The translations under genes and the position numbers were made by a program. From the NCBI GenBank assembly GCA_036405895.1, contig DASWWS010000001.1, positions 71,864 to 135,863 of the forward strand: DNA of 64,000 bases, in the 5' to 3' direction. Positions 1 to 64,000 of this stretch are shown piece by piece (position 1 is the stretch's first letter; each line of letters starts with the position of its first letter). The notes below the pieces were generated by a model that made no database searches, had not been told where the DNA came from, and saw nothing but the letters and a program-made list of their open reading frames with translations. The stretch is from Minisyncoccota bacterium (GTDB lineage Bacteria > Patescibacteriota > Minisyncoccia > Phycocordibacterales > UBA9973).

Positions 1-519
1 GTTTCTGGTATACAGGCTGCATTTATTGGCTTTATTATTGTCGCCCTCTTCCTTATCCTGTGGTATCGATTGCCGGGGTTGGTGGCAGTCTTGGCGCTTG
101 GAATTTATGTAGTGATGACGCTCACCCTCTACAAGCTTATTCCAGTGACACTTACGGCAGCCGGAATTGCAGGCTTCATTATTTCAATCGGTATTGCGGT
201 GGATGCAAATATTCTTATCTTCGAGCGCTTCCGCGAAGAGCGCGCTCGAGGCAAGAAAAATGCCGATGCGCTTGACGACGGTTTTGCGCGGGCATGGCAC
301 TCTATCCGCGACGCAAACATTGCGGCAGTAATCATTGCTGTTATCTTATTCTGGTTTGGATCATCGTTGATCAAGGGATTTGCGCTCACGCTCGGCCTCG
401 GTGTCGTGGTAAGCCTTATCAGTGCAATCACTATTACCAAACTCTTTCTCTCTGCGCTTCCAAAAATGGAGGACAGTCGAATCGGTCGGTTTCTCTTTAG
501 TAGCGGCGTTCGGTCATAA
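1..519 (+). CDS. secD: Protein-export membrane protein SecD, C-terminal part; the 5' end lies outside the window
   Basis: Frame 1 is open from position 1 (VSGIQAAFIGFIIVALFLILWYRLPGLVAV...). The C-terminal TM bundle is typical of SecD. It is immediately followed by secF. Confidence 0.75.
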   Translation, partial: VSGIQAAFIGFIIVALFLILWYRLPGLVAVLALGIYVVMTLTLYKLIPVTLTAAGIAGFIISIGIAVDANILIFERFREERARGKKNADALDDGFARAWHSIRDANIAAVIIAVILFWFGSSLIKGFALTLGLGVVVSLISAITITKLFLSALPKMEDSRIGRFLFSSGVRS

Positions 520-536
520 TCAATTCAGTTTTTATC

Positions 537-1436
537 ATGTTTATCATTCAATACAGAACATTTTTCATTTGGCTCTCAGTTGCACTGTGCACGATTTCAC
601 TCGCTGCGGTTGCAATGTTCGGCCTTCCGCTTGGCATTGATTTCAAGGGGGGATCATCTATTGAGCTTGCGTACAGCACTCCTCGCCCTGAAGTTTCAGT
701 TATTCACTCCGCACTTACTACTGCTGGATATGAAGATGCAGTAGTACAGCCAGTAGGTGACGACAGTATTGTCATTAAAAGCAGCGAACTGAGCGAAGAA
801 GAGCGCGCGGCAATTGTAGAAGCAGTGGGAACAACTGGCAGCGTTGAACAGCGTGGATTTACCACTATCGGCCCGTCAGTGGGAGCGGAGCTTAAGAATA
901 AAGCGATTCTTTCAATCGTTCTGGTACTCATCGCAATTATTTTCTTTGTTGCCTATGCATTTCGAAAAGTTTCCGAGCCAGTTTCCTCATGGAAGTTTGG
1001 ACTTGCGGTGATAATTGCTTTGATTCACGATATTATTATTCCGCTTGGCGCATTTGCAATCATTTCGCATATTACCGGTGCCGAGCTCGATACATTGTTT
1101 ATTGTTGCATTGCTTACAACGCTTGCACTCTCAATTTCAGACACGATTGTTGTGTTTGACCGTGTGCGCGAACATTTGGGCAGCGACAAAAAACAGCCGT
1201 TTCCCGAGCTTGTAGGAGAGAGTCTTAGAGAAACATTTGGGCGCTCTATCAATACATCCTTGATGGTGTTGGTGATGATTGTTGCGCTTGCAGTGTTTGG
1301 TCCTGCAAGTACACAGCTCTTCGCAACCATTCTCGCTATCGGAACATTCTTCGGTATTTACTCTTCAATTTTCTTGGCGAGCCCTATCCTAGTGATGATG
1401 GAGCAGTCTCAAAAGAAGGAAAAAAGCGAAAAATAG
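537..1436 (+). CDS. secF: Protein-export membrane protein SecF
   Basis: 299 aa. N-terminal TM, then periplasmic-type domain (GIDFKGGSSIELAY), then a C-terminal RND-like TM bundle. Classic secD-secF adjacency. Confidence 0.85.
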   Translation: MFIIQYRTFFIWLSVALCTISLAAVAMFGLPLGIDFKGGSSIELAYSTPRPEVSVIHSALTTAGYEDAVVQPVGDDSIVIKSSELSEEERAAIVEAVGTTGSVEQRGFTTIGPSVGAELKNKAILSIVLVLIAIIFFVAYAFRKVSEPVSSWKFGLAVIIALIHDIIIPLGAFAIISHITGAELDTLFIVALLTTLALSISDTIVVFDRVREHLGSDKKQPFPELVGESLRETFGRSINTSLMVLVMIVALAVFGPASTQLFATILAIGTFFGIYSSIFLASPILVMMEQSQKKEKSEK

Positions 1437-1440
1437 CCAT

Positions 1441-1500
1441 TTCAGAAGGACGGTCCTTCTGAAATCCCCCTAGCAAGGACCGTCCTTGCTAGGGGGATTT
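1441..1500. repeat. Palindromic intergenic repeat element, copy A. Two perfect hairpins, TCAGAAGGACGGTCCTTCTGA and CCCCCTAGCAAGGACCGTCCTTGCTAGGGGG, followed by a T-run. It doubles as the secF intrinsic terminator.
   Basis: Perfect inverted repeats read directly. The same hairpin units recur at 23181-23262 and 34497-34548. Confidence 0.8.
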
Positions 1501-1542
1501 TTGCTTCTTTGCGGGTTTTGGTGCGCGTGCTATGCTGACTAT

Positions 1543-2094
1543 ATGACATGGATAATAATTGCAATTGTAGCTGTTCTGGTACTGTGGTTTATCATTACCT
1601 ATAACGGTTTTGTCACCATTCGAAATCGCGTAGAAGAAGCGTGGGCTGATATTGAGGTTCAGCTTAAGCGCCGCTATGACTTGATTCCCAACCTTATCAA
1701 TACCGTCAAAGGATATGCCGCCCATGAAGCGAGTGTGTTCGAAAAGGTGACAGCAGCGCGATCGACTGCAATGCAGGCAGGAACTGCGGCCGAGCATTCA
1801 AAGGCAGAAGGGGAGCTTTCTGGAACACTCAAGAGCCTCTTCGCGATTGCAGAGGCATACCCGGACCTCAAGGCGAACACCAACTTCCTTGAACTCCAGC
1901 GCGAGCTCTCTGACACTGAAAACAAGATTCAGGCAGCACGCCGCTTTTACAACGGCAATGTGCGCGACTACAACACCAAGCTTGAAACAGCGCCTTCAAA
2001 CGTTGTGGGCAAGATGTTTTCATTCACTTCAAAAGAATACTTTGATATTCCGGACGATGGAGTTGAATCAAAGCCAGTGGAAGTGAAGTTCTAA
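1543..2094 (+). CDS. lemA: LemA family membrane protein
   Basis: MTWIIIAIVAVLVLWFIITYNGF... then the conserved LemA core EEAWADIEVQLKRRYDLIPNLINTVKGYAAHE. Start moved to the ATG at 1543; the ORF-track extension overlaps the upstream palindromic element. Confidence 0.8.
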   Translation: MTWIIIAIVAVLVLWFIITYNGFVTIRNRVEEAWADIEVQLKRRYDLIPNLINTVKGYAAHEASVFEKVTAARSTAMQAGTAAEHSKAEGELSGTLKSLFAIAEAYPDLKANTNFLELQRELSDTENKIQAARRFYNGNVRDYNTKLETAPSNVVGKMFSFTSKEYFDIPDDGVESKPVEVKF

Positions 2095-2107
2095 TTCAAT
2101 TTACTCA

Positions 2108-3013
2108 ATGGCTACAATCTATACGCACAAAGCTGAAAATGTCACAAAAACATGGCTCCTTGTCGGAGTGTTTGTGGCAGTTGTGCTCGCCATTGGATAT
2201 TTCTTGGCAGCGTACTACAACAACCCCGGCATCGTAACGATTGCAATCATCTTCGCAGTGGTGATGAATATCACGAGCTACTGGTTTTCTGACAAAATTG
2301 CGCTCCGCCTTGCGCATGCGGTGCCGGCTCGAGTGGAGCAGTATCCGGAGCTTCACCGCATTGTCGAAAACCTCTCTATCACGGCCGGCCTTCCAAAGCC
2401 TGGTGTATATATTATTCCTGATGCTGCGCCAAATGCCTTTGCCACAGGCCGAAATGCAAAGCACGCTTCAGTTGCAGTGACAGAAGGCTTGCTCGCACTG
2501 CTTGAAAGAAATGAGCTTGAAGGGGTGATTGCGCATGAGCTTGCACACATCGGCAACAAAGACATTTTGCTCCAAAGTATGGTTGCGGTACTTGTTGGAT
2601 TTATTTCTATTATTGCGGATATGGTCTCACGAAGCTTATTGTTCGGTGGCATGTCTAATAACCATGGCGACAGCGACAACAAGGGCGCAAATATTATTGC
2701 GATCATCGGTATTATTTTTGTCATCCTCTCGCCGATCATTGCGATGATGATACAGCTTGCTATCTCACGCCGTCGCGAATATTTAGCTGACGCAACAGGA
2801 GCACTGCTTACGCGCTATCCTGAAGGCTTGGCAAATGCACTTGCAAAGATTTCAAGCTATGGCAGGCCTATGGCAAATGCAACGAATGCAACCGCGCACA
2901 TGTATATCAGTAACCCGTTTGGCGGAAAGGCTGCAAGCGGTATTGCGCACTTGTTCATGACACATCCACCGGCTGAGAAACGCATTGCTCGCTTACACGA
3001 AATGGCGCAGTAA
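2108..3013 (+). CDS. htpX: Zn-dependent membrane protease HtpX (M48 family)
   Basis: HELAHIGNKD zinc motif and TM segments. The C-terminal region matches the HtpX pattern (FMTHPP..RI). Confidence 0.85.
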   Translation: MATIYTHKAENVTKTWLLVGVFVAVVLAIGYFLAAYYNNPGIVTIAIIFAVVMNITSYWFSDKIALRLAHAVPARVEQYPELHRIVENLSITAGLPKPGVYIIPDAAPNAFATGRNAKHASVAVTEGLLALLERNELEGVIAHELAHIGNKDILLQSMVAVLVGFISIIADMVSRSLLFGGMSNNHGDSDNKGANIIAIIGIIFVILSPIIAMMIQLAISRRREYLADATGALLTRYPEGLANALAKISSYGRPMANATNATAHMYISNPFGGKAASGIAHLFMTHPPAEKRIARLHEMAQ

Positions 3014-3015
3014 AA

Positions 3016-3537
3016 ATGAAAAACCGCGGATTCACTTTAATCGAACTCCTTGTCGTTATTGCAGTTATTGGCATTCTTGCATCAGTGGTGATGGCAAGTT
3101 TAAACAGTGCTCGAGTGAAAGCCCGAAACGCGCGAAGGACAAGCGATATAAAACAACTATCGAATGCATTTCATCTAGGGCTTGATGGAACCGGGTCACT
3201 TCCAAGCAGTAATGGCACGTGGGCATGCGTCAGTGCAACGTGTTATGACGGATGGAGCGTACAAGCCCCTGTTGCTGCAGTCGATACCTATCTCGCACCA
3301 TATCTTCCTACAAAGCCATCGGACCCAGTGGGAGGGTCCCGCGGATATGGCGGGTATTTATATCTTAGTGCTTGGGTAGGGAGCGTTCGCTATAACGGAC
3401 TCACCTATCCTGCAGGAGCATACCTTTATTGGAATGTTGAGATGCCTGCAACAGAAAGTTCATGCGCTCCAGGTGGAATTTTGAGCTTTGGCACAAGCGG
3501 AACCTATGCCTCTTGTATGCTCCAACTTAATACATAG
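3016..3537 (+). CDS. Type IV pilin-like protein (prepilin-type N-terminal cleavage/methylation domain), paralog 1
   Basis: MKNRGFTLIELLVVIAVIGILASVVMASLNSAR class III signal. Conserved Cys pair (WACVSATCY) and YLAPYLPxKPSDPVGGSRGYGGYLY block shared with the paralogs at 3793 and 11711. Confidence 0.8.
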   Translation: MKNRGFTLIELLVVIAVIGILASVVMASLNSARVKARNARRTSDIKQLSNAFHLGLDGTGSLPSSNGTWACVSATCYDGWSVQAPVAAVDTYLAPYLPTKPSDPVGGSRGYGGYLYLSAWVGSVRYNGLTYPAGAYLYWNVEMPATESSCAPGGILSFGTSGTYASCMLQLNT

Positions 3538-3574
3538 TTGCGAAATCTCTCTGAGCAAGTAGAATCTAGAACAC

Positions 3575-3661
3575 GGAGGATTCGCATAGCGGTCTAGTGC
3601 ACCATGTTGGAAACGTGGCAGGGTAGTAATGCCCTCGGGAGTTCGAATCTCCCATCCTCCG
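3575..3661 (+). tRNA. tRNA-Ser (anticodon GGA), type II with long variable arm
   Basis: Folded by hand. Acceptor GGAGGAT/ATCCTCC; D-stem GCAT/GTGC; anticodon stem CCATG/CGTGG with loop TTGGAAA (anticodon GGA); long variable arm CAGGGTAGTAATGCCCTCG; T-arm GGGAG-TTCGAAT-CTCCC; discriminator G. CCA is not encoded. Confidence 0.75.
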
Positions 3662-3792
3662 CAAAAATAGGAAGTCATCAAAGATGACGACCATATTTTT
3701 GCGCAGTGCATTATAAGGAGCCTTAACGACTATATAATGCCTCCGCAAAGCCTGAGCGATTCGAATCCCGTACCTTCTGTTATAATAAGGTA

Positions 3793-4314
3793 ATGAAAAA
3801 CCGCGGGTTTACCCTCATTGAACTTTTGGTAGTCATCGCGGTGATCGGCATTTTGGCAAGTGTTGTGATGGCAAGTTTAAACTCTGCGAGAGTGAAGGCC
3901 CGTAATGCTCGCCGAAGCAGCGACATCAAGCAGCTCTACAATGCCTTTCAGCTTGGTCTTGATACTACAGGAGCGCTTCCTAATAATGGAGCAGCATGGT
4001 CATGTGTGAGCGCAACGTGCTATGAAGGGTGGAGTGGTAACACAGCGCACGCAACAGTGGATGCATATCTTGCACCGTATCTTCCCAGCAAGCCGTCCGA
4101 CCCAGTTGGCGGAAGTCGGGGGCATGGAGGATATCTTTATAATGTTGCATGGCCCGGGAGTGTTGCATATGACGGCTACACATTTCCTGCAGGATCATAT
4201 ATCTACTGGCTCCCTGAAGCTCCGCTCGGGCCCAACTCATGCGCACCAGGGCGATTGTTGGCAGTTGCTTCGGGTGGTAACTACGCAGCATGCATGCTCC
4301 AGCTAGATCGCTAA
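3793..4314 (+). CDS. Type IV pilin-like protein, paralog 2 (tandem to 3016-3537)
   Basis: The first ~50 aa are near-identical to paralog 1. The C-terminal domain is divergent but keeps the same Cys positions. Confidence 0.8.
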   Translation: MKNRGFTLIELLVVIAVIGILASVVMASLNSARVKARNARRSSDIKQLYNAFQLGLDTTGALPNNGAAWSCVSATCYEGWSGNTAHATVDAYLAPYLPSKPSDPVGGSRGHGGYLYNVAWPGSVAYDGYTFPAGSYIYWLPEAPLGPNSCAPGRLLAVASGGNYAACMLQLDR

Positions 4315-4392
4315 TTATTTCTCCACAAAAAAACTAAAAAATCCTTTAGTAATATATGCAAATGTTGTAAAATAGAGCTATCTATTAGCTCG

Positions 4393-7305
4393 ATGCAATA
4401 CCACTTTTTTAAAAAACTTTTTTATGCACTGAGTATTCTCGCGATAGTATTTTCCGCAACTTCGCCTGTTGTTTTTGCGGCTCCGGGCGTACCAAACATT
4501 GTCAACTATCAAGGAAGGCTTACTGATAATGCAGGCAGACTTCTTGGTGGAAGCGGCACCAATTATTATTTTCGTTTTTCATTGTGGACTACTCCTACGG
4601 TAGGAGGCGGAAGCAAGCTGTGGCCTGCTGGCCAGCCGGGCACGGTAACTACAAACGTTGTCGATGGGGTGTTTAATGTAAACATTGGCGACACCGTAAA
4701 CGGCTATCCTGATGCGCTCGATTACAATTTCAACGATAGTGATGCGGTGTACCTACAAATCGAAGTATCAAGCAACGGATCTTCATTTGAAACACTTGGT
4801 CCTCGCCAGCGCATCGTTTCGAGTGGGTACGCGATTAATGCGCAGACGGTCGCTGGTCTTGCTCCCGGAACTAGTGCAAACAATATCCTCACGCTCGGCG
4901 CAGACGGAGAGATAGTGCTTTCAAGCACTGGCGTTTCAACGCTTGGGGATATTGCTGCGGGAGTCATTTCAGCCGGTACATGGAATGGGTCTGCTATTGA
5001 AGACACATATTTTGTGAAGACAGGAGATTGGACGGGGTTGTTTGACGGAAACGAGGGAAGCTATTATTTGGACGCAAACAATCTCACAAACTTTGATACA
5101 CGCATTGCAACCGCAGTCGCAAGCCTCACCACCGACGACATCGCAGAGGGCGACAACAATTTTTATTTCAGCAACACGCTTGCGCGCGGAGCGCTTTCGG
5201 CGGGGAGTGGTATAACGTATGACAACACGAGTGGCGTCATTTCAAACAGTGGAGCGCTTTCATTCAATACGCGAACAGGGGACATCACGCTTGTTTCCGG
5301 CGACGTGACGGACGCGCTCGGCTTTGCGCCAATGAACCCATCAGGAACGACGGCGCAGTATTTCCGGGGAAACGGCACGCTTGCAACATTTCCAACAACA
5401 GTGTCATCGTTTACTAACGATAGCGGGTTTATAACAGGCAACCAAACGATTACTCTTTCAGGAGATATTTCAGGGTCGGGCACCACCGCAATCACTACTG
5501 CCATAGGTGCAGGGAAGGTGACCAATACCATGCTGGCAGGCTCTATTGCAGCATCAAAACTTGTTGGTACTGATATTGTCACTGTTGGGACAATCGGGGC
5601 GGGTACATGGAATGGCACAGTAATTACTCCTGCATATGGTGGAACAGGAGTGAGCACTATTACGGGAATCGTAAAAGGAAACGGTACCTCGGCATTTACG
5701 GCTGCAGTTGCCGGTACAGACTATGAAGTCCCTTTGACATTTTCGACCGGGCTCACGCGCTCTACAAATACAATAACAATTGATAACACTGTGGTGACCC
5801 TGACAGGGAGCCAGGCACTTTCGAATAAGACTGGGAATATTTCACAGTGGACCAACGATGTCGGATATGCGACAGGGGGCGGAACTGCTTCTGGAACAAA
5901 TACCGGAGACATTACGCTTGGAACAATTGGTTCATCTCCTAACACAAGCGGCGCAAGCCTGGTAGGGCAAGTACTGACCTTGCAGCCCGCAGATGCAACG
6001 CGCGGAGGAGTGTTGACGGCAACGGCACAGGAGATTTTAGGAGAAAAAAAATTCCTCAATCGAATCGTCATTGAAAAGTCAGTCGACTCGTCTTTTATTG
6101 CAAACTCTACAACCGGGCGCTCGGTGGCAGTGGTGTCTGGCGCATTGAAGTCATCGTTTCTTTTTGATAACGGCGGGCCTTTCTCAATTCAAACCAATAC
6201 AAAAGCAAATGTTAACAACGGAACGCCGAGCGGTGTTTCACTTCTTGAGCTCAGTGCCACAGGGGATATGTCAATCGGTACGACTACTGCAGCTGACCAG
6301 CCGCGCCTCGATGTTCTTGTAGCAACTGCAAGTATTACCACTGCAAGCCGTACTGTTATACGCGGACGCAACGCTGGCTCGTCATTTGTCACTTCAGGAC
6401 AAGCAAAGACAAACTATATCGCCGAGTTTATCAATACTGCCACTCGAAGTACCGGTGCAAACAATCTTACCAATGTGGCGCTCTATGCTTCTGCAAGCGG
6501 GGCACAGGTAAACTACGCGGGTATTTTTGCGGCAGGGAATGTGGGTATTGGGGATGTGACCCCGGACTACACGCTCGACGTGAAGGGGACAATTTGTCAG
6601 GACACTGATTCAGACGAAACCTGTGACGGGTCGGTTACTTCTGATGCGCGATTAAAAACAAATATCGAAACTATTCCTTCGGCCCTTGAAAAAATCAGAC
6701 AGCTTCGAGGGGTGTACTTTGATTGGGACGAAACGAACAGCCATACGGCATTTCTTGGACGCGGGACTCGGCAGGTAGGAGTAATCGCGCAGGAAATCGA
6801 AGCGGTATTTCCTTCGCTTATTTATCGAGACAGCAGCGGGTATCGAATGGTCGACTATCAAAAACTCACCGGGCCGTTGATTGAGGCGGTAAAAGAGCTT
6901 GATATACAGGTCCAAGCAATTCCTGTATATGAAGACGAAACATTCACAGAAAAAATTGCTGACTTTTTGCGAGGTATTGCCGAGCGCGGAGAAGCGATTA
7001 TCGATACGGTCCGCGCAAAGAAATTGTGCGCAGAAGACGTGTGCATCAACCGCGACCAGCTCCAAGAGATGATTGAGTACATCAACAACCAACAAGAACA
7101 GTCTTCCGGAGGATCTTCATCGAATCCTCCAGTAGATGAAGAAATTCCGCCAGGCGATGCAGAGCCTGAAGGAGATACTGTGCCGGAAGGGGGAGAAGAT
7201 ACTCCGCCTGCTGAAGAAGAGCTGGTACTGGAAGAAACACCCGAACCCGAACCTGTTCCCGAAGAAAGTCCTGAACCAGAACCTGAATCACCTCCAGTCG
7301 AATAA
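4393..7305 (+). CDS. Secreted tail-fibre-like surface protein with a C-terminal intramolecular chaperone auto-processing domain (peptidase S74-like) and an acidic Pro/Glu-rich tail
   Basis: Signal peptide. N-terminal IVNYQGRLTD...LW...GVFNVNIG motif. Long Gly/Thr/Ser-rich beta-type repeats. TSDARLKTNIETIPSALEKIRQLRGVYFDWDE...VGVIAQEIEAVFPSLI...GYRMVDYQKLTGPLIEAVKEL matches the S74 chaperone-of-endosialidase signature. The last ~70 aa are PE-rich. Confidence 0.75.
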   Translation: MQYHFFKKLFYALSILAIVFSATSPVVFAAPGVPNIVNYQGRLTDNAGRLLGGSGTNYYFRFSLWTTPTVGGGSKLWPAGQPGTVTTNVVDGVFNVNIGDTVNGYPDALDYNFNDSDAVYLQIEVSSNGSSFETLGPRQRIVSSGYAINAQTVAGLAPGTSANNILTLGADGEIVLSSTGVSTLGDIAAGVISAGTWNGSAIEDTYFVKTGDWTGLFDGNEGSYYLDANNLTNFDTRIATAVASLTTDDIAEGDNNFYFSNTLARGALSAGSGITYDNTSGVISNSGALSFNTRTGDITLVSGDVTDALGFAPMNPSGTTAQYFRGNGTLATFPTTVSSFTNDSGFITGNQTITLSGDISGSGTTAITTAIGAGKVTNTMLAGSIAASKLVGTDIVTVGTIGAGTWNGTVITPAYGGTGVSTITGIVKGNGTSAFTAAVAGTDYEVPLTFSTGLTRSTNTITIDNTVVTLTGSQALSNKTGNISQWTNDVGYATGGGTASGTNTGDITLGTIGSSPNTSGASLVGQVLTLQPADATRGGVLTATAQEILGEKKFLNRIVIEKSVDSSFIANSTTGRSVAVVSGALKSSFLFDNGGPFSIQTNTKANVNNGTPSGVSLLELSATGDMSIGTTTAADQPRLDVLVATASITTASRTVIRGRNAGSSFVTSGQAKTNYIAEFINTATRSTGANNLTNVALYASASGAQVNYAGIFAAGNVGIGDVTPDYTLDVKGTICQDTDSDETCDGSVTSDARLKTNIETIPSALEKIRQLRGVYFDWDETNSHTAFLGRGTRQVGVIAQEIEAVFPSLIYRDSSGYRMVDYQKLTGPLIEAVKELDIQVQAIPVYEDETFTEKIADFLRGIAERGEAIIDTVRAKKLCAEDVCINRDQLQEMIEYINNQQEQSSGGSSSNPPVDEEIPPGDAEPEGDTVPEGGEDTPPAEEELVLEETPEPEPVPEESPEPEPESPPVE

Positions 7306-8612
7306 TGACTTCCTTTCCGTATAAAAAAAGTATCATAGCGTTTGCCTTAAGCATATCTCTTGGAGTACTGATGCATCCCGAGAATGGCTTTGGTATTACG
7401 CCAACCTCTTCAAGTTACACTGTACATAACCCGGTCATTACCAGTGGCTTTGCCTCAATGGCATCCGGAAATTTTGGATTAGGCCAGTCATTTGGTCAAT
7501 CGGTTATCGGCAAGTCGCTTTCATCATCATTTGCAGTGTGGAGCGGATTTCAATATTTTGCCAGTGCGGGAACATTCACCCTTTCCGGGGTGGGGGGATC
7601 AAGTCAGGCGCAACTTTCTTGGACAATACCCGAGGTATTTAACGGAGCAGTTATTTCCGGGTATGAAGTGGGAATCGGGACAACATCGGGCTCGTATACG
7701 TTTCAGGATGTTGGGAATGTCACTTCGTTTACAAAAACAGGGCTCAATAACAATACGCCGTACTATTTTTTAGTGAAAGCGCACACTGCTTCAGGTGCAC
7801 CATTGTCGTTTTCCAATGAAGTGAGTATTACTCCAACAGGAACTATTACCCCGCCAGGCGGCGGTGGTGGTGGAGGGGGAGGAGGCAGTTCAACGGGGAC
7901 GGGGAGCGTTATTGTTTCAGGAATCGCATATCCGGGAGCGACAGTCGTTATTCTTAAAGACGGCAAGATTGAAACACAAACCACTGCCGACCCCGGAGGC
8001 GCATTTAACGTGCTTCTCTCAAGCCTTCGCGCAACCCACTATGCAATCGGCGTGTATGCCGAGGATACTGCAGGAAGAAAATCTCCTCCATACAGTTTTC
8101 CGGTCACGCTTGCAGACCAAGTCACAATTACTATTGCCAACGTATTTCTTGCGCCAACTATCGGCGTTGATAAGTCGGTCGTTGCGCAAGGAGAGCCGAT
8201 TGGAATTTTCGGTTCTTCCGCACCTAATACGCAGGTGAATATTTATGTGCACTCCGCGCAAGAGTTTGTGGAGAAGGTGACTTCAACTACCACCGGTGCG
8301 TGGTTTAAGCAGTTCGACACCACCTTTCTTGAAATAGGAGACCATAGTACATTTTCTCGCGCTGTGCTTTCTGACCAAGTAACGAATACCAGTGTGACAG
8401 TACCGTTCGTTGTGGGTACAACATCAGTTCCGATAGAGACGCTCGGTCGGAGCGACTTGAACAACGACGGGCGCGTGAACATTACCGACTTTTCCATGCT
8501 CTTGTACTATTGGCAAGGAACCCCGCCGCCCGGTTCAAAGGTGGATATTATAAAAGACGGCATTGTTAACAGTACAGACCTCTCAATCATGCTCTATGAT
8601 TGGACTGGATAA
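7305..8612 (+). CDS. Secreted FN3-domain protein with a poly-Gly linker and a C-terminal dockerin (two Ca-binding repeats)
   Basis: The start overlaps the previous stop (TAATG). FN3-like block (GYEVGIGTTSGSYTFQDVGNVTSFTKTGLNNNTPYYFLVKAHT). G10 linker. C-terminal DLNNDGRVNITDFSMLLYYW ... DIIKDGIVNSTDLSIMLYDW matches DxNxDGxVNxxD twice. Confidence 0.7.
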   Translation: MTSFPYKKSIIAFALSISLGVLMHPENGFGITPTSSSYTVHNPVITSGFASMASGNFGLGQSFGQSVIGKSLSSSFAVWSGFQYFASAGTFTLSGVGGSSQAQLSWTIPEVFNGAVISGYEVGIGTTSGSYTFQDVGNVTSFTKTGLNNNTPYYFLVKAHTASGAPLSFSNEVSITPTGTITPPGGGGGGGGGGSSTGTGSVIVSGIAYPGATVVILKDGKIETQTTADPGGAFNVLLSSLRATHYAIGVYAEDTAGRKSPPYSFPVTLADQVTITIANVFLAPTIGVDKSVVAQGEPIGIFGSSAPNTQVNIYVHSAQEFVEKVTSTTTGAWFKQFDTTFLEIGDHSTFSRAVLSDQVTNTSVTVPFVVGTTSVPIETLGRSDLNNDGRVNITDFSMLLYYWQGTPPPGSKVDIIKDGIVNSTDLSIMLYDWTG

Positions 8613-8616
8613 AATT

Positions 8617-9729
8617 ATGAAAATACTTTTGCAAAAAATTATCAGTACAATTATTTTTAGTGTATCTCTCTGCGTTCTTTTCGCAACGCCAAGCAGTGCT
8701 GCCACCCTTTCAGCAAGTGCGGCCCAACAGCAAGTGTATGCGGGAGATACGTTTGCAGTGGAATGGTTTCTCGATACAGAAAATCAATCAATCAATTTGA
8801 TTGACGCAGTGCTAACGTATTCATCAGAAACACTAGAAGTCATTGAACTCTCAACGGGTGTTTCCTCGTTTACGCTGTGGCCAAACCAGCCATATGTTCT
8901 CCGTGCTGGAACTATTAGCCTTACCGGAGGTATCCCTGCCGGAATTACAGGCGCGCGCGTGCGAGTACTGCGCACCGTATTTCGCGCAACTGCTCCCGGA
9001 ACTGCGACCATTGCCACCGCAGCTCCTTCACAGGTACTGCTTAACGACGGAATTGCAAGTGCACGGCCTCTTGGTGTGACACCTGTGGTTTTTGAAGTAC
9101 TGCCGGGCGACAGCGCGCCGTACAGCATCTACTCAACCACGCATCCGCTGGAAAACGTCTGGTACAAAAATACGCATGTGGAAATTGATTTTACACAAAT
9201 AAAGGGAGAAGAATACAGCTACAGCTTCAGCACAAATGCAGAACTTATTCCCGACGCTGTGCCGGACAAAGCAAGGACGCCGATTGTGTACGACAATATG
9301 CCAGACGGCGTGTATTACTTTACCCTGGCAAGCCGCTCTGGTGGCGGAGCGTGGCACGAAGCGCGCGTTTTTCGCGTACAGATCGATACCCAAGCTCCCG
9401 AATTTATTGATGCAAACATAGCGACAGATGAATCTCTGTTTGAAGGAAAAGCATTTGCAACATTTGCGGCAGTGGATAAGACTTCCGGTATTGAAAAGTA
9501 TGCAATAAAGAGCGGATGGTTTGGAACGTATAAGACTGCGACAACACCGTTTGAACTTCGCCGGCCGATTGTGGGAGATACGACATACATCCGTGCAATT
9601 GATAGGGCAGGAAATGTACAAACAACTGCGATCAATTTCCCTGGATACAGTAGACCGTTGTATGCGTATGTTGTTATACTATTGATACTAATAATTGTCG
9701 CTCTACGAATTCGACGAATACATTCATGA
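8617..9729 (+). CDS. Membrane-anchored cohesin-like domain protein
   Basis: Signal peptide (start moved to the ATG at 8617; the alternative upstream start is 8563). The N-terminal ~150 aa follow the cohesin-like pattern (ATLSASAAQQQVYAGDTFAVEWFLDTENQSINLIDAVLTYSSETLEVIELSTG...GITGARVRVLRTVFRATAPGTATIA...VLLNDG). Second beta-rich domain. C-terminal TM helix. Confidence 0.55.
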   Translation: MKILLQKIISTIIFSVSLCVLFATPSSAATLSASAAQQQVYAGDTFAVEWFLDTENQSINLIDAVLTYSSETLEVIELSTGVSSFTLWPNQPYVLRAGTISLTGGIPAGITGARVRVLRTVFRATAPGTATIATAAPSQVLLNDGIASARPLGVTPVVFEVLPGDSAPYSIYSTTHPLENVWYKNTHVEIDFTQIKGEEYSYSFSTNAELIPDAVPDKARTPIVYDNMPDGVYYFTLASRSGGGAWHEARVFRVQIDTQAPEFIDANIATDESLFEGKAFATFAAVDKTSGIEKYAIKSGWFGTYKTATTPFELRRPIVGDTTYIRAIDRAGNVQTTAINFPGYSRPLYAYVVILLILIIVALRIRRIHS

Positions 9730-10511
9730 AAAAAATTACGTTCTCTTTTTTGATAGTTCTTATTGCATGGTTTTGTGCAAGCGCTCCTGCAACAGCAGCT
9801 ACGCTTGTTGTGACTCCTCCGAGCGCGAGTGTTACCGAGGGTTCGACATTCTCCGTGAGCGTGCGAACTGATACGCAAGGACAGTCAGTCAATGTTGCCG
9901 AAGCGACTGTCGGGTTTTCAACAGACACCCTTGAAATAGTGAGCGTCAGTCCCGGCGCTACGTTTACCCTTCAGACCCCTGGCTCGCCAAGTAAAACCGC
10001 ATCAACGGCGTACTTTTCTGCGGGGATTCCTTCGGGCTACAACGGCTCGGCCGGGATGCTGGGCCGTATTACCTTCCGCGCAAAAAAGGCAGGGAAAGCA
10101 ACAATCAGCGTAACGTCCGGGAAAGTACTATTGAATGATGGAAATGCAACAAATGCGCTCAATGGAACTTCTGGTTCCGTAATCACTATCACGCCAAAAC
10201 CGGCTGTTGAACCGACAACTCCTATTAAAGAACCAGAAACCGCTGTTGTACCTCCTTCAATAGAAACACAGCCAGTAGTGGAAATGCCGATTGTTGTTAC
10301 TCCAACGCCTGTTCCAGAACCTGCGACCACGACTATTAGAACAAAAGATCTCTTCACTCTTATTTACATACTGATCGGCATTATCTTTATCCTTCTCGGG
10401 GTAATAATCGCACTCATTGCCGTGATTGCTCATAGAAAACCACTACCTCCCGTTGTACGAAAACCTCGCGCGAAAAAAGCAAAAGAAGAAGTACGGCTTT
10501 CGGATATCTAA
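9726..10511 (+). CDS. Membrane-anchored cohesin-like domain protein (paralog of 8617-9729)
   Basis: ATGA overlap with the upstream gene. Signal peptide. The domain is homologous to the previous gene's (ATLVVTPPSASVTEGSTFSVSVRTDTQGQSVNVAEATVGFSTDTLEIVSVSPG ... KVLLNDG). Pro/Thr linker, a C-terminal TM helix and a basic tail. Confidence 0.55.
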   Translation: MKKITFSFLIVLIAWFCASAPATAATLVVTPPSASVTEGSTFSVSVRTDTQGQSVNVAEATVGFSTDTLEIVSVSPGATFTLQTPGSPSKTASTAYFSAGIPSGYNGSAGMLGRITFRAKKAGKATISVTSGKVLLNDGNATNALNGTSGSVITITPKPAVEPTTPIKEPETAVVPPSIETQPVVEMPIVVTPTPVPEPATTTIRTKDLFTLIYILIGIIFILLGVIIALIAVIAHRKPLPPVVRKPRAKKAKEEVRLSDI

Positions 10512-10512
10512 T

Positions 10513-11001
10513 ATGAAGAACCGAGGATTCACTCTTATCGAACTTTTGGTGGTAATCGCAATCATCGGTATCTTGGCGTCAGTTGTTTTAGCTTCTCTTA
10601 ACAGTGCAAGGAAAAAAGCGCAAGACACAAAAATCAGAGCAGAGCTAAAGCAGTTAGCAACTGCCCTTGAATTCTATTTTGATAAATACGGTACCTATGT
10701 TGTTGCTGCTAGTGGGTGGAATGACTGTGGATGCGGGTATGTGACAAGCGATGCTGGACCAAGTGGAAGGACGATAGTACAAGCTCTTGTTGCAGAAGGA
10801 TTCATGTCAACAGATTTTGATGAGCCGGGCGGCATCAATTATATGCTCTATAATTGCGGTACCGAGCGTTATGCGCTCTCTGCAACCTTAAACAACCCCA
10901 CCGCACAGGATATTGCGTATGCTCAAACGACTTGTAATGCAACCGGAGGAAACGGCACCTATTCCCATTATGGGAAAAACTTTTCCATAGAAAAGCTCTA
11001 G
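10513..11001 (+). CDS. Type IV pilin-like protein, paralog 3
   Basis: MKNRGFTLIELLVVIAIIGILASVVLASLNSARKKAQDTK... Start moved to the ATG at 10513, two bases after the previous stop. Confidence 0.8.
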   Translation: MKNRGFTLIELLVVIAIIGILASVVLASLNSARKKAQDTKIRAELKQLATALEFYFDKYGTYVVAASGWNDCGCGYVTSDAGPSGRTIVQALVAEGFMSTDFDEPGGINYMLYNCGTERYALSATLNNPTAQDIAYAQTTCNATGGNGTYSHYGKNFSIEKL

Positions 11002-11023
11002 AAAACTGCGCTATACTATATAT

Positions 11024-11704
11024 ATGAAAAAAACAATCACTTGGATTATTGTACTTTTGGCTATTGGGGCGGGAGCATTTTTGTACTTGACTCGACCGGT
11101 AAAGGTAGAGGATAGCAGCACTACAGCGGGAGTTGAATCCGAGCTTTCTGCGGACAATAAAAAGGGAGAAACACTCTATCGAATCAACAAAGAGCAGTCG
11201 ACCGCAAAGTTCACGATTAAAGAAGATCTTCGCGGTGAGCCATTTACTGTTGTAGGAACAACCAATGATATAAGCGGGGATGTTGTTCTTAAGACGGAAG
11301 GAAAGGCAGAGCTTACGATTGGAACAATTCTTATCGACGTTCGCACCTTCAAAACTGACAATGCAAATCGGGACGGCGCAATCAATCGCCTCATTGTGCA
11401 GACCGGTACAGAGGGTCATGAATATGCAGTACTTACGAACACTTCTGTTTCCGGTCTTCCTGAAACGATTACTGTAGGCACCCCATTTACGTTTGAGGTA
11501 ACAGGAGACCTAATGCTTGCAGGAATAAAGAAACCGGCAACCTTTGCAGTAACTGCAACACAGAACGAGGGTTCATTGTCGGGAACATTGAGCTCAACCT
11601 TGAAGCGCTCTGACTACAAACTCGTTATTCCGAACATTCCGTTTGTTGCAAATGTGTCTGACGACTTTGTTGTCAGCGCGGACTTTGTTGCAGTAGCGCA
11701 ATAA
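11024..11704 (+). CDS. Secreted YceI-like domain protein
   Basis: Signal/TM. The core ...KFTIKEDLRGEPFTVVGTTNDISGDVVL...IDVRTFKTDNANRDGAINRLIV... resembles the YceI family. Confidence 0.55.
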   Translation: MKKTITWIIVLLAIGAGAFLYLTRPVKVEDSSTTAGVESELSADNKKGETLYRINKEQSTAKFTIKEDLRGEPFTVVGTTNDISGDVVLKTEGKAELTIGTILIDVRTFKTDNANRDGAINRLIVQTGTEGHEYAVLTNTSVSGLPETITVGTPFTFEVTGDLMLAGIKKPATFAVTATQNEGSLSGTLSSTLKRSDYKLVIPNIPFVANVSDDFVVSADFVAVAQ

Positions 11705-11710
11705 TACATA

Positions 11711-12232
11711 ATGAAAAACCGAGGCTTCACCTTAATAGAGCTCCTTGTTGTTATTGCAGTGATTGGCATTTTAGCATCTGTTGTTTTAGCGAGCTTGAAT
11801 AGTGCTCGCGTTAAGGCTCGTAATGTTCGTCGCAATGCGGACATCCGGGAATTGCAAAGTGCCTTTGCTTTGGCAGCAAGCGATACAGGATCGATGCCGA
11901 GCTCTGCCGGAAACTTTGAGGGGTGGGCATGCGTCAGTGCTACATGCTATCAAGGATGGAGTATATATAGTGCCAACAGCACAGTGGATACCTTTATCGC
12001 AACAACGATGCCGTCAAAACCTATTGACCCTCCGGGCGGTCGCGGATACGGCGGATATTTGTACCATAGTTCATCATTGGGAGCCACTAACTATGATGGA
12101 AGTGTTACCACTGCAGGCCCCGTATTACACTGGCTGTTGGAGCCACCCTACAAAGTTGGGATGTGTGGTGCCGGAAATGCAAACGCTGTAAATTCAAACT
12201 ATGTCGCCTGTGTTATTTCGATAGGAAGATAA
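11711..12232 (+). CDS. Type IV pilin-like protein, paralog 4
   Basis: The same N-terminus plus the WACVSATCYQGWS and PPGGRGYGGYLY blocks shared with paralogs 1 and 2. Confidence 0.8.
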   Translation: MKNRGFTLIELLVVIAVIGILASVVLASLNSARVKARNVRRNADIRELQSAFALAASDTGSMPSSAGNFEGWACVSATCYQGWSIYSANSTVDTFIATTMPSKPIDPPGGRGYGGYLYHSSSLGATNYDGSVTTAGPVLHWLLEPPYKVGMCGAGNANAVNSNYVACVISIGR

Positions 12233-12233
12233 T

Positions 12234-12268
12234 AAAAAAACCCACCGTTTGGCGGGTTTTTTTATTAT
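12234..12268. terminator. Bidirectional intrinsic terminator (A-run, GC hairpin CCCACCG/GGCGGG, T-run) between convergent genes
   Basis: aaaaaaacccaccgtttggcgggttttttt. Confidence 0.7.
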
Positions 12269-13377
12269 TGGGTTTTGAAAGTAATAACAACAAGTTCAGG
12301 CGAATTGAATGTGCGGAATGGGGGACCGAATGTTCCAACTCCGCTCGTGGTCAAAACCTGCATGGTATTGAAGAGATTGAGTCCGTAATAATATGCTCCG
12401 TATATTGGGCGGACGACATAGGTCATTGGCCAAAACTGTCCGTTGTGGGTATGACCCGAAACCATAAGGTTCACTCCGGCATTTTCAGCTTCAGCCAGAG
12501 AAGTAGGCGGGTGATTGATAAGGATGGCAGTTTTATTTTTGTCGAGAGAAAGATTCTCTAAAGCACTGTTTGCAGCAGTCTTACTCTCTGCATTGGTACC
12601 ATAATAGGTAAGGCCCGCAATCTGTACGCCCTTATGTTCAACCATTCTGTTATCAAGCACGGTTACGCCTGCATTTCGCACGGAGTTTACAAACATTTCA
12701 TAATCGCCGTATGTTTCATGATTTCCTGGTGCGTAAAATACTGGAATTTTTTCTGCAAGGCGCTTCCAGGAAACAGTAATGGGAGCAGTTTCAACTCTCG
12801 GTCCGTCATAAAAGTCTCCGGCATGAAGGACGAGATCGGGGTTGAGCGTGAGAATGTTATTGATAACTTTATCGGAAAACTTGGCATGGTTTACTAGCCC
12901 GAAGTGCGTGTCAGAAACAAGCACTGCACGCACACCATTCCACTCTTGCGGCAGGTTCGCAAGTGTTACCGAATATTCGACCGTTACGAAAGAACGGGAC
13001 TGAATAAGGCCTGTAATGCCAAGTAGTAGTGAGATGCTTAAAAAAGTAATTGGGATAAATAGTGGAAGTGCGGTTTTTGCAAGAGAAAAGCCAAGCATTA
13101 CCACCGAAAGGGCAAGTCCTCCAAGAAAGAGATAAAACCCAAAGCCCGCAATAATATTTATTGCACTATAGAGGGTTGGATGAAGCGATTGAGCGCTTCG
13201 GCCCATTGTCATGCCAAGAATAAAGCCCCCAAGGACAAGGAGGCCAGACGCCATTGCAGCTTTTGACCAGGCAGGAGAAAGGCGAAATGCTACAGCGTAC
13301 ATTTTCCCTGAGAGAATAATAAGGCCGATAAATCCGGCGAATACCAAGATACCGAGGAGCATTTTTGTTGAAATCAT
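12265..13377 (-). CDS. Membrane-anchored metallophosphoesterase (calcineurin-like)
   Basis: N-terminal TM helices followed by the GDxHG / GDxxD / GNHE / GHxH motif series (VLVSDTHFG, HAGDFYDGP, APGNHE, VSGHTHNGQ). Start trimmed to MISTKML (ATG at 13377) because the ORF-track extension overlaps the divergent helicase gene. Confidence 0.75.
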   Translation of the reverse strand: MISTKMLLGILVFAGFIGLIILSGKMYAVAFRLSPAWSKAAMASGLLVLGGFILGMTMGRSAQSLHPTLYSAINIIAGFGFYLFLGGLALSVVMLGFSLAKTALPLFIPITFLSISLLLGITGLIQSRSFVTVEYSVTLANLPQEWNGVRAVLVSDTHFGLVNHAKFSDKVINNILTLNPDLVLHAGDFYDGPRVETAPITVSWKRLAEKIPVFYAPGNHETYGDYEMFVNSVRNAGVTVLDNRMVEHKGVQIAGLTYYGTNAESKTAANSALENLSLDKNKTAILINHPPTSLAEAENAGVNLMVSGHTHNGQFWPMTYVVRPIYGAYYYGLNLFNTMQVLTTSGVGTFGPPFRTFNSPELVVITFKTQ

Positions 13378-13429
13378 GTGTGTCAGTATAGCAGGAAAAG
13401 GATGCGAAACAGCGTGATACAATGAAGCT

Positions 13430-16384
13430 ATGGATACCTTTGGAGAGGCGTATAAGACCTTAAACACCAAGCAAAAGCAGGCGGTGGATGCTATTGAAGG
13501 GCCGGTCATGGTGATTGCGGGCCCGGGTACCGGCAAGACACAGGTTTTGAGCCTTCGCATTGCGAACATTTTAACCAAGACCGATACTCCGCCTGACGGC
13601 ATACTGTGTCTGACATTTACCAATGCCGGCGTCAAAGCGATGCGCGAACGCTTGATGCGCTATATCGGACCCGCGGCCCTTCGTGTGAAGGTAAACACTT
13701 TTCATAGTTTCGCACTTTCTTTAATCGAAGAGTTTTATCACGCACTCGATTATGATATGGTGCCGATGCTTTTGGAAGACACCTCAACGGTGGCACTGTT
13801 TGACGAATTGCTTCACATGCGCGAGTGGCACCATGTGCGCCCCCGCTCGAACCCTTCGATGTACTTTCGCGATCTCAAATCCCTCATTTCAACTCTCAAG
13901 CGCGACCGTATTACCCCCGCTGCTTTTATTGAAAGCATAGAGCGCGAAATGGAGACACTGCGAAATGATCCTGCAAGCATCTCTTCTCGGGGAGAGACAA
14001 AGGGGCAGATAAAAAAAGACGTTGAAAAGAAATTGGAGAGCTTTGAGAGAAGTCTTGAAGCCGGAGCTTTTTATGCACTGTACGAAGAAGTGAAAAACGA
14101 ACGCGGGCTGATTGACTACAATGATGTGTTGGAGCATTTGGTAAAGCTTGTGGAAGTATCAGACGATGTGCGAGACACGATTCGGGAGCGATACTTGTAT
14201 GTATTGGTTGATGAGCACCAGGATTCAAGTGGTATTCAAAACGAATTCTTGCGGTTGGTATGGGCCGATACGGAACAACCAAACCTCTTTGTGGTGGGGG
14301 ATGATAGGCAGCTGATTTATGGATTTGGCGGTGCATCGCTTTCGCACTTTGAAGCATTCACGCGCGGCTTCGGTGAAGTTGCGCTTATTACCCTTACCGA
14401 GAACTACCGCTCCACACAAACAGTATTGGATATGGCAGAGGCGCTCTTGCAGAGTGATATGGCCGAAGGCAAGCTTACGGGAAATACGCTTGAAGCTCAC
14501 TCTCTGAAGCTGGTTGAAGCAAGCTATCCTCGTGACGAAATTATTCTCGCCGGCCTTTTCATGCAGGAAAAAATAGCAGCAGGGACAGACAGTAATGACT
14601 GTGCAATCTTGGTGCCCAAAAACCGCCAGGTAAAAAGTGCAATGCAAACGCTTCGCGATATGGGATTGCCGGTTGCTGCGAGTACAACATTGCAGTTGTT
14701 TGAGCTACCCGAAGCGCAGTCCTTGTTGAACGTGCTTCGCGTGGTTGCGAATCCGTTTGACAGTGTTTCACTGGTCCATTCGCTCCTTGACCCGCTCTCG
14801 AGCATCCCACCCCTGATTGCACACCGCTTTCTTTCTGCTCACAAAAAACCAACACTTGAAACACTCCTTCAGTCTGAAGATGAACCAGTACACAAATGGG
14901 CGATGAGCATTTCTGTATGGCTTTCTGTTGCACAGACAACAGACGCATACGGGCTTATTCAGCACATTGCCGAAGACTGTTTTCTTGTGGCAGAAGCGGG
15001 GGACGACGTAGTACGTCGGCGTGTTGAAATTGTCCGTACATTTTTGCATCTTGCGCTTTCGCAAAGCGAGCGTGGGACAAAGGTAACTGTCAGCGACTTT
15101 CTTTCATTTATTGCGCGCTTGGAAGAGTACAACGAAGACATTCCGCTTGCGGTGTTTGGTGCAGGCCATGGAATAAAAGTCCTCACATTACACGGCTCAA
15201 AAGGGCTTGAATTTGATGCGGTATGGATTGCGCATATGGACGAGCGCTCACTGATGGGAAGCAAGCGTCAGGCTTTTGCACTGCCTGAGGACTTATTAAA
15301 AGAAGAAGCGCTCCACGACGAATCGGTAAAAAAGCGCGAGCTCTATGTTGCAATCACTCGCGCAAAGCGGTTTTGCACTATTTCTTCTGCACGCCATAGT
15401 TATAGTGGGGCAGACCAAGTGCTTGCAAGCGTAGTGTCTGCACTACCAAGCGAACTCTTTGAAAAAAGCACAGCCGAAGAATCAGAGGCTCTTATTCTCA
15501 GTACTGCCCCGCGCTTGTACATCGACGCAGTACCGCCTGAAAAAACCGAAACGCATGATGTATTGCAAGAATTGGTGCGGGAAGAATATGCAAAACGCCG
15601 CGTATCGGTGACGATGCTCAATAACTTTTTTGAATGCACCTGGAAGTGGTATTTTAGAAACCTTCTGCAATTGCCGGAGCCAGAAAACGAGTCTCTCCAT
15701 GTTGGTACGGTAGTGCACGGCGCGATTGAGGCAGTGCTTAAAAACGGCGTTGTTGGTCTTGAAGAAACAATAGAGACGCTCGCGCTTCGCGAGGCACGCT
15801 ATGACGAAGTGCATGCAAGCCGGCTGGTTGCTCAAGCAACGCCGATTGTGAATTCATGGATTAAAACCACGCTTCCGGATATTGTAGCGCCGTATAGTAC
15901 AGAGCGTGCACTTTCGTATGTTGACCCCGACTTCGCGCATCTTACGTTGTTTGGAAAAATCGACTTGGTGGAAGAAATCATTACCGACGAAGTGCGCGTG
16001 ACAGACTGGAAAACAGGGAGTACAAAAACAAAGGCCGACATTGAAAAAGTCGATGAAGAGGGGCGAATGTCAGCGTATCTCCGCCAGCTCGCGATGTATT
16101 CGTATCTGTTGCAAGGCATGACGCGCGACAATACAAGTGTGTCAGAGTCCCGATTGGTCTTTCTTGAAGCAAAGGCGGGGGATAAGAACGCCATTGTATC
16201 TCGGCGCATCGCAGGAGAGGAGGTTGCAAAATTGCGCCAGGATATCCGGGATTATGATGAATTGGCAAAAACAGGAGCGTGGATGGCGCGTCCGTGCCGC
16301 GCGAAACTCTATAGAGAGGGGGACGTGTGCGAATACTGCGCTATGGCCCATAAATACGGGGTTTTACAGCGTATTAGCGAGTAA
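13430..16384 (+). CDS. UvrD/PcrA-family DNA helicase fused to a C-terminal PD-(D/E)XK nuclease with a Cys4 (Cas4/AddB-like Fe-S) cluster
   Basis: Walker A (AGPGTGKT). UvrD motifs (DEHQDSS, VVGDDRQLIYGF, TENYRS). C-terminal FFECTW (Cys1) ... IDLVEE...DWKTG (D/E-K) ... YLRQLAMYSYL ... CRAKLYREGDVCEYCAMA (Cys2-4). Confidence 0.8.
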   Translation: MDTFGEAYKTLNTKQKQAVDAIEGPVMVIAGPGTGKTQVLSLRIANILTKTDTPPDGILCLTFTNAGVKAMRERLMRYIGPAALRVKVNTFHSFALSLIEEFYHALDYDMVPMLLEDTSTVALFDELLHMREWHHVRPRSNPSMYFRDLKSLISTLKRDRITPAAFIESIEREMETLRNDPASISSRGETKGQIKKDVEKKLESFERSLEAGAFYALYEEVKNERGLIDYNDVLEHLVKLVEVSDDVRDTIRERYLYVLVDEHQDSSGIQNEFLRLVWADTEQPNLFVVGDDRQLIYGFGGASLSHFEAFTRGFGEVALITLTENYRSTQTVLDMAEALLQSDMAEGKLTGNTLEAHSLKLVEASYPRDEIILAGLFMQEKIAAGTDSNDCAILVPKNRQVKSAMQTLRDMGLPVAASTTLQLFELPEAQSLLNVLRVVANPFDSVSLVHSLLDPLSSIPPLIAHRFLSAHKKPTLETLLQSEDEPVHKWAMSISVWLSVAQTTDAYGLIQHIAEDCFLVAEAGDDVVRRRVEIVRTFLHLALSQSERGTKVTVSDFLSFIARLEEYNEDIPLAVFGAGHGIKVLTLHGSKGLEFDAVWIAHMDERSLMGSKRQAFALPEDLLKEEALHDESVKKRELYVAITRAKRFCTISSARHSYSGADQVLASVVSALPSELFEKSTAEESEALILSTAPRLYIDAVPPEKTETHDVLQELVREEYAKRRVSVTMLNNFFECTWKWYFRNLLQLPEPENESLHVGTVVHGAIEAVLKNGVVGLEETIETLALREARYDEVHASRLVAQATPIVNSWIKTTLPDIVAPYSTERALSYVDPDFAHLTLFGKIDLVEEIITDEVRVTDWKTGSTKTKADIEKVDEEGRMSAYLRQLAMYSYLLQGMTRDNTSVSESRLVFLEAKAGDKNAIVSRRIAGEEVAKLRQDIRDYDELAKTGAWMARPCRAKLYREGDVCEYCAMAHKYGVLQRISE

Positions 16385-16441
16385 AAGGACTATTCGTCAA
16401 CTCGCTCTCACTCTATAAAAATGCTATAATTTGCAGACTAA

Positions 16442-18523
16442 ATGGCAAAATCTGAAGCGGAAAAAAAGAAAGGCGGAAGCTATGGAGCAGACCAAATCTC
16501 AGTCCTTGAAGGACTTGAGCCGGTGCGCCGCCGACCGGGTATGTACATTGGCTCTACAGGGCCGACTGGTCTTCACCACCTTGTATGGGAAATTTTCGAT
16601 AACTCACGCGACGAGGCGATGGGCGGCTTTGCCGACCATGTTGAACTCACCCTTTTGCCGAACAACCAAGTGCGCGTTGTCGACAACGGTCGAGGGATTC
16701 CTGTAGGTATTCATCCAAAAACAAAAGTATCCGCCCTTGAAACGGTGATGACTACGCTTCACGCGGGAGGAAAATTCGGAGGAGATGACTCGGGGTACAA
16801 GGTGTCCGGAGGTCTTCACGGCGTGGGCGCGTCAGTGGTAAATGCGCTCTCTGACTATACGCGCGCAGAAGTGCACAAAGAAGGTGCGGTGTGGGTGCAG
16901 GAATATTCGCAAGGGAATAAAAAGGCTGCGGTAAAGAAAATCGGCACGACAAAAAACAACGGAACGATCATTACTTTCCAGCCGGACCCGACTATTTTTA
17001 AAGAAGGAATCGTGTTTGATTGGAAAACCATCGTCGACCACCTTCGCCAGCAGGCATACCTCGTCAAGAAACTTCGTGTCACTATTATTGATGCTCGAAA
17101 CGTTGAAGAGTCATTTGATGCAACAAAAGCATTTTGGTTTACCGAGCTTGCCATTGAAGCGCCTTCCATTACGTACTACTTTGAAGGAGGGATACAGTCT
17201 ATGGTGCGCCATTACAACCAGCATCAAAAGCCGATCCACGACACCGTATTTTATTGCGAAAAGGATCAGGACAATGTCGGCATTGAAATTGCACTCCAGT
17301 ATGTTGACGATATTTCAGCGCGCATCGTGCCGTTTGCAAACAACATCTACAACCCCGAGCAGGGAACACATGTTACCGGTTTTAAAACAGCGCTTACCCG
17401 TGTGCTCAATACATACGGCAAGAAAAACAACCTCATCAAAGACGCTGACGGCCCGTTTACCGGAGACGACGTTTTGGAGGGCCTCACTGTAGTGATTTCT
17501 GTAAAGCTCGCTGAAATTCAATTTGAAGGACAGACGAAAGCAAAGCTCGGAAGCATGGAAGCACAGGGTGCGACTACCACTGTCTTTGGTGACGCGTTCT
17601 CAACATTTTTGGAAGAGAATCCTGACCAGGCAAAGGCTATCATTATGAAAGGCCTTTTGGCACTGCGTTCACGAAAAGCTGCGAAAGCTGCAAAGGATAA
17701 TATTCTTCGCAAGGGCGCGCTAGAAGGAATGACACTGCCGGGCAAGCTCGCTGACTGCCAGACCAAAGATGCTTCTGAGAGCGAGCTGTTTATCGTTGAG
17801 GGTGACTCTGCTGGCGGTACGGCAAAGATGGGGCGTGACCGCCGTACCCAAGCTATTTTGCCGCTTCGAGGAAAAATCCTTAACGTTGAGCGCGCTCGAC
17901 TCGACCGCATGCTCGGAAGTCAGGAGATTAAGAACCTTGTCATTGCAATGGGGACTTCAATCGGAGACACCTTTGATCTTGAAAAGATGCGCTACCACAA
18001 GATTGTGCTTGCAACGGACGCGGACACTGACGGCGGGCACATCCGCACACTTATCCTCACGCTCTTCTATCGCTACTTCCGAGCAGTGATTGAGGCGGGC
18101 TATGTTTACATTGCGCAGCCGCCACTCTACAAAATCAAAAAAGGGAAAGAGCTTTTTTATGCGTACAACGATACTGAAAAAGAGGCAGTGCTCAAGCAAA
18201 TCGGAGGAGGCGATGTGCCCGAGGTGGTCTTAGAAGAAGGAGAAGAGGCGATGTCTGAAGAAGAGGAGGATGGAGAAGGCGAAGAGACAAAGAAGAAGCG
18301 CGCAACCAAAATCTCTATCCAGCGATACAAAGGTTTGGGTGAAATGAACTCAGACGAATTGTGGGAAACCACCATGGACCCAGCGCGCCGAGTGATGAAG
18401 CAAATCACGATTGACGATGCTGTAGAAGCCGACAATATCTTCGATGTCCTGATGGGCTCAGAAGTTGCTCCGCGAAAGAGCTTCATCCAGGCTAATGCCA
18501 AGCTCGCAAACCTCGATATATAA
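16442..18523 (+). CDS. gyrB: DNA gyrase subunit B (type IIA topoisomerase ATPase subunit)
   Basis: GHKL ATPase motifs (GLHHLVWEIFDNSRDE, GLHGVGASVVNALS). Toprim EGDSAGG. PLRGKILNVE. Acidic insertion near the C-terminus. Confidence 0.85.
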   Translation: MAKSEAEKKKGGSYGADQISVLEGLEPVRRRPGMYIGSTGPTGLHHLVWEIFDNSRDEAMGGFADHVELTLLPNNQVRVVDNGRGIPVGIHPKTKVSALETVMTTLHAGGKFGGDDSGYKVSGGLHGVGASVVNALSDYTRAEVHKEGAVWVQEYSQGNKKAAVKKIGTTKNNGTIITFQPDPTIFKEGIVFDWKTIVDHLRQQAYLVKKLRVTIIDARNVEESFDATKAFWFTELAIEAPSITYYFEGGIQSMVRHYNQHQKPIHDTVFYCEKDQDNVGIEIALQYVDDISARIVPFANNIYNPEQGTHVTGFKTALTRVLNTYGKKNNLIKDADGPFTGDDVLEGLTVVISVKLAEIQFEGQTKAKLGSMEAQGATTTVFGDAFSTFLEENPDQAKAIIMKGLLALRSRKAAKAAKDNILRKGALEGMTLPGKLADCQTKDASESELFIVEGDSAGGTAKMGRDRRTQAILPLRGKILNVERARLDRMLGSQEIKNLVIAMGTSIGDTFDLEKMRYHKIVLATDADTDGGHIRTLILTLFYRYFRAVIEAGYVYIAQPPLYKIKKGKELFYAYNDTEKEAVLKQIGGGDVPEVVLEEGEEAMSEEEEDGEGEETKKKRATKISIQRYKGLGEMNSDELWETTMDPARRVMKQITIDDAVEADNIFDVLMGSEVAPRKSFIQANAKLANLDI

Positions 18524-18553
18524 AAACTCCCACAACAGTGGGAGTTTTTATAT
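18524..18553. terminator. Bidirectional intrinsic terminator after gyrB
   Basis: aaaaactcccacaacagtgggagtttttat. Confidence 0.7.
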
Positions 18554-18741
18554 TAGAGAGCGTTTTTGATAAGTGTGCGGAGGTCTTCGATATGCTTTTC
18601 TTTATCTTCCATCAAAGTACTCCAGAATGCTTTTACTTCTTCAGTGTCCGCTTCGGGGAGGTAATTGTTTTTAATGCGCCAGAGGCTTTTTGATTCTTGT
18701 GTGAGCTGGGTCATCAGGTTGTATGTGTTGTTGTTTTCCAT
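18553..18741 (-). CDS. Hypothetical small protein (62 aa)
   Basis: ORF only. It lies downstream of and co-oriented with thrS. No recognisable domain. Confidence 0.35.
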   Translation of the reverse strand: MENNNTYNLMTQLTQESKSLWRIKNNYLPEADTEEVKAFWSTLMEDKEKHIEDLRTLIKNAL

Positions 18742-18748
18742 AAATATA

Positions 18749-20506
18749 TTATATATCCTTTCGGTTTGTTATTTCGCCGATAATGCGGGTGATGAAATCT
18801 TCAGTTGAAATATTCTCAAGCTTAAGTTCTTTTCTCCCTTCAACGGTAAGGGTATTGCTCTCTATTTCCTTGTTTCCAATGATAATTTGGTAAGGAATTT
18901 TCTCTGTCTTTGCAGAGCGGATGCGTTTGCCGAGGCTGTCGTCCGTAAGAATGGTTGCACGAATGTCGCGCGCGCGAAGCGCTGCAAGAACACCCTGCGC
19001 ATACTCATTGTGAGCTTCCGCTACAGGGATAATCGCAACCGCTGTGGGTGCAAGCCACACAGGGAAGCTTCCTGCAAAGTGTTCAATCATCACGCCCATA
19101 AAGCGCTCAAGCGACCCGCTGATTGCGCGGTGAATCACTACCGGGCGCTCCTTCTCACCTTTTTCGTTGGTAAATGAAAGGTCAAAGCGTTCAGGCAGGT
19201 TAAAGTCGCATTGAATGGTTGCAAGCTGCCACTCGCGTCCGATTGCGTCTTTGAACATAAAGTCGAGCTTTGGTCCGTAAAATGCAGCCTCGTCTTTTGC
19301 GGGAGTATAAGGAAGATTTTCCGCAATACACACTTCAGTAAGTGCGCTCTCTGCCATATTCCATACTTCATCGCCCCCAAGATATTTTGAAGTATCGTCT
19401 CCCCGAAGAGAAAGACGCACCCAGTACCCCTCAATCATGCCCATGGTCGTATAAAATGACTTGATGATAGAGACGATTGTTTTGATTTCTTCCCCAATTT
19501 GCGTTGTGCGGCAGAAGAGGTGTCCGTCATCTTGCGTGATTGAGCGCACACGGGTAAGCCCGCCAAGCTGTCCGGTCTTTTCGTCGCGGTATACAGTAGC
19601 GGGTTCAAAGTAGCGTACCGGCATGTCTCGGTACGAGAATTGGTTGTCCGCAAAGATTTGCATGTGATGCGGACAGTTCATCGGCTTTACATAAAAATCT
19701 TCTTTAGAGCTCCCACCCTTAACGGCGAACATATCGTCCATATAGTGGCCGGCGTGCCCCGATACTTCATAGAGGCTTTCTTTTGCAAGGTGTGGAGTCC
19801 AGACGCGGTCGTACCCTTTGTCTTTGTGCAATTCCCATAAATAGTCTTCTACTGCCTTTCGTACAATCATGCCGTTGGGCTGAAAGAGCGGGAGACCTGC
19901 TCCGACAAGGTCGGAAATGGTAAAGAGCTTTAATTCTTTACCAAGCTTTCGGTGGTCGCGTTTTTTTCCTTCCTCAAGCTGCCACTCATGTTTTGCAAGG
20001 TCTTCTTTTGTGGAGAAGGCGAGACCGTAGATGCGGGTGAGCATAGGATTTTTTTCGCTGCCGCGCCAGTAGGCTCCGGCAACGCGGTCGAGCTTGAAAC
20101 TTTCTGCATCAATAACACTGAGGTCTTCAGTATGTCCGCCTCGACACAGGTCGGTGAAGTTGCCCATTGTGTAGAGAGTAATAACTTCACCCTTTGCGGC
20201 GATTTCATTGATAAGTTCTTCTTTGAATTGATTTCCCTTGAAGTGCTCCAATGCTTCTTCTTTGGTCACCCGCCTGTGGGTAATAGTGGTCCAGGTAGGG
20301 AGGAGTTCGCGCATACGCATTTCAATTGCAGGGAGTTCATTGGTGCCGATGGTGCCCGCAAACTTGATGTCGTAGTAAAAGCCGTCATCAACTGCAGGTC
20401 CGAGCGTGAGCTGTGCGTCAGGATAGAGCTCCATGACCGCAGCACCAAGGAGGTGGGCGAGGGAGTGGCGGGTGTGTTCAATAGTATTGGGATTGGTGTC
20501 AGACAT
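18749..20506 (-). CDS. thrS: Threonyl-tRNA synthetase, apparently lacking the N-terminal TGS domain
   Basis: HTRHSLAHLLGAAVMELYP (editing/SAD domain HxxxH). Class II motifs. The C-terminal anticodon-binding domain ends ...VAIIPV. Start trimmed to MSDTNPN (ATG at 20506), since the upstream 56 aa of the track ORF read through the promoter. Confidence 0.8.
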   Translation of the reverse strand: MSDTNPNTIEHTRHSLAHLLGAAVMELYPDAQLTLGPAVDDGFYYDIKFAGTIGTNELPAIEMRMRELLPTWTTITHRRVTKEEALEHFKGNQFKEELINEIAAKGEVITLYTMGNFTDLCRGGHTEDLSVIDAESFKLDRVAGAYWRGSEKNPMLTRIYGLAFSTKEDLAKHEWQLEEGKKRDHRKLGKELKLFTISDLVGAGLPLFQPNGMIVRKAVEDYLWELHKDKGYDRVWTPHLAKESLYEVSGHAGHYMDDMFAVKGGSSKEDFYVKPMNCPHHMQIFADNQFSYRDMPVRYFEPATVYRDEKTGQLGGLTRVRSITQDDGHLFCRTTQIGEEIKTIVSIIKSFYTTMGMIEGYWVRLSLRGDDTSKYLGGDEVWNMAESALTEVCIAENLPYTPAKDEAAFYGPKLDFMFKDAIGREWQLATIQCDFNLPERFDLSFTNEKGEKERPVVIHRAISGSLERFMGVMIEHFAGSFPVWLAPTAVAIIPVAEAHNEYAQGVLAALRARDIRATILTDDSLGKRIRSAKTEKIPYQIIIGNKEIESNTLTVEGRKELKLENISTEDFITRIIGEITNRKDI

Positions 20507-20540
20507 GAAAAAACTATAGCATTTATATGACTCCTTTGAC

Positions 20541-21182
20541 ATGCTTGACAAAATCCAGAATGTATTACAAGATGACATAAATAACTCTGATATGGTAACT
20601 AAAACAAACGAGTTTGATTTCATCACAACCGATGAATCGCTCACTGTGTACCTTTCAAATTTACCCCCAAACATTCAAATCCGATATCCTGCCTTTACTT
20701 CTTTAGACGGGTTACGGGGCGTTGTTTCTATCGTTCCACATAAAGAGAGAAAAGATTATTTTCTTACGGTTCCGTACGACCTATTAAAGGCATATCTGAC
20801 CTCTAAAAGAGTTACCGGGTATACTCGTGAGACCGTGCGAACTATCACCGCAAAAGGTCTTTTAAAAGAAACTTTTCTGCGACTTGTGGATATGACATTG
20901 CTGGGCACTATTCCTGTGTCTAATACACTGCCGGGAGCTACCGAAGACCATGTAAAAAGCACGGTGTTGGTAACAAAGTATTTTCGTAGAGACGAAAAAG
21001 AACCGTATGACTATCCTCTAAAAACCGGAACTCCGGTATGGATGCACAAGGATTTGCTCGGTCAAATATTTAAGAAGGTTGTGGAAGTCAATGGGGAGAA
21101 AAAATATCACCCCCATGCAAGGCAATATAAGCAATATCTCGATTATTTGGATTTAAAGCAGATAGAAGAATCGTTTGGGTGA
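20541..21182 (+). CDS. Hypothetical protein (213 aa)
   Basis: ORF with no recognisable motif, followed by a hairpin terminator. Confidence 0.5.
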   Translation: MLDKIQNVLQDDINNSDMVTKTNEFDFITTDESLTVYLSNLPPNIQIRYPAFTSLDGLRGVVSIVPHKERKDYFLTVPYDLLKAYLTSKRVTGYTRETVRTITAKGLLKETFLRLVDMTLLGTIPVSNTLPGATEDHVKSTVLVTKYFRRDEKEPYDYPLKTGTPVWMHKDLLGQIFKKVVEVNGEKKYHPHARQYKQYLDYLDLKQIEESFG

Positions 21183-21197
21183 TAAGTGATGAAGGGT

Positions 21198-21230
21198 AAA
21201 GCCACTGTAGGGATACAGTGGCTTTTTATT
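21198..21230. terminator. Intrinsic terminator
   Basis: aaagccactgtagggatacagtggcttttta. Confidence 0.65.
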
Positions 21231-21266
21231 TGCATATTTGGGGAAATAGGGTATGATGAGTCCATT

Positions 21267-21485
21267 ATGGTAGTTCGAATGAGACACACACGTGCGCATA
21301 CGGCAAATCGCCGCAGCCACCATGCCCTAAAAGACCCAGCGCTTTCCAAAGACAATGATGGCACACTGCACATCCGTCACCGCGCAAGTCTTGATGGCAT
21401 GTACAAGGGAAAGTCAGTAATTGGCGACCCGGTAAAAGCTGTTGAGAAAAAGCAGGCGAAAAGCGTGGGTAAAAAGACTAAATAG
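21267..21485 (+). CDS. rpmF: 50S ribosomal protein L32
   Basis: MVVRMRHTRAHTANRRSHHALKDPALSKDNDGTLHIRHRASLDGMYKGKSVI matches the E. coli-type L32 (MAVQQNK..R..RRSHDAL....S.D...GE.HLRHH...DGYYRGRKVI). Confidence 0.7.
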   Translation: MVVRMRHTRAHTANRRSHHALKDPALSKDNDGTLHIRHRASLDGMYKGKSVIGDPVKAVEKKQAKSVGKKTK

Positions 21486-21500
21486 TATATAATAGTATCC

Positions 21501-22406
21501 ATGGCAAACCGCCACCTCTCGAGGTCAATTGTTCTTCAATCACTGTTCGAATGGGATTTCTCCGGCCATCCGGAGGAGCTTAAGAGTGTGATTGATCGGG
21601 ACATTGCGGAGTTCGCTCCGGGGCACAACGATACTGCATTTATCTACGAACTCGCGGAGACTGTTCAGCGCAAGCAGACAGTCATCGATGACATCATCAT
21701 GAAGGCCGCTCCCGAGTGGCCGCTCGAAAAAATTTCAAACGTTGACCGCAATGTCCTTCGCATGGGCCTTGCGGAATTATTGTTTGGCGACCGCGAACAG
21801 GTTCCTCCAAAGGTTGCAATCAACGAAGCAATCGAGCTTGCAAAAACATTCGGCGGAGAAAACTCCGGCAAGTTCGTCAACGGCGTACTCGGTGCGGTGT
21901 ATAAAGAGATCGGCGAACCGGGCAAAGATCAGGCAAGCGCACCGCGCGGAAAGAAAGTCGAAGAGCCTGTAGATCCAAGCACGCTTGTTGTGGAAGCAAA
22001 GGCGGGAGGAATCGTGCACGCGCGCCATGACGGCGTGGACTATGTTGCACTTGTCCATGATGTCTTTGGATATTGGACGCTTCCAAAAGGCGGACTTGAA
22101 GAAGGTGAGACAAACGAAATTGCCGGCAAGCGCGAGATTGAAGAGAAGCTTGGTATCGAAGTAGAGCTCGGTCCGGAGATTGGGTCTATTGATTATGTGG
22201 CATCGCATCCTGAAAAAGGGAAGATTCGCAAGGTGGTAACCTTCTATTTGGCGCAAGCACAATACCAAGAACTCGACATGCACTCAAACGGCGGACTTGA
22301 CCGCGCTGCATGGTTCCAGCTGCACGAGGTGGTTGACCTGACGATATATGATGATATATTGCCACTGATTGCGAAAGCAATCGAGCATATTACCAAGAAA
22401 GACTAG
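21501..22406 (+). CDS. nusB: NusB (N-terminal ~140 aa) fused in frame to a NUDIX hydrolase domain
   Basis: The N-terminal VLQSLFEWDFSG...VDRNVLRMGLAELLFGD..VPPKVAINEAIELAKTFGGENSGKFVNGVLGAV is NusB. The C-terminus carries the Nudix box GGLEEGETNEIAGKREIEEKLGI. The reading frame is continuous, with no stop between the two halves. Confidence 0.75.
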   Translation: MANRHLSRSIVLQSLFEWDFSGHPEELKSVIDRDIAEFAPGHNDTAFIYELAETVQRKQTVIDDIIMKAAPEWPLEKISNVDRNVLRMGLAELLFGDREQVPPKVAINEAIELAKTFGGENSGKFVNGVLGAVYKEIGEPGKDQASAPRGKKVEEPVDPSTLVVEAKAGGIVHARHDGVDYVALVHDVFGYWTLPKGGLEEGETNEIAGKREIEEKLGIEVELGPEIGSIDYVASHPEKGKIRKVVTFYLAQAQYQELDMHSNGGLDRAAWFQLHEVVDLTIYDDILPLIAKAIEHITKKD

Positions 22407-22484
22407 GCTTTAGCTTATAGGCTAGCTCAGCATACCCATGCTGTAGTTTATAAACTGAATCCTACGAACTAATTACTACTATAT

Positions 22485-23177
22485 ATGATAGATTTTACTC
22501 CTTTTGAACAGTCACTCGGCATCAGCTTTGCCGATAAGTCACTGCTCCAGCGTGCGTTCACCCACCGTTCTTTTATCAATGAAAATCCAAAAAGCGGACT
22601 TGAGCACAATGAGCGTTTTGAATTTTTGGGCGACGCCGTAATTGAGTTGATTGTTACGGACTATTTGTTTCGTGCCTACCCAAACTCTGCCGAAGGCGAG
22701 CTTACAGCGTACCGAAGCGCATTGGTGAACGCTGTTATCATGGGCGAAGTTGCAGGCGTGATCAAGATGAACGACTACCTCCTCCTTTCAAAGGGCGAGA
22801 CCAAAGACACGGGTCGTGCACGCCAGACGATTCTTGCGAACACGTATGAGTCGTTTGTCGGGGCGCTCTATCTCGATCAGGGGTATGAAGTATGCAATAC
22901 CTTTGTTACTAGCACACTCCTTCCGCGCCTAGAAGACATCATCAAGATGAAGAGTTGGAAAGACCCAAAGAGTCAGGTACAAGAAGAAGCACAGGAACGC
23001 GTGGGCGTGACGCCTTCGTACCATGTCGTTGCCGAAAGCGGACCCGACCATGACAAGCATTTCACAATCGCCATCTTCTTTGGCGAGAAGAAAATCGCCG
23101 AAGGTAAGGGCCGAAGCAAGCAAGAAGCGCAGCAGGCAGCAGCGCAGGCAGCACTCGTGGCAAAAGGCTGGGCGTAA
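22485..23177 (+). CDS. rnc: Ribonuclease III
   Basis: ERFEFLGDAVIEL catalytic signature and a C-terminal dsRBD (GPDHDKHFTIAIFFGEKKIAEGKGRSKQEAQQAAAQAAL). Confidence 0.85.
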   Translation: MIDFTPFEQSLGISFADKSLLQRAFTHRSFINENPKSGLEHNERFEFLGDAVIELIVTDYLFRAYPNSAEGELTAYRSALVNAVIMGEVAGVIKMNDYLLLSKGETKDTGRARQTILANTYESFVGALYLDQGYEVCNTFVTSTLLPRLEDIIKMKSWKDPKSQVQEEAQERVGVTPSYHVVAESGPDHDKHFTIAIFFGEKKIAEGKGRSKQEAQQAAAQAALVAKGWA

Positions 23178-23180
23178 TAA

Positions 23181-23290
23181 CTAGCAAGGACGGTCCTTGC
23201 TAGGACCTAACGAGGACCGTCCTCGTTAGAATTTTTCAGAAGGACGGTCCTTCTGAAATAAAAAATCTCGTTACAGGACGAGGTTTTTTT
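23181..23290. repeat. Palindromic intergenic repeat element, copy B (three hairpin units plus a terminal hairpin with T-run = rnc terminator)
   Basis: CTAGCAAGGACGGTCCTTGCTAGG, TAACGAGGACCGTCCTCGTTA and TCAGAAGGACGGTCCTTCTGA, then ctcgttacaggacgaggttttttt. Confidence 0.8.
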
Positions 23291-23315
23291 GTGTGCGTAC
23301 GATATACTATTGTGT

Positions 23316-25592
23316 ATGCGTCTGCAGCACATAGAGATTGCCGGATTCAAGTCGTTTGCTAAAAAGAGCACGCTTGCTTTTACGGCACCTGTGACTGCAG
23401 TGGTGGGGCCGAACGGCTCGGGAAAAAGCAATGTCGTTGAAGCGTTTCGTTTTGTACTCGGCGAGCAGTCAATGAAAAGCATGCGCGGGAAAAGCGGGGC
23501 GGACCTTATTTTCCGCGGAGGCACCGGCACAAGCAAGCTCTCTCGTGCATCAGTTTCTATTACTTTCGACAACTCCGACAAAGTGTTTGCCTTTGCGCCA
23601 AGCAGTACTGAAAGCACTGTGCGCTCACCACTATTGTTTGAGAGCGTAACATTCACGCGCGAGCTTTATGCCGACGGTACGAGCAAGTACTTGATGAATG
23701 GCGCGGAAATTCGCCTCAAGCAAATGGCTGAACTCCTGTCATCGGTGAACATTGGTTCGTCTGGTCACCATATTATTTCGCAAGGGGAAGCTGATGGTAT
23801 TTTGCGCGCGTCCCCGCGCGAACGCCGTGAAATGCTCGAAGATGCGCTCGGACTAAAGATTTACCACTACCGCATCAAGGAAAGTGAGACGAAGCTTGCC
23901 CGTGCACTCGACACCCTTAAAGAAGTGCAGTCACTGCGCCGAGAAATCGTTCCTCATTTGAAATTCTTGGCTAAGCAAGTTGAGAAAGTCGAGAAAGGCC
24001 GTGCTATCCGTGTAGAACTCGAAGGTGCTCTTATACAATATTTGGCAACAGAACGAACACATCTTGGAGAAGAAGACGCACGCATTGGTAGTGCGGAGCA
24101 ATTAATCCGCACGCGCCATGCTGACCTCTCTGCACTGTTGGAAACATTGCCCGAAGAAGGTGCTGTGCACGACACAACTGTAACCGAGCGCGCAATGCTT
24201 TCAAACACCTTAAGAGAAATTCGCGATAAGCGCCGAACACTTGAAAGTCGCATCAGCCGATTGGAGGGAATGCTCGAGGCACACCGACAAATGATTGCAC
24301 GGCAGGCTGCTGTTCCTACAACGAGCGCAAGTATTTCTTTTGCAGCAACTGAATATGGGCAGCTTGTGAGCGATATCGAATTTTTCTTAAGTAATTTGCG
24401 CAGTGCCGAGAGCATTGATGCCGTGCGTGCAACACTTAGCCAGCTTGAAAGCCTGCTTGCTCGGTTGAAGACTCGCGAGAACAAACCTGTTGCGCAGGAA
24501 AATCACAACAGCCTTTCATACGATACGCTGAAAGACACGGCTCTTGAAATGGAAGGATTGCAAAAAGACCTTATCGCACTGTTGGGACAGGAAGATGAAG
24601 TAGTGGCGCGCATCAACACGCTTGAGCTTGCGCGTGAAGCGCTCTTAACCGGCAACCAAGAGAGCACTCGCAAGCGATACGAACTGCAAAGCGATATCCG
24701 CCAATGCGAAGCTGAGCTTCAAATTTTGGCCGTTTCTAAAAGCGCATTTCTTGAGCGCAAAGAATATTTTGATGCAGAGCTCAAGGAAGCAGGCTTTCTT
24801 TTCGGGCCGTCATTTATTCATGCTCTTCAGGCGGCGCAAGCGCTTCCGGAACTGAATTTGCACGACATGAAGCGGAGTATTGACCGCTTGAAGATTCGCC
24901 TTGATGAGCATTCAGGAATAGGTAACGACGTAACGGCAGAATACGAAGCGACAAAAGAGCGCGACGAATTCCTTGCTCGCGAAGTGACCGATATCGAAGC
25001 AAGCATTCGCAACCTCGAGTCGCTCATTATTGATTTGAAAAAGCTCTTGGATGAAAAGTTCACGACAGGGGTGACAGTAATCAACGAGCGCTTTGGAGAA
25101 TTCTTTAAAACAATGTTTGGAGGGGGAAGCGCATTCCTTTCAGTGACTATTGAAAAAAAGCGAAAGAAAAGAACGGACGAATCGCTCGATGATATGGACG
25201 GGGAACCAATGGATGAAAATGATGACCGATTCTTTGAGCGAGGTATTGACGTGCATGTAAATTTGCCGGAGAAAAAGGTGAAAGAGCTTCATATGCTCTC
25301 AGGGGGCGAGCGATCACTTGTTTCTATTGCGCTCCTCTTCGCGATCTCCCAAGTGAACCCACCACCATTTTTAGTGCTCGACGAAACCGATGCAGCACTC
25401 GATGAAGCAAACTCTCGCCGTTATGGAGACATGATAGAACTGTTGGCTGCCTATTCACAACTTATTGTGGTGACCCACAACCGCGAAACGATGTCGCGTG
25501 CAAGCGTGCTCTATGGAGTTACTCTTGGTGCAGACAGCGCTTCAAAACTCCTCTCGATTAAGTTCGATGATGCAGTGAAGGTAGCGAAATAA
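23316..25592 (+). CDS. smc: SMC-family chromosome condensation ATPase, short form (~758 aa)
   Basis: N-terminal head (IEIAGFKSFAKKST..VVGPNGSGKSNVVEAF). Long coiled-coil middle. C-terminal LSGGERSLVSIALLFAI signature and Walker B (FLVLDETDAALDE). It sits directly after rnc, as in the conserved rnc-smc(-ftsY) arrangement. ATG at 23316; the track ORF starts at TTG 23289. Confidence 0.7.
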   Translation: MRLQHIEIAGFKSFAKKSTLAFTAPVTAVVGPNGSGKSNVVEAFRFVLGEQSMKSMRGKSGADLIFRGGTGTSKLSRASVSITFDNSDKVFAFAPSSTESTVRSPLLFESVTFTRELYADGTSKYLMNGAEIRLKQMAELLSSVNIGSSGHHIISQGEADGILRASPRERREMLEDALGLKIYHYRIKESETKLARALDTLKEVQSLRREIVPHLKFLAKQVEKVEKGRAIRVELEGALIQYLATERTHLGEEDARIGSAEQLIRTRHADLSALLETLPEEGAVHDTTVTERAMLSNTLREIRDKRRTLESRISRLEGMLEAHRQMIARQAAVPTTSASISFAATEYGQLVSDIEFFLSNLRSAESIDAVRATLSQLESLLARLKTRENKPVAQENHNSLSYDTLKDTALEMEGLQKDLIALLGQEDEVVARINTLELAREALLTGNQESTRKRYELQSDIRQCEAELQILAVSKSAFLERKEYFDAELKEAGFLFGPSFIHALQAAQALPELNLHDMKRSIDRLKIRLDEHSGIGNDVTAEYEATKERDEFLAREVTDIEASIRNLESLIIDLKKLLDEKFTTGVTVINERFGEFFKTMFGGGSAFLSVTIEKKRKKRTDESLDDMDGEPMDENDDRFFERGIDVHVNLPEKKVKELHMLSGGERSLVSIALLFAISQVNPPPFLVLDETDAALDEANSRRYGDMIELLAAYSQLIVVTHNRETMSRASVLYGVTLGADSASKLLSIKFDDAVKVAK

Positions 25593-25595
25593 TCT

Positions 25596-26774
25596 ATGCA
25601 AGAACACTTTCCTCATTCAGATAGCCACTCTCTCGAATCGCGAATAGATGCAATTGTTGAACGACAGCTGCGTGAAATCGAACTTCAGCAAGAAGGGGTG
25701 CAGCCGGAGCAATTGGCAGTATATCGAGAAAAAGCAAACGAGTTCAAAAAAAGATTACCCGAAATGATGGATGATGAAGCTAAAGAATATTTAGCGGGCG
25801 TAAATGATGAAGAGTTCGGAGCATTAGTATTGCCAGCCCTTGCACGGCAGCATGAAAGAGGAAAAGAACATGTTCCGTTGACGAAAATCCAACTTCAAAA
25901 CATACTTTTATACCGAAAGGTATACGGGTATGGACATCCTGACTTGGAAAAACGAATCGAGCAGCATCCCATGCCTACAGCTGCAGAACTATTGCTTGGC
26001 TGCTACGCCGAACAACTTGAAGAACAGACTCGTGATGCTGTATTACTGATGAGAAAAAAAGGATATGATACTGTTCAATCTGGTTTTCACGATACATTGA
26101 AAGGTTCGCAATTTTTTGATATTTATGAAGCGAATCAAACAATGGTACCCCAAGAAATCATTGATGAAATGAAGAGTCGGTTTGGAGTGGATGTAACCAG
26201 TAAACGTCACAAGTCATCCGAGAGGACGGATATTGATCTCGTACCTACGGGGTTCAAAGATATTGCGGACTGGAAGGAAACCCTTAATCACTTCGCTGCA
26301 ATTATGCCGACGAAAGAAGAACAAGGTTTGGGTCAATACGGTATGGGTGTTGATTTTATCTATGATGCTATAAAGACATATAAGAAGGAGGATATATTGG
26401 AAACTGCTGAAACAGATCAGCAGCGTGTGTTAGTTGAGCGTTTATATGAATGCAAAAATAAGGAAGAGGTGATTTTGTTGTTACATAAAGAATCTGATTC
26501 GGCTGAACAAAGAGTGGTAGAGGAAAGACTAAAAGAAGAAGCTAAAAAAGATTTCTCGCCGGATACTGTTGAAGCTATTAATCAAATAATAAGTGAATTC
26601 ATCTCAGCATCTTTTGTTATCGATAAAGAAGATATTGAAGCCGGGTTGCAGATAATCCGGGATCAGTGCACTCACATTGGAGAAATTTATACTGACGATG
26701 CGTCTCATGGCAAGCTTTTCGCAATAATTAATCAAGCGATTCAGTATCTTGAAAACCGCTTGGAGAAAAAATAA
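25596..26774 (+). CDS. Hypothetical acidic alpha-helical protein (392 aa)
   Basis: ORF 4 nt after smc. No GTPase or other recognisable motif, so not ftsY. AT-richer than its neighbours. Confidence 0.5.
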   Translation: MQEHFPHSDSHSLESRIDAIVERQLREIELQQEGVQPEQLAVYREKANEFKKRLPEMMDDEAKEYLAGVNDEEFGALVLPALARQHERGKEHVPLTKIQLQNILLYRKVYGYGHPDLEKRIEQHPMPTAAELLLGCYAEQLEEQTRDAVLLMRKKGYDTVQSGFHDTLKGSQFFDIYEANQTMVPQEIIDEMKSRFGVDVTSKRHKSSERTDIDLVPTGFKDIADWKETLNHFAAIMPTKEEQGLGQYGMGVDFIYDAIKTYKKEDILETAETDQQRVLVERLYECKNKEEVILLLHKESDSAEQRVVEERLKEEAKKDFSPDTVEAINQIISEFISASFVIDKEDIEAGLQIIRDQCTHIGEIYTDDASHGKLFAIINQAIQYLENRLEKK

Positions 26775-26806
26775 AAACCTATCTTTATGATAGGTTTTTA
26801 TTTTTT
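26774..26806. terminator. Bidirectional intrinsic terminator
   Basis: aaaacctatctttatgataggtttttatttttt. Confidence 0.7.
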
Positions 26807-27487
26807 CTCAATTTTCTCTAAATCTTCAAACGAATTGCATGGCTGCCAGAAGGTGAGACGGTGGGCGAAGAGTGGGTAGGTGTCGACTTGTTTCAAAAGC
26901 GTTTGCGGCAAGCCGAATTCGTTGTCTATTTGCTCAACAGCAGGAAAAGAAAAAATGCGGCTGTCGAGAAGGTACATGCCGTTGGCGAATGTATCCTCTA
27001 CAAGCTCTTCTCTGTTTTCTTGAGGGTGCCGCTCCAAGCCCTCAACGTTTCCCTCGCGTGAGATTTTTATACTGTGATATTTTGCAGGCATGGTGGTTGC
27101 TGTCACACCCATTCCTATTTTTTTGCTCTCTACCACTGTTTCAAGTTCGCTCTTGGTGAAGAGGTCATCGCAATTGAGTACAAGAAATTGTTCACCTTCT
27201 TCAAATAGATCCTTTGCACAATAGACTGAGGGCCAGGTCCCGCAGATAGCAACTGGCTGAGGAACATAGATAACTTTTTTGTTGTTGTAGAGAGTGCCAA
27301 TACGCTCTTCAATCAAAGCACTTAAGTATTTTGTTGTGATGATAACAGTGTCGATGCTCTCGGGGAGGGAATTGAGAACTTCTTCCAAAAGAGTGCTTTT
27401 TCCAACCGGTATCAAGGCTTTTGGGACGCTGTCAGTGAGGGGTTGTAGTCGTGTACCTTTTCCGCCGGCGAGAATAATAGCTTTCAT
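26798..27487 (-). CDS. Sugar-phosphate nucleotidyltransferase (NTP_transferase family)
   Basis: MKAIILAGGKGTRLQPLTDSVPKALIPV N-terminal signature. Start trimmed to the ATG at 27487. Confidence 0.7.
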   Translation of the reverse strand: MKAIILAGGKGTRLQPLTDSVPKALIPVGKSTLLEEVLNSLPESIDTVIITTKYLSALIEERIGTLYNNKKVIYVPQPVAICGTWPSVYCAKDLFEEGEQFLVLNCDDLFTKSELETVVESKKIGMGVTATTMPAKYHSIKISREGNVEGLERHPQENREELVEDTFANGMYLLDSRIFSFPAVEQIDNEFGLPQTLLKQVDTYPLFAHRLTFWQPCNSFEDLEKIEKK

Positions 27488-27546
27488 TGCAATTAATACT
27501 ACCGTAAAAAAATAAAAAGCTATAGCGGGTGCCGCTATAGCTTTAG

Positions 27547-28101
27547 TTACTTTTTCTTGGAGAAATACTTTTTCCGTTTCCAGAAGCGTCTTTCGTAGAG
27601 CAATCCTTCCTGGATTTCTCTTGTTTCTTGAAACTTTAGATAGGTGAAGTACATCCATAATGCCCCTGAAGAGAAATCCCTCCAGTTCTCCATGATTTCT
27701 TTGTGAAAAAAGAACCGAGAGTCCGTGTGGTCATGACTAAGCGTGACTGTGGGGCGCTTTCCGGGTAAATTGCAATAATACAAGAACAGAGAACCATATT
27801 GAATGCCGCCAAACTCATCAGACGTTTCGATGTGAAGGCGTTGTCCTAAGACTGCATAGAGTCGCAGTTTTTTCTCTGAAATTTTAACCCCTGCTTCTTC
27901 TTCGATTTCTCGAATCAGAACCCCTTTGTGCTTGAACTCATCATTGTTGGTTCCGCCTCCAGAAAGTTCCCACAGGCCATTGTCTTCGCGCTTGAGCCAT
28001 AAGCTCTGCTCCTCGTGCCGGATTAGTCCGAACGAGCTGTTAATGGAGCGTTCTATATGAGGTCGTACCATATGTATATTTTTTTGAAACAGTACTACCA
28101 T
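27547..28101 (-). CDS. NUDIX hydrolase
   Basis: Nudix box SGGGTNNDEFKHKGVLIREIEEEAGV. The alternative start MVRPH lies 10 codons downstream. Confidence 0.65.
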   Translation of the reverse strand: MVVLFQKNIHMVRPHIERSINSSFGLIRHEEQSLWLKREDNGLWELSGGGTNNDEFKHKGVLIREIEEEAGVKISEKKLRLYAVLGQRLHIETSDEFGGIQYGSLFLYYCNLPGKRPTVTLSHDHTDSRFFFHKEIMENWRDFSSGALWMYFTYLKFQETREIQEGLLYERRFWKRKKYFSKKK

Positions 28102-28259
28102 TTGTCAATAAAAGCAAACTGCTTTTATTCTGAAAAGAAAAAGAAGGAAGGGGCACATTTTCTAGAGGGATTATCCTTGAACAAGCCTAGTTCCAAAAGC
28201 CCTTAAAACAGGGGATTTTTTGCTGGAAAAAGGCTCAAAAAAGCCTTGTGAACAAATGC

Positions 28260-28287
28260 TTGACTTTGATTTTCAGGTGTATATAAT
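28260..28287 (+). promoter_or_regulatory. Sigma70-like promoter upstream of the 16S rRNA gene (TTGACT, 16 bp spacer, TATAAT)
   Basis: ttgactttgattttcaggtgtatataat lies ~190 bp upstream of the mature 16S 5' end. Confidence 0.5.
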
Positions 28288-28479
28288 AGGGGTCGCTCTG
28301 GAGATAGGGCTGTGTTGTTTGAAAATCTATTGTTAAGAATTAAAATGAACGCAAATATCTATTAAAGAAACCTAACTATTCCAAGTTAATTAAGTAAGGA
28401 GGCAAGCATACGGAGATTCGGAAATACCAATTTTCTCTTGCCTCAGTCTAAGATGTAGTTTTAAACTTATCTTTTAAGA

Positions 28480-30189
<1,710 letters not shown>

Positions 30190-30395
30190 CAAATTGAGAT
30201 GTTTTCTCATTGTCCCTCGTGGATGGTGATAAGATTGATACGGTTGAACCGGCGCAAGTCGGAAAAAGGTTGTGGTATGTGACTTAATACATACTCCCTG
30301 TGCAAGGGTTAGAGCACAAAAATCCTCTCGTACGTATCTATAGAGCGTATGAGCGGTAGACTGAGGCAAAAGAAAGTTGATATACTTTACTGGTA

Positions 30396-30869
30396 ATGGC
30401 ATTCATTCAAAACAATAGATTTTTTATACTACTAGGAATTGCACTCCTTTCATTAGGGGTGCTTTTTCTATTGTTGGGCCAGGGCACCCGTACTATAGTG
30501 CCCGGCTTTACTGATGGCACCCTGGTGAGCGGCAGTACCCGCATAGCGGTAAGCATTGCCGACAGCGAGTCTGAGCGCGTGCAGGGCTTATCCAATACCG
30601 ATCCGCTGCCGAAAGGTGTGGGCAAGTTTTTTATCTTCGATACGCCTGAAATGCATGGGTTTTGGATGAAGGATATGCGCTATGCAATAGATATTATATG
30701 GCTTGATGCGCAGATGAGGGTTGTTTCAATAAAAACGGGCGCCGCCCCTGAAAGCTATCCAGAAACATTCTACCCAAGCGCTGAATCTCTCTACGTACTC
30801 GAGGTGCCGTCCGGGTTTTCCACAGCAAAGAGCATTGAAGTGGGGCAAACGTTCACACTTCTGAAATAA
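30396..30869 (+). CDS. DUF192 (COG1430) family secreted protein
   Basis: N-terminal TM/signal. GLSNTDPLPKGVGKFFIFD...GFWMKDMRYAIDIIWLD...YVLEVPSGF matches the DUF192 pattern. Confidence 0.6.
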   Translation: MAFIQNNRFFILLGIALLSLGVLFLLLGQGTRTIVPGFTDGTLVSGSTRIAVSIADSESERVQGLSNTDPLPKGVGKFFIFDTPEMHGFWMKDMRYAIDIIWLDAQMRVVSIKTGAAPESYPETFYPSAESLYVLEVPSGFSTAKSIEVGQTFTLLK

Positions 30870-31053
30870 TTTATTTCGCCCCCGATTGGCCGCTGGTCAG
30901 AGAGATTGATGTATAACACTCTCTGGACAGAAGTCTTTACAAGAAAAAATTTTTATATCATTGCGCCAAAAAATGGAACAGAACTTCGTTGTTATCCTCG
31001 TATTTTTGTATACTATACGAAGTTTTAATTAATAGGTAAGCGGGGGAAACGAG

Positions 31054-32325
31054 GTGGCAATTACACTCATCAAGAAAAGAAGTGGCTCTATTACTGATTT
31101 TGATCGGTCTCGTATTGAGGTCGCAATAACCCGCGCTTATGAAGCGTCTAAGATGTTTATCGACATCGTATCCCTCTCCGAACTGGTCGATAAAATCGTT
31201 GCAGTACTTGAGGAAACCTACAATGAGCACAATATTCCGGAAGTTGAAGACATCCAAAACGTTGTCGAAAAAGAAATTGCATTGAAAGGGGATTTCGAGG
31301 TTGCAAAAGCTTATGTATTGTACCGAGAGGAAAGGAATCAAGAGCGAAAACGCGATATCTTCAAAAAAAGAGTGCATCTCAAGCCCTATGAATACCCAGA
31401 ACTCTATGAATACGTAAGCGCTGTTCGCCATTCGTACTGGATTCATACAGAGTTTAACTTTGTCAGCGACGTACAGGACTTTCAGGTAAATGTGGACGAG
31501 AAAGAGCGAAATGTCATCAAAAACGCAATGCTTGCCATTGCGCAAATAGAAGTCACCATCAAAACATTTTGGGGGGATATTTATAAGCGCCTGCCAAAGC
31601 CTGAGATCGGGGCAGTGGGAGCAACATTTGCAGAAAGCGAAGTGCGCCACACGGACGCCTATGCCCACCTTTTGGAAATTTTAGGACTCAATGAAGTATT
31701 CAAGACAATTGATGAGATACCGGCCCTGATGAAGCGGGTGAACTATTTGGAAAAATCCTTGGCAAATGCCCGCAGTGAAGATAATCGAGAATATAGTCAA
31801 TCAATATTACTCTTCTCGTTGTTTATAGAGCATGTGTCACTCTTCTCCCAGTTCCTTATCATGATGTCCTTTAATAAAAATAAGAATTTGTTCAAAGGCA
31901 TATCAAACGCTGTTGAGGCCACCTCGAAAGAAGAGCAAATTCACGGATTGTTTGGGATCGAGATCATCAACATCATCAAAACCGAGCATCCGGAATGGTT
32001 TGATGCAGAGTTTGAAGAGAGTGTGGTGAAACTATGCGAGGAAGCGTTTGAGTCGGAAACGGCTGTCGTAGAATGGATTTTTGAAAAAGGAGAGCTCGAA
32101 TTCATTTCAAAGGAAGTTGTTCTTGAATTTATTAAGACCCGCTTCAACAACTCGCTGCAAAGTATCGGTATTGCCAAGATATTCACCACGAATGAAGCCC
32201 TGGTGAAGGAATCAGAATGGTTTTATGACGAAGTAATCGCCACCAAGCACGGAGACTTCTTCAATAAAAAGTCGATCAACTACAACAAAAAAAGCAAGAG
32301 TATAACGAGCGATGACCTCTTTTAG
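31054..32325 (+). CDS. nrdB: Class I ribonucleotide reductase small (radical-generating) subunit with an N-terminal ATP-cone
   Basis: The N-terminal LIKKRSGSITDFDRSRIEVAITRAYE is an ATP-cone. Ferritin-like diiron ligands follow: ESEVRHTDAY (E-x2-H plus Tyr at H+4), EEQIHGLFG (E-x2-H) and FELSHxxxx-type helices. Confidence 0.8.
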   Translation: MAITLIKKRSGSITDFDRSRIEVAITRAYEASKMFIDIVSLSELVDKIVAVLEETYNEHNIPEVEDIQNVVEKEIALKGDFEVAKAYVLYREERNQERKRDIFKKRVHLKPYEYPELYEYVSAVRHSYWIHTEFNFVSDVQDFQVNVDEKERNVIKNAMLAIAQIEVTIKTFWGDIYKRLPKPEIGAVGATFAESEVRHTDAYAHLLEILGLNEVFKTIDEIPALMKRVNYLEKSLANARSEDNREYSQSILLFSLFIEHVSLFSQFLIMMSFNKNKNLFKGISNAVEATSKEEQIHGLFGIEIINIIKTEHPEWFDAEFEESVVKLCEEAFESETAVVEWIFEKGELEFISKEVVLEFIKTRFNNSLQSIGIAKIFTTNEALVKESEWFYDEVIATKHGDFFNKKSINYNKKSKSITSDDLF

Positions 32326-32346
32326 CAGACTAAATAAACAACAGAC

Positions 32347-34074
32347 ATGTATTGGTTAAATGAAAACAGCAGAAAATTTTTATCAAAAGGCTACCTTGTA
32401 GGAAACATTACTGCAGAGGAGCGTATTCGCGAAATCGCAGAGATTGCAGAGAAGTATCTTCAGAAGCCCGGTTTTGCCGATAAGTTCTACGACTACATGT
32501 CTCGAGGGTTCTACTCGCTCGCAAGCCCTATTTGGTCTAACTACGGCCAGACCCGCGGGCTTCCCATCAGCTGTTTTGGGAGCTACGTCGGAGATGACAT
32601 GTCTCGAATTCTCTACACCCATGCCGAAGTTGGCATGATGACAAAAAACGGCGGCGGCACGTCCGTGTATCTTGGAGCACTTCGCCCTCGCGGAGCGGTG
32701 ATTAAAGACAATGGGCACTCATCAGGCTCAGTGCACTTTTTGGAACTCTTCGACAATCTCATTAATATTGTTTCGCAAGGCACCGTTCGCCGCGGGCACT
32801 GCGCACCGTATTTACCCGTTGAGCATGGCGATATCGAAGAATATTTGAACATTGGAACAGAAGGCCACCCAATTCAGGAATCAACCTACGCTGTTACTGT
32901 GGGCGATGCATGGCTTAAGGCTATGGTGGATGGCGACCAGGACAAGCGAAAGATCTGGGCAAAGATTATCCAGCGCCGTACTGAAATTGGCTACCCGTAC
33001 ATTCTTTTCAGTGATACCGTGAATAACAACACTGTGGACGTCTACAAGGACAAGGGAATGAAAATCAACAACAGCAACCTTTGTTCCGAAATCTGCCTTC
33101 CGACTGCAGACGATATCTCATTCGTTTGCTGCCTCTCTTCCATGAATGTTCGCCATTACCACGAATGGAAGGACACTGATGCGGTTGAAGTCTTGACCAT
33201 GTTCCTCGATACAGTTATCTCAGACTTTGCTGCGCGCCTCGAAAGCTTCCGCGACAGTGAGGACCCTCAAAAGCAGTCAGCGTTCTACTTTATGCAACGC
33301 GCGCACAAGTTTGCTGTAGAGCATCGCGCTTTGGGTCTTGGCGTACTCGGTTGGCACACCTTCCTTCAGGAAAGCAATATTGCATTTGAAAGCCCTGAAG
33401 CAACTGCGCTCAACGAAGAGATTTTCAAGCTTATCAAAGAAAAGGCATACAAGGCATCCGAAGATATGGCAAAAGAATACGGCGAGCCTGAAGTATTGAA
33501 AGGCTATGGCCGCCGCAATACAACGCTCTTGGCCGTTGCGCCGACCACTTCTTCTGCATTTATTCTCGGGCAGGTATCTCAAAGTATCGAACCGTTGATG
33601 TCCAACTGTTTTGTAAAAGATGTCGATAAGATGAAGGTGACTATCAAAAACCAGACCCTTGAAGCATTGCTTGAAGAGAAGGGGCAGAATACTGCAGAAG
33701 TATGGGGTAATATTCGCGATAATGATGGATCGGTTCAACACCTCGACTTCCTGACAGCTCATGAAAAAGAAGTGTTTAGAACATTTAGTGAAATCGACCA
33801 GAAGGCAATTGTGGACCAGGCAGCAGACCGCCAAAAGTACATTGATCAGGCTCAGTCATTAAACATCATGATTGACCCGGCGATTTCTACAAAAGAACTC
33901 AATGCTCTGTATCTGTATGCATGGGAGAAAGGAATCAAAACCCTCTATTACCAGCACAGCATGAATGCTGCTCAGCAGTTTGGGCGAAAGAAGCTTCAGG
34001 AGAATGCAGAAGCAAAAAAGCCAAAAGTGATTTTTGTCGGCGAAGACAACATGTGCGTTAACTGCGAAGCATAA
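32347..34074 (+). CDS. nrdA: Class I ribonucleotide reductase large subunit, short form without an ATP-cone
   Basis: NLCSEI active-site Cys-Glu loop. The ten-stranded barrel GYPYILF and CCLSSMN motifs. C-terminal Cys pair (CVNCEA). 575 aa. Confidence 0.8.
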   Translation: MYWLNENSRKFLSKGYLVGNITAEERIREIAEIAEKYLQKPGFADKFYDYMSRGFYSLASPIWSNYGQTRGLPISCFGSYVGDDMSRILYTHAEVGMMTKNGGGTSVYLGALRPRGAVIKDNGHSSGSVHFLELFDNLINIVSQGTVRRGHCAPYLPVEHGDIEEYLNIGTEGHPIQESTYAVTVGDAWLKAMVDGDQDKRKIWAKIIQRRTEIGYPYILFSDTVNNNTVDVYKDKGMKINNSNLCSEICLPTADDISFVCCLSSMNVRHYHEWKDTDAVEVLTMFLDTVISDFAARLESFRDSEDPQKQSAFYFMQRAHKFAVEHRALGLGVLGWHTFLQESNIAFESPEATALNEEIFKLIKEKAYKASEDMAKEYGEPEVLKGYGRRNTTLLAVAPTTSSAFILGQVSQSIEPLMSNCFVKDVDKMKVTIKNQTLEALLEEKGQNTAEVWGNIRDNDGSVQHLDFLTAHEKEVFRTFSEIDQKAIVDQAADRQKYIDQAQSLNIMIDPAISTKELNALYLYAWEKGIKTLYYQHSMNAAQQFGRKKLQENAEAKKPKVIFVGEDNMCVNCEA

Positions 34075-34080
34075 CAATAT

Positions 34081-34113
34081 AAAAAAACCTCATATTGCAT
34101 GAGGTTTTTTTAT
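34081..34113. terminator. Intrinsic terminator after nrdA
   Basis: aaaaaaacctcatattgcatgaggtttttttat. Confidence 0.7.
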
Positions 34114-34123
34114 ATGCATAATG

Positions 34124-34463
34124 GAGGGGTTGTACCGCTCGATCGCTCTTGATTCAGTAATTGAGTCAGGGGAGGAAAGTCCGAACACACAACGATTCAA
34201 TTCGTACAGGTAGCGGGTAATTCCCGTCTGGCGCAAGCCACGAGGTGCGAACAGAGACGCCCGCGCAGAAATGCAAAGGATTCCTCCTCTCTTGTAGATG
34301 AGGAATAGCTCCTTTGGTAACAAAGGAGTTGAAACGGCTAAATCCTTACTTGTGTGCAAGGCCGTGCCCCGCAAAGCCGGGGAGTGCTGCTAGAGGGAGT
34401 TGGCAACAACTCTCCCAGATAAATGATCGATAGAACAGAATTCGGCTTACGAGTACAACACAT
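34124..34463 (+). ncRNA. rnpB: RNase P RNA (bacterial type A-like)
   Basis: GGAGGAAAGTCCGAACAC (P4 5' strand). ACAGGTAGCGGGTAATTCCCG. The CAGAAATGC...ACAGAATTCGGCTTA P4 3' strand near the 3' end. P1 pairing GTTGTAC/GTACAAC. Followed by the hairpin aaaaaacatcctgaaacggatgtttttt. Confidence 0.75.
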
Positions 34464-34496
34464 GAAAAAACATCCTGAAACGGATGTTTTTTCTTA

Positions 34497-34548
34497 CCCT
34501 AGCAAGGACCGTCCTTCTGAAATTCAGAAGGACGGTCCTTGCTAGGGG
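34497..34548. repeat. Palindromic intergenic repeat element, copy C (a chimeric long palindrome built from halves of units 1 and 2)
   Basis: CCCTAGCAAGGACCGTCCTTCTGAAATTCAGAAGGACGGTCCTTGCTAGGGG. Confidence 0.8.
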
Positions 34549-34567
34549 ATTTGGTATACTGCTACGC

Positions 34568-35908
34568 ATGAATCACTCACCATGGATAGTCCAACTCAAA
34601 CGAACCCGCCCGGTCGAACCGCTTTCATCAAATCTTACCGCTGACGTTGCTGTTGTAGGAGGCGGGATTGCCGGAATAACAACCGCATATTTCCTTCTTA
34701 CAAAAACCACGCAATCAGTAATACTTTTGGAAGCAGGGAAAGTTGCACATGGTGCAACTGGGCACAATGCAGGACAGATTACGAGCTATTTTGAAAAGTC
34801 CTTTACCGAGCTCGCTGAACGCTACGGCATAGTGCAGACAACCGCAGCTCACCGAGCAATAGAAGAAGATGCACGCGCGCTCCTTGAACATATTTTTGCA
34901 CATGCCGAGCTTTCGACCCCGTTCTCGCAATTTATTGGGTATGACGGACTCGCGCTTGAAAGTCAGGTTCTTCAGGCGCTGCATGATCTCTATCTCAAGG
35001 CAAAAGCGGGCCTTCGCGTGCGCCCTTTGTTGATAGCAAAAGAGTGGGTAGCGCACGGGGTGATTCCGCATGAGTACACGCCGTACACACTGGTGGTTGC
35101 TCAAGAGAATATTCTCTCGCTTTTGGAAACAAGCGACACGCAGTATATTGCCGCTTTGCCATTTCTTTCCGGATGCATGAACAGCGCGCTTTTTACTGAA
35201 GAGCTTACGGGGTATTTGCTCGCAACATTTCCTGAGCGGTTTACCTTGAAAGAGCATACCCCTGTGTCACGTGTTGTGTTGGGTTCTGAAGAAGTTCTGC
35301 TCCACGCCGGTATTAATATAGTGACGACAAGTCATGTTGTGCTGTGCACGAACGGCTTTGAGTCTATACAGATTGATAATCCAGGGGGCGCTGATATTGA
35401 TACGGCATTTCACATGGAAGTTGAAGGGGTGGTAGGGTACATGGCAGCCTATAAAGAAGAACTCAATAAGGCGCCCTTTGCTGGAATTTATTCTCACGCT
35501 TTGGTCAGCGAAGCCAATCCGTATTTCTACACGACACGCCGTCCGTTTGAAGACGAAAGCAATGCAACGCATAATCTTGTATGTGTGGGAGGACCCGAAG
35601 TCTATCTGCCGGACCGCGCAACGTACGATGCGCACAAAGAATATCCGCTTGAGATTAGTGATGCAATTGGAACGTTTTCGTCACTGCATTACCAGCATCA
35701 CCCGCATATGGACTACTACTGGCACGGGCTTATGGGGTACACAAAAAGCTGGGTGCGTATGGTGGGATTTGAACCAAAAAACAAACGACTGTTGTATAAC
35801 CTCGGTTGTAACGGCGTCGGCATTCTTACCAGCGTGTACGGTTCGGAGCGCATCGCCCGACTCTTAAACGGAGAATTGCTCGCACACACTATCTTTGATC
35901 CGCAATAA
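34568..35908 (+). CDS. FAD-dependent oxidoreductase (DAO/glycine oxidase-like)
   Basis: Rossmann DVAVVGGGIAGITTAYFL...GATGHNAGQI. Start trimmed to the ATG at 34568, downstream of the repeat element. Confidence 0.7.
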   Translation: MNHSPWIVQLKRTRPVEPLSSNLTADVAVVGGGIAGITTAYFLLTKTTQSVILLEAGKVAHGATGHNAGQITSYFEKSFTELAERYGIVQTTAAHRAIEEDARALLEHIFAHAELSTPFSQFIGYDGLALESQVLQALHDLYLKAKAGLRVRPLLIAKEWVAHGVIPHEYTPYTLVVAQENILSLLETSDTQYIAALPFLSGCMNSALFTEELTGYLLATFPERFTLKEHTPVSRVVLGSEEVLLHAGINIVTTSHVVLCTNGFESIQIDNPGGADIDTAFHMEVEGVVGYMAAYKEELNKAPFAGIYSHALVSEANPYFYTTRRPFEDESNATHNLVCVGGPEVYLPDRATYDAHKEYPLEISDAIGTFSSLHYQHHPHMDYYWHGLMGYTKSWVRMVGFEPKNKRLLYNLGCNGVGILTSVYGSERIARLLNGELLAHTIFDPQ

Positions 35909-36111
35909 GTGTTGTAACAGAAAATAAACGCAAACGATTTGCATTTACATTTTTTCAAAAAAACACGAGTTATCCACAGTTTTTTATAAAAAAATATTGC
36001 TTGTGCATCACGCGCGAGAGATAATGTATGTACATGTGGTGATAACGCGTTCAATCACAATCAGTGGTCGATCATCACAGATGTATTACAAGTAAACTTA
36101 CGCATAAATTT

Positions 36112-36252
36112 ATGGCAGCAAAAAGAAAGGTAGCCAAGAAAGCTGTGAAGAAGGCTGTTAAAAAGACAGTTAAGAAAGCAGTTAAGAAGGTTGCTAAAAA
36201 AGCAGTAAAGAAAGCAGCAAAGAAAAAGGTTGCTAAAAAGAAAAAGAAATAA
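36112..36252 (+). CDS. Lys/Ala-rich histone H1-like small basic protein (46 aa)
   Basis: MAAKRKVAKKAVKKAVKKTVKKAVKKVAKKAVKKAAKKKVAKKKKK. Followed by the hairpin accgcgacaacaaggccgcggtttt. Confidence 0.5.
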   Translation: MAAKRKVAKKAVKKAVKKTVKKAVKKVAKKAVKKAAKKKVAKKKKK

Positions 36253-36367
36253 TCTTTTTCTTACTCACTCTCTTTCCACTTACACAAAACCGCGACAACA
36301 AGGCCGCGGTTTTGTGCTATTGGGGCATCTTTTAAAGAGGGTGTTTTTGTGGTAAAATCATGTTCTT

Positions 36368-38689
36368 ATGGCATTCACATTTCTTCAGGGGCTCTTCGAT
36401 AAGGGGGCAATAAAGCAATACGAAAAAAGGGTAAAAAACATCAATGATTTGGAGGAATCAGTTGCCGCTTTGGGCGACCAGGACTTTCCCAATGAAACTG
36501 CAGCTCTCAAAGCCCGCCTCACGGCTGGAGAGTCGCTCGACGATATCTTGCCTCGCGCATTTGCGCTTGTTCGAGAAGCCGCAAAGAGGACTTCAGGCAA
36601 ACGCCACTATGACGTGCAGCTGATTGGAGGAATGGTCCTCAATGGAGGCAATATCGCCGAGATGCGAACAGGTGAAGGGAAGACATTGGTAGGAACGCTC
36701 CCAGTGTATTTAAATGCGCTTACAGGGCGCGGGGTGCACGTAGTAACCGTCAACGACTACCTTGCTCGCCGTGACGCGACATGGATGGGGCAAATCTATA
36801 ACTTTCTTGGCCTTTCTATTGGCGTTATCAACGACCAGTCAAAATCATTTGTATACGACCCGACACATCAAGAACTCGATGAAGAGCGCGATGAAGAAGG
36901 GTCATTTAAAGTGGTGCAGCAATTTTTGCGCCCGGTGAGCCGCCGCGATGCCTATGCCGCCGACATCACGTACGGGACGAACAGCCAGTTCGGCTTTGAC
37001 TACCTGCGCGACAACCTTGTCAGCAACAAGAGCGATATTGTGCAGCGAGGACACTACTTCGCCGTTGTCGACGAAGTGGACTCTATCTTGATTGATGAAT
37101 CCCGCACACCGCTTATTATTTCAAGTGCGGTTGCGGATTCTGCAGCCCTCTATAAAACCGTCGCCGGAGTCGCGACTAAGCTTGTTGTAGGGACCGATTA
37201 TACTGTGGACGAAAAGCTCAAGGCCATTCAGTTGACCGATGAAGGAATCACCAAGGCTGAAAAAATGCTCGGCATTACGGACATGTATACCGAAAAGGGT
37301 ATCAAGTACGTGCACTATCTCGAAACTGCCATCCGTGCCCGCGCACTGTTTGTAAAAGACAAAGACTATGTAATTAAAGACGGAGAGGTAATTATTGTGG
37401 ACCCCTTTACTGGGCGCATGCAGCCGGGCCGACGATGGTCTGAGGGCTTGCACCAGGCAATTGAGGCAAAAGAAGGAGTAAAGATTGAGCAGGAAACCCG
37501 TTCGATTGCTTCTATTACGTACCAAAACTATTTTAAATTCTACGAAAAGCTCTCGGGTATGACCGGTACCGCAAAAACCAGCGAAGAGGAATTCACCAAG
37601 GTGTACGGCCTTTCAGTTGTCTCCGTACCGACCCACCGAAAGACGCAGCGTATCGACCACAACGACCTCATCTTCCAGACTGAAGAAGGAAAGTTCAAAG
37701 CGATAGCGAGAAAAGTAAAAGAGCTCCACGAAAAAGGACAGCCAGTGCTGATCGGTACAGTCTCTGTTGAGAAAAACGAACTCTTGGGGGCGTATTTGAA
37801 ACGCGAAGGCATTCCGCATCAAATCCTTAATGCGAAAAACCATGAACAAGAAGGAACGGTGACTGCGCAAGCGGGCCGCAAAGGCTCTGTAGTGATTGCT
37901 ACGAACATGGCTGGCCGCGGAGTGGATATTATCCTCGGCGGTAACCCATCAACCCCGGAAGAGCAGGAAGAAGTGAAGTCTCTCGGAGGATTGTTCGTTA
38001 TCGGTACCGAACGCCATGAAGCGCGCCGAATCGACAACCAGCTTCGCGGACGCGCTGGTCGTCAGGGCGACCCGGGCGAAACGCAGTTTTACGTTTCTCT
38101 TGAGGATGAATTGATGCGCGTATTCGGAAGCGAACGCATCAAGACCATGATGACGCGCCTTGGCTTGCCTGAAGATGAAGCGATTCAAAACGGCATCGTG
38201 TCGCGCGCCCTTGAAAGCGCTCAGAAAAAAATCGAAGGCTTCCACTTTGATGCCCGCAAGCACACGCTTGAATACGACACCATTCTTTCGTACCAGCGAG
38301 AACAGGTCTACGGCCGCCGCCGCGCGATGGTGGAAGGGGACCGCGGACATGTGATCAGCACATTCTATACCTTGGGTGAGCAAGGAAATCTTGAGGCAAT
38401 CGTAAAAGAAAAGACCGAGCTCGTAGGGGAAGATGCATTTTGGGAGAATGTCCGACGCGTCATCCTCTTTACTACCGACACACTGTGGGTAGAACACATC
38501 GACACCATGGAATACCTTCGCCAGTCGGTTGGGCTTCGGGCATACGGGCAGCGCGAACCGCTTGTTGAATACAAAAAAGAGTCAACTCGACTCTTTAAGG
38601 AGATGGAAGAGCGCCTGAAAGACCAAGTAATTAGCCTTGCCAGCGGGATTACCAAACTCACAGCGGGAGTAAGCGACAAAGCTCAGTAA
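36368..38689 (+). CDS. secA: Preprotein translocase ATPase SecA (short form lacking the C-terminal Zn-finger tail)
   Basis: MAFTFLQGLFDKG... and the DEAD-like motor motifs (MRTGEGKTLV, VDEVDSILIDE, TNMAGRGVDI). 773 aa. Confidence 0.9.
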   Translation: MAFTFLQGLFDKGAIKQYEKRVKNINDLEESVAALGDQDFPNETAALKARLTAGESLDDILPRAFALVREAAKRTSGKRHYDVQLIGGMVLNGGNIAEMRTGEGKTLVGTLPVYLNALTGRGVHVVTVNDYLARRDATWMGQIYNFLGLSIGVINDQSKSFVYDPTHQELDEERDEEGSFKVVQQFLRPVSRRDAYAADITYGTNSQFGFDYLRDNLVSNKSDIVQRGHYFAVVDEVDSILIDESRTPLIISSAVADSAALYKTVAGVATKLVVGTDYTVDEKLKAIQLTDEGITKAEKMLGITDMYTEKGIKYVHYLETAIRARALFVKDKDYVIKDGEVIIVDPFTGRMQPGRRWSEGLHQAIEAKEGVKIEQETRSIASITYQNYFKFYEKLSGMTGTAKTSEEEFTKVYGLSVVSVPTHRKTQRIDHNDLIFQTEEGKFKAIARKVKELHEKGQPVLIGTVSVEKNELLGAYLKREGIPHQILNAKNHEQEGTVTAQAGRKGSVVIATNMAGRGVDIILGGNPSTPEEQEEVKSLGGLFVIGTERHEARRIDNQLRGRAGRQGDPGETQFYVSLEDELMRVFGSERIKTMMTRLGLPEDEAIQNGIVSRALESAQKKIEGFHFDARKHTLEYDTILSYQREQVYGRRRAMVEGDRGHVISTFYTLGEQGNLEAIVKEKTELVGEDAFWENVRRVILFTTDTLWVEHIDTMEYLRQSVGLRAYGQREPLVEYKKESTRLFKEMEERLKDQVISLASGITKLTAGVSDKAQ

Positions 38690-38949
38690 TAGCTCAATAA
38701 TAAGACAATTTATTTGCCAAGTTGGCAAATAATGTCCTCTAAAATACCCTTATAAAATAAGGGTATTTTATGTTTGACACTAGTATTTTCCATTGTATAA
38801 CTATTGACAAAAATAAACGTTTGTGATACTATGTAGCTACTTCCTTAGCACGTAATTGTATAAGGAATTTTCATTTGAAGGCTGATCTATCAGACATTCA
38901 GTGTGGAAATATACTGCTGCGAAGTTCCCCCGGAGCTCAACCGGGAACT

Positions 38950-39534
38950 ATGAGTTCAATAAAACTATATTCAATAACAAAATCCTTTATTATCGTACCG
39001 TTAGTAGCAACTGCAATCTCAATGAACGCCTTTACGGCCTCAGTGAACAATGCAATTGCACCAATCATCGCACCACAAACAGAAGTTTCTCCAGAAGAAG
39101 CGAAGCTCCAATTGGAAAGAGAGGAAAAAGCTGCCAAAATCGATGCGTACTTTGCAGAGCGTAATATGCCCCTTGCAGGTACAGGTATGAAAATGGTGAC
39201 TGAAGCTGAAAAAAACAACATTGACTGGCGTCTTATCCCAGCTCTCGCAGTTCGCGAAAGTACTGGCGGTAAGCATGCTTGCAAAAGTGTAACCTATAGT
39301 CCATTTGGATTCGGTTCATGTAAAATCAACTTTAAGAGCTGGGACCATGCGATTGAGATTGTTGCAACCAACCTTGGTGGTAACAATCCCCGCACAGCCC
39401 GCGCTTATGGCGGAAAGACGCTTCGCGGTAAACTCGAAGCCTACAACCCTCCATCAGTCGTACCAACATACGCTAATGAAGTGATTGCACTGATGAATAA
39501 AATTGAAGCAACAGTGGTAATCGCTGAAGCCTAA
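38950..39534 (+). CDS. Hypothetical secreted protein, possibly a lysozyme/transglycosylase-like fold
   Basis: Signal peptide after MSSIKLY. ALAVRESTGG resembles an SLT-type ES motif (weak). Start trimmed to the ATG at 38950. Confidence 0.45.
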   Translation: MSSIKLYSITKSFIIVPLVATAISMNAFTASVNNAIAPIIAPQTEVSPEEAKLQLEREEKAAKIDAYFAERNMPLAGTGMKMVTEAEKNNIDWRLIPALAVRESTGGKHACKSVTYSPFGFGSCKINFKSWDHAIEIVATNLGGNNPRTARAYGGKTLRGKLEAYNPPSVVPTYANEVIALMNKIEATVVIAEA

Positions 39535-39544
39535 ATAGTATTCC

Positions 39545-39577
39545 AAAAATCCCTGACCGAAAGGTCAGGGATTTTTG
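39545..39577. terminator. Intrinsic terminator
   Basis: aaaaatccctgaccgaaaggtcagggattttt. Confidence 0.7.
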
Positions 39578-39633
39578 TTATGAAAGATAAGGGGAATAAA
39601 AAAGAACGGCGCAACTGCCGTTCTTAATCGTTG

Positions 39634-39954
39634 TCAGGTCATTGAAATTCTTTCAGACCATGATGAGGGAAAGAGTTCTCCTTGGACTACTCGTGAAATA
39701 GTGCTTTTTATAACTGCTACTTTTTCTATAGAGGGAGAGGGGGTTTCCAGCTCTCTTTCTTTTTTATACGCCTTACGGTCTTTTCCGATAGCGCTTTTAA
39801 ATTCTTTAAAATCAGGATAGTGTTGCTGAGCTAATTGATAGACATGGTTACAAGCAATCTCCCAGTCATTATTAGTCTTCTTTCTCCCTGCTTCATTTCG
39901 TAGTCCAAAATAATAATTAAGGACACTAATCGTGAAATCTCTTAACGTATTCAT
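39634..39954 (-). CDS. Hypothetical protein (106 aa)
   Basis: ORF with its own downstream hairpin (gaacggcgcaactgccgttc). No motif recognised. Confidence 0.45.
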   Translation of the reverse strand: MNTLRDFTISVLNYYFGLRNEAGRKKTNNDWEIACNHVYQLAQQHYPDFKEFKSAIGKDRKAYKKERELETPSPSIEKVAVIKSTISRVVQGELFPSSWSERISMT

Positions 39955-40028
39955 AGAACTATAGGTTGGTTGTTTCTATAATACCAAAACATATTTAAAA
40001 GTCAAGTCAAGAGTGGGGAAGAGGAATA

Positions 40029-43000
40029 TTACGAAAGGATTTTGATGTCGTCAATCAGTACGCTTCGGCGCTCTTCGCGGTCGGCAACGGTGCATTTCAT
40101 TGCAGCAATGGCACCTTCTCTAATTAGTGGACCGATGGTCTTAAATGTCTCAGGGAATACGACGCCTTCTATTGTTCCGGTTTTGTCGGTAAGCGACAAA
40201 AATGCCATCTTCAGGCTCGTCGCTTTTGTCATAATGACCTTTGCTGTATCAATATGGGCGACAAGCAGGTAGGACTGCTTCTTTTTTGTAAATCGCTCGC
40301 GGGCTGGAACAGGAGGCTCGTTAAGGAGTTTTTTGATAGTGGTTCCGGCCTTTTGAATCTTCTCCAGAAAGCTATCGAGTGGGTGGCCTGAAATATAAAG
40401 CCCAAGGAGTTCTTTTTCCCAGATAAGCTTCTGTGCAATAGGGGCATCAGGTGCGTCGCGAAGCGTCAGTGTTGCAGTGGGGTTCGAGTCCAGACCAGCA
40501 AAGAGGGAGTCTTGCGCCGCACCGTTGTGCGTCTTGAGCCCCTTGTGAAATGCCAAGAGTACTTCGATATTTGCACACAATACGCCGCGCTCGCCAAACG
40601 CATCCATCGCTCCGCACATAATCAATGCTTCAAGGGATTTTTTGTTCATGTTTTTGTGCTGTACGCGCTCCAAAAAGTCCTCAATTGTTTTAAACCGCCC
40701 ATTGGCTTTGCGCTCGGCAATGATTGCTTTTCCAATCTCTTCTCCGAAGTTTTTTACATTACGCAGCCCGAATCGGATTTTCTTGGTAACGACGCCTTCT
40801 TCAACGACTACAGTAAAGTCTGAAAAGGATTCGTTGACGTCAGGCGGCAAAATAGTAAAGCCCATGCGCTTCGCTTCATTGATGTATTCGCTGCACGTTT
40901 CAATGTCGCCACTCTCGGCTGTCATACAGGCGCTTAAGTATTCGGCAGGATAGTTTGCCTTGAGGTAGGCCGTCTTGTACGCCACCATGCCGTAGCTTGC
41001 AGCGTGGGCCTTGTTGAATCCGTACGCTGCAAACGGCTCAATCAAGTGCCACAACTCGTCGATCTTTTCGACGCCGAGCCCTCCGTACTCCATGCATCCT
41101 TTGTAGAACTTTTCTTTCTGTTCTGCCATTTCAGCGGGAATTTTTTTACCCATGGCTTTGCGGAACTTGTCAGCATCAAGCCAGGTGTAGCCTGCGAGAC
41201 GGATAGAAGTAATCAACACGTCATCTTGGTACACCAAGAGGCCGTAGGAGGCCTCCAAGTCATCTTTGAGGCGAGGGTCAGGATACTTTATCAGTCGAGG
41301 ATTTTCTTTTCGGCGGATATATTCCGGGATTACTTCCATGGGCCCTGGGCGGTAGAGTGCAACCATTGCCATGAGGTCTTCAAGTTTTGAAGGCTTGAGC
41401 TCTTTGAGATAGCGCGTCATGCCGTCGCCCGCCATTTGGAACACCCCCATTGTCTCGCCGCGCGCAAGCATTTCAAACACTTTTTTGTCATCGAGCGGAA
41501 TAGTATCGATGTCGATTTCAATGCCGTAGATTTTTTTGATGCGATCAAGCGTTCCGGAAATGAACTGCAGGTTGCGGATTCCAAGCATGTCGAACTTCGG
41601 CAGGTTCACCACGCCATCGCGGCCGCCGGAGAACATGTCGTACTGGGTAATGATTTTTGTTTCTCCTTTCGGGTCATACTGGATGGGAGTGTAGTCCGAA
41701 ACGTCGGGTGTCGGCGCAATGATGACGCCGGCAGCGTGCACTGAAATATGACGGACATTCCCTTCGATTTTTTTTGCCATGTCGATGATTTCTTTTGTCC
41801 CACGGTCATTGTCGTACTCTTCCTTAAGCTCAGGAATAATTTCAAGCGCGTGATCGATTGTCATTGGAAATCCTTGCGAACCCATAGGAATCATTTTTGA
41901 GATTTTGTCGCCCACTGCATACGGGTAGCCAAGCGCGCGCGCAACGTCGCGAACGGACCCTCGTGCAGCCATTGTTCCAAAAGTACAGATTTGGGCCACC
42001 GCCATGGCGCCGTACTGTTCTCGAATGTAATTGATAAGGTCGTCGCGGCGGTCGTCTGCGATGTCCAGATCAATATCAGGAATACCAGGGCGAAGCGGGT
42101 TTAAGAAGCGCTCAAAGGGGAGCTTGTATTTGATTGGGTCAACGGTCGTGATGCGCATGGCATACGACACTAAAGAGCCCGCGGCACTTCCTCGGGTGTT
42201 TGTCTGGATGCCCATACGGCGAGCCGCCTGCACCAAGTCGGCTTCCACTAAAAAGTAGGAAGAGAATCCTTTGTTCTTGATAATGTCGAGCTCAAAGTCT
42301 ACGCGCTCTTTAATAATGCCATCATAGGTGTAGCCAATATCGGGCAATCCTGCGAGAACGCCGGCACGCAATTCGTCGTCGTAGTTAGAGCCTTCGGGAA
42401 TAGGGTAGGTAGGGAATTTCCAGGGAGCAAGCTCGATTTCAAGGTCAATCGTTTCAGCGAGCTTCACGGTGTTTTCTATTGCACCAGGAATGTCCTTGAA
42501 AATTTCTTTTGCTTCGTCAGGGGAAATAAAAGAATAGTTTCCCGCTTTCATTGAGATTTTGCTGTTGCCTACTTCGGTGCCGGTATTAATCGCCACAAGC
42601 GTATCTTGCGCATCAGCATCCTCTTTGTTGATGTAGTGCGAGTCCCAGGTAGCCACTACAGGGAGATCCATTTTCTGCGCAATTTCGATAATTGCGGGAA
42701 CAAGCGGAATATACCAGTCCACTTCTTTGTGATACATCACTTCGACATACACGTTTTCTTTGCCGAAGATATCGATATATTCCAGCAGAAGCTTTTCTGC
42801 TTCTTCTCTATTTCCGTTTTTGAGGTGAGTGATGAAGCGGCTTCCGGGACATCCTGAAAGGCAAATGATTCCGTCACCGTGTTCGCGCAACAACTCCATA
42901 TCCATGCGCGGCTTGTAGTAGAAGCCCTCAAGGTTGCTCTTGGTGACGAGCTTCATCATGTTTTTGTACCCCGCATTGTTTTTTACCAAGAGCGTGAGGT

Positions 43001-43259
43001 GGTAGCGCTTCGAGTCTATTCCCGGTTCTTTGTCAAAACGCGTACGCTCGGCAATGTACGCTTCAACGCCGATAATCGGCTTGATGTCGGCTTTTTTGCA
43101 GGCATTGTAAAACTCAATCGCGCCGTACATGGCGCCGTGGTCGGTCAGCGCAAGCGCCGGCATGCCAAACTCTTTCGCTTTTTTTACGAGCTGAGGAATT
43201 TTCGAGAGCCCGTCGAGCAGCGAGTAGTGGGAGTGGGTGTGGAGGTGGACGAAGCTCAT
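40029..43259 (-). CDS. dnaE: DNA polymerase III alpha subunit
   Basis: PHP domain MSFVHLHTHSHYSLLDGLSKI... Polymerase core motifs (GRGSAAGSLVSY, NPLRPGIPDIDLD). OB fold at the C-terminus. Start trimmed to the ATG at 43259. Confidence 0.9.
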   Translation of the reverse strand: MSFVHLHTHSHYSLLDGLSKIPQLVKKAKEFGMPALALTDHGAMYGAIEFYNACKKADIKPIIGVEAYIAERTRFDKEPGIDSKRYHLTLLVKNNAGYKNMMKLVTKSNLEGFYYKPRMDMELLREHGDGIICLSGCPGSRFITHLKNGNREEAEKLLLEYIDIFGKENVYVEVMYHKEVDWYIPLVPAIIEIAQKMDLPVVATWDSHYINKEDADAQDTLVAINTGTEVGNSKISMKAGNYSFISPDEAKEIFKDIPGAIENTVKLAETIDLEIELAPWKFPTYPIPEGSNYDDELRAGVLAGLPDIGYTYDGIIKERVDFELDIIKNKGFSSYFLVEADLVQAARRMGIQTNTRGSAAGSLVSYAMRITTVDPIKYKLPFERFLNPLRPGIPDIDLDIADDRRDDLINYIREQYGAMAVAQICTFGTMAARGSVRDVARALGYPYAVGDKISKMIPMGSQGFPMTIDHALEIIPELKEEYDNDRGTKEIIDMAKKIEGNVRHISVHAAGVIIAPTPDVSDYTPIQYDPKGETKIITQYDMFSGGRDGVVNLPKFDMLGIRNLQFISGTLDRIKKIYGIEIDIDTIPLDDKKVFEMLARGETMGVFQMAGDGMTRYLKELKPSKLEDLMAMVALYRPGPMEVIPEYIRRKENPRLIKYPDPRLKDDLEASYGLLVYQDDVLITSIRLAGYTWLDADKFRKAMGKKIPAEMAEQKEKFYKGCMEYGGLGVEKIDELWHLIEPFAAYGFNKAHAASYGMVAYKTAYLKANYPAEYLSACMTAESGDIETCSEYINEAKRMGFTILPPDVNESFSDFTVVVEEGVVTKKIRFGLRNVKNFGEEIGKAIIAERKANGRFKTIEDFLERVQHKNMNKKSLEALIMCGAMDAFGERGVLCANIEVLLAFHKGLKTHNGAAQDSLFAGLDSNPTATLTLRDAPDAPIAQKLIWEKELLGLYISGHPLDSFLEKIQKAGTTIKKLLNEPPVPARERFTKKKQSYLLVAHIDTAKVIMTKATSLKMAFLSLTDKTGTIEGVVFPETFKTIGPLIREGAIAAMKCTVADREERRSVLIDDIKILS

Positions 43260-43310
43260 ACTGACACTAGTATAGCAGTGGAGAGATTCGTTTGTTATAT
43301 TGACATACAT

Positions 43311-43925
43311 ATGACAAACAAGCCCAAAAAGCCCCTGTGGGTGATAGGGATAGATGAAGTGGGACGCGGGCCGCTTGCTGGCCCTGTTACGGTGTGCGCG
43401 GTTGCAGTGCCGTATAGGGGGTATAGTGCGAGCTTGTGGCCCGGACTCACCGACTCTAAAAAAATGACCGCACCCGCTCGAGCGAAGTGGTATAAAGAGG
43501 CTCTCCGGCTTGAGCGCTCCGGAATATTGCGCTACGCGCTTTCAAGCAGAAGCGCACAAACGATTGATACCAAAGGAATAGCGCCGTGCATCCGCGAGTG
43601 CATTGTGAGTATTTTGAAAAAAATCGCATTGCCACCCGAAGAGTGTCTGGTGCTCCTCGACGGGGGACTAAAGGCTCCGGCCCAATACGCTTTTCAGCAA
43701 ACGATTATTAAAGGCGACAGCAAAGAACCTGTTATTTCGTACGCCTCGGTCATCGCAAAAGTTCATCGCGATATGTATATGACCAAGGCGCACCGCAAAA
43801 ATCCCGAATACGGATGGGACAAAAACAAGGGGTACGGCACGCAGGACCACCAAAATACCCTTATAATACAAGGTGTAACAGCACTTCACCGCAAGAGTTT
43901 TCTTCGCCGCATACTTGACAAATAG
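43311..43925 (+). CDS. rnhB: Ribonuclease HII
   Basis: VIGIDEVGRGPLAGPVTVCAV signature. Divergent from dnaE, with a 51-bp gap. ATG at 43311. Confidence 0.85.
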   Translation: MTNKPKKPLWVIGIDEVGRGPLAGPVTVCAVAVPYRGYSASLWPGLTDSKKMTAPARAKWYKEALRLERSGILRYALSSRSAQTIDTKGIAPCIRECIVSILKKIALPPEECLVLLDGGLKAPAQYAFQQTIIKGDSKEPVISYASVIAKVHRDMYMTKAHRKNPEYGWDKNKGYGTQDHQNTLIIQGVTALHRKSFLRRILDK

Positions 43926-43969
43926 TCAATAAACATATATACTATAGAAAATTCACAAATCTATAAGCA

Positions 43970-44614
43970 ATGAAAATAAGACTAACAATAGTTGTGTTGC
44001 TGGCAATAGTTGCCTGCAGCAGTGCACAAGCGCAATTTTTGGGAAAGAAAACTCCCCCACAGCAAGAAAAACCAAATTTCATGCGTTTGTATATTGTGGA
44101 TATTCCACGGACAGACGATATGATTTTCAACAATGTATTACCCAGCACTCATAAAATAATTGGTGTGGGAGATATTAATGGTGAAGGGCAGTTTCTTCTT
44201 GTGAATGCCGCGGCATTCGATACTATCCAAGCCTTGTTCAAAGGATACAAGGAACAGTATGCCATTTCGAAAAATGCGCTTTCAGACCGTTTTATTGGAA
44301 TGGATGTATCGGTAAGCTATATCGGCAAACTCTCTCTTGTTTCAGAAAAAGAAATAAGAAACATGAACAATGAGGATAAAGAGCTCGCACGCACACTCAA
44401 TGCGTACGAAAAATTTACTCTTATTGGAGAGAGTCCTAAGCCGATATTGATGAGGCGTACAACTGCTGGGAAATTTGTTCCGGATTTCAATTCGCCTTTG
44501 TCATCATCTGGTAACGAAGCGAGGACTAAACCTGGGAACAATTCTCAAAACAATACTCCGCCTTCCAATGAGTCTCCCTTCTTTGAAGAATTGAGGAGGA
44601 AAGGTAAATTGTAA
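43970..44614 (+). CDS. Hypothetical lipoprotein
   Basis: Signal peptide with lipobox-like IVAC. No further motif. Confidence 0.5.
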   Translation: MKIRLTIVVLLAIVACSSAQAQFLGKKTPPQQEKPNFMRLYIVDIPRTDDMIFNNVLPSTHKIIGVGDINGEGQFLLVNAAAFDTIQALFKGYKEQYAISKNALSDRFIGMDVSVSYIGKLSLVSEKEIRNMNNEDKELARTLNAYEKFTLIGESPKPILMRRTTAGKFVPDFNSPLSSSGNEARTKPGNNSQNNTPPSNESPFFEELRRKGKL

Positions 44615-44660
44615 AAAACACATGTACTCAAAGGACCCGATTATTCGGGTTCTTTTTTAT

Positions 44661-45410
44661 TTATATAAACAACAGAACAAGAATGCCGAGCGCGATGCGG
44701 TACCACCCAAACCAAGAGAGCGGTTTTTTTGTTAAGAGAGTAATGAAAAAGCGGATAGAGAGAAGTGCTACAGCAAATGCCACCACACTTCCAAGAGCAA
44801 CGAGTTGCCACTCGTTCGCACTCAGCATTGGCGCATTTTTAAGCTCTACTGCGCTTGCGCCCACAATAGTGGGAATCGCAATAAGGAATGAAAAGCCAAT
44901 AATGATTTGCCGAGGAATTTGTACGAGCGTTCCGCCAATCAGGGTTGAGCCCGCTCTCGAAAGCCCTGGAATGAAGGCGAAGATTTGCATCAGCCCGATA
45001 GCAAGTGCTTGCTTGTAGGAGATGGATTCTACCGGCGCTTGTGTGTCGTGCGGGCGAATAAGAATGAGAAGGATTCCTCCAATGATAAGAGCCCAGGCAA
45101 TCACTAAAGAGCTTGAAAGAAGCGGTTTGATGAGGGGATAAAAGAGCACTCCGGCAATGGCAGTGGGGATGAATCCGACAATCACTTTTGGAATAAGAGA
45201 GCGGTTGTTCCAGACGGTGCCCCAAAAATACCACGCCGCGGCGAGGATTGCCCCGCTTTGAATGCTGATAGAGAGAACTTCAAGAAATGCTTGAGGCACT
45301 GTAATGATTCGCCCCGCCAAGAGAAGGTGGGCCGTGGAGGACACAGGGATAAATTCCGTAAGTCCTTCGATGATTCCTAGAATAATTGTATGAAAGGTTA
45401 GGAGTGCCAT
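44661..45410 (-). CDS. uppP: Undecaprenyl-diphosphatase
   Basis: GIIEGLTEFIPVSSTAHLLL and 8 TM segments. BacA/UppP family. Confidence 0.85.
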   Translation of the reverse strand: MALLTFHTIILGIIEGLTEFIPVSSTAHLLLAGRIITVPQAFLEVLSISIQSGAILAAAWYFWGTVWNNRSLIPKVIVGFIPTAIAGVLFYPLIKPLLSSSLVIAWALIIGGILLILIRPHDTQAPVESISYKQALAIGLMQIFAFIPGLSRAGSTLIGGTLVQIPRQIIIGFSFLIAIPTIVGASAVELKNAPMLSANEWQLVALGSVVAFAVALLSIRFFITLLTKKPLSWFGWYRIALGILVLLFI

Positions 45411-46093
45411 AGCAGGGTGTATGCTCCGATAATAGCCGCAGTTTCAGTACGAAGAACCTTCTCGCCGAGCTTCAGTCGGGTGATGCTGTATTGTTCAAAT
45501 ACCGCTTCGTCAGAGAGGCTCCATCCGCCCTCAGGCCCCACATACAAGACCGCTGTTTCGGGTACTATTGCAACAGAGTCACCCTCATAGCCGTCGCAGA
45601 CAAATGCACTGTGAGGGAATGTGGCAAAGCATTCTTCGAGCGTCATCGGCTCGTGAATCGTGACCCGTGTATTTCCGCCGGAGAGCTCAAGTGCTTCATT
45701 GCTGATTTTTTGCAGACGGTCGAGACGCACTGCGGTTTTCACTGTGCGCTCTGAAAGAATCGGGACAATAGCACTTACTCCTATTTCGGTGAGCTTTTGT
45801 ACGGCAAGTTCAAAGCTTGCACCCTTTGCAATACTGATAGCCGCAATAATAGTTCGCGGAAGTGCGGGTGTGGAAACCTCTTTTATTTTTTTAACGGTCA
45901 TACTACGCTTATCGCGGTCAATCAGTTCAACTGTTATGTCCGGGCCTTTGTCGGCAAACACAATGAATGATTCTCCGATTTTGAACTTCAGTATTGAAAG
46001 CCCTTGATGTACAACATGCTCGTCATCAAGCACCCAACTGTCGGATGAGGGAATTTTCTCTATAAGAAATCGGTGAAGTTTTTTTGGCGTCAT
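45398..46093 (-). CDS. rsmE: 16S rRNA (uracil-N3)-methyltransferase RsmE-like
   Basis: PUA-like N-terminus plus a SPOUT knot region (AISIAKGASFELAVQKLTEIGVSAIVPI). Confidence 0.7.
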   Translation of the reverse strand: MTPKKLHRFLIEKIPSSDSWVLDDEHVVHQGLSILKFKIGESFIVFADKGPDITVELIDRDKRSMTVKKIKEVSTPALPRTIIAAISIAKGASFELAVQKLTEIGVSAIVPILSERTVKTAVRLDRLQKISNEALELSGGNTRVTIHEPMTLEECFATFPHSAFVCDGYEGDSVAIVPETAVLYVGPEGGWSLSDEAVFEQYSITRLKLGEKVLRTETAAIIGAYTLLWHS

Positions 46094-46575
46094 GAAAGTT
46101 TATTAATAGCGAGCTTCGTCATTGCGACCACTCGGCGGTATTCTTGAATCACTAAAATAATGACAACAGTGTTGAACAATAAAAATGCCGTCACGACAGG
46201 AGAGAACTGCACGCTAATTTCGTAGAGCTGATACAGGCTGAAGCCGCTGAGGAATACAATTGATACAGGGTATGCCCAGAGTTTCGTCTTCCATAGCCCC
46301 CAGACTAACAGAAGTTTCACTGCGCCATGGCTGAAGAAATAAAATGCGCCGATGAGCTGTACGCGCCCCGACATGTCGATAACCAACTGCGAGAGGGCTG
46401 CAATAAATCCGCCGTACTGCATGAGTCCCAGAAGATAGACGTCAATGCTCGGCTTAAAGACAAAAAAGAATCCCGCAAGGATATCGAGTACTGCAATAAC
46501 GCCGTTCATAATAACGGTTGCGATAAATGCTCGATGCAAGTGCTTCTGTACTTTCGTTTCTTCGGGAGGATTCAT
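46090..46575 (-). CDS. DUF2127-like membrane protein
   Basis: Four TM helices. ATGA overlap with rsmE. Confidence 0.5.
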   Translation of the reverse strand: MNPPEETKVQKHLHRAFIATVIMNGVIAVLDILAGFFFVFKPSIDVYLLGLMQYGGFIAALSQLVIDMSGRVQLIGAFYFFSHGAVKLLLVWGLWKTKLWAYPVSIVFLSGFSLYQLYEISVQFSPVVTAFLLFNTVVIILVIQEYRRVVAMTKLAINKLS

Positions 46576-47169
46576 TTAGGAGAGGATAAAGCGACGATAC
46601 CAATATCGCAGTAATGATATCACAATGATAATGGCAAATCCGATAAGAATGACATTTCGAATAATATCGACGCTGTCGATGATGCGAACGATGCGGCTTT
46701 GGAAATAGTAGCCGATCCATACAAACAAGGGTACATAAACGACGAGAGCAGCGAGCTCGTAGGTGATGAATTTTCGCACCGGCACTTTTAGATGGCCGGC
46801 CATAAACGGTCCGATAAAACGCAGTTGCACCATAAAGCGGGAATAGAAGATTACTTTTTCCATATGGTGCTCTATCCACTCTTGTTTGGCTTCAAGGCGG
46901 TGTGCAAAGAATTTGTCGTAAAATCCTTGCACCCACTTGTTTCCCGCGCGTGCGAGGAAATACATGATTAAGTCGCTGACCAAAAGGCCAGCAATGATGA
47001 CAGGAATGATGATAAATACTGAGGCATGTCCGCTTCCAGCCAAGTATCCCAGTGCGAGAAGGACAATTTCCTCAGGGACAGGGATAACAATATTTGCCAA
47101 GAGCGATACCCCGAATATGCCGAGGTAGGAGAAGGTGCCCAATTCATTGATAATTGCTTGTGTTTCCAT
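46576..47169 (-). CDS. DedA/VTT-domain membrane protein
   Basis: GIFGVSLLANIVIPVPEEIVLLALGYLAG. Confidence 0.7.
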   Translation of the reverse strand: METQAIINELGTFSYLGIFGVSLLANIVIPVPEEIVLLALGYLAGSGHASVFIIIPVIIAGLLVSDLIMYFLARAGNKWVQGFYDKFFAHRLEAKQEWIEHHMEKVIFYSRFMVQLRFIGPFMAGHLKVPVRKFITYELAALVVYVPLFVWIGYYFQSRIVRIIDSVDIIRNVILIGFAIIIVISLLRYWYRRFILS

Positions 47170-47180
47170 AGTAGTGCTTT

Positions 47181-48287
47181 TTACAGTGTACCGTGTTTAC
47201 TTCCGCTATACACCCATAGCTTGGAAGCGACGAAATTCCAGACAAATGTTACTGCTGTTGCAATAATGACACCGATACTGTCGGGGATATTGAAAAGACT
47301 GATGCAGGCCGAGAGGGTAGCGATATTGATACCCATGCCAATGCCCACTGTCAGATAAAATCGTACCAATTCGCCATAGCGGATGCGGGAAACATTGTTG
47401 AAAGTCCATGCACGGTTCCCAAAAAAGCTTGAAAGCGTCCCTGCTCCAAACGAGAATGCTTTGGCAACCAGCAGGTGCGCCGCAAAGAACTCACTGCTTC
47501 GCGTAAGAATAAAGTACAGCCCGATATCAATTGCAGTATTAAGCACGCCGACAGCGGCAAATCGAATGAGCTGAATTCTTGAAACTCGTCCAAGCTGCCC
47601 TCGGTAGAGCGAAACAAGATCCCGTACTGCTCGAGCAATGACACGGGGATGCGCACCTGTTGCGGTGCCTTGTGTGCGCGGAAAATGAGTGACGGGAATT
47701 TCCTTGAAGGCAACGCCTCGATGCTGCAGATGAATCAGCATCTCCGCGCTCATCATGGCTCCGCGCGTTTGCAAGGGAAGCCCAGCGACAAGCTTTCTAT
47801 CAAGAAGCTTGAAGGCGCAGTCAATATCGCACACCCGCAATCCAAAGAGAATGCGGTTTGCAATATTCCAGATCTTCGCATTGATAAGGCGAATGAGTGG
47901 GTCGTTTCGTTTTGCGCGATATCCGAGCACTGCTTTATATTCTTCGGCAAACGGCAAAAGAAGGGCGAGTTCGGACAAATCAAACTGCAAATCCGCGTCT
48001 GTAAAAAACACATAGTCATGCTGCGCGGATTGGATGCCGGTCCATACTGCTGCGCCATAGCCTTGGTTTTTTTCATGGTGCACCACTCGAACACTCTCAT
48101 GGATTTCTGCAAGACGGTCAGAAATTGTGCCCGTATTATCGGTAGACCCGTCGTTTACGATGATGATTTCGTAGGTATCGACAAGCTCTTTCACGGCCGT
48201 AATTGCTTTGGTGACTGCCTTTTCAATAGTATGCGCTTCATTATAGGCTGGAAAAAAAACCGAGAGAGATACCGGGCGGTTATTCAT
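47181..48287 (-). CDS. Family 2 glycosyltransferase (polyprenyl-phosphate sugar transferase type) with a C-terminal GtrA-like membrane domain
   Basis: FPAYNEAHTIEK...IIVNDGSTDNT...FFTDADLQFD (GT2 DXD). C-terminal RFAAVGVLNTAIDIGLYFIL (GtrA). Confidence 0.8.
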   Translation of the reverse strand: MNNRPVSLSVFFPAYNEAHTIEKAVTKAITAVKELVDTYEIIIVNDGSTDNTGTISDRLAEIHESVRVVHHEKNQGYGAAVWTGIQSAQHDYVFFTDADLQFDLSELALLLPFAEEYKAVLGYRAKRNDPLIRLINAKIWNIANRILFGLRVCDIDCAFKLLDRKLVAGLPLQTRGAMMSAEMLIHLQHRGVAFKEIPVTHFPRTQGTATGAHPRVIARAVRDLVSLYRGQLGRVSRIQLIRFAAVGVLNTAIDIGLYFILTRSSEFFAAHLLVAKAFSFGAGTLSSFFGNRAWTFNNVSRIRYGELVRFYLTVGIGMGINIATLSACISLFNIPDSIGVIIATAVTFVWNFVASKLWVYSGSKHGTL

Positions 48288-48340
48288 GCACTGTACAATA
48301 TCATATTTTTAGAGAGTGCTCTATGGTACGATAGGGTGCA

Positions 48341-48955
48341 GTGGAACAATTTTCTATCATCATAACGGAGCTCTTTTTTGCGCTTACGCCCCTTTTGCGA
48401 GGTGTGCTTATTTTCCTTTTTGCCTATGGCGAAGGGTTGCCCGTTATCGGCTCAATCTTGCCGGGAGGCACCATTGCGCTTTTGGTCGGAAGCCTTTCAG
48501 TGGCCGGATTCATTGCACCGTGGAGCGCTGTTCTTATCATTACAATCGGAAGCTTTTTGGGGGACATGACCGGATTTTTTATCGGCAAGAAATTCAAGCA
48601 CTGGAAGTGGGTGCAGCGCCTTGTCGTACAGAGCAAGCATCAAAAGTCGTGGGATCTCTTTGACCGCCACCTGGCGCTTATTGTCATTTTTGGAAAACTT
48701 ATTCCGGTCGTGCGATCGACTCCGTCATTTTTTGCGGGCGCCCGCAATGTAAAGGTGCGCACGTATATAGGCTTAAGTTTTGTCGGCAGCATGCTCTGGG
48801 CAGTCGTCGGCATTTATGGAGGCAATGCGCTCGCACGGGTTGCACCAAGTGCGGCAATTCCTGTTATTGTCGGCATACTTATTATCAGTGGCATCGCAGC
48901 AGTAGTTGCCAAGCGCCACAACGCTCGAAAAAAACAAAAACTTCAAAATTCATAA
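48341..48955 (+). CDS. DedA/VTT-domain membrane protein (second copy, divergent from the first)
   Basis: GEGLPVIGSILPGGTIALLVG. Confidence 0.7.
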   Translation: MEQFSIIITELFFALTPLLRGVLIFLFAYGEGLPVIGSILPGGTIALLVGSLSVAGFIAPWSAVLIITIGSFLGDMTGFFIGKKFKHWKWVQRLVVQSKHQKSWDLFDRHLALIVIFGKLIPVVRSTPSFFAGARNVKVRTYIGLSFVGSMLWAVVGIYGGNALARVAPSAAIPVIVGILIISGIAAVVAKRHNARKKQKLQNS

Positions 48956-49048
48956 CACCGTTCTTTATTGTTCTGTCAACGTAAGTGCCGCTCTTTCTCC
49001 TCGTCTCTATGTATGTCGCTTATAAGAAATAATAGTAAAATAATACAT

Positions 49049-49861
49049 ATGATTTCAAAGAAACTCGCCGCAATGGCCCTTATCGCTTTGGTATGTTCAG
49101 CAACTGCTGTGCATGCGGAGAGTGGTACTGATAAAGACACTACAAAATGGAACGGTTTTCGAACATCGTTTGGATTGAATGCTCGCATTGACGCTGATAA
49201 TCGTGAGGATGACAACAAGAATGGATGGGGTGACCGCAAGCAGGACAAGGATACTATGAATGAAAAGCGTTCATACGACCCAGGCGTGCTTGGCACCGTA
49301 ACCGCAAAAAGCTCTACTACTATTACAGTGAAAGCTGGCAAGGACGGCACTCTTTACACAGTTGCTACAGCGGACGCAAAAATCCGCACCCCCGGCAAAG
49401 GGGAAGCAACTCTTGCTGATATCGTGGTAGGAGACACCGTGCTCGTGCAGGGCGATATTGATGGGACTTCTATCGACGCAAGCATGATTATCGATGCTCG
49501 CCTTCCAAAAGGCACTGTCATTAAAAAAGACATGTCAGGAATTGCCGGCACTGTAACTGCTGTAACAGGAACAACTATCACTGTAAAAGGAAAGAATGAT
49601 GTAACGTACACAGTAGACGCCGACCAGGCACGCATCCGCCACGAGGGCGATGACGAGGCAACAGTTTCTGATATTGCTGTAGGAGACACCGTTATCGTAC
49701 AGGGAGCAGTAAACAGCACCTCTGTTGACGCAACCGCAATCATTGCAGTTGATGCAGACACCAAAGCCGAATTGAAGGCAGACTTGAAGGCTGAGGGGAA
49801 AACAGGATTCTTCCATAAAATTGGACTTTTCTTCAAAGGATTCTTTGGTAAGAAAGAATAA
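49049..49861 (+). CDS. Secreted protein with two ~70-aa internal tandem repeats
   Basis: Signal peptide MISKKLAAMALIALVCSATAVHA. Repeats GTVTAKSSTTITVKAGKDGTLYTV...DIVVGDTVLVQGDIDGTSIDASMIIDA and GTVTAVTGTTITVKGKNDVTYTV...DIAVGDTVIVQGAVNSTSVDATAIIAVDA. Confidence 0.55.
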   Translation: MISKKLAAMALIALVCSATAVHAESGTDKDTTKWNGFRTSFGLNARIDADNREDDNKNGWGDRKQDKDTMNEKRSYDPGVLGTVTAKSSTTITVKAGKDGTLYTVATADAKIRTPGKGEATLADIVVGDTVLVQGDIDGTSIDASMIIDARLPKGTVIKKDMSGIAGTVTAVTGTTITVKGKNDVTYTVDADQARIRHEGDDEATVSDIAVGDTVIVQGAVNSTSVDATAIIAVDADTKAELKADLKAEGKTGFFHKIGLFFKGFFGKKE

Positions 49862-49896
49862 TTCAACAATTCTCGGAATATATTCTCCCATTCCCT

Positions 49897-49928
49897 AAAA
49901 GAACCCGATTCTAGAATCGGGTTCTTTT
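49897..49928. terminator. Intrinsic terminator
   Basis: aaaagaacccgattctagaatcgggttctttt. Confidence 0.7.
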
Positions 49929-49981
49929 GCTATGAAAATACACATAGCGTATACTAGTCTTATTATAATAACTCTTATTTT

Positions 49982-50290
49982 ATGGAATCAGACACCACCC
50001 TTGAAGCTTTTGTAGAACGCCTTATTACTGAAAAGCAATTTGAAAATCTTGAACCCGAAGTGCGCGAGCAGCTCAAAAGCGACCTTGTCAGCCGGGCAGA
50101 GGACCACGTAAATGCGTCTGTGATTGCAGCGCTTTCTGAAACCGATCTTGCAGCCTTCCAAACAATGCTTGCAGAGGATAAGGATGCGGCAGCACTCCAG
50201 GCATTTCTTTCAGAGCATGTAAAAGATATGGACCAAGTAGTAGCGGGAGCATTGATAGCATTCCAACAGACCTATCTCGGTAAAGAATAG
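49982..50290 (+). CDS. Hypothetical small helical protein (102 aa)
   Basis: ORF 5 nt upstream of the giant ORF. Probable operon partner. Confidence 0.45.
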   Translation: MESDTTLEAFVERLITEKQFENLEPEVREQLKSDLVSRAEDHVNASVIAALSETDLAAFQTMLAEDKDAAALQAFLSEHVKDMDQVVAGALIAFQQTYLGKE

Positions 50291-50295
50291 TATTC

Positions 50296-53200
50296 ATGGA
50301 AAAGAATCACGATATTAACAAATCTTTGGAACACACAGCGCCGGAAGTCGTGCCTGTTGTAGAGGGTGAGACAGTGGATGTAGAGCACGAGCTGGTAGAA
50401 GCACCACAAGAACAAGAACAAGAACCGCAAACGACAGAACAAGAATCAGAACAGGTGCAGCCAGAGCAAGCGGCAGAACCCGTACCGGAATCCGCAGTAA
50501 AGGAGACTAAGAGCCCCGAAGAATTGCAGAAAGAATTTGAAGCCCAAATCAAACAAATCGCTTTTGTAAACGTGGCCCAGCTTGCTGAAAACGAAGCGCG
50601 CGATGTTGCCGAAGAGCGCCTTACCGAGGAGCGCGAAAAGTCTACTGGCGTAAAAAATTTCTTTAAGCGCGTATGGAAGCACAACATTGCGCGAGAGTAT
50701 TACCGCCAAAGAGAAATCGCGGACGTGAAAGATGCGATTTATTCTCAGCAGAATATTTTTGCCGGGGAGGCCTTGGAAAAAAAGAGCCACCAGTCTGCAA
50801 TGGATGCAGTAACCGAGCGTTTTTTGAGCGAATACGATGGCGTGATTCGAGAAGATGCGGGTGAAAAAAAGGCTTTGCTTGAAGAAGAAAACCCGGAGGT
50901 GAAAACGCTGAAGGGTGAAATCACCGAAATGATTAAAGGATATGCCAATGGAAGCATTGATGATGCGACATTTGATGTTGAGCGCGACAGAATCCTTGAG
51001 AGTGTGGGTGCTGTGGGCAAAGAAACGGTGGGTGAAGGCCGATTGTATGCGGACAACCTCAAGCGCGTTGCCGAACAATTAAAGCATGCACTTAATCATG
51101 GCGTATCACTTGAGAATCTTGATATGAAATTTGATCTTAAGGTGGGGCGCGCCGTGTCAGGTGTTAAAACCGAAGCCAATACAAACAAGGTAGACAGGGC
51201 AATTGAGTGGATTAACAAAAAAACAAAAGGGGGAAGCAGTATTCTTATAAATGAAACCACTGTCGCAGCCGGTGTTTCTATTGCGACCGCTTTCGGCGCC
51301 GCTGCACTGAAAGGCGCTGCACGTACTACTGCGCAAGTCGGCGGATTTATGGGGGGAGCTGCGCTTGCCGGCACCATGAGCGCATTTAAGGAAAACAGCC
51401 GCCTTAAAAATGAGCGCGCGCAGCATGCCCGCGACCGCGCAAAAGGGCGTGTGATTGATGAAGATTCTCCGCGCCGGGAAAAGATGGAAGCGTTTCAATA
51501 CAAGACCAAGACAGCGCAAGAGCTTCGCAGCGGACTCCTTTCAACGCTCTATACCGACAATGACCCAAGCAAAGGTATTAGCGAAGAAATGAAGTCGCCG
51601 GAGAAATTCAAGGCTGCCCTTGCCGCACTTGCAGAAGTGGAGGGGCGCATCAGTGTTTCCAATAAAGCGCGCATTGACCTGATTTCTTTTTCTGATGCAA
51701 AGGCGGTTGAAGTTGAGCGAACGGCGCTTGAAATAGAGCATGCCCGCGCAAAGACGCTGCTTCGAAACTATTACGACAGCACTCCTGCAATCAACGAGTC
51801 AATTCGGGAAAAATTTGATTCACTGCTTGCCAAGGACGCCGGCGCATACGAAAAGTCTCTTTTTGATGGAGATCTCAGCGAAAAAGACAAGGCATTTCGT
51901 GCAATGAAGCAAAAAGCCGTGGGCCGCGCATTGGTCAAGGGTGCACTTTCAAGTGTTGTTGTGGGAGGTGTTGTGCAAGAAGGCATGGCATTTGCACAGA
52001 GCAACACGGAAGGATTTGTTGAAGGTTTAACAGTCGGAAATCCGACAGCAGAACATGCAACCCCCCTTGAATCTCTTCGAGTATGGATCTCGGGTAAGTT
52101 CGGCGAGAAGGCGGCAGATGCAGTGGAAGTTTCAAACCTCCATCTTAAAGAAGTGCAGTGGAGCAATCTCAGAGAACACCTTCGTTTTCCAGAAGGAACA
52201 GAACTTACTGAAAATGGGGACGGAAGCGTAACAATCACCCAAGGAGGCACAGTGCTTGCAGACCACATACCGTTTGAGTTTGGAGCCGACCATATTCCGA
52301 CAGCAGAAACGCTTGCATCGCTGAGTGCGCACAAGATTATTCCCGGAGATGTGACGGTTGATTCCATTACAGAAATGATAGAAGGAGCGCCGCTTTCTCC
52401 AAAAGAATATGTTGACCAAAACCTTGAAGATACGCAGGCTATCAAGCGAGACCTGTGGTATGACAACAATACAACAGCGCCTGTATTTGAGAAAAACGAA
52501 TTACAGGCCGACTGGGGCGGAGAAAATGCTACGGGTATTGATGAGAAAGGAAATTATGTATTCAGTACGGCCGAGATGTCCAAAGATGGCTCGACCCAGG
52601 GCGCATTTTCTGCTGATGCAAAAGCACTTGCGGAGAAAGGGGAACTGAAGATGCTTCTGTCGCTCTCCAAAGACACGCAAAACCAAGTGTTTGAAGTTCC
52701 TATCGATGCAAATGGTAATGCTGTTATCGACCCAAACAGCGAAGTGGGCAAGCTATTCTTTACGACAGTGGACGGCAAGGCCGTATTCAACGGAAAGTAT
52801 GCTGAAGTTGCCCAGATAATGAAGGGCGCCGAGGGGGAAGCGGAGCATGTTCGCGTGCTGAGCACTGTTGTTGGAAAAGGAATTGATACGCTGCCCGGAA
52901 TGAAAGAAAGTGTTGTTGAGGAAGCAACCCATGACTTTACCTTCGATACTGCGCCCGCTGACCTGCCGCGAGACACTGATTTGCCGCCGACAATTCCCTT
53001 GGTAGGGCGTATTCCGCTTGAGCCGATGAAAGGACCCGCAGAAGAAAAGAAAGAAGAAAAACCTCTTGTCGATATACCTTCAATGATTCCGACAGCAGAA
53101 CAACCACCAATCGCTCCTCCCGCTGTAACGGTAATGGATGTAGCTCCAGACGGAACATTGATGAAAGAAAATGTGCAAACAGGAGAAAGCGAACCTGTTG

Positions 53201-53790
53201 TTGCAAAGAATGGACAATGGAATGGAGAGGTGGAAGTCGATACTCCTGAACAAAAAAAGACTGAAGCAATTTCGCAAGCTGACTACGATGCCCTTCGAAA
53301 AGACCTTGATCTTATAAATGCAAAAATACAGGGGCACGATGGCATAATCACGGTGAACGAAAACGACTTTGCGTCGACCTTGGGGCGCCGCCGCTACCTT
53401 GATCTTAATCGGGTGCCTGACGGAAAACCGGTATCATTTAATAAAGAAGAATTGCGCGCAATAGGAGACTCTCTTGAGAAGACTCTTTCAGAAAGCCATA
53501 TCGACAGCACGCTCAAGCCCGGAGAAAAAGAGCGCATGCTCAGAGAAGGGATAGCGCTTGCAGAGTACAATATGCTTCGCGCGGACATGGAGAAAATCAA
53601 TAAAGAATATGCCCAAGGACGCAACATTCTCAGCATGAATCCAGATGAGTTCCAATCAGCATATGCAAAGCTTCGCCTCTTTGAACTCAAGCAAGAAGAG
53701 CGAGCTCGCCCCGCATTGTATCGAGGAGAGCTTCGTACTATCGGAGACGAGGTAGAAGACCTGCTCGTGCGAGGAACAATAAAAAATTAA
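50296..53790 (+). CDS. Giant hypothetical protein (1164 aa). Acidic QE-rich N-terminus, coiled-coil stretches, and two Gly/Ala-rich hydrophobic segments.
   Basis: Long uninterrupted ORF. No catalytic motif recognised. Hydrophobic stretches SILINETTVAAGVSIATAFGAAAL and VGGFMGGAALAGTMSAF. Confidence 0.6.
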   Translation: MEKNHDINKSLEHTAPEVVPVVEGETVDVEHELVEAPQEQEQEPQTTEQESEQVQPEQAAEPVPESAVKETKSPEELQKEFEAQIKQIAFVNVAQLAENEARDVAEERLTEEREKSTGVKNFFKRVWKHNIAREYYRQREIADVKDAIYSQQNIFAGEALEKKSHQSAMDAVTERFLSEYDGVIREDAGEKKALLEEENPEVKTLKGEITEMIKGYANGSIDDATFDVERDRILESVGAVGKETVGEGRLYADNLKRVAEQLKHALNHGVSLENLDMKFDLKVGRAVSGVKTEANTNKVDRAIEWINKKTKGGSSILINETTVAAGVSIATAFGAAALKGAARTTAQVGGFMGGAALAGTMSAFKENSRLKNERAQHARDRAKGRVIDEDSPRREKMEAFQYKTKTAQELRSGLLSTLYTDNDPSKGISEEMKSPEKFKAALAALAEVEGRISVSNKARIDLISFSDAKAVEVERTALEIEHARAKTLLRNYYDSTPAINESIREKFDSLLAKDAGAYEKSLFDGDLSEKDKAFRAMKQKAVGRALVKGALSSVVVGGVVQEGMAFAQSNTEGFVEGLTVGNPTAEHATPLESLRVWISGKFGEKAADAVEVSNLHLKEVQWSNLREHLRFPEGTELTENGDGSVTITQGGTVLADHIPFEFGADHIPTAETLASLSAHKIIPGDVTVDSITEMIEGAPLSPKEYVDQNLEDTQAIKRDLWYDNNTTAPVFEKNELQADWGGENATGIDEKGNYVFSTAEMSKDGSTQGAFSADAKALAEKGELKMLLSLSKDTQNQVFEVPIDANGNAVIDPNSEVGKLFFTTVDGKAVFNGKYAEVAQIMKGAEGEAEHVRVLSTVVGKGIDTLPGMKESVVEEATHDFTFDTAPADLPRDTDLPPTIPLVGRIPLEPMKGPAEEKKEEKPLVDIPSMIPTAEQPPIAPPAVTVMDVAPDGTLMKENVQTGESEPVVAKNGQWNGEVEVDTPEQKKTEAISQADYDALRKDLDLINAKIQGHDGIITVNENDFASTLGRRRYLDLNRVPDGKPVSFNKEELRAIGDSLEKTLSESHIDSTLKPGEKERMLREGIALAEYNMLRADMEKINKEYAQGRNILSMNPDEFQSAYAKLRLFELKQEERARPALYRGELRTIGDEVEDLLVRGTIKN

Positions 53791-53801
53791 TGTATAAAAA
53801 T

Positions 53802-53836
53802 AATTACACCGCAGGCTCTGTGGTGTAATTATTTTT
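53802..53836. terminator. Intrinsic terminator
   Basis: aattacaccgcaggctctgtggtgtaattattttt. Confidence 0.7.
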
Positions 53837-53857
53837 CCACTCCGTTGAGCATGGTGC

Positions 53858-56800
53858 ATGTTATATAATAGAAAGATGATGAAGTACACCACACCACTGT
53901 TCTTGATAGCATTTTTATTTCTTATCAGTCCGTTTTCTGCGCATGCTGCATTTAGTGATACGCCTCAAGCTCGTTATGTAGGCACTACAGCGGGGTCATA
54001 TTATACGATGGCGCAAAATGCGGATACGATTTATGTCGGGGGCGAGTTTCCCGATATTGCTGTTACCAATAGCGTGCTCTCGCTCAATCTTGCAAATCAA
54101 ACAATAGCTGACAGAGAACTTCCGCTTGTCGTCGCAGCATCAGAAGGAATTATGGCAACTGCAGTTGATGCAGACGGCAATATATATCTTGCGGGGGACC
54201 CAATTGAAGTTGACGGAGTTGATAGAGGAAGGGTTGTTCGCATTCTTGCGAATGGAACGCTTGATGAGTCCTTTTCCATAGAAACAACCCAAGGAATTCG
54301 CGCACTGGCACTTTCAGGGGATACTCTGTATGCCGGAGGTGATGGGGAGCTGATTGCCATTGATTTGGACACCGCTGAGCAGGATGTTGTAGGAACGGAT
54401 ATGCTCGGAATCCTTTCTCTTGCAGTTTCAGGAAATATTCTGTATGTCGGAGGGCAGTTTTCCGATGCTGATGCTGACTCGGGGAATCCGGAAGTCTATA
54501 AATATCTCGCCGCATTTGATATGAGTGTTCCGGGCGGCGCACTGGTAACAGCTTTCAATCCTATTATTGACGGAGGAGCAGTGCGTGCTCTTGTTGTGTC
54601 TGGAGGCACGGTGTATGCAGGAGGATCGTTTACAGAAGTGGATGGCGACACTGCGCACAATGCAGTAGTTGCGCTGAGTACGACCGACGGAAGCATTGTT
54701 GAAAGTTTTGCCGCATCAGTGGATACAGGCGGGGTAGTGCTCGACCTCCTTCTTGAAGGCACAACACTCTATGTTGCAGGAAATTTCAACGGCATAAATA
54801 GCGAAGCTCGATTAGGTGTTGCAGCAGTGTCTACCATAGATGGCTCCGTTATTACTGCATTTGATGCAGATCTTACGGGGACTGCTCGCTCTGTAGTGTT
54901 GCATAACAGCACTCTTTACATGGGGGGAGAATTTATGGCTCTCAACGGGGACATGAACCATAATTATTTTGGAGCATTTGATGCTGCAACAGGAGAAATG
55001 CAAGCACTGAAAGCTTCTGTAGGGGCAAATGTAAATTCACTTTTTCTTTTGGGAGAGAGGTTGTATATAGCGGGAGAGTTCACCTCTACATCATTTTTTA
55101 GAAATGGGATTGCTGCTTTTGAAAAAGAATCAGGAGCCTTGACCTTCTTTGACCCTGGAATTGAAACATCTGCACCTGTCTATGCATTAATGCTTGATGG
55201 CACCACGCTGTATGCGGGTGGAGGGTTTTCGGGTATGGGCCCGGACGCTGAGCACAACTTTCTTGCAGCATTCGACAGTACGACAGGTGCTCTGATAGAG
55301 AGCTTCAAGCCTATTATTGAAAATACTGTCTGGAGTATTGCACTCGACGGCACCACAATCTATGCCGGAGGAGAGTTTACTGCAGTAGGAGGCAATGCGG
55401 CACACAATCGTCTTGCGGCATTCAATACTGCAGATGGCAGCTTAGTGGGGACACTTGCTCCGGACTTGGATTTTGAGGTGTGGACACTGTTTGTTGATGG
55501 TCAAAATGACCGACTCTATGTTGGGGGTGTATTTACTGATGTCGACGGAGATCCAGATTTGGATTATCTGGTGGCGTTTGACACAGTTACGGGAGCCCTT
55601 ATTCCAAGCTTTAATCCGATTGTTAATGGTGACGTCTATTCATTTGCACTTGACGGCACTACGCTTTATGTAGGAGGAACCTTTACTGCGGTAGGAGGCA
55701 ATGCGGCACACAATCGTCTTGCGGCATTCAGCACTGCTGACGGATCAGTAATTGGGTCCTTTGTTCCTAATCTTGAAACAAGCAATCCAAACTCTCTCGT
55801 GCTCGACGGTGACACGCTCTATGCGGCAGGGTATTTTACAGCAGTCAATGGCGACAGCGACTACGCGTATCTTGCAGCGCTTGATACTACAGACGGCTCT
55901 CTTGTGTCTGGCTTCAATCCTGTAATGAATGCTGACGTGTTGGCAATCCAAAGTGATGACGATGCATTATATGCGGCCGGATCCTTTAGTTCTGTAGGAG
56001 GAGAGGATCATAGTCATATTGCAGCCTTTCCTTTCGCTGTTCTTACCCCAACCGTTACTACCCAAGCCGCTTCTTCTATCACCCAAACCACTGCGACTCT
56101 CAACGGCACAATCGCCGATACAGGAGGTGAGAATGCAACTGCTCGCGGATTCAATTACGGTCTTACAACAGGGTATGGATCTACAGCGTCTACGAGCGGT
56201 TCATACTCAGCCGGCGCCTATACTGCAAGTATTACAGGCCTTACCTGCGGCACCCTTTATAACTTCCGCGCATTTGCGACCAATTCTGAAGATACTGGCA
56301 CTGGAGCAAACCAAACATTCACCACAAGTGCCTGTGACGGAGGGTCGGATGCCCCCACTGTAACAACAGAGGACACTTCTTCTCTCAACAGAACCACTGC
56401 TACAGTAAACGGAACCATTACTGCAACAGGAGGAGAAACTGTGACTGCTCGCGGATTCAATTATGGAATTACGACAAGTTACGGCAGCACCGTTTCTGAA
56501 ACGGGTACGTACTCAACCGGCGCATTTTCAGCACAGATTGAGGGTCTTGAGTGTGAGACTGAGTATCACTATCGTGCATTTGCAACCAATACTGAGGGTA
56601 CCAGCTATGGATCCGATGAGGTATTCACGACTTCAGACTGTACACGAAGCGGAGGAGGATCATCCTCAAGCGGGCCGCGCAATGATGCGTCTGCTCCCGC
56701 TGAAACTCCCACCCCTTCAACCGACACAACAGCGTGCCGCCCTGGAGACAATTTTAGCGCCGCAACGGGAGCGAGATGTTCTGGAACGGCAACGCCACCA

Positions 56801-57133
56801 GGCACCACCACTCCTCCCGGTACAACACCGGGCACCCCAGCTACTCCGGGAACCACAACCCCTGTCCCTCCTGCAACAAAATCAGCAGTGACGCTTGCTC
56901 CAACGCTTTCACTCAACAAAGACGATGTTGCGGTTAAATCCCTCCAACAGATTCTTAATGCTCTTGGCTACACCGTCTCAACAGAGGGAGCGGGTGCACC
57001 AGGAAAAGAAACCACCACCTTTGGGCCTAAAACAAAGGCTGCGCTTATTAAGTTCCAAGCAGCAAACGCTCTTGTTGCAGACGGAATCTTTGGACCGAAG
57101 ACGAAGGCTTCACTCTTGTTGCTTGTGCAATAA
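53858..57133 (+). CDS. Secreted beta-propeller repeat protein (delta-60/LYVGG-type repeats), followed by two Ig/FN3-like domains, a Thr/Pro-rich linker and a C-terminal peptidoglycan-binding domain
   Basis: Signal peptide. More than 12 repeats of the form TLYAGGEFTAVGGNAAHNRLAAF(D/N)TADGS. Duplicated TTATLNGTI...ARGFNYG...YHYRAFATN modules. C-terminal LSLNKDDVAVKSLQQILNALGYTV...FGPKTKAALIKFQAANALVADGIFGPKT (PG_binding_1-like). The alternative start MMKYTT lies 6 codons in. Confidence 0.65.
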   Translation: MLYNRKMMKYTTPLFLIAFLFLISPFSAHAAFSDTPQARYVGTTAGSYYTMAQNADTIYVGGEFPDIAVTNSVLSLNLANQTIADRELPLVVAASEGIMATAVDADGNIYLAGDPIEVDGVDRGRVVRILANGTLDESFSIETTQGIRALALSGDTLYAGGDGELIAIDLDTAEQDVVGTDMLGILSLAVSGNILYVGGQFSDADADSGNPEVYKYLAAFDMSVPGGALVTAFNPIIDGGAVRALVVSGGTVYAGGSFTEVDGDTAHNAVVALSTTDGSIVESFAASVDTGGVVLDLLLEGTTLYVAGNFNGINSEARLGVAAVSTIDGSVITAFDADLTGTARSVVLHNSTLYMGGEFMALNGDMNHNYFGAFDAATGEMQALKASVGANVNSLFLLGERLYIAGEFTSTSFFRNGIAAFEKESGALTFFDPGIETSAPVYALMLDGTTLYAGGGFSGMGPDAEHNFLAAFDSTTGALIESFKPIIENTVWSIALDGTTIYAGGEFTAVGGNAAHNRLAAFNTADGSLVGTLAPDLDFEVWTLFVDGQNDRLYVGGVFTDVDGDPDLDYLVAFDTVTGALIPSFNPIVNGDVYSFALDGTTLYVGGTFTAVGGNAAHNRLAAFSTADGSVIGSFVPNLETSNPNSLVLDGDTLYAAGYFTAVNGDSDYAYLAALDTTDGSLVSGFNPVMNADVLAIQSDDDALYAAGSFSSVGGEDHSHIAAFPFAVLTPTVTTQAASSITQTTATLNGTIADTGGENATARGFNYGLTTGYGSTASTSGSYSAGAYTASITGLTCGTLYNFRAFATNSEDTGTGANQTFTTSACDGGSDAPTVTTEDTSSLNRTTATVNGTITATGGETVTARGFNYGITTSYGSTVSETGTYSTGAFSAQIEGLECETEYHYRAFATNTEGTSYGSDEVFTTSDCTRSGGGSSSSGPRNDASAPAETPTPSTDTTACRPGDNFSAATGARCSGTATPPGTTTPPGTTPGTPATPGTTTPVPPATKSAVTLAPTLSLNKDDVAVKSLQQILNALGYTVSTEGAGAPGKETTTFGPKTKAALIKFQAANALVADGIFGPKTKASLLLLVQ

Positions 57134-57134
57134 A

Positions 57135-57173
57135 TAAAAAAACTCCGGACATCGAATGTCCGGAGTTTTTTTA
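57135..57173. terminator. Bidirectional intrinsic terminator
   Basis: aaaaaaactccggacatcgaatgtccggagttttttt. Confidence 0.75.
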
Positions 57174-57185
57174 TTACGCGCTGTA

Positions 57186-57320
57186 TTATGCAGCTGCTTC
57201 TTCAGAAGGAGTTTCCTCTGCAGGAGCTTCTTCTGAAGTGCCTTCAGTAGCTTCTTGTGCAGCGAGGGCAGCCTTTTCTTCTTCAGTGAGTTCTACGTTT
57301 GTTGTTTCGTCTGGATTCAT
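57186..57320 (-). CDS. Small acidic protein (44 aa) not present in the ORF track
   Basis: ATG...TAA ORF on the minus strand, MNPDETTNVELTEEEKAALAAQEATEGTSEEAPAEETPSEEAAA. It sits between two terminators. Confidence 0.3.
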   Translation of the reverse strand: MNPDETTNVELTEEEKAALAAQEATEGTSEEAPAEETPSEEAAA

Positions 57321-57388
57321 AGTATATATCTGTTTAACTGGTATCTATTCATCATAGCATATGTGTTGTGTAATAGATAGGTGCAAGT

Positions 57389-57414
57389 AAAAAGCCTCCG
57401 AAAGGAGGCTTTTT
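57389..57414. terminator. Bidirectional intrinsic terminator
   Basis: aaaaagcctccgaaaggaggcttttt. Confidence 0.7.
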
Positions 57415-57641
57415 ACAGAAGGTGGCACCGAGAAAACTTTCATAGCGGTTGAGCGCTCATTCGTATATGGATTGCATATACGATGAAGTGTATACAATCC
57501 AAACCCCTGAGGCCTCCAAAGATGTGAGTAACAAAAAGGTAAAACCTTATAGATACAATAGCACTGAGTCTGGGGAATAGATAGTATCGCGGGCGGGAAT
57601 GTGTGTTGTAACACTATCCTCTGTTATTCGTCTTAATAATC

Positions 57642-58127
57642 ATGAATACATCACACACCATAAAGCTCAGCATTGCCGCAATAGCGCTTCTCGTGACGGC
57701 AATTCTTATTTATTCGTTTACTGCAACACCTCAAAACCCTCCCCGCGAAGCAGTAGTGAAAAATACCTCAGAAGAATCAATTGAGGGGTGCTATGTACTG
57801 CGAAGAGACAAGGATGTGTATACCCTGAAAATCGATTCACACGACGAAGGAAAGGTTGCGGGAACGCTTGCGTATAAAAACTTCCAAAAGGACAGCTCGT
57901 CCGGAAGTTTTGAGGGAACCTATGAGGGAGAGACACTGCGCGGATACTATTCTTTTACTTCTGAAGGGACGGATTCAGTGCGTGAAGTGATATTCAAGAA
58001 AACGGACAACAGCTTTATTCAAGGCTTCGGCCCAGCCCAAACCATAGAAGGGAAGGAAGTGTTTGTTGACCCCACCGACATCACCTATGAGGGAACACTT
58101 ATCTTTGTTTCCGAACCATGTTCGTAA
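57642..58127 (+). CDS. Hypothetical membrane-anchored or secreted protein (161 aa)
   Basis: N-terminal TM segment IAAIALLVTAILIYSF. ORF followed by the terminator aaaaaaagcgcccaagggcgctttttt. Confidence 0.5.
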   Translation: MNTSHTIKLSIAAIALLVTAILIYSFTATPQNPPREAVVKNTSEESIEGCYVLRRDKDVYTLKIDSHDEGKVAGTLAYKNFQKDSSSGSFEGTYEGETLRGYYSFTSEGTDSVREVIFKKTDNSFIQGFGPAQTIEGKEVFVDPTDITYEGTLIFVSEPCS

Positions 58128-58175
58128 AGTTGTTGATACAAAAAAAGCGCCCAAGGGCGCTTTTTTCTTTTGCAT

Positions 58176-58574
58176 TTAGCTTCGATTGTTCAACAGTTGC
58201 TGGTATGCAGAGCGGTTTTGCCAGAGGAAGTACAGATTGAGTGCAAAAAGCACATTTCCCATTATCGCACCCGCAGTCAAAAGTCCGCCATCGAGGAATA
58301 GGTGGAAAGCTATGATGTTGATCGTGACCGGCAAGAGAAGGAGGGCTGCAAGCGCCATCCGCTTCATGATGATAAGGACAAGTGCAATCGCAAAGACAAG
58401 TGCGATCATTGCCGTGAGGTATCCGGTGGCAGAGAGCGCTTCAATAAATGCAAATGCCTCAGGGGTGTTGTACATTTCCGCAGTAGGAGCTGGGAAAAAT
58501 CCAAGCGCTCCAGCGATAGGGCTTACCAACAAAAAGCACAAAAGAACTTTTAAAATGATATTAATTATTTTCAT
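58176..58574 (-). CDS. Hypothetical small membrane protein
   Basis: Four predicted TM helices. Start trimmed to MKIINIIL. Confidence 0.45.
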   Translation of the reverse strand: MKIINIILKVLLCFLLVSPIAGALGFFPAPTAEMYNTPEAFAFIEALSATGYLTAMIALVFAIALVLIIMKRMALAALLLLPVTINIIAFHLFLDGGLLTAGAIMGNVLFALNLYFLWQNRSAYQQLLNNRS

Positions 58575-58678
58575 AAAGGTATTATTGCACAAATGAACCA
58601 CCAAGATATAGCGGTGTTGATTGACAAAGGGGGTGAGTAGGGTAGAGTGAAAAAAACCTTACCTTAAATAACAATATC

Positions 58679-59485
58679 ATGGAAGATAAAACAAAGACTG
58701 TAATGGCCCTGGGAAAGGCGCTTTTTCAGAGTATGAAATACCTCTCCAGTGACCAGCTTATGTATTGGGGGCGCAATGATGTAGCACTCTACAGAACACT
58801 CAGTGGAGCAACCGAACAAGAAGCAAAGCCACTATTTTTCGGACCCTGCATGAATTTGCATTCCCAAGACGGAACAAGTACGGTGGCGGGGAAATTTGCA
58901 GAAACATTTTTTCGCGTTGTGCAGGTATTGCCTGACAGGCATATTGCGCATTGGGCGAAGAACGAACAAAAGCTTAAAAAAATTCTTTCAACAAAAGCGC
59001 TTCCTGTTATAGGTGACATTCTTGATACCGTTTCGATTGGGGCGCAAGAAGCAAACACACTTCGGCATGTTTTATTGAAAAAGCCCTTTAGGACAAATAA
59101 TTTGTCTGTGGATATTCAGTCAAAATTGCCTGACATGGTTATGCGCACGCCTGCGCGCACCGCACTGTGCGCTCCGATCAATTGCTATCTTTCCTCAGAA
59201 GAAGCCATCAATCAGTTGGAGCAGTTGGTATCACTTGAACACAACGGACTGAGCGTTCAGCAAATACGCGTGCTTGCTCAAAAACAGAACCAAAAAGGCA
59301 AACAAGGATTACTGTCTCATGATGGGTATAATCATTTTTTGATGAGGTGTACAGACCACGCATTATTGTTTATGACCCTGCTGTGGCGCAGGTATGAGCG
59401 TGCACATAGCACTTCCGCAGCAGGGTCATGGGACTATTTTATCCATGATGATCTCAAACCCGGACGCTTGTTCATTTTGGAATAG
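58679..59485 (+). CDS. Hypothetical protein (268 aa)
   Basis: ORF followed by the hairpin terminator aaaacacgaccgtgaggccgtgttttttt. Confidence 0.5.
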   Translation: MEDKTKTVMALGKALFQSMKYLSSDQLMYWGRNDVALYRTLSGATEQEAKPLFFGPCMNLHSQDGTSTVAGKFAETFFRVVQVLPDRHIAHWAKNEQKLKKILSTKALPVIGDILDTVSIGAQEANTLRHVLLKKPFRTNNLSVDIQSKLPDMVMRTPARTALCAPINCYLSSEEAINQLEQLVSLEHNGLSVQQIRVLAQKQNQKGKQGLLSHDGYNHFLMRCTDHALLFMTLLWRRYERAHSTSAAGSWDYFIHDDLKPGRLFILE

Positions 59486-59526
59486 CGTACTGTAAAACAC
59501 GACCGTGAGGCCGTGTTTTTTTATTT

Positions 59527-59745
59527 TTATATACTCTTATATTCGAGGATATCTCCGGGCTGACAGTCGAGTGCTTTGCAAATCGCCTCAAGTGTTGAAA
59601 GCCGTATTGCTTTTGCCTTTCCGTTTTTAAGAATAGAGAGGTTGGACATCGTAATGCCGACACGTTCGGAGAGTTCGGTCACGCTCATTTTTCGCTTTGC
59701 GAGCATGACGTCTATGTTTATGATGATTCCCATACAATTAAACAA
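59527..59745 (-). CDS. XRE-family HTH transcriptional regulator (YozG-like)
   Basis: MSVTELSERVGITMSNLSILKNGKAKAIRLSTLEAICKALDCQPGDILEY fits the YozG-type pattern. Confidence 0.75.
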   Translation of the reverse strand: MFNCMGIIINIDVMLAKRKMSVTELSERVGITMSNLSILKNGKAKAIRLSTLEAICKALDCQPGDILEYKSI

Positions 59746-60235
59746 CTAAATCGTTCTCAGCTTTTATATCGATCGCATTTTGCAGGAGTTTTCGAAGCAC
59801 TGCTGCAAATGCCGCAACCACAAGGGGAGCGCACACAATGACCATGCCCATAATGATAAGCCCTGGAGCATCGTCCTTTTGCGCAATCATAAACATCACC
59901 GGCATTCCCGCTGCAAATGCCGCACTGATTGCAACCGCACAGTAGGTGATGTATTTGAGCGCTTTGATCGACTGTGCTGAAAAGGCATTGTTCTGATCGA
60001 TGTAATTGAGGAGCCTGAAGGCTTCGGCCACCGCAACAAAAAAGACTGCCACTGTCAGGTACGCTCCGAGCATAATAGGGTACTGCAAAGAAGGAAGTTC
60101 AATAAATTCCGAAACATCCCACGCTATGGAAGGAACGCCAAAAACGCACAGAGCAAGTACTATAGCGATGATAACAATGAGGGCGGCGCGCAGGAACCAC
60201 GTTGAACCTTTTTTAAATACTATTTCTTTATTCAT
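59738..60235 (-). CDS. DUF2975-like membrane protein, partner of the YozG-like regulator
   Basis: Four TM helices. It overlaps the regulator gene by 8 nt, which is the typical two-gene module arrangement. Confidence 0.55.
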   Translation of the reverse strand: MNKEIVFKKGSTWFLRAALIVIIAIVLALCVFGVPSIAWDVSEFIELPSLQYPIMLGAYLTVAVFFVAVAEAFRLLNYIDQNNAFSAQSIKALKYITYCAVAISAAFAAGMPVMFMIAQKDDAPGLIIMGMVIVCAPLVVAAFAAVLRKLLQNAIDIKAENDLVV

Positions 60236-60329
60236 ACAGCGATTCTAGCACTTTATTTATCGTTTTACAATAAATAAGTATCGTTTAATTAATAAAGAGC
60301 CCGTAGAGGCTCTTTATAGAGTGCGAGTA

Positions 60330-60881
60330 TTATTTAAATCTTGTAGGGTGGCACCAGTGGATTTTGTTACCATTCGGAAGCTCTTCCTCAGTTTCATAAC
60401 TGCTGATGTAGTTATAGGTTGATTTCAGTCCCACATCAAGATGTTGGTTTCCTTCGCTGTCGAGGACGATGTTGTGCACGGGGTACTTTTTCCCTTCTTT
60501 TAGTGGAGGACCGATTTCATTTCCCGGCAGAGGAGAAGCATTTACGCAGACAACTTCTTGGTCTATGGTAAACTTTTTTCTGCGAATACCGGTAATAAGT
60601 TCTTGCAAGAGAATGTTTTTAACGTTGTAGTGCGTGATACTATCCTCTCCAGTTTCCCTTTGGGGAAACTGTTCCCAGAGCACCTTCAGTGCAGTCTCCT
60701 GGTCACACCTTACTGCGGCTGCAACTTTTTCATTGTATTCTCTTAGTTCCCGGCGATAGTGGGTCTGAAGAGAATTTTCCTCATCGATGAATCCTGAGTG
60801 AGGAGGAGGGGTTGGCTTGTACAAGCCGGAAACAGCAAATATTTCCTGATTCGGATGTACCAATAATGCTACTGTTCTCAT
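60330..60881 (-). CDS. Hypothetical protein (183 aa)
   Basis: ORF only. Confidence 0.45.
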   Translation of the reverse strand: MRTVALLVHPNQEIFAVSGLYKPTPPPHSGFIDEENSLQTHYRRELREYNEKVAAAVRCDQETALKVLWEQFPQRETGEDSITHYNVKNILLQELITGIRRKKFTIDQEVVCVNASPLPGNEIGPPLKEGKKYPVHNIVLDSEGNQHLDVGLKSTYNYISSYETEEELPNGNKIHWCHPTRFK

Positions 60882-60936
60882 ATTCTTCTTTTTAAGGGTT
60901 TAACGATTTTTCCTTACCTTACTCTGAATTAGGGTT

Positions 60937-61275
60937 TTGTCAATTAATTGCTACAATAATTTTATGCCTATAAAAAGAATTTCCGGTGGTACTGCACATA
61001 CACTCCCGGGCGATTTGCGAAAAGCGCTTTCGTCTTCTGTAAAGGCGCTTTCTGTGTGGGAAGACATAACGCCCTTGGCGCGCAATGAGTGGATCTGTTG
61101 GACGATATCCGTTAAAACCCTTGAAACACGAAAGCACCACGTTGTACGAGCAGTTGAGGAGCTCGCAGACGGGAAGCGCCGTCCGTGCTGCTGGATTGGA
61201 TGCGTGCACCGTACAGACAAGCCAATCAACGCAACACAGAAGTTTATTCTCGGTAAAAAATCTACTAAGAAATAA
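60937..61275 (+). CDS. YdeI/OmpD-associated (DUF1905/OmdA-like) family protein
   Basis: ISVKTLETRKHHVVRAVEELADGKRRP resembles the OmdA C-terminal motif. Confidence 0.45.
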   Translation: MSINCYNNFMPIKRISGGTAHTLPGDLRKALSSSVKALSVWEDITPLARNEWICWTISVKTLETRKHHVVRAVEELADGKRRPCCWIGCVHRTDKPINATQKFILGKKSTKK

Positions 61276-61343
61276 AAGGGAAAGGTGTTCGAACTGAATT
61301 GCAGGAGGTATAATTATATTGTTATAAGTCATAGTATATTTTT

Positions 61344-61793
61344 ATGGAAAAACTACACATGTCAGTCACAATAAACGCACCGCGCGAAAAAGTATGGGAT
61401 ACAATGCTCAGTGTCGATACTTATCCTCAGTGGACCACTGCATTTCACCCGGGGTCATACTATAAAGGTACTTTGGCGCAAGGAGAAAAATTTCTTTTCC
61501 TTGGTCCTGATGAAGAAGGAGGAGAAATGGGGATGGTAAGCCGGGTGGCAGAAATTCGCCCCCATGAGTTCATCTCATTTGAACATCTCGGCATTGTAAA
61601 AAACGGCGTTGAAGATACTGAGAGCGAAGAGGCAAAAAAGTGGGCGCCTGCATTTGAGAATTATACCTTTAATGAAGTAGAGGGTGGCACAGAGGTGGTC
61701 ATTGATCAGGATATAGAATCCGGCTACAAAGCGGAGTTTGAAAAAATGTGGCAAGAAGCGCTAGTGCTTTTGAAAGAGCTTGCGGAGAAATAG
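61344..61793 (+). CDS. SRPBCC (AHSA1/Bet v1-like) family protein
   Basis: MSVTINAPREKVWDTMLSVDTYPQWT... The fold pattern is typical of Activator-of-Hsp90-ATPase-like bacterial proteins. Confidence 0.6.
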   Translation: MEKLHMSVTINAPREKVWDTMLSVDTYPQWTTAFHPGSYYKGTLAQGEKFLFLGPDEEGGEMGMVSRVAEIRPHEFISFEHLGIVKNGVEDTESEEAKKWAPAFENYTFNEVEGGTEVVIDQDIESGYKAEFEKMWQEALVLLKELAEK

Positions 61794-61877
61794 TATTGGC
61801 CAGAATTCCTGGGAATATTGAAAAATAGCAGCTAAAATGCTATAGTTTTCCGGTCATTTGATAATAGAATAGTGTGT

Positions 61878-61949
61878 TCCCCTGTGGCGCAGCGGTAGCG
61901 CAGTTGCCTGTTAAGCAATTGGTCGTAGGTTCGAATCCTACCGGGGGAG
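61878..61949 (+). tRNA. tRNA-Asn (anticodon GTT)
   Basis: Acceptor TCCCCTG/CGGGGGA. D-stem GCGC/GCGC. Anticodon stem GTTGC/GCAAT with loop CTGTTAA. T-arm GTAGG-TTCGAAT-CCTAC. Discriminator G. Confidence 0.8.
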
Positions 61950-62092
61950 CACACTATTTTAGAAATGATAATAAGAAATCGCTGTAATGGCGGTTTTTTA
62001 TTTTGCCATAGGATTCGAACCGTGGTGCCTGTTTTTAAGGAGCAGTGCGACTATAAAAACAGCGCATTTCGACCGAAGGGAGAGGCGAAGAA

Positions 62093-62117
62093 TACCGGGG
62101 GAGCACACTATTTTAGA
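62093..62117 (+). repeat. 25-bp direct repeat of the tRNA-Asn 3' end and downstream sequence (the first copy is at 61939-61963). The two copies bracket a 129-bp mini-insert.
   Basis: TACCGGGGGAGCACACTATTTTAGA occurs twice. The insert contains a 9-bp inverted repeat CTGTTTTTA/TAAAAACAG and a tRNA T-arm-like fragment GGATTCGAACC. Confidence 0.7.
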
Positions 62118-62125
62118 TGATGGCT

Positions 62126-62157
62126 AAACAAAAACACCCGAAAGGGTGTTTTTGTTG
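62126..62157. terminator. Bidirectional intrinsic terminator
   Basis: aaacaaaaacacccgaaagggtgtttttgtt. Confidence 0.7.
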
Positions 62158-62158
62158 T

Positions 62159-62413
62159 TTAGCGTCTTAAAGCAAAATCGCCCTTTTGCACGCTTCGGCC
62201 GGTTGCAGGCGGAGTGTTCCAAAAATCAAAGCGAAACCATCCATATCCTTCAGGCGGGGTAGCGAGGAGCTCACGCGTGCCTGAAGGCGCGTATTCAAAC
62301 GCCCAGTGCCCATACGGTGCCGCTGTAGGTGCGAGCCACTCGCCACGCGCAATATGGGGCACTGCCACCCATACAAACAACACGAGGAATATAATTGCCA
62401 AAACCTTCTCCAT
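62159..62413 (-). CDS. Hypothetical small secreted or membrane protein (84 aa)
   Basis: N-terminal hydrophobic segment. ORF only. Confidence 0.4.
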   Translation of the reverse strand: MEKVLAIIFLVLFVWVAVPHIARGEWLAPTAAPYGHWAFEYAPSGTRELLATPPEGYGWFRFDFWNTPPATGRSVQKGDFALRR

Positions 62414-62461
62414 AAGGCTATACTACACTGCATTTTTTACAAATCAATCAATACACTCCAT

Positions 62462-63526
62462 ATGAACACACATCCCCGAAAAACAAAAATTGTCGCTACA
62501 ATCGGCCCTCGCTCTGAAAAACCTGAACGCTTTGCCGAGCTCCTTCATGCAGGTATCAATGTAGCCCGCACAAATATGAGCCATGACGACCAGGCTGTGC
62601 ACCAGGCCCGCATCGATACTATCCGTGAAGTTGCAGCTCAAGAAGGGAAGTCTATCGCCATCCTCCAAGACCTTTCAGGGCCAAAGATTCGCATCGGCGA
62701 CTTTGAAGACGGCTCTATCGAGCTTATCCCGGGGCACGAATTTATTCTCAGCGGTACAAAAGCAAGCGGGAATGCGTACAAAGTGTATTTCAACTATCCA
62801 AACATCGACAGCGACATCAAGCCGGGGCAGTTGCTCATGATTGACGACGGACGTCGAAAGCTTCGCGTAGACAAGGTAGAGAACGGAGATATCTACACCA
62901 CTATTTTGGTAGGAGGTGTTATTAAAAGCCGCCGAGGAGTAAATATTCCGAACGCCTTTCTTTCTATTTCTGCAATCACCGAAAAAGACAAGAGCGATCT
63001 TGAGTTTGGCATCAAGGCCGGAGTTGATTATGTCGCACTTTCATTTGTGCGCACTGCAAAAGACATTGAAGAATTGCGCGAACTAATCAAAAGCCACGGA
63101 GGCAACCAGATGATAATTGCAAAAATTGAAACACCGGAAGCGGTGGAAAAAATCGATGAGATTATTGAAGCGGTTGACGGCATTATGGTTGCCCGAGGCG
63201 ACCTTGCAATTGAAATCGGCCACGCAAAAGTGCCGGCAGTGCAGAAAATGCTCATTCGCAAGTGCAATGCGGCAGGCAAGCCTGTCATCGTTGCAACCCA
63301 AATGCTTGAAAGCATGATCAACGCTCCTGTACCTACCCGGGCTGAAGTATCCGATATCGCTCACTCTGTGTACGACGGAGCGGACGCAGTGATGCTCTCT
63401 GAAGAGAGCGCATTGGGGGAAAATGCACTTGAAGCGGTAACTATCATGGTGGAAACAATTGTTGAGACCGAGCGCGACATGGGTATTGACGCAAGCGCTC
63501 AAAAAGAGTGGAAAAGCCGGGCGTAA
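62462..63526 (+). CDS. pyk: Pyruvate kinase, short form (354 aa, no C-terminal regulatory domain)
   Basis: KIVATIGP...NVARTNMSHDD...LQDLSGPKIRIG...MVARGDLAIEI...VATQMLESM. Start trimmed to the ATG at 62462. Confidence 0.85.
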   Translation: MNTHPRKTKIVATIGPRSEKPERFAELLHAGINVARTNMSHDDQAVHQARIDTIREVAAQEGKSIAILQDLSGPKIRIGDFEDGSIELIPGHEFILSGTKASGNAYKVYFNYPNIDSDIKPGQLLMIDDGRRKLRVDKVENGDIYTTILVGGVIKSRRGVNIPNAFLSISAITEKDKSDLEFGIKAGVDYVALSFVRTAKDIEELRELIKSHGGNQMIIAKIETPEAVEKIDEIIEAVDGIMVARGDLAIEIGHAKVPAVQKMLIRKCNAAGKPVIVATQMLESMINAPVPTRAEVSDIAHSVYDGADAVMLSEESALGENALEAVTIMVETIVETERDMGIDASAQKEWKSRA

Positions 63527-63560
63527 CCCCACCTCTTTAATGGTGGTATACTATAAGAGT

Positions 63561-63917
63561 ATGACCATTTCAATCAAAGCAACAAATATGGAACTGACTG
63601 AGGCGTTGAAAGATTACGCTGAGAAACGGCTCTCAAGCATTGCAAAGTATGGCGCTATAGCAACTGTGGAAGCGGAGCTTGGAAAAAGCACGAACCATCA
63701 CCGAAACGGAGACATCTTTATTGCAAACGTAAATGTGACGACCTCTCTGGGAAAGCTCTATCGTGCAGAAACTGAAAAGGCAGACCTCTATGAAGCAATC
63801 GATATTGTGCGCGACGAATTGGTGCGAGAACTGAAAAGCGCAAAAGGAAAAGAGCACTCGCTCTTTAAGCGCGGAGCACAGCGCGTAAAAAACATGCTCA
63901 AAGGATTTCGCTCCTAG
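63561..63917 (+). CDS. hpf: Ribosome hibernation promoting factor (RaiA/HPF family, short)
   Basis: MTISIKATNMELTEALKDYAEKRLSSIAKY...ADLYEAIDIVRDELVRELK. Confidence 0.8.
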   Translation: MTISIKATNMELTEALKDYAEKRLSSIAKYGAIATVEAELGKSTNHHRNGDIFIANVNVTTSLGKLYRAETEKADLYEAIDIVRDELVRELKSAKGKEHSLFKRGAQRVKNMLKGFRS

Positions 63918-63918
63918 G

Positions 63919-64000
63919 ATGAAACAAAAGGGATTTACTTTAATAGAACTTCTCGTTGTTATTGCGGTAATCGGTATTTTGGCTTCTGTCATTCTGGCAT
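63919..64000 (+). CDS. Type IV pilin-like protein, paralog 5; the 3' end lies outside the window
   Basis: MKQKGFTLIELLVVIAVIGILASVILA... starts 2 nt after hpf. Confidence 0.75.
   Translation, partial: MKQKGFTLIELLVVIAVIGILASVILA

Follow-up and report, generated by a model that had tools for sequence, protein, structure and literature searches.

Our analyses indicate, with a probability that we place at about 70%, that three adjacent genes of a Candidatus Paceibacterota MAG form a non-cellulosomal, Ca-dependent cohesin-dockerin cassette for surface anchoring that is conserved across Patescibacteria (CPR). The genes were found in the window, by which we mean the whole 64-kb stretch of DNA that was analyzed. 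They are encoded on the same strand and are tightly packed, with a gap of 4 nt between genes A and B and an overlap between the stop codon of B and the start codon of C (ATGA). Gene A encodes a secreted protein with a dockerin, while B and C, similar to the cassette cohesins of related loci, have one cohesin per protein. Based on the observations described below, we predict that this conserved three-gene set probably fixes surface structures to the cell membrane.

Gene A (7305..8612, + strand) encodes a secreted, non-catalytic stalk protein of 435 aa, as judged by Pfam, a family alignment and an AlphaFold2 model. An NCBI entry with 100% identity to the protein is titled 'fibronectin type III domain-containing protein [Candidatus Paceibacterota bacterium]'. 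From its N-terminus, the protein has a signal peptide, a conserved N-region, an FN3 domain, the G10 linker, a pair of Ig-like domains and, last, the dockerin. The N-region (residues 28-88; 7386..7568, + strand) is rich in Ser, Gly and aromatic residues and is predicted to be disordered, with pLDDT values below 50 for residues 24-83 of the AlphaFold2 model. Many of its columns are nearly invariant in a 60-sequence alignment, and among the loci searched it is almost confined to A-family proteins. The FN3 domain (residues 91-174; 7575..7826, + strand) was identified by Pfam fn3 (34.6 bits, cut-off 25) and is modelled with high confidence as a beta-sandwich. Direct reading of the sequence revealed ten consecutive Gly codons (residues 185-194; 7857..7886, + strand; GGCGGCGGTGGTGGTGGAGGGGGAGGAGGC) that encode a flexible linker; residues 182-196 have pLDDT values under 50, and the longest G-run varies from 1 to 11 among family members (n=60). 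An earlier note on this DNA had correctly placed the linker between the FN3 and Ig-like parts, but its span of 7858-7890 was wrong and the DNA that it quoted was one GGT short. The two Ig-like domains (residues 199-268 and 274-371; 7899..8417, + strand) were recognized by Pfam Big_6 (35.7 bits, residues 202-267) and in the AlphaFold2 model. Together with the dockerin they make up the conserved core of the A family, and of 87 dockerin-bearing proteins tallied across the loci, 25 are a short form with only these three domains. Only FN3/Ig array matches were obtained for A, with no catalytic or carbohydrate-binding module.

The dockerin of A (residues 383-435; 8451..8609, + strand) was identified by Pfam Dockerin_1 (PF00404; residues 383-429 aligned to profile positions 2-52 of 57, with 34.8 bits for a cut-off of 22.9), by its sequence matches to solved dockerins and by the AlphaFold2 model. 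Both of the repeats that had been read at this C-terminus are present, as Ca loop 1 (DLNNDGRVNITD; nt 8454-8489, residues 384-395) and Ca loop 2 (DIIKDGIVNSTD; nt 8544-8579, residues 414-425). Helices at residues 393-401 and 423-434 (pLDDT 81-93) complete the two tandem segments of a type I dockerin, in which ~22 residues comprise a 12-residue Ca loop and a helix, and no other such Ca loop or dockerin was found across the 64-kb window in any of the six frames. In dockerins, Ca is coordinated by Asp at positions 1 and 12 of each loop and by Asn or Asp at positions 3, 5 and 9 (PMC5590126). Loop 1 (D-L-N-N-D-G-R-V-N-I-T-D) has an expected residue at every ligand position, but in loop 2 (D-I-I-K-D-G-I-V-N-S-T-D) position 3 is Ile, a non-ligand, which touches on the refuting condition that the earlier note had set for the repeats, a lack of predicted Ca-binding geometry. 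This position is Asn or Asp in 52 of the 60 family members and Ile or Leu in the two closest relatives. Because of the Ile, one of the two Ca sites of the window dockerin may be weak or lost.

Gene B (8617..9729, + strand) encodes a type I membrane protein of 370 aa, assigned by paralogy, hhalign, AlphaFold2 and Foldseek, and is named 'hypothetical protein VGE18_00375' by NCBI. A start at the upstream TTG 8563 was set aside, and ATG 8617 (MKILLQ...), 4 nt past the A stop, is the most likely start. Gene C (9726..10511, + strand) encodes a type I membrane protein of 261 aa, assigned by Pfam Cohesin above the cut-off and by its NCBI name, 'cohesin domain-containing protein'. As the earlier note had claimed, both proteins have a hydrophobic N-terminal leader and a single C-terminal TM helix. 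In B (all + strand), the leader is followed by a cohesin (residues ~25-162; nt 8689-9102), two Ig-like domains (residues 171-340; nt 9127-9636) and the TM helix (residues 347-369; nt 9655-9723) with a 1-residue tail. In C (all + strand), it is followed by a cohesin (residues 24-155; nt 9795-10190), a Pro/Thr-rich linker, the TM helix (residues ~215-233; nt 10368-10424) and a 28-residue basic tail. The proposal that B and C are paralogs needs narrowing: it stands for the N-terminal module (39% identity across 125 residues, BLASTP 7e-20), where the TLE(V/I) and VLLNDG motifs are shared, but the remainder differs, with two Ig-like domains in B and the Pro/Thr-rich linker in C. The Pfam scan that had been suggested as a check returned Dockerin_1, fn3 and Big_6 on A, all exceeding their cut-offs, and Cohesin (PF00963) on C (30.6 bits against 24.1; residues 29-152, profile positions 3-137 of 139), but no Pfam match for B alone. 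The same scan gave no SLH or LPXTG match in A, B or C.

Pfam Cohesin is matched by 12 of 49 B-family members (best E 1.1e-7), and hhalign aligns the B family to the C family with a probability of 100% (E 9.6e-44). B was modelled by AlphaFold2 with a pLDDT of 93 and nine strands between residues 29 and 162, and Foldseek matched the model to solved cohesins including 2w1n, 6kgc, 2jh2 and 2vo8 (TM-score 0.65-0.80, rmsd 2.5-3.7 A); cohesin matches of the B and C profiles against PDB sequences were marginal or absent. Judged by its profile-profile match to the C family and its predicted fold, B is a cohesin. The cohesin-like N-terminal domains attributed to the two neighbors of A are borne out.

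Full-length relatives of A, B and C are numerous, and the dockerin and cohesin motifs are their most conserved parts, which argues that the feature is not due to chance. In 73 of 75 evaluable loci from many CPR lineages, the dockerin gene is directly succeeded, without a change of strand, by 2-4 genes for TM-anchored cohesins. A TM segment was located after the cohesin in 73/78 first, 73/74 second and 15/16 third cohesins. With at least two such anchors after the dockerin gene in these 73 loci, synteny backs the module of one dockerin to two anchors that had been proposed from the window, and a corresponding stoichiometry of the proteins is predicted. The flanks of the cassette vary between loci, indicating that the conserved unit is the trio. 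The second cohesin protein of most related loci also carries a conserved, charged cytoplasmic tail of 60-90 residues, which is absent from the C protein of the window.

Position 17 is a recognized dockerin recognition residue (PMC5590126) and corresponds in A to L400 (repeat 1) and L430 (repeat 2). Across the family, position 17 of both repeats is Leu, Ile or Met in exactly the 13 loci that have Gly at cohesin alignment column 81 (G105 of B, G100 of C), and it is Ala where column 81 is Ile, Val, Met or Leu. The same rule applies to third and fourth cohesins in 18 of 18 cases. Among ~168 cassette cohesins, first to fourth, the residue class departs from that expected of the adjacent dockerin in 2 exceptions. 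The covariation nevertheless stems from a small number of independent changes; by Fitch counts, there were 2 on the A tree and 3-5 on the trees of the cohesins. When 680 alignment columns were compared, only positions 17 and 17' fully predicted the cohesin class; in the body of A, 0 of 347 columns reached 85% prediction. From this covariation and from synteny, we infer that A docks on the adjacent cohesins. Column 81 falls in strand beta-6 by order in the model, and the dockerin contact is predicted at the 8-3-6-5 sheet of the cohesin.

These data also bear on whether the neighbors are partners. B and C could instead dock dockerins encoded elsewhere, or A could bind a cohesin of another protein or cell, and dockerin and cohesin genes are indeed often unlinked in classical systems. 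Some CPR genomes have additional cohesin/dockerin genes with other dockerin types, so other ligands for B and C are possible; one locus (L003) encodes an extra cohesin protein and two dockerin proteins of a different type a few kb downstream. However, the dockerins of these two proteins differ clearly in helix sequence, adjacency of the cassette genes on one strand is near-universal, and the cohesin class matches position 17 of the adjacent dockerin and is predicted by no other part of A. We consider it improbable that the neighbors are not partners. It is unlikely to a similar degree that no mutual binding takes place, with the cohesin-like sandwiches serving as adhesin or carbohydrate-binding domains and the EF-hand pair stabilizing A or binding Ca2+. 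The cohesin fold does resemble CBM-type beta-sandwiches, and the 2009 survey of non-cellulosomal cohesin-dockerin systems by Peer et al. reportedly noted dockerin-like repeats in many proteins without a known cohesin partner. The degenerate loop 2 of the window dockerin shows that the module tolerates erosion. Nevertheless, the absence of binding would leave unexplained why one dockerin gene is kept beside 2-4 cohesin genes across the phylum, and why the dockerin recognition position and the beta-6 residue of the cohesin change together in a size-complementary manner.

For the anchoring cassette, we propose the following mechanism. Protein A, which is without a membrane or wall anchor or a catalytic domain, would be exported by Sec as a beads-on-a-string stalk comprised of the N-region, FN3, Gly linker and two Ig-like domains, and its C-terminal dockerin would fold around Ca2+. 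B and C would be exported with a cleaved leader and retained in the cytoplasmic membrane by their single C-terminal TM helix, with each N-terminal cohesin kept off the membrane by the two Ig-like spacers (B) or the Pro/Thr-rich linker (C). The dockerin of A would then plug into the cohesin of B and/or C, leaving A non-covalently tethered and projecting outward. Since the dockerin is internally symmetric and the matching residue is present in both cohesins, either one is probably able to accept it. A probably serves to present or hold a surface structure for cell-cell contact, possibly the fiber encoded just upstream.

Cellulosomes are defined by their cohesin and dockerin modules, and the pair could in principle assemble polysaccharide-degrading enzymes on the cell surface as a miniature cellulosome. 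Cohesin and dockerin proteins of another CPR lineage, Ca. Shapirobacterales, were detected in a deep-subsurface metaproteome, evidence of expression that also favors the anchoring cassette, and were read as a cellulosome by Bell et al. (bioRxiv 10.1101/2021.08.21.457207). The cassette also resembles the cellulosomal type I pairs of Clostridium thermocellum, C. cellulolyticum and C. acetobutylicum (1ohz, 2vn5, 6kgc) in several respects: a secreted protein that ends in a dockerin of two Ca-loop/helix repeats, a nine-strand beta-sandwich cohesin, the high internal symmetry of its dockerin, as in dual-binding-mode dockerins, and the covariation of position 17 with the cohesin. In contrast to these pairs, it is without enzymes, a CBM or a tandem-cohesin scaffoldin, it has one dockerin protein per 2-4 single-cohesin membrane proteins with C-terminal TM anchors, and its host is a reduced-genome CPR bacterium rather than a cellulolytic Firmicute. 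Given that A has FN3/Ig folds in place of a catalytic or carbohydrate-binding module, that B and C with a single cohesin each provide no multi-cohesin scaffoldin, that the window proteins that were scanned yielded no glycoside hydrolase, that the sole dockerin within 64 kb sits on A, and that the anchor is a TM helix rather than SLH or sortase, a cellulosome is very unlikely.

The anchoring cassette shares its place outside plant-cell-wall degradation with the glycoside-hydrolase toxin complexes of Clostridium perfringens (2w1n/2jh2/2vo8) and the system of Archaeoglobus fulgidus, and among solved structures B comes closest to the C. perfringens GH84C cohesin-FN3 construct 2w1n (E 1.9e-10). In C. 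perfringens, however, the modules are on secreted enzymes and link enzymes, whereas in the cassette both partners are non-enzymatic, the cohesins belong to integral membrane proteins and the genes form a fixed, operon-like set. Anchoring scaffoldins (SdbA/OlpB/Orf2p with SLH; Ruminococcus flavefaciens ScaE with a sortase signal) likewise use a cell-bound cohesin to capture a dockerin component and fix an extracellular assembly, but the cassette relies on one TM helix that sits in the cytoplasmic membrane, and the charged cytoplasmic tail of most second cassette cohesins has no counterpart in these scaffoldins. Among host-dependent, small-genome bacteria, the dockerin-domain protein SEML1_0315 of Southlakia epibionticum is essential in Tn-seq (PMC10633639), and giant ORFs of Omnitrophota bear dockerins (PMC10066038). 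Similar to the cassette and to the Shapirobacterales proteins, these place dockerins or cohesins on envelope proteins for which adhesion is proposed, but SEML1_0315 is a stand-alone protein of 927 aa with other neighbors, and a cassette of a dockerin plus TM cohesins is not described in any of the three reports (bioRxiv 10.1101/2021.08.21.457207, PMC10633639, PMC10066038).

Directly upstream of A is a gene for a secreted fiber protein of 970 aa (4393..7305, + strand), and its stop overlaps the start of A (TAATG). Pfam identified a Peptidase_S74 intramolecular-chaperone domain in this protein (residues 750-809, 60.2 bits, motif SDARLK in ...TSDARLKTNIE), and its tail is acidic and rich in Pro and Glu. 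It is an associated gene that lies outside the conserved trio. Giant fiber genes are strongly enriched just upstream of the cassette; the 6 kb upstream contain ORFs of 1000 aa or more in 33 of 49 related loci, whereas the 6 kb downstream do so in 3 of 50. Since Peptidase_S74 is typical of phage tail spikes and many phage structural proteins are decorated with Ig-like domains, the region might be taken for a prophage remnant, but this is very unlikely given that no A relatives were found in 2.9 million viral contigs, that the window flanks are housekeeping genes (SecD/F-like, LemA-like and HtpX-like as read from translations, YceI by Pfam, GyrB and ThrRS), and that the cassette occurs in differing chromosomal contexts in many CPR lineages. 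It is further countered by the S74 fibers of Bdellovibrio, which are cellular adhesins (PMC10769870).

Those mosaic adhesive trimer (MAT) fibers have in common with the 970-aa protein a signal peptide, a beta-rich N-terminal domain, a long fiber and a C-terminal S74 chaperone with the SDxxxK motif (SDARLK here) that defines an S74 subgroup (PMC10769870). However, the NCBIfam model of the MAT N-domain, Bdello_MAT_N (NF053851), gave only 22.2 bits on the 970-aa fiber and 27.1 bits on the related fiber of L072, far under its cut-off of 60. The element of the cell surface that holds MAT fibers is not known (PMC10769870). It is tempting, but doubtful, to speculate that the cassette as a whole holds the giant host-recognition fibers of CPR bacteria on the cell. 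The conserved but disordered N-region of A (28-88) would capture the N-terminal domain of the upstream fiber (here a MAT-like S74 trimer), the symmetric dockerin would be held by two different TM cohesins, possibly simultaneously, and the conserved cytoplasmic coiled-coil tail of one cohesin in most lineages could signal load or carry it through the membrane. Should this be correct, cohesin and dockerin would have a new use as a transmembrane-coupled anchor for an episymbiont attachment organelle, and this would hint at the kind of surface element to seek for the MAT fibers of Bdellovibrio. We know of no cohesin-dockerin link for MAT fibers.

On the other side of the cassette, pilin-like genes lie nearby only in the window and in L053, L068 and L069, and are not conserved neighbors elsewhere. 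The one in the window is a type IV pilin-like gene (10513..11001, + strand; Pfam N_methyl 40 bits; NCBIfam TIGR02532) that begins 1 nt after the C stop.

Gene A (7305-8612, + strand) encodes a 435-aa protein with the C-terminus ...SDLNNDGRVNITDFSMLLYYWQGTPPPGSKVDIIKDGIVNSTDLSIMLYDWTG, and this C-terminus carries two dockerin-type loops; a six-frame scan of the 64 kb detected no others. Both peptides that the earlier note had read as dockerin repeats are present, and Pfam assigned Dockerin_1 to residues 383-429 with 34.8 bits (cut-off 22.9). The Pfam scan, which had been suggested as a check, also placed fn3 at residues 91-174 (34.6 bits) and Big_6 at residues 202-267 (35.7 bits). In a PDB sequence search, residues 377-429 matched cellulosomal dockerins and residues 89-172 matched FN3 domains. 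The ten-Gly run proposed as a linker (residues 185-194, codons GGCGGCGGTGGTGGTGGAGGGGGAGGAGGC) does lie between the FN3 and Ig-like parts; its span is 7857-7886 on the + strand, slightly shifted by some bases from the coordinates given earlier, and the string quoted earlier was short of one GGT. In a structural model of A (pLDDT 82 overall), a leader helix (residues 6-23) is followed by a low-confidence stretch (24-83) and FN3, the Gly linker is unstructured, and two Ig-like domains (199-268 and 274-371) precede a two-helix dockerin (helices 393-401 and 423-434). Structural neighbours of this model were tandem FN3/Ig arrays only, and no enzyme fold was among them. The N-terminal region (residues 28-88, window 7386-7568) is rich in Ser, Gly and aromatic residues and is highly conserved in the family, yet AlphaFold2 gave it a pLDDT <50; it may fold only upon partner binding or oligomerisation. 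An NCBI record that is 100% identical to A is named 'fibronectin type III domain-containing protein'.

The most plausible start of gene B (8617-9729, + strand) is the ATG at 8617, 4 nt past the A stop codon, and the start of gene C (9726-10511, + strand) overlaps the B stop codon (ATGA). B and C are 39% identical over the first ~125 residues of their mature forms (E 7e-20), where both have the TLE(V/I) and VLLNDG motifs, and they show no likeness beyond; the paralogy previously claimed for the two genes therefore stands for this N-terminal portion only. C matched the Pfam Cohesin model over nearly the full profile (30.6 bits, threshold 24.1). Pfam gave no match to the sequence of B alone; among the 49 aligned members of its family, 12 match Cohesin and 15 match the Ig-like Y_Y_Y domain. 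The alignment of the B family was matched by hhalign to that of the C family (34 members) with a probability of 100% (E 9.6e-44). In the AlphaFold2 model of B (pLDDT 93, pTM 0.74), a leader helix is followed by a nine-strand sandwich (residues 29-162), two Ig-like domains (171-340) and a transmembrane (TM) helix (347-369). Foldseek placed a C. perfringens GH84C cohesin-FN3 construct (2w1n, E 1.9e-10) first among the PDB matches, followed by many cellulosomal and C. perfringens cohesins with TM-scores of 0.65-0.80. The family-level match to C, the Pfam matches of family members and the predicted fold together identify B as a cohesin. Profile searches against PDB sequences gave marginal cohesin matches for the B family (E 0.07-0.15) and chance matches to the TM region only for the C family, and fold comparison was therefore required for these proteins. 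Where B has Ig spacers, C carries a Pro/Thr-rich linker; behind the linker come a TM segment (~215-233) and a basic tail of 28 residues. The cohesin-like N-terminal domains, leaders and single C-terminal TM helices that had been ascribed to both proteins were thus all recovered. The NCBI records 100% identical to B and C are named 'hypothetical protein VGE18_00375' and 'cohesin domain-containing protein', respectively.

An alignment of the A family was scanned against one genome per species (GTDB set). The scan yielded at least 388 confirmed relatives, and further work used the best 80 loci. Every one of these comes from a CPR MAG, and among the named lineages are Paceibacterota, Doudna-, Uhr-, Kaiser-, Magasanik-, Yanofsky-, Giovannoni-, Nomura-, Buchanan-, Harrison-, Nealson-, Jorgensen-, Colwell-, Taylor- and Torokbacteria, and Ca. 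Microsyncoccus archaeolyticus. Several of the loci (L010, L012, L016, L026, L027, L032, L054 and L066) are titled 'uncultured Gammaproteobacteria bacterium', yet hold a CPR-type cassette; these labels of co-assembly MAGs look unreliable. A separate search of 1.84 billion representatives was dominated by giant multi-FN3 proteins, and family size cannot be read from it. Within the best-80 loci, 56 proteins have the long form of A (N-region, FN3, Ig1, Ig2, dockerin) and 25 have a short form (Ig1, Ig2, dockerin), which indicates that the core of the family is Ig-Ig-dockerin. In one locus (L076, 6490-7497 and 9674-11683) the architecture looks split, with the N-region and FN3 in a separate 335-aa gene and a short Ig-Ig-dockerin gene located after a 319-aa Ig-containing gene.

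Gene order is conserved together with the domains. In three homologues the order was always dockerin protein, ~380-aa protein and cohesin protein, with flanks that differed each time. HMMs of the A body, dockerin, both cohesin types and the Ig pair of B were then run against all ORFs of the best-80 loci, 75 of which had sufficient downstream sequence for synteny counts. At least two cohesin genes lie directly behind the dockerin gene on the same strand in 73 of these 75 loci, which supports the module of one dockerin and two anchors proposed for the window. Exactly two cohesin genes are present in 56 loci of this set, three in 16 and four in one, and the median spacing of called ORFs in the cassette is -4 nt. 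A TM segment follows the cohesin in 73/78 first, 73/74 second and 15/16 third cohesin proteins, numbered by their order after the dockerin gene. In most of the best-80 loci, the second cohesin protein has a conserved, highly charged cytoplasmic tail of 60-90 residues after the TM helix (motif ...LT.EE...L..DL..AEK.I.KEI.DIE...; e.g. L013, 4608-6377, and L069, 11565-13280); C of the window is without it. In promoter and terminator scans, site numbers were lower than, or did not exceed, those of shuffled sequence; the scans hence carry no information on operon boundaries.

Covariation between dockerin and cohesin columns was measured as APC-corrected mutual information in 75 cassettes. The top z-scores were 7.7 (first cohesin) and 6.4 (second cohesin), against <=5.8 for Ig1 or Ig2 of A with the same cohesins as a control; since the sequences are related, these z-scores are weak by themselves. 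The top pairs join position 17 of dockerin repeat 1 (L400 in the window) and its counterpart in repeat 2, position 17' (L430), to one cohesin column, column 81 (G105 in B, G100 in C), which, counting strands along the model, falls in the sixth. The 8-3-6-5 sheet of cohesin is reportedly the dockerin-binding face, as described by Carvalho et al. in 2003. Dockerin recognition is known to involve position 17 as well as positions 10 and 11 (PMC5590126, PMC8063739). At 13 loci this position is Leu, Ile or Met in both repeats, and column 81 is Gly in 13/13 first, 13/13 second and 5/5 third or fourth cohesins. At 62 loci it is Ala in both repeats, apart from two with Val or Gly in repeat 1, and Gly occurs at column 81 in 0/62 first, 2/62 second and 0/13 third or fourth cohesins. 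The cassette of L069, from Ca. Microsyncoccus archaeolyticus, belongs to the Ala class. The pattern is size-complementary, with almost no exceptions. As a control for clade effects, 680 columns (347 of the A body, 60 of the dockerin, 136 of the first and 137 of the second cohesin) were compared with the cohesin class. It is explained in full (100%) by positions 17 and 17' only; one further dockerin column reaches 85%, a level attained by 0/347 A-body columns. This control is a stronger argument than the z-scores. The class switch requires 2 Fitch changes on the tree of the A Ig domains and 3-5 on the cohesin trees, and with so few events the covariation is suggestive, short of statistical proof.

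These results also bear on whether the three proteins are partners. Other dockerin types are present in some genomes, so that A, B and C could be neighbours without being partners; this is disfavoured, however, because the class of every cassette cohesin fits the adjacent dockerin. The idea that the modules no longer bind each other does not explain the data, as it accounts for neither the synteny nor the covariation.

The composition of the dockerin loops was read from an alignment of 60 A-family members. Loop 1 is canonical and nearly invariant, with D1, D5 and D12 in 60/60 and N3 in 59/60 members. In loop 2 (8544-8579, A residues 414-425), 52/60 members have Asn or Asp at position 3; the window's protein has Ile there, and its two closest relatives have Ile or Leu. 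The residue at position 5 is D, S or N, and that at position 9 is D, G or N. Set against the Ca-ligand pattern of dockerins summarised in PMC5590126, the first Ca site of A is predicted to be intact and the second to lack one side-chain ligand. The Ile looks like a lineage-specific erosion of one Ca site. The earlier note had held that missing Ca-binding geometry would count against the dockerin; repeat 2 is partly touched through this Ile at position 3, and the module as a whole survives. Residues T11, S14, L17, Y18, W20 and G22 are identical between the two repeats of A. Such internal symmetry is seen in dual-binding-mode dockerins; that a single dockerin may hold two cohesins at once is a lead only. 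Cys occurs at loop-1 position 4 in 34/60 family members, most of which have a second Cys ~6 residues upstream (..C..RSDLNCDG..), an arrangement that suggests a disulfide clasp; A of the window has neither Cys.

Upstream of A lies a gene for a secreted 970-aa fibre protein (4393-7305, + strand), the stop codon of which overlaps the ATG of A. The protein combines a signal peptide and a long, repeat-rich body with a Peptidase_S74 chaperone (60.2 bits), whose SDxxxK motif reads SDARLK, and its end is an acidic Pro/Glu tail. Its N-domain scored 22 bits against the NCBIfam model for the N-domain of the mosaic adhesive trimer (MAT) fibres of Bdellovibrio, below the cut-off of 60, and a related fibre in locus L072 scored a likewise sub-threshold 27 bits. 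MAT fibres serve in prey recognition; what holds their N-domain at the cell surface is not known (PMC10769870). In the best-80 set, giant ORFs are strongly enriched shortly upstream of A on the same strand: ORFs of at least 1000 aa were found within 6 kb upstream at 33/49 and downstream at 3/50 loci; for ORFs of at least 1500 aa the counts were 26/49 and 1/50. A BLAST single-linkage cluster that includes the window's fibre contains 29/51 of the giant proteins, and an S74 region was detected in only 5. This is one of two main clusters of giant upstream ORFs; in the other, C-termini are often rich in Gly, and some of them end in ...ASP, ...AAP or ...QSP.

Based on these observations, we consider it roughly 70% probable that A is tethered to the cell by its neighbours. 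A would be exported and would be unable to hold to the cell unaided. B and C would be type I membrane proteins, each displaying its cohesin at the tip of a spacer, and the Ca-stabilised dockerin of A would dock on B, C or both, placing a stalk of ~4 domains with a flexible Gly hinge on the membrane. Domain identities, topology elements, gene order and covariation are direct results of our analyses, and from them we infer the binding, its Ca dependence and stoichiometry, and the outward function of the three proteins. CPR bacteria live attached to hosts. This lifestyle and the adjoining giant fibre genes point to a role at the attachment surface, and participation of the cassette in building that surface is the most economical reading. 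A cellulosome, which is how expressed cohesin and dockerin proteins of Ca. Shapirobacterales were interpreted (bioRxiv 10.1101/2021.08.21.457207), fails as an explanation of the cassette, where three defining features are absent, namely a scaffoldin, enzymes or CBM, and SLH or sortase anchoring. The result also cautions against taking cohesin and dockerin matches in CPR genomes as a sign of cellulose degradation. A phage origin was rejected: a phage remnant is contradicted by a search of 2.9 million viral contigs, which gave no relative of A, and by flanks of CPR housekeeping genes (outside the cassette, the window has ordinary genes such as those for GyrB, ThrRS, NusB-NUDIX, RNase III, SMC, RNR, SecA, DnaE and pyruvate kinase).

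Cohesin and dockerin, both textbook modules, form the strongest known class of non-covalent protein connectors. Non-cellulosomal pairs occur in C. perfringens and Archaeoglobus, and such pairs are said to feature in the 2009 survey of Peer et al. Public records already assign cohesin or dockerin domains to C and to some relatives of A and B. Southlakia has an essential dockerin-domain protein, SEML1_0315 (PMC10633639), which we rejected as the same system, as it is a stand-alone protein of 927 aa with other architecture and neighbours. Dockerin repeats are also borne by giant Omnitrophota ORFs (PMC10066038). The literature supplements examined contained no cohesin or dockerin entries. In the searchable literature, CPR cohesins and dockerins appear in passing only, and we found no account of a dockerin-plus-TM-cohesin cassette, of two specificity classes or of linkage to giant fibre genes. 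We therefore regard the cassette as a variation on known modules and not as categorically new.

A large part of bacterial diversity belongs to CPR/Patescibacteria, and the molecules of their attachment surfaces are mostly unknown. The compact cassette of three, sometimes four or five, genes is conserved over many CPR lineages and combines a connector with membrane anchors, usually beside giant fibre genes. It offers a testable handle on how surface structures could be fixed to the membrane without SLH or sortase. The specificity classes (Leu17/Gly and Ala17/Ile or Val) could serve as small orthogonal connector pairs in engineering. Interest in the cassette is moderate to good, both for the biology of CPR bacteria and for connector engineering.

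Several features of the surroundings deserve mention. Four pilin-like genes with a prepilin N-methylation motif (3016-3537, 3793-4314, 10513-11001 and 11711-12232, all + strand) flank the fibre-dockerin-cohesin block, three of them being 173-aa paralogues, and a YceI-like gene is located at 11024-11704 (+ strand). A pilus link of the cassette was rejected, as pilin-like genes occur only here and in a few other loci (L053, L068 and L069). GC content is even across the window (0.41-0.50). Farther along the + strand are a 1164-aa protein (50296-53790) for which Pfam gives nothing and a 1091-aa protein (53858-57133) that has DUF5122 beta-propeller repeats and, at its C-terminus, a peptidoglycan-binding domain. 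Another locus (L003, 16142-20386) has, a few kb downstream of its cassette, a second and different set of cohesin and dockerin proteins: a cohesin protein of 433 aa whose linkers are poly-Pro, and two proteins of ~480 aa that bear a distinct dockerin type (DLN.DG.VN..DWS.MN..W), which is N-terminal in one and C-terminal in the other.

Follow-up and report, generated by a model that had tools for sequence, protein, structure and literature searches.

NusB is a universal core factor of bacterial rRNA transcription, and the canonical protein is a single domain of 130–150 amino acids. The known precedent for joining a NusB-fold domain to an enzyme-fold domain that acts on rRNA is the 16S rRNA m5C methyltransferase RsmB/Sun, in which a NusB-like domain, a paralogue of the housekeeping NusB, is joined to a SAM methyltransferase. 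Among Nudix-fold proteins, NUDT21 (CFIm25) binds UGUA RNA and Ap4A. The two Glu positions that vary in the family described below are also lost from its box, GX5EX7RLX2EIXGR (PMC5389931). In NrtR and AraR, a Nudix fold with a degenerate box serves as an effector-binding domain and is fused to a nucleic acid-binding transcription module (PMC2330246). In the complex to which NusB belongs, NusB/E does not integrate stably without SuhB, whose growth phenotype can be separated from its IMPase activity (PMC6614801, PMC4807359).

Here, we describe a gene in which a NusB domain is followed, in the same reading frame, by a Nudix-fold domain. It lies in a window of 64 kb (the whole stretch of DNA that was analyzed) from a Minisyncoccota bacterium. 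The gene, its parts, and its two neighbors are as follows:

21186–21485, forward strand: rpmF (ribosomal protein L32), first gene of the operon (PF01783 / TIGR01031 on amino acids 32–79 of the ORF)
21501–22406, forward strand: NusB–Nudix fusion coding sequence, 301 amino acids plus stop codon, ATG start (ORF list, two Pfam domains)
21501–21914, forward strand: NusB domain, amino acids 1–138, seven helices (PF01029, TIGR01951, AF2 model, Foldseek)
21915–21995, forward strand: linker, amino acids 139–165, GEPGKDQASAPRGKKVEEPVDPS, predicted to be disordered, Lys/Pro-rich, about 25 residues
21996–22403, forward strand: Nudix-fold domain, amino acids 166–301, Ap(n)A-hydrolase / MutT1 lineage (PF00293, PDB matches, Foldseek)
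22089–22157, forward strand: non-canonical Nudix box, amino acids 197–219, GGLEEGETNEIAGKREIEEKLGI (read from the sequence; HMMER alignment to solved enzymes)
22485–23177, forward strand: rnc (RNase III), adjoining the fusion downstream (Ribonucleas_3_3, Ribonuclease_3, dsrm)

An earlier note on this DNA had reported the 301-amino-acid ORF, a complete NusB domain, a short Gly/Pro/Lys linker, a NUDIX domain, and a position after rpmF and before rnc, and each of these elements was recovered. Pfam NusB (PF01029) matches residues 7–135 with 115.3 bits (curated cut-off 23.1; profile positions 3–133 of 133), the NCBIfam nusB equivalog TIGR01951 reaches 119.9 bits (cut-off 88.35; profile positions 2–130 of 131), and Pfam NUDIX (PF00293) matches residues 189–283 with 48.9 bits, compared with a curated cut-off of 21.1. 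Relative to canonical NusB, the N-terminal 138 residues represent a full-length protein, to which the fusion adds a 25-amino-acid linker and a C-terminal Nudix-fold domain of 136 amino acids. The Pfam assignments of the neighbors (L32p upstream, RNase III and dsrm downstream) agree with the proposed gene order. The true start of rpmF is probably the ATG at 21267 or 21279; a terminator-like hairpin (21198–21225) and a promoter-like site (21229–21257) both lie inside the mechanically called rpmF ORF, and the terminator scan found another terminator-like hairpin 3′ of rnc (23207–23229). The second, free-standing Nudix ORF that had been noted at 27547–28101 (reverse strand) also exists (Pfam 31.2 bits), and the absence of a tblastn cross-match rules it out as a close paralogue of the fused domain. 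Sequences of the fusion are already public, and their annotation covers the NusB half only: the database label is just "NusB", with one truncated case of 258 amino acids labeled "MutT". Our literature search found no paper describing a NusB–Nudix fusion.

Two separate genes merged by an assembly, frameshift, or gene-calling error could mimic such a protein, and on one related contig (L081) the two halves were indeed called as separate genes. However, the identical protein (P0001) is recorded on eight contigs, and the two-domain architecture of about 300 amino acids recurs in over 120 independent clusters (90% identity) drawn from four data sources (NCBI, JGI, ENA, and Logan). Furthermore, in 80 of the 80 related species-genome loci the aligned ATG is followed by a stop codon 295–320 codons on, with zero internal stops; the sole shorter frame is interrupted by the end of its contig. 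The split in L081 comes down to a single TAA in place of the conserved Tyr134 codon, on a metagenome contig of 2.4 kb, and the conserved linker goes on in frame past this TAA. An artefact was therefore rejected, and its residual probability is negligible.

The same fusion was also sought in related genomes. The search of species-representative genomes gave at least 541 candidate stretches encoding a relative, and the best 80 of these, which were examined in detail, all contain the full-length fusion (58–89% identity) between rpmF and rnc; all their genomes are labeled Nomurabacteria, Paceibacterota, or Minisyncoccia. At the 50% cluster level there are 58 full-length fusion representatives, with identities down to 33%. 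The gene order rpmF, fusion, rnc, smc is kept in 78–79 of the 80 loci (rpmF upstream in 78, rnc downstream in 79), and likewise in the most divergent members. In Paceibacteria (CPR), the NusB–Nudix fusion is genuine and spans the clade; it is ancient, in frame, and syntenic. Separate genes or a stop in the linker region of relatives, which the earlier note had named as counter-evidence, were encountered once, in L081, and not as an ancestral two-gene state: the single TAA at the Tyr134 codon marks this split as a recent nonsense change or a read error. Locus L082 does not represent a split either, because its stand-alone NusB of 144 amino acids occupies the same slot between rpmF and rnc and is followed directly by rnc, so that the Nudix domain is absent rather than separated. 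Among the 80 genomes, no re-separation of the two genes was found.

The NusB half is expected to act like other NusB proteins. In the AF2 model, helices span residues 4–137 with pLDDT values above 90, and Foldseek aligned this half with E. coli NusB (3imq, TMt 0.89, rmsd 1.6 Å) and with 3r2c (TMt 0.88). In characterized NusB proteins, F122 stacks on U8 of boxA, E81 of the Aquifex protein (AaE81) reads U8, and Y18 of the E. coli protein (EcY18) lies at the NusE interface (PMC3177189). All these residues have a counterpart in the fusion: the Phe for boxA U8 (F125, aligned with F122) is invariant in 78 sequences, the acidic U8 reader (D82, aligned with AaE81) is Asp in 94%, the aromatic residue of the NusE interface is F16 (aligned with EcY18), and the N-terminal Arg residues R4/R8 are retained. 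A second NusB was not found within the 64-kb window. The fusion thus appears to be the organism's housekeeping nusB gene, orthologous to housekeeping nusB, because the TIGR01951 score exceeds its cut-off, a stand-alone NusB sits in the same slot in L082, the window holds no other NusB, the key residues are kept, and the 16S leader carries a boxA-like element. Binding of boxA and S10 by the NusB half would be expected. Membership in the RsmB/Sun family was rejected, since the RsmB models match only the NusB region (residues 29–138) and score far under their cut-offs (20–47 bits compared with 269–540; 47 compared with 319 in one pairing). Other C-terminal fusions of NusB also occur in CPR genomes, namely to L9_C and to SPOR.

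The leader that carries the boxA-like element lies about 6 kb downstream of the fusion:

28260–28325, forward strand: 16S rRNA leader with promoter and boxA-like element (read from the sequence)

Its promoter, TTGACT-16 nt-TATAAT, spans 28260–28287, and the boxA-like element TGTTGTTTGAAAA is located at 28313–28325, between the promoter and the 16S gene (28473–30194, Rfam scan). TGTTGTTTGAAAA gave a single exact match (0.22 expected when up to one mismatch is allowed), and in this one leader it fits nine of the 11 positions of the published consensus GYTCTTTAANA. With the E. coli boxA TGCTCTTTAACAA and up to three mismatches, 34 matches were obtained compared with 25.8 expected, which was uninformative. 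The 80 related loci gave no boxA match, as their flanks end short of the 16S leader. The element may resemble Gram-positive or mycobacterial boxA forms, a likeness that is not counted as evidence; a literature search for published Gram-positive or mycobacterial boxA strings yielded nothing relevant. The boxA-like element is the presumed RNA target of the NusB half.

For the Nudix half, the closest sequence matches in the PDB are MutT1, Ndx1, and the Aquifex Ap4A hydrolase, with 28–29% identity. The structural comparison gave a similar result: Foldseek matched this half to 3i7u (Aquifex aq_158) with a TMt of 0.87 and to 1vc8 (Thermus thermophilus Ndx1) with a TMt of 0.85, BdRppH and Ap4A hydrolases are among the structural neighbors, and the Nudix domain of NrtR (3gz8) ranks sixth. 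With aq_158, Ndx1, and MutT1 / Rv2985, the protein shares the motif W-x-x-P-K-G before the box. Among solved structures, the Nudix half is closest to Ap4A/Ap6A hydrolases, MutT1, and the non-catalytic sensor domain of NrtR rather than to RppH. The RppH equivalogs (NF001934–NF001938) reach only 16–25 bits compared with cut-offs of 116–259, and the best of them (NF001936, 24.9 bits, cut-off 118) covers no more than the box region, residues 181–222; membership in the RppH family was therefore rejected. The Ap4A/Ap6A hydrolases and MutT1 have no NusB domain; they either stand alone or carry a histidine-phosphatase domain.

The similarity to NrtR is confined to the Nudix fold. In NrtR, a winged-helix DNA-binding domain lies C-terminal to the Nudix domain and targets promoter DNA, whereas in the fusion the RNA-binding NusB domain is N-terminal. 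The domain order is the reverse of that in NrtR, Pfam detects no winged helix-turn-helix domain in the fusion, and the protein is not a member of the NrtR family; nothing in the fusion points to ADP-ribose binding.

The Nudix box had been described as intact, which it is not. Compared with the signature GX5EX7REUXEEXGU, GGLEEGETNEIAGKREIEEKLGI reads GX5EX7REIEEKLGI, with Lys216 (codon AAG, 22146–22148) at the second Glu of REUXEE. The Ap4A/Ap6A hydrolases and MutT1 have the canonical REUXEE, and in the HMMER alignments Lys216 stands opposite Glu in MutT1 (REIHEE), in Ndx1 (REVWEE), and in the Aquifex Ap4A hydrolase (REVWEE); in 1vc9, the E50Q mutant of Ndx1, the engineered Gln takes this position. 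Five of the six signature residues are kept (G197, E203, R211, E212, and E215), and the change from REIKEE to REIEEK added a Glu at position 214 that might make up in part for Lys216.

The variation is not limited to this protein. In 59 non-redundant fusions, Glu occupies position 212 in 15, position 215 in 33, and position 216 in 43, and Arg occupies position 211 in 34; most orthologues are without at least one catalytic residue. All six signature residues are kept in 37 of 131 fusions (about 28%), and L030, for example, carries the canonical form REIKEEIGL. On the tree, the distribution of box states requires at least 18 gains or losses. The most divergent fusions retain the Nudix fold while the box is not recognizable. 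One member (P0159) has a six-residue deletion in the box and no Pfam NUDIX match; it still models as a Nudix fold (pLDDT 91.7), with the non-catalytic NrtR domain 3gz8 as the top PDB match, and box-less members such as this one have the same architecture and synteny as the rest. The catalytic residues are not conserved among the orthologues, and in the protein studied here hydrolysis is likely to be lost or strongly reduced. A non-canonical box alone is no proof of inactivity, since activity with a changed chemistry is known from some Nudix enzymes whose boxes are substituted, for example, the GDP-sugar glycosyl hydrolases with RLX2AE (PMC5389931). Because about 28% of the family keep the canonical box, enzyme activity may have been present in the ancestral fusion and may persist in some living lineages.

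Loss of catalytic residues could indicate a pseudo-domain in decay, which was rejected on the basis of the substitution rates. Over all pairs, the Nudix half has a dN/dS of 0.17; in the clade that carries Lys216 the value drops to 0.07, and the altered box itself is conserved there with the same 0.07. These values are rough Nei-Gojobori estimates from 18–22 pairs with dS near saturation. The Nudix half is under purifying selection, and its best-conserved residues (G169, W192, K196, W271, and Y283) lie outside the 23-residue box. The linker has a similarly low dN/dS of about 0.06–0.09. Its GEPGKD motif is kept across the loci, indels are restricted to the Lys-rich middle, and the motif is missing from the stand-alone NusB relative in L082. 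In the AF2 model (pTM of the whole model 0.63), linker residues 140–153 have pLDDT values below 50, and the linker, which is thus predicted to be disordered, would act as a tether between the halves.

We propose that the nusB gene of a large clade of Paceibacteria (Nomurabacteria) gained a 3′ Nudix-fold domain, which would derive from an Ap(n)A-hydrolase or MutT1-type enzyme. The NusB half would pair with S10 (NusE) and bind boxA in the nascent rRNA leader, and NusB/S10 on boxA would nucleate the complex that modifies RNA polymerase and supports the synthesis and folding of rRNA, while the disordered linker would keep the Nudix-fold half beside the nascent leader RNA and the complex. There, the conserved job of this half would be binding, not pyrophosphate hydrolysis. 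Candidate partners are a nucleotide ligand that bears phosphates, the 5′ end of an RNA, and a further protein of the complex. Binding is the most likely function because a metal-ligand Glu is replaced by Lys in this protein, the catalytic residues are not conserved in the family, and the fold is under purifying selection. That the protein is a housekeeping NusB with a tethered, largely non-hydrolytic Nudix-fold binding module, acting in rRNA transcription or processing, has in our view about an even chance of being right.

Possible analogies for the role of the Nudix-fold half are found in SuhB of the E. coli rRNA antitermination complex, in the degenerate sensor domain of NrtR, and in NUDT21/CFIm25. 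SuhB is an architectural subunit with an enzyme fold (inositol monophosphatase) that stabilizes NusB/E on the rrn leader, and the same role is proposed here for the Nudix-fold half; the likeness would be functional only, as SuhB has another fold without homology, is a separate polypeptide, and forms a dimer. NUDT21/CFIm25 likewise is a non-catalytic Nudix-fold subunit of an RNA-processing complex; in contrast to the fusion, it is eukaryotic and has no NusB partner domain, and it is absent from the top structural matches. In a more specific version, the Nudix-fold half would serve the rRNA antitermination machinery as a sensor or adaptor of the pseudoenzyme type, which would bind a phosphate-rich nucleotide signal (such as Ap4A/Np4N or another alarmone) or the 5′-triphosphate of the leader and thereby gate or stabilize the assembly of NusB/S10 on boxA; this is a tentative suggestion, and we lean against it.

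The earlier note had inferred a coupled role of the two domains in rRNA or mRNA 5′-end metabolism. The part of this claim that concerns coupling is plausible: given a genuine, old fusion with an open frame and a conserved gene order, the Nudix-fold half may be functionally linked to the RNA-associated role of NusB. An active enzyme for 5′ ends or caps is another matter, as this mechanism presupposed an intact box. Such an enzyme, an RNA 5′-pyrophosphohydrolase or decapping enzyme acting in an RppH-like manner or on Np4N caps, would be delivered by NusB to boxA leaders and couple 5′-end conversion to processing by RNase III. It would fit with the operon shared with rnc, with BdRppH and the Ap4A hydrolases as structural neighbors, and with a flexible tether that would let the domain reach an RNA 5′ end about 30–50 nt from boxA; moreover, the full box persists in part of the family and the protein itself departs from it at a single signature residue. 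Yet that residue, Lys216, replaces the Glu of the catalytic helix, E212 is conserved in just a quarter of the non-redundant fusions, and the domain outlasted repeated losses of the box, up to the box-less members of the P0159 type. As the RppH models also fall far short of their cut-offs and the closest matches are to Ap(n)A hydrolases, MutT1, and NrtR, we consider an active 5′-end enzyme unlikely.

The two halves could also be uncoupled. A Nudix gene for the nucleotide pool or for Ap(n)A could have been inserted between nusB and rnc and joined by loss of the stop codon, so that the halves work independently and co-translation merely spares a promoter in a tiny genome. The proximity of the Nudix half to free-standing hydrolases and the predicted structural independence of the domains agree with this scenario, and the fusions to L9_C and SPOR suggest that the NusB C-terminus tolerates additions. 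However, repeated decay of the catalytic motif with retention of both fold and fusion is unexpected for a housekeeping hydrolase, the linker with its conserved GEPGKD has a low dN/dS, and the halves have not come apart again in any of the 80 genomes, the single split being a point nonsense change. An uncoupled fusion is therefore quite improbable.

If the Nudix-fold half of the housekeeping NusB is a non-catalytic binder, it would be a bacterial Nudix pseudoenzyme in an RNA-associated complex, beside NrtR and NUDT21. If the sensor or adaptor reading is true, the domain would be a fused, ligand-responsive counterpart of SuhB that ties rRNA synthesis and processing to the nucleotide state in an organism whose regulatory repertoire is minimal. 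Among the syntenic orthologues of this family, the box ranges from canonical through partly degenerate to absent, which provides a natural series for the change from an enzyme to a binding module, and a soluble protein of 301 amino acids offers a tractable handle on regulation in uncultivated bacteria with reduced genomes. An extra domain on NusB that is clade-wide and under selection implies that rRNA antitermination and ribosome biogenesis in a major CPR lineage are built unlike the E. coli model.

A NusB domain and a Nudix domain are encoded by one open reading frame between rpmF and rnc. The coordinates, two-domain architecture and neighbours reported in the earlier note were borne out by the ORF list and Pfam:

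21501-22406, + strand: NusB-Nudix fusion ORF, ATG start, 301 aa
upstream of the fusion, + strand: rpmF, ribosomal protein L32 (Pfam)
downstream of the fusion, + strand: rnc, RNase III (Pfam)

The NusB domain is complete (residues 7-135, profile positions 3-133 of 133, 115.3 bits in Pfam) and is followed by a NUDIX domain at residues 189-283 (48.9 bits); the NCBIfam nusB equivalog TIGR01951 scores 119.9 bits against a cut-off of 88.35. A 100% identical protein (P0001) is on record for 8 contigs, and both Pfam domains are present in all of the best 120 clusters (90% identity; NCBI, JGI, ENA and Logan), whose length, a few truncated entries aside, is nearly always 297-309 aa. When one genome per GTDB species was scanned, at least 600 stretches matched, at least 541 of them encoding a relative. 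The best 80 of these all align over residues 1 to about 300, with 58-89% identity, and come from MAGs named Candidatus Nomurabacteria, Paceibacterota, Paceibacteria or Minisyncoccia, the label 'uncultured Candidatus Saccharibacteria' being used for some records of one bulk submission. The frame is open in all 80 loci, from an ATG aligned with the query start to a stop 295-320 codons on, with no internal stops; the sole shorter frame, in L012, is cut by the contig end. Among 1.84 billion representatives at 50% identity, HMMER found 138 proteins at E < 1e-30, of which 58 are full-length fusions, with identity down to 33%. That two genes were joined by gene calling, or by the assembly or frameshift error that the earlier note had raised for the linker, is hardly conceivable: the 8 contigs, the 120 clusters and the 80 open frames rule out an artefact, and relatives share the same architecture.

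The gene order is conserved, with thrS on the - strand followed by rpmF, the fusion, rnc and an smc-like gene. Among the 80 loci, rnc is kept in 79, rpmF in 78 and smc in 70, and the same order surrounds P0159, P0199 and P0230, which diverge most among the fusions examined. The three central genes are flanked by the following elements:

21198-21225: terminator-like hairpin, 12-bp stem, before rpmF
21229-21257: promoter-like site, before rpmF
23207-23229: terminator-like hairpin, after rnc

Because of these elements and the gap of only 15 nt between rpmF and the fusion, rpmF, the fusion and rnc look like a single operon. A further promoter-like site at 22333-22360 (+; TTGACC-16-TATATT with an upstream TG, 10/12 matches) lies within the 3' end of the fusion, about 125 nt from rnc, which could have its own transcription start there. 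The SMC-like protein encoded after rnc (23289-25592, +) has only 767 aa; Pfam SMC_N covers residues 12-749 (the head halves), and no SMC hinge domain was matched by Pfam at E <= 1e-3. In 70 of the 80 related loci, rnc is followed by a gene of comparable size (about 2.2-2.3 kb). The SMC of the lineage may have short arms or no hinge. No Pfam match was obtained for a 213-aa ORF (20541-21182, +) or a 392-aa ORF (25596-26774, +); the former, between thrS and rpmF, is present in just 6 of the 80 loci and is therefore a variable insertion in an otherwise fixed order. RNA-processing and ribosome genes are abundant over 15 kb (RNase P RNA, rnc, nusB, rpmF and 16S), the RNase P RNA being of bacterial class A (34127-34465, +, 116.4 bits).

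In related loci, separate genes or a stop near the linker, which in the earlier note would have spoken against the fusion, were found only in L081, a 2.4 kb contig from a metagenome assembly in which a NusB of 133 aa and a NUDIX protein of 141 aa are called separately between rpmF and rnc. Translation reveals one in-frame TAA at the conserved Tyr134 codon (...GVLGAV*KELGEPRKDQ...), beyond which the conserved linker goes on in an unchanged frame. The split comes from a recent nonsense mutation or from a sequencing read error and does not represent an ancestral two-gene state. Locus L082 encodes a stand-alone NusB of 144 aa, ending ...YREMEKNNDK, with the rnc N-terminus directly after it. The ancestral order was therefore rpmF-nusB-rnc, and the Nudix-fold domain was gained at the nusB 3' end within one sub-lineage. 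In related organisms, one NusB protein of similar length has Ribosomal_L9_C and one has SPOR in place of Nudix, and in P0234 and P0251 NusB is followed by long low-complexity inserts rich in Lys and Glu; in these bacteria, additions seem to be especially frequent at the NusB C-terminus.

The AF2 model of the fusion has a mean pLDDT of 90, and its seven-helix NusB half superimposes on E. coli NusB of the NusB-S10 complex with a TMt of 0.89 and an rmsd of 1.6 A. F125, invariant in 78 aligned fusions, is the equivalent of F122, which stacks on boxA U8 and whose F122D variant is defective in E. coli (PMC3177189). D82 (Asp in 94%) corresponds to AaNusB E81, which reads U8, and F16 to EcNusB Y18, a NusE-interface residue altered in nusB5 (PMC3177189); R4 and R8 are the equivalents of the N-terminal arginines. 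About 30 positions of this half reach at least 80% identity across 59 non-redundant fusions, and no second NusB was found within the 64-kb window. Judged by sequence and model, the NusB half looks fully functional. With a pLDDT under 50 at linker residues 140-153 and a pTM of 0.63, the fusion is predicted to consist of two independent domains joined by a flexible tether. The linker starts with GEPGKD, conserved over the 58-89% identity range, and continues into a Lys-rich middle of variable length. The query has no Met in or near the linker, so the Nudix half should not be separately translatable from an ATG.

A candidate target of NusB lies 6 kb downstream of the fusion:

28260-28287: 16S leader promoter, TTGACT-16 nt-TATAAT
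28313-28325: boxA-like element TGTTGTTTGAAAA, 26 nt after the promoter
28473-30194, + strand: 16S rRNA gene

An exact TGTTGTTTGAAAA occurs once in the window; when up to 1 mismatch is allowed, the expected number of matches is 0.22. Its core, GTTGTTTGAAA, fits 9/11 positions of GYTCTTTAANA, a boxA consensus published for gamma-proteobacteria (PMC5725501); one of the two mismatches is purine for purine, at a position described as tolerant (PMC3177189). These matches are supportive, not decisive, for a boxA in the 16S leader. The 16S match spans 1722 nt versus a 1533-position model, with about 190 nt of inserted sequence. No 23S or 5S gene passed the gathering thresholds anywhere in the 64-kb window, which makes unlinked rRNA genes likely.

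The Nudix box is not intact, contrary to the earlier note. Against the consensus GX5EX7REUXEEXGU, the query reads G-GLEEG-E-TNEIAGK-R-E-I-E-E-K-L-G-I, and alignment to solved structures places Lys216 (codon AAG, 22146-22148, + strand) at the second Glu of the EE pair. In HMMER alignments its counterpart is a Glu in MutT1 of M. smegmatis (REIHEE), Ndx1 of T. thermophilus (REVWEE) and the Aquifex Ap4A hydrolase (REVWEE), and it is the site changed in PDB 1vc9, 'Ap6A hydrolase E50Q mutant-Mg2+-ATP complex'. The catalytic divalent metals are ligated by glutamates of the Nudix-box helix, and Lys216 is therefore expected to impair catalysis severely. The signature varies throughout the 59 non-redundant fusions:

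position 203: Glu in 38/59
position 211: Arg in 34/59
position 212: Glu in 15/59
position 215: Glu in 33/59
position 216: Glu in 43/59, Lys in 9/59

Of 131 fusions, 80 from species genomes and 51 representatives, only 37 retain the complete six-residue signature, and Fitch parsimony on a neighbour-joining tree requires at least 18 changes between intact and non-intact boxes. The query's group on this tree comprises about 30 sampled sequences, all with Lys216 (REIKEK, REIEEK or REIQEK), and one sub-branch also lacks E212 and G197 (S....RS.KEK). At 22140-22148, close relatives (L001-L033) present the canonical REIKEE and the intermediates REIKEK and REIQEK alongside REIEEK of the query, an apparent charge swap on the catalytic helix in which Glu216 became Lys and Lys214 afterwards Glu.

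The closest solved sequences to the Nudix half are the MutT1 Nudix domain, Ndx1 (Ap6A hydrolase), the Aquifex Ap4A hydrolase, Rv2985 (diadenosine polyphosphatase) and CT771, and Foldseek returns 3i7u (TMt 0.87) and 1vc8 (TMt 0.85), with the NrtR Nudix domain 3gz8 in sixth place. In the divergent P0159, for which Pfam records NusB alone, the box has a 6-residue deletion and PEA replaces PKG. Its model (pLDDT 91.7) has the topology of the query, and the PDB structure that it matches best is the Nudix domain of NrtR, which is non-catalytic; further ranking matches are Ap4A hydrolases, NrtR/AraR regulators and C-terminal domains of MutY. With dS near saturation (1.0-1.4), dN/dS ratios are approximate, the low dN (0.07-0.19) being robust: 0.05-0.11 for the NusB half, 0.06-0.09 for the linker, 0.17 for the Nudix half versus 0.11 for NusB (Nei-Gojobori, 18 pairs) and, within the Lys216 clade, 0.07 versus 0.05, with 0.07 also for the altered box region (22 pairs). 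Ratios of 0.07-0.17 rule out a decaying pseudo-domain and argue that the Nudix half is maintained. Its residues conserved at 90% or more are G169, W192, K196, W271 and Y283. W192 and K196 lie in a W-x-x-P-K-G motif common to Ndx1 and Ap4A hydrolases, whose Lys touches substrate phosphates in Ap4A hydrolases; if so here, the phosphate-binding pocket would be better conserved than the catalytic apparatus.

The second, free-standing NUDIX gene of the earlier note is real (27547-28101, - strand, Pfam 31.2 bits); it is no close paralogue of the fused domain, tblastn giving no cross-hit. Its box, REIEEEAGV, has a canonical REUXEE, with 8 residues, not 7, between the upstream Glu and RE (GGTNNDEFKHKGVLIREIEEEAGV). 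At the 5' end the gene runs into the start, as mechanically called, of a nucleotidyltransferase ORF (26798-27658), whose true start is probably an internal Met, since its Pfam match begins at residue 58.

We propose that the fusion is the housekeeping NusB of the lineage and that its C-terminal domain, derived from an Ap(n)A-hydrolase or MutT1-type enzyme, has been retained as a tethered binding module with a conserved role independent of pyrophosphate hydrolysis, which in the query protein is probably lost or much reduced. The tether would put the module next to the NusB/S10 dimer bound to boxA in the nascent rRNA leader. There it could plausibly partner with a nucleotide or dinucleoside polyphosphate, the leader 5' end or a further subunit of the complex. 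This reading is supported by three precedents: SuhB, of inositol-monophosphatase fold, is needed for stable NusB/E integration into the rrn antitermination complex (PMC6614801), and its growth phenotype is not linked to IMPase activity (PMC4807359); the effector sensor of NrtR regulators is a Nudix-like domain (PMC2330246); and the NUDT21 box, given as RLX2EI (PMC5389931), lacks the same two Glu positions that vary among the fusions.

That NusB delivers an active enzyme, RppH-like or decapping, is an unlikely reading for the protein of the window. RppH equivalog models score 16-25 bits on the fusion versus cut-offs of 116-259, and BdRppH is a weaker sequence match; still, enzymes with substituted boxes exist, such as the RLX2AE glycosyl hydrolases (PMC5389931), and activity is likelier in the roughly 28% of lineages with canonical boxes. 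Slightly less probable again is an accidental fusion, in which an independent housekeeping hydrolase merely became joined to NusB.

The annotation of the public sequences is 'transcription antitermination factor NusB' or 'N utilization substance protein B'; a single truncated entry is called 'MutT'. Our literature search found no paper describing a NusB-Nudix fusion, and a comprehensive review of the Nudix clan mentions NusB nowhere (PMC5389931). Both domains are well known; what is new is how they are combined and in what pattern the box has degenerated. With the fusion, a major uncultivated lineage carries a universal transcription factor in a modified form that is conserved and readily testable.

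Follow-up and report, generated by a model that had tools for sequence, protein, structure and literature searches.

We analyzed a 64-kb window of genomic DNA, and all coordinates given here are counted from its first letter. The window derives from a member of the Paceibacteria/Parcubacteria (OD1), Patescibacteria of the candidate phyla radiation, an uncultured, ultra-small bacterium. Its GyrB protein (encoded at 16442 to 18523) has a 100% identical counterpart, encoded on a 363-kb contig, in an NCBI MAG labeled 'Candidatus Paceibacterota', and the next matches are named Minisyncoccia, Pacebacteria, Nomurabacteria or Patescibacteria group. The closest 16S rRNA gene among the listed genome-scan matches, which are species representatives, belongs to a Nomurabacteria MAG (L072; 92.5% identity). 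The 16S locus of the window comprises the following features:

28260 to 28287, plus strand: sigma-70-type rRNA promoter TTGACT-N16-TATAAT, read from the sequence
28424 to 28450, plus strand: 5' leader arm of the pre-16S processing stem, a 27-nt inverted repeat 89% complementary to 30357 to 30383
28473 to 30194, plus strand: 16S rRNA gene, 1722 nt (Rfam RF00177)
30357 to 30383, plus strand: 3' trailer arm of the pre-16S processing stem, a 27-nt inverted repeat 89% complementary to 28424 to 28450

The 16S gene matches Rfam RF00177 over its full length (1355.8 bits, model positions 1 to 1533, gathering score 50). Its 1722 nt exceed the 1533 positions of the model mainly through a lineage-specific insertion of ~217 nt (~29618 to 29835) that consists of three consecutive 62-nt hairpins; among the genome-scan matches listed, this insertion is present only in the nearest relative. 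The TTGACT-N16-TATAAT promoter at the rRNA gene indicates that the organism uses canonical -35 and -10 boxes. Since the trailer arm of the processing stem lies at 30357 to 30383, the pre-16S precursor reaches at least ~190 nt past helix 45. No 23S gene follows the 16S gene, which is unlinked and probably single. Downstream of it we found a DUF192 gene (ATG at 30396), nrdB, nrdA and then the RNase P RNA (34127 to 34465), and an Rfam scan by E value of the trailer and the DUF192-nrdB spacer (30150 to 31100) returned nothing past the 16S end. With its promoter, its leader-trailer processing stem and all of its helices, the 16S gene looks functional.

Pairing between the Shine-Dalgarno (SD) motif and the anti-SD at the 3' end of 16S rRNA is the textbook mode by which bacteria select start sites, and few rRNA sequences are as strongly conserved as the anti-SD. 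The 3' end of the window's 16S gene contains these two parts:

30158 to 30181, plus strand: helix 45, CACGGCUAGC-GGAA-GCUGGUCGUG, intact in the cmscan alignment
30182 to 30194, plus strand: 16S 3' tail, GAUUAACUCAAAU, where the consensus is GAUCACCUCCUUU

Helix 45 is built from CACGGCUAGC (30158 to 30167), the conserved GGAA loop (30168 to 30171) and GCUGGUCGUG (30172 to 30181). After it the 16S end reads GGAUUAACUCAAAU, whereas the consensus there is GGAUCACCUCCUUU. Hence, of the 3'-end features of RF00177, helix 45 and its GGAA loop are present but the tail GAUCACCUCCUUU is not, its place being taken by GAUUAACUCAAAU. The original prediction held that the CCUCC core of the anti-SD had been replaced after helix 45, and that it had been replaced by AACUC. 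The replacement is real, borne out by the RF00177 alignment and by three assemblies (see below). Its exact form is different: column by column, in the 3' alignment to the Rfam model, the core is ACUCA (30187 to 30191), and AACUC comes from reading the stretch a base further left. Within the core, two of five positions have changed, both from C to A; the flanks have gone from C to U and from UUU to AAA. We also searched for CCTCC from 30150 to 30420, which covers 220 nt downstream of the 16S gene. None was found, just as had been claimed for the following 200 nt, and the nearest 5-mers with one mismatch are CCTCG (30215), ACTCC (30293) and CCTCT (30324). A displaced anti-SD, brought into place by a 41-nt deletion between the two copies of TCGTGGAT (30177 and 30218), was considered and rejected: the product would still be without CCUCC.

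Perhaps the unusual tail is an artifact of misassembly, or belongs to a pseudogene, or is compensated by a second 16S gene with a canonical anti-SD elsewhere in the genome? Only 64 kb of the genome are visible, and metagenome-assembled rRNA regions are error-prone. However, three Logan assemblies made independently (SRR11449182/86/87; L001-L003) agree exactly with the window over helix 45, the tail and everything up to and including the downstream gene; hence, the tail is not an assembly error. The identical tail also recurs in three other species and in 8 metagenome contigs, the 16S gene is full length with all helices, promoter and leader-trailer stem in place, and published surveys report the same loss across Parcubacteria. 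An artifact of any of these kinds is therefore highly improbable. We conclude that the loss of the anti-SD sequence from this 16S rRNA is confirmed.

We scanned one genome per species with the pattern AAGTCGTAACAAGGCA-N8-GGAA-N8-TGGAT and obtained at least 120 loci. Among these at least 120 listed loci with the 'GGCA' form of helix 45, 67 carried CCTCC and 53 did not. Going by informative record names only, the listed loci that keep the anti-SD include Magasanik-, Falkow-, Uhr-, Kerfeld-, Moran-, Doudna-, Yanofsky- and Portnoybacteria, and those that have lost it include Nomura-, Kaiser-, Taylor-, Lloyd-, Jorgensen-, Lipton-, Nealson- and Staskawiczbacteria. Names that look like placeholders, for example 'uncultured Gammaproteobacteria' or 'Saccharibacteria' given to co-assembly bins, were left out of this taxonomy. 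No anti-SD is present either in the cultured Minisyncoccus archaeiphilus PMX.108 (L114), whose tail is GGAUCAUUUAUUUAUA. All 14 of the listed genome loci that share the window's exact helix 45 lack the anti-SD. A comparison of the tail with related genomes had been proposed at the outset, and it returned the window's exact tail in three of them (L023, L032 and L072). A metagenome scan with the window's helix 45 plus the first tail bases GGATTAA matched at least 120 contigs, 8 of which had the exact tail. The tail is common to species at 92% 16S identity.

Loss of the anti-SD is known at the group level, and this genome adds one more case. Tsurumaki et al. detected the anti-SD motif in only 48% of Parcubacteria in 2022 (PMC9297842), and its loss in about half of the Parcubacteria is already published (PMC9297842; PMC10783764). 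The window resembles the anti-SD-lacking Parcubacteria subgroup (PMC9297842) in having no CCUCC after helix 45, a variant tail common to relatives, very few upstream SD motifs and a Paceibacteria/Parcubacteria placement. With class iv of PMC10783764 (anti-SD lacking, SD scarce), it shares the missing CCUCC, a lineage-typical variant and few SD interactions. Paceibacteria are also without rplA and der, and mostly without era, according to a 2025 study (PMC12641178); within the 64-kb window, a genome fragment, we found no uL1, Der or Era genes. Beside the Parcubacteria subgroup, known anti-SD-lacking systems include Nanopusillus, insect endosymbionts and many Flavobacteriia.

Do the genes of the window still carry SD motifs? 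In a greedy ORF set of the window, GGAGG or AGGAG was present between -20 and -1 in 0 of 51 genes, and GGAG or GAGG in 1 of 51, compared to ~3 expected from random window positions. When positions -25 to -1 of 46 refined starts were paired with a canonical tail, the mean duplex energy was -2.90 kcal/mol, versus -4.12 kcal/mol at random positions. SD motifs are therefore not enriched upstream of starts and, if anything, are depleted. The original prediction had stated that most start codons lack a GGAGG-like motif, and the absence of the 5-mers from all 51 genes and of the 4-mers from all but one agrees with this. The examples that it gave, secA, gyrB, pyk and dnaE, are all SD-less, and where starts had to be corrected (dnaE, pyk and also thrS; see below) the corrected ones are SD-less too. 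Across relatives, an enrichment of SD-like 4-mers upstream of genes, about twofold (18% versus 8%), was confined to the group with a retained anti-SD.

Perhaps the altered tail has acquired a new partner? In a co-evolved alternative SD system, category iii of PMC10783764, the tail GAUUAACUCAAAU would pair with a new, purine-poor upstream motif, and the conservation of the tail among species at 92% 16S identity is in keeping with this idea. However, with the actual tail the mean duplex energy for positions -25 to -1 of the 46 starts was -2.29 kcal/mol versus -2.64 kcal/mol at random positions, and duplexes of -4.5 kcal/mol or lower made up a fraction of 0.13 at starts versus 0.15 at random. The 5-mers enriched upstream are -10 boxes, none of them complementary to the tail, and where the tail varies in its stem positions it does so in step with the 16S trailer, not with mRNAs (both described below). 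Neither duplex energies nor k-mer enrichment in the window thus revealed a compensating SD complementary to the new tail, and there is very little chance that such a system operates here. The proposal that initiation is largely SD independent, also part of the original prediction, is supported by the lack of an anti-SD, of SD enrichment and of a tail-pairing motif, together with the conservation of the tail.

The dominant upstream signal is the extended -10 box TGnTAnnnT, located 6 to 12 nt before the ATG. The most enriched 5-mers between -20 and -1 are ATAAT, TATAA, CTATA, TATAC and ATACT, which correspond to -10 promoter boxes. Longest-ORF and first-ATG gene sets dilute start-linked signals, and we used them for unbiased statistics. 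In the first-ATG set, 13% of window genes had a TANNNT whose end lay exactly 6 nt from the ATG, versus ~3% at other offsets, and 10 of 48 had one ending 6 to 8 nt before it (background, 9.6%; p=0.015), a modest figure for the window by itself. The same 6- to 8-nt placement was found in 35 of 137 genes of the closest anti-SD-less relatives (p=8e-9) and in 23 of 99 genes of a second anti-SD-less group (p=1e-5). It was weaker in anti-SD-keeping Patescibacteria (50 of 296 genes, 16.9% versus 9.5%). As the leaderless signature also occurs in these anti-SD-keeping relatives, leaderless transcription alone does not explain the clade's loss.

A motif-first test, which is independent of start annotation, gave a similar spacing. 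Among 104 TGNTANNNT sites in the window, 16 had an ATG opening at least 100 codons at a distance of 5 to 12 nt; six of these distances were 6 nt, four were 7 nt and four were 9 nt, and three control distance bins gave 1, 5 and 3. We also refined starts by Pfam domain offsets and ortholog gene calls. An extended -10 box lay 5 to 12 nt upstream of 12 of the 47 refined starts (binomial p=2e-16). It is the pooling of relatives or the refining of starts that yields the strong statistics, and some refined starts (e.g., 49049) were picked with the -10 box in view. ATG accounts for 96% of the refined starts, and start choice itself favored ATG. In a sigma-70 promoter, six nucleotides separate the -10 hexamer from +1. 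Since N6 between hexamer and ATG equals this distance, the mRNA would start at the AUG; spacings of N9 and N11-12 would give leaders of 2 to 6 nt, too short for an SD. The mark of leaderless genes, a -10 element ~6 to 8 nt before starts and enriched over background, is thus found in the window, with its geometry conserved in orthologs; an in silico leaderless signature is available from Zheng et al. 2011 (PMC3160421).

We compared individual starts with those of syntenic relatives retrieved through GyrB proteins, namely L124 (85% identity) and L125 (96% identity). The starts concerned are the following:

13415 to 13432, plus strand: AddA/UvrD-like helicase, predicted leaderless start TGaTACAAT-N6-ATG (ATG 13430), with ortholog footprint
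16422 to 16444, plus strand: gyrB, TGcTATAAT-N11-ATG; implied leader of ~4-5 nt, too short for an SD
20504 to 20521, minus strand: thrS, predicted leaderless start TGcTATAGT-N6-ATG; start at 20506, not 20674
23303 to 23318, plus strand: smc, predicted leaderless start TATACT-N7-ATG; start at 23316
36350 to 36370, plus strand: secA, TGgTAAAAT-N9-ATG; implied leader of ~2-3 nt
43257 to 43313, both strands: divergent dnaE (ATG 43259, minus) and rnhB (ATG 43311, plus), TGnTATAnT-N9 each, 51-nt gap

Box and distance were kept, while the spacer diverged, in orthologs of AddA/UvrD, thrS, smc, LemA, L32, gyrB and the metallophosphatase. The AddA/UvrD region reads TGaTACAAT-gaagct-ATG in the window, TGcTAAAAT-actctt-ATG in L124 and TGaTACAAT-agagat-ATG in L125. 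For thrS, whose orthologs are 581-582 aa long, the window has TGcTATAGT-N6, L124 has TGgTATAGT-N7 and L125 has TGcTATAGT-N6. The smc box is TATACT-N7 in the window, TGaTATACT-N7 in L124 and TGgTATACT-N6 in L125, and Pfam SMC_N begins at residue 12 of the longest smc ORF. For gyrB the corresponding elements are TGcTATAAT-N11, TGcTATAAT-N12 and TGcTATACT-N11. Box and distance are kept in L124 for LemA and L32 and in L125 for the metallophosphatase, whose start is at 13377 by ortholog comparison. A spacing of N6-N7 is also found at LemA (start 1543), a pilin gene (3793) and a DUF2975 gene (60235). Because the position of the box is conserved while the spacer diverges, leaderless or near-leaderless mRNAs are implied.

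Several longest-ORF starts were off by 17-57 codons. The dnaE gene most likely starts at 43259, not at the longest-ORF position 43310, and its PHP domain begins at residue 22 of the longest ORF. The rnhB gene that lies back to back with dnaE was previously unannotated. Three of the four genes singled out originally, secA (N9), dnaE (N9) and gyrB (N11), fit the -10-box pattern; the fourth, pyk, starts at 62462 with no well-placed -10 box and does not.

Several genes follow another gene closely, and the starts at such junctions are located as follows:

3016, 7305, 8617, 9726, 10513, 11711, 25596 and 50296, plus strand: junction starts, gap of at most 6 nt
45410, 46093 and 46575, minus strand: junction starts, gap of at most 6 nt
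9726 to 9729, plus strand: an example of ATGA stop/start overlap, one of the 11 junctions

Short stop-start gaps of -17, -13, -4, -4, -1, 0, 1, 2, 3, 5 and 6 nt occur in the window; those of the 11 same-strand junctions range from -13 to +6 nt, and their overlap types include ATGA and TAATG. Several genes had been noted to start 1-5 nt from the preceding stop; the gaps of 1, 2, 3 and 5 nt are of this kind. Overlaps and gaps this short point to reinitiation, and the ATGA and TAATG overlaps and 0- to 6-nt gaps at the 11 junctions resemble translational coupling in bacteria and archaea. In SD-using bacteria, coupling is usually helped by an SD inside the upstream gene. In the window, by contrast, none is available, and reinitiation would be SD free. 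A well-placed -10 box and a coupled junction are both missing from about a dozen genes, including pyk, nrdA, nrdB, a DAO oxidoreductase gene and the genes for two very large surface proteins. These genes presumably use unstructured A/U-rich leaders.

Could the -10-like boxes reflect nothing other than AT-rich DNA? If so, the window's mRNAs would have leaders, and initiation would proceed as in Bacteroidia, through unstructured, A-rich, Kozak-like contexts and bS1. The upstream regions are indeed A/T-rich and G-poor, with 7-15% G at positions -13 to -1, and this mode probably does operate for the dozen or so genes without a well-placed -10 box. However, the TANNNT peak is sharp at 6-7 nt, with no plateau; the more specific TGNTANNNT gives the same spacing; and box and distance are conserved where the spacer diverges. 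An A at -3 is not enriched either (0.28), and thus the Kozak-like A-rich -3 signal of Bacteroidia is not seen in the window, only general A/T richness. The two also differ in their rRNA: most Bacteroidia keep CCUCC, which is sequestered by bS21, bS18 and bS6 and used in rpsU autoregulation, whereas in the window the sequence itself is lost. What the window has in common with the SD-blind ribosomes of Bacteroidia (Flavobacterium johnsoniae; PMC6847099, PMC13000453) is that mRNAs naturally lack an SD and that the 16S tail appears important for rRNA maturation apart from mRNA binding. On balance, we regard Bacteroidia-like initiation as quite unlikely to account for the pattern.

We favor the alternative and consider it likely that leaderless or near-leaderless mRNAs, together with reinitiation, are the main mode of initiation. 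Start codons would be picked without SD pairing by ribosomes that have no anti-SD. The first genes of transcription units would be served by sigma-70-type promoters, often with the extended -10 box TGnTAnnnT, and a -10 hexamer ending 6-9 nt, occasionally 11-12 nt, before the ATG would place the mRNA 5' end at the AUG or within ~5 nt of it. In other bacteria, leaderless mRNAs are recognized directly by a ribosome carrying initiator tRNA, and a leaderless message may be bound in the same manner here. Operon-internal genes would be translated by termination-reinitiation at the junctions that overlap or lie within 6 nt, and the remaining genes would probably depend on an upstream region that is poor in G, rich in A/U and unstructured. 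CCUCC, no longer paired with any mRNA, may have decayed to ACUCA.

The window thereby resembles leaderless-rich bacteria such as Deinococcus deserti and Mycobacterium: a -10 box stands a short, constant distance from the start, and SD motifs are missing. Those bacteria also strongly prefer AUG as the start codon. To our knowledge, they have retained the canonical anti-SD and translate their leadered genes by way of an SD. The window, in contrast, is without an anti-SD and has no SD route left. Sequence geometry is the basis for reading it as leaderless, and we likewise infer where transcription starts, how translation is initiated, where the mature 16S rRNA ends and what the hairpin described below does. 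D. deserti is about 60% leaderless (PMC4007540), and Mycobacterium is rich in leaderless mRNAs (PMC3898074, PMC4633059).

Is the new tail merely the product of random decay? It forms one strand of a small hairpin with the trailer:

30188 to 30198, plus strand: tail-trailer mini-hairpin CUC(A)-AAU-(U)GAG, whose 5' strand is the remnant of the anti-SD core

In the window's group, whose tails start with GGAUU, the bases at positions 8-10 of the tail find their complement in a triplet 3-7 nt further on. The two strands covary among relatives: the stem is CUC/GAG in the window, and the other forms seen are UUC/GAA, UCC/GGA and GUC/GAC. Among the genome-scan matches listed, the hairpin was present in 18 of the 31 unique tails of the window's anti-SD-less group, and UCC/GGA, one base further, adds more. 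By comparison, triplet-swapped chimeras formed it in 5% of cases, and shuffles gave a mean of 5.1 of 31 and a maximum of 13. All 81 unique tails from at least 120 metagenome contigs had the hairpin (UCC/GGA in 40, UUC/GAA in 28 and CUC/GAG in 10), and their loop sequences vary. A formal pair count gave 77% of cells paired versus 70.8 +/- 1.5 in shuffles (0 of 500 as high), best at slide 0; it understates the pairing, since MAFFT left tails of unequal loop length ungapped. The formal covariation score was 0.31 versus 0.23 in shuffles (0 of 500). The evidence for the hairpin comes mainly from the register-aware counts with their chimera and shuffle controls.

The hairpin extends beyond the anti-SD-less group: of the 64 listed tails from relatives that keep the anti-SD, 47 form it in the same register, CUCC of the anti-SD pairing with a GGAG in the trailer. 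In the four species with the window's tail, the sequence is conserved through ...UUGAGAU and diverges directly after it, into a variable hairpin that is followed by the conserved UUGAUACGGUUGA. None of the at least 120 metagenome contigs ends within 60 nt of the tail. The stem is only 3-4 bp long, and a DNA-level palindrome would yield the same pattern.

Because the tail keeps a covarying hairpin with the trailer, it is not the result of random decay. We suggest that the hairpin is probably an element of pre-16S rRNA folding or 3'-end maturation. An ancestral tail-trailer hairpin of the pre-16S rRNA would have stayed under selection after the tail lost its mRNA-binding role. This reading fits an experimental result from Flavobacterium, in which ablation of the anti-SD impairs pre-16S processing independently of translation, possibly via contacts with Era or YbeY (PMC13000453).

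Alternatively, the hairpin could be kept in mature 16S rRNA as a terminal mini-helix, where it would act in cis as a mimic of the SD/anti-SD duplex in the platform cleft. In the four species that share the tail, conservation does span both strands (...CUCAAAUUGAGAU) and ends right after. However, the usual bacterial mature 16S end is ...CCUCCUUU, and the GGAG that corresponds to the 3' strand in canonical-tailed relatives would fall past it; the Rfam model, moreover, ends inside the hairpin loop. The mini-helix gains some support from h26, which contacts the SD helix and is unusually conserved in Parcubacteria (Tsurumaki et al., PMC9297842). Weighing these points, we think it improbable that the hairpin persists in the mature subunit, and we prefer a role in the precursor. 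The position of the mature end separates the two: if it lies at ...AACUCAAA(U), the hairpin belongs to the precursor only, and if it lies after ...UUGAGAU, the hairpin is a new terminal helix.

What is new here is the leaderless promoter geometry with its reinitiation reading and the covarying tail-trailer hairpin. The Parcubacteria surveys record the absence of the motif without stating its replacement and contain neither leaderless promoter geometry nor a covarying tail-trailer hairpin. Our literature search found no paper that ties anti-SD loss to leaderless transcription in Patescibacteria, CPR or Parcubacteria, and no report of the covarying hairpin for Parcubacteria.

The anti-SD has been lost here in a free-standing lineage, not in an organelle or an insect endosymbiont, and the case therefore shows which functions of the 16S tail are dispensable. 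The hairpin would separate the role of the 16S 3' end in maturation from its role in mRNA binding, a distinction recently inferred by experiment in Flavobacterium (PMC13000453). Leaderless usage would matter for gene calling in Patescibacteria MAGs and for heterologous expression of their genes. Minisyncoccus archaeiphilus PMX.108, being both cultured and anti-SD-less, makes the mapping of 5' and 3' ends feasible. A broader reading, which we hold only tentatively and think rather unlikely, is that Paceibacteria are a whole class without an anti-SD, that they use essentially only leaderless mRNAs and SD-free reinitiation, and that what was once their anti-SD now serves as a strand of the covarying hairpin. 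If this were true, the hairpin would be one of two things: a signal required for 3' maturation, which has outlived the loss of both Era and the SD, or a mimic of the SD duplex in the mature subunit.

Within the 16S gene we observed an insertion of about 217 nt (29618-29835), which consists of three near-perfect hairpins in a row, each about 62 nt long:

29615-29634/29818-29837, stem closing the insertion, within the 16S gene
29631-29694, insertion hairpin 1, within the 16S gene
29696-29755, insertion hairpin 2, within the 16S gene
29758-29815, insertion hairpin 3, within the 16S gene

The 16S genes of most relatives skip this segment. Among the matches listed, a homologous insertion occurs only in L072, a Nomurabacteria genome whose 16S is 92.5% identical. 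Neither 23S nor 5S is linked to the gene (region 28473-30400).

In the trailer downstream (30199-30249), the hairpin that follows the tail hairpin differs wholly in sequence among close relatives (the window, L072, L023 and L032, all with the same 16S tail), and the UUGAUACGGUUGA motif after the variable hairpin (window 30237-30249) is conserved in the same comparison. In relatives further removed, a GUCGAU motif lies 40-70 nt downstream of 16S. The next gene is DUF192, with TGaTATACT standing 9 nt before its ATG at 30396; its promoter overlaps the pre-16S processing stem, whose trailer arm lies at 30357-30383.

The genes dnaE and rnhB (43259-43313) are divergent. The latter is an unannotated RNase HII gene with the motif IGIDEVGRGPLAGPV:

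43311, ATG of rnhB

Taking the longest open reading frame, dnaE would start at 43310, leaving a zero-length gap to rnhB. The dnaE start is likely to be 43259, which gives a 51-nt gap holding two facing predicted promoters of the form TGnTATAnT-N9-ATG. The GTG of nrdB is among the few starts with a G-rich stretch upstream (gcgggggaaacgag); this gene encodes a 423-aa ribonucleotide reductase small subunit with an N-terminal ATP-cone, and nrdA lies downstream (31054-34074). A bacterial class A RNase P RNA (34127-34465) scores 116.4 bits, and because this is barely over the Rfam gathering threshold of 100 bits, the score suggests a reduced or divergent structure.

Elsewhere, a NUDIX hydrolase domain is fused C-terminal to NusB (21501-22406), a fusion kept in both syntenic relatives, L124 (14853-15773) and L125 (15013-15918). 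Four type IV pilin-like genes with the N-terminal methylation motif cluster at 3016-12232, interspersed with genes for large secreted proteins bearing Ig, fibronectin type III, cohesin and dockerin domains. One 970-aa protein of this cluster has a Peptidase_S74 domain, an intramolecular chaperone of the type found in phage tailspikes. The cluster is probably cell-surface attachment machinery.

The anti-SD is also absent in Minisyncoccus archaeiphilus PMX.108 (L114, NZ_AP038758.1), the sole cultured representative among the matches listed, whose 16S tail reads GGAUCAUUUAUUUAUAUUUUGAAAG. Tails of this AU-rich class appear similar to the end of eukaryotic 18S rRNA, GGAUCAUUA. Across the loci of our helix 45 scan (L004-L123, at least 120 loci), a TANNNT peak 6 nt before the ATG (10.5% vs about 3%) is also present in those Patescibacteria in which the anti-SD is retained, and their SD enrichment is only weak (18% vs 8%). 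Judging from these sequence patterns, leaderless usage in the phylum may therefore be older than the loss of the anti-SD.
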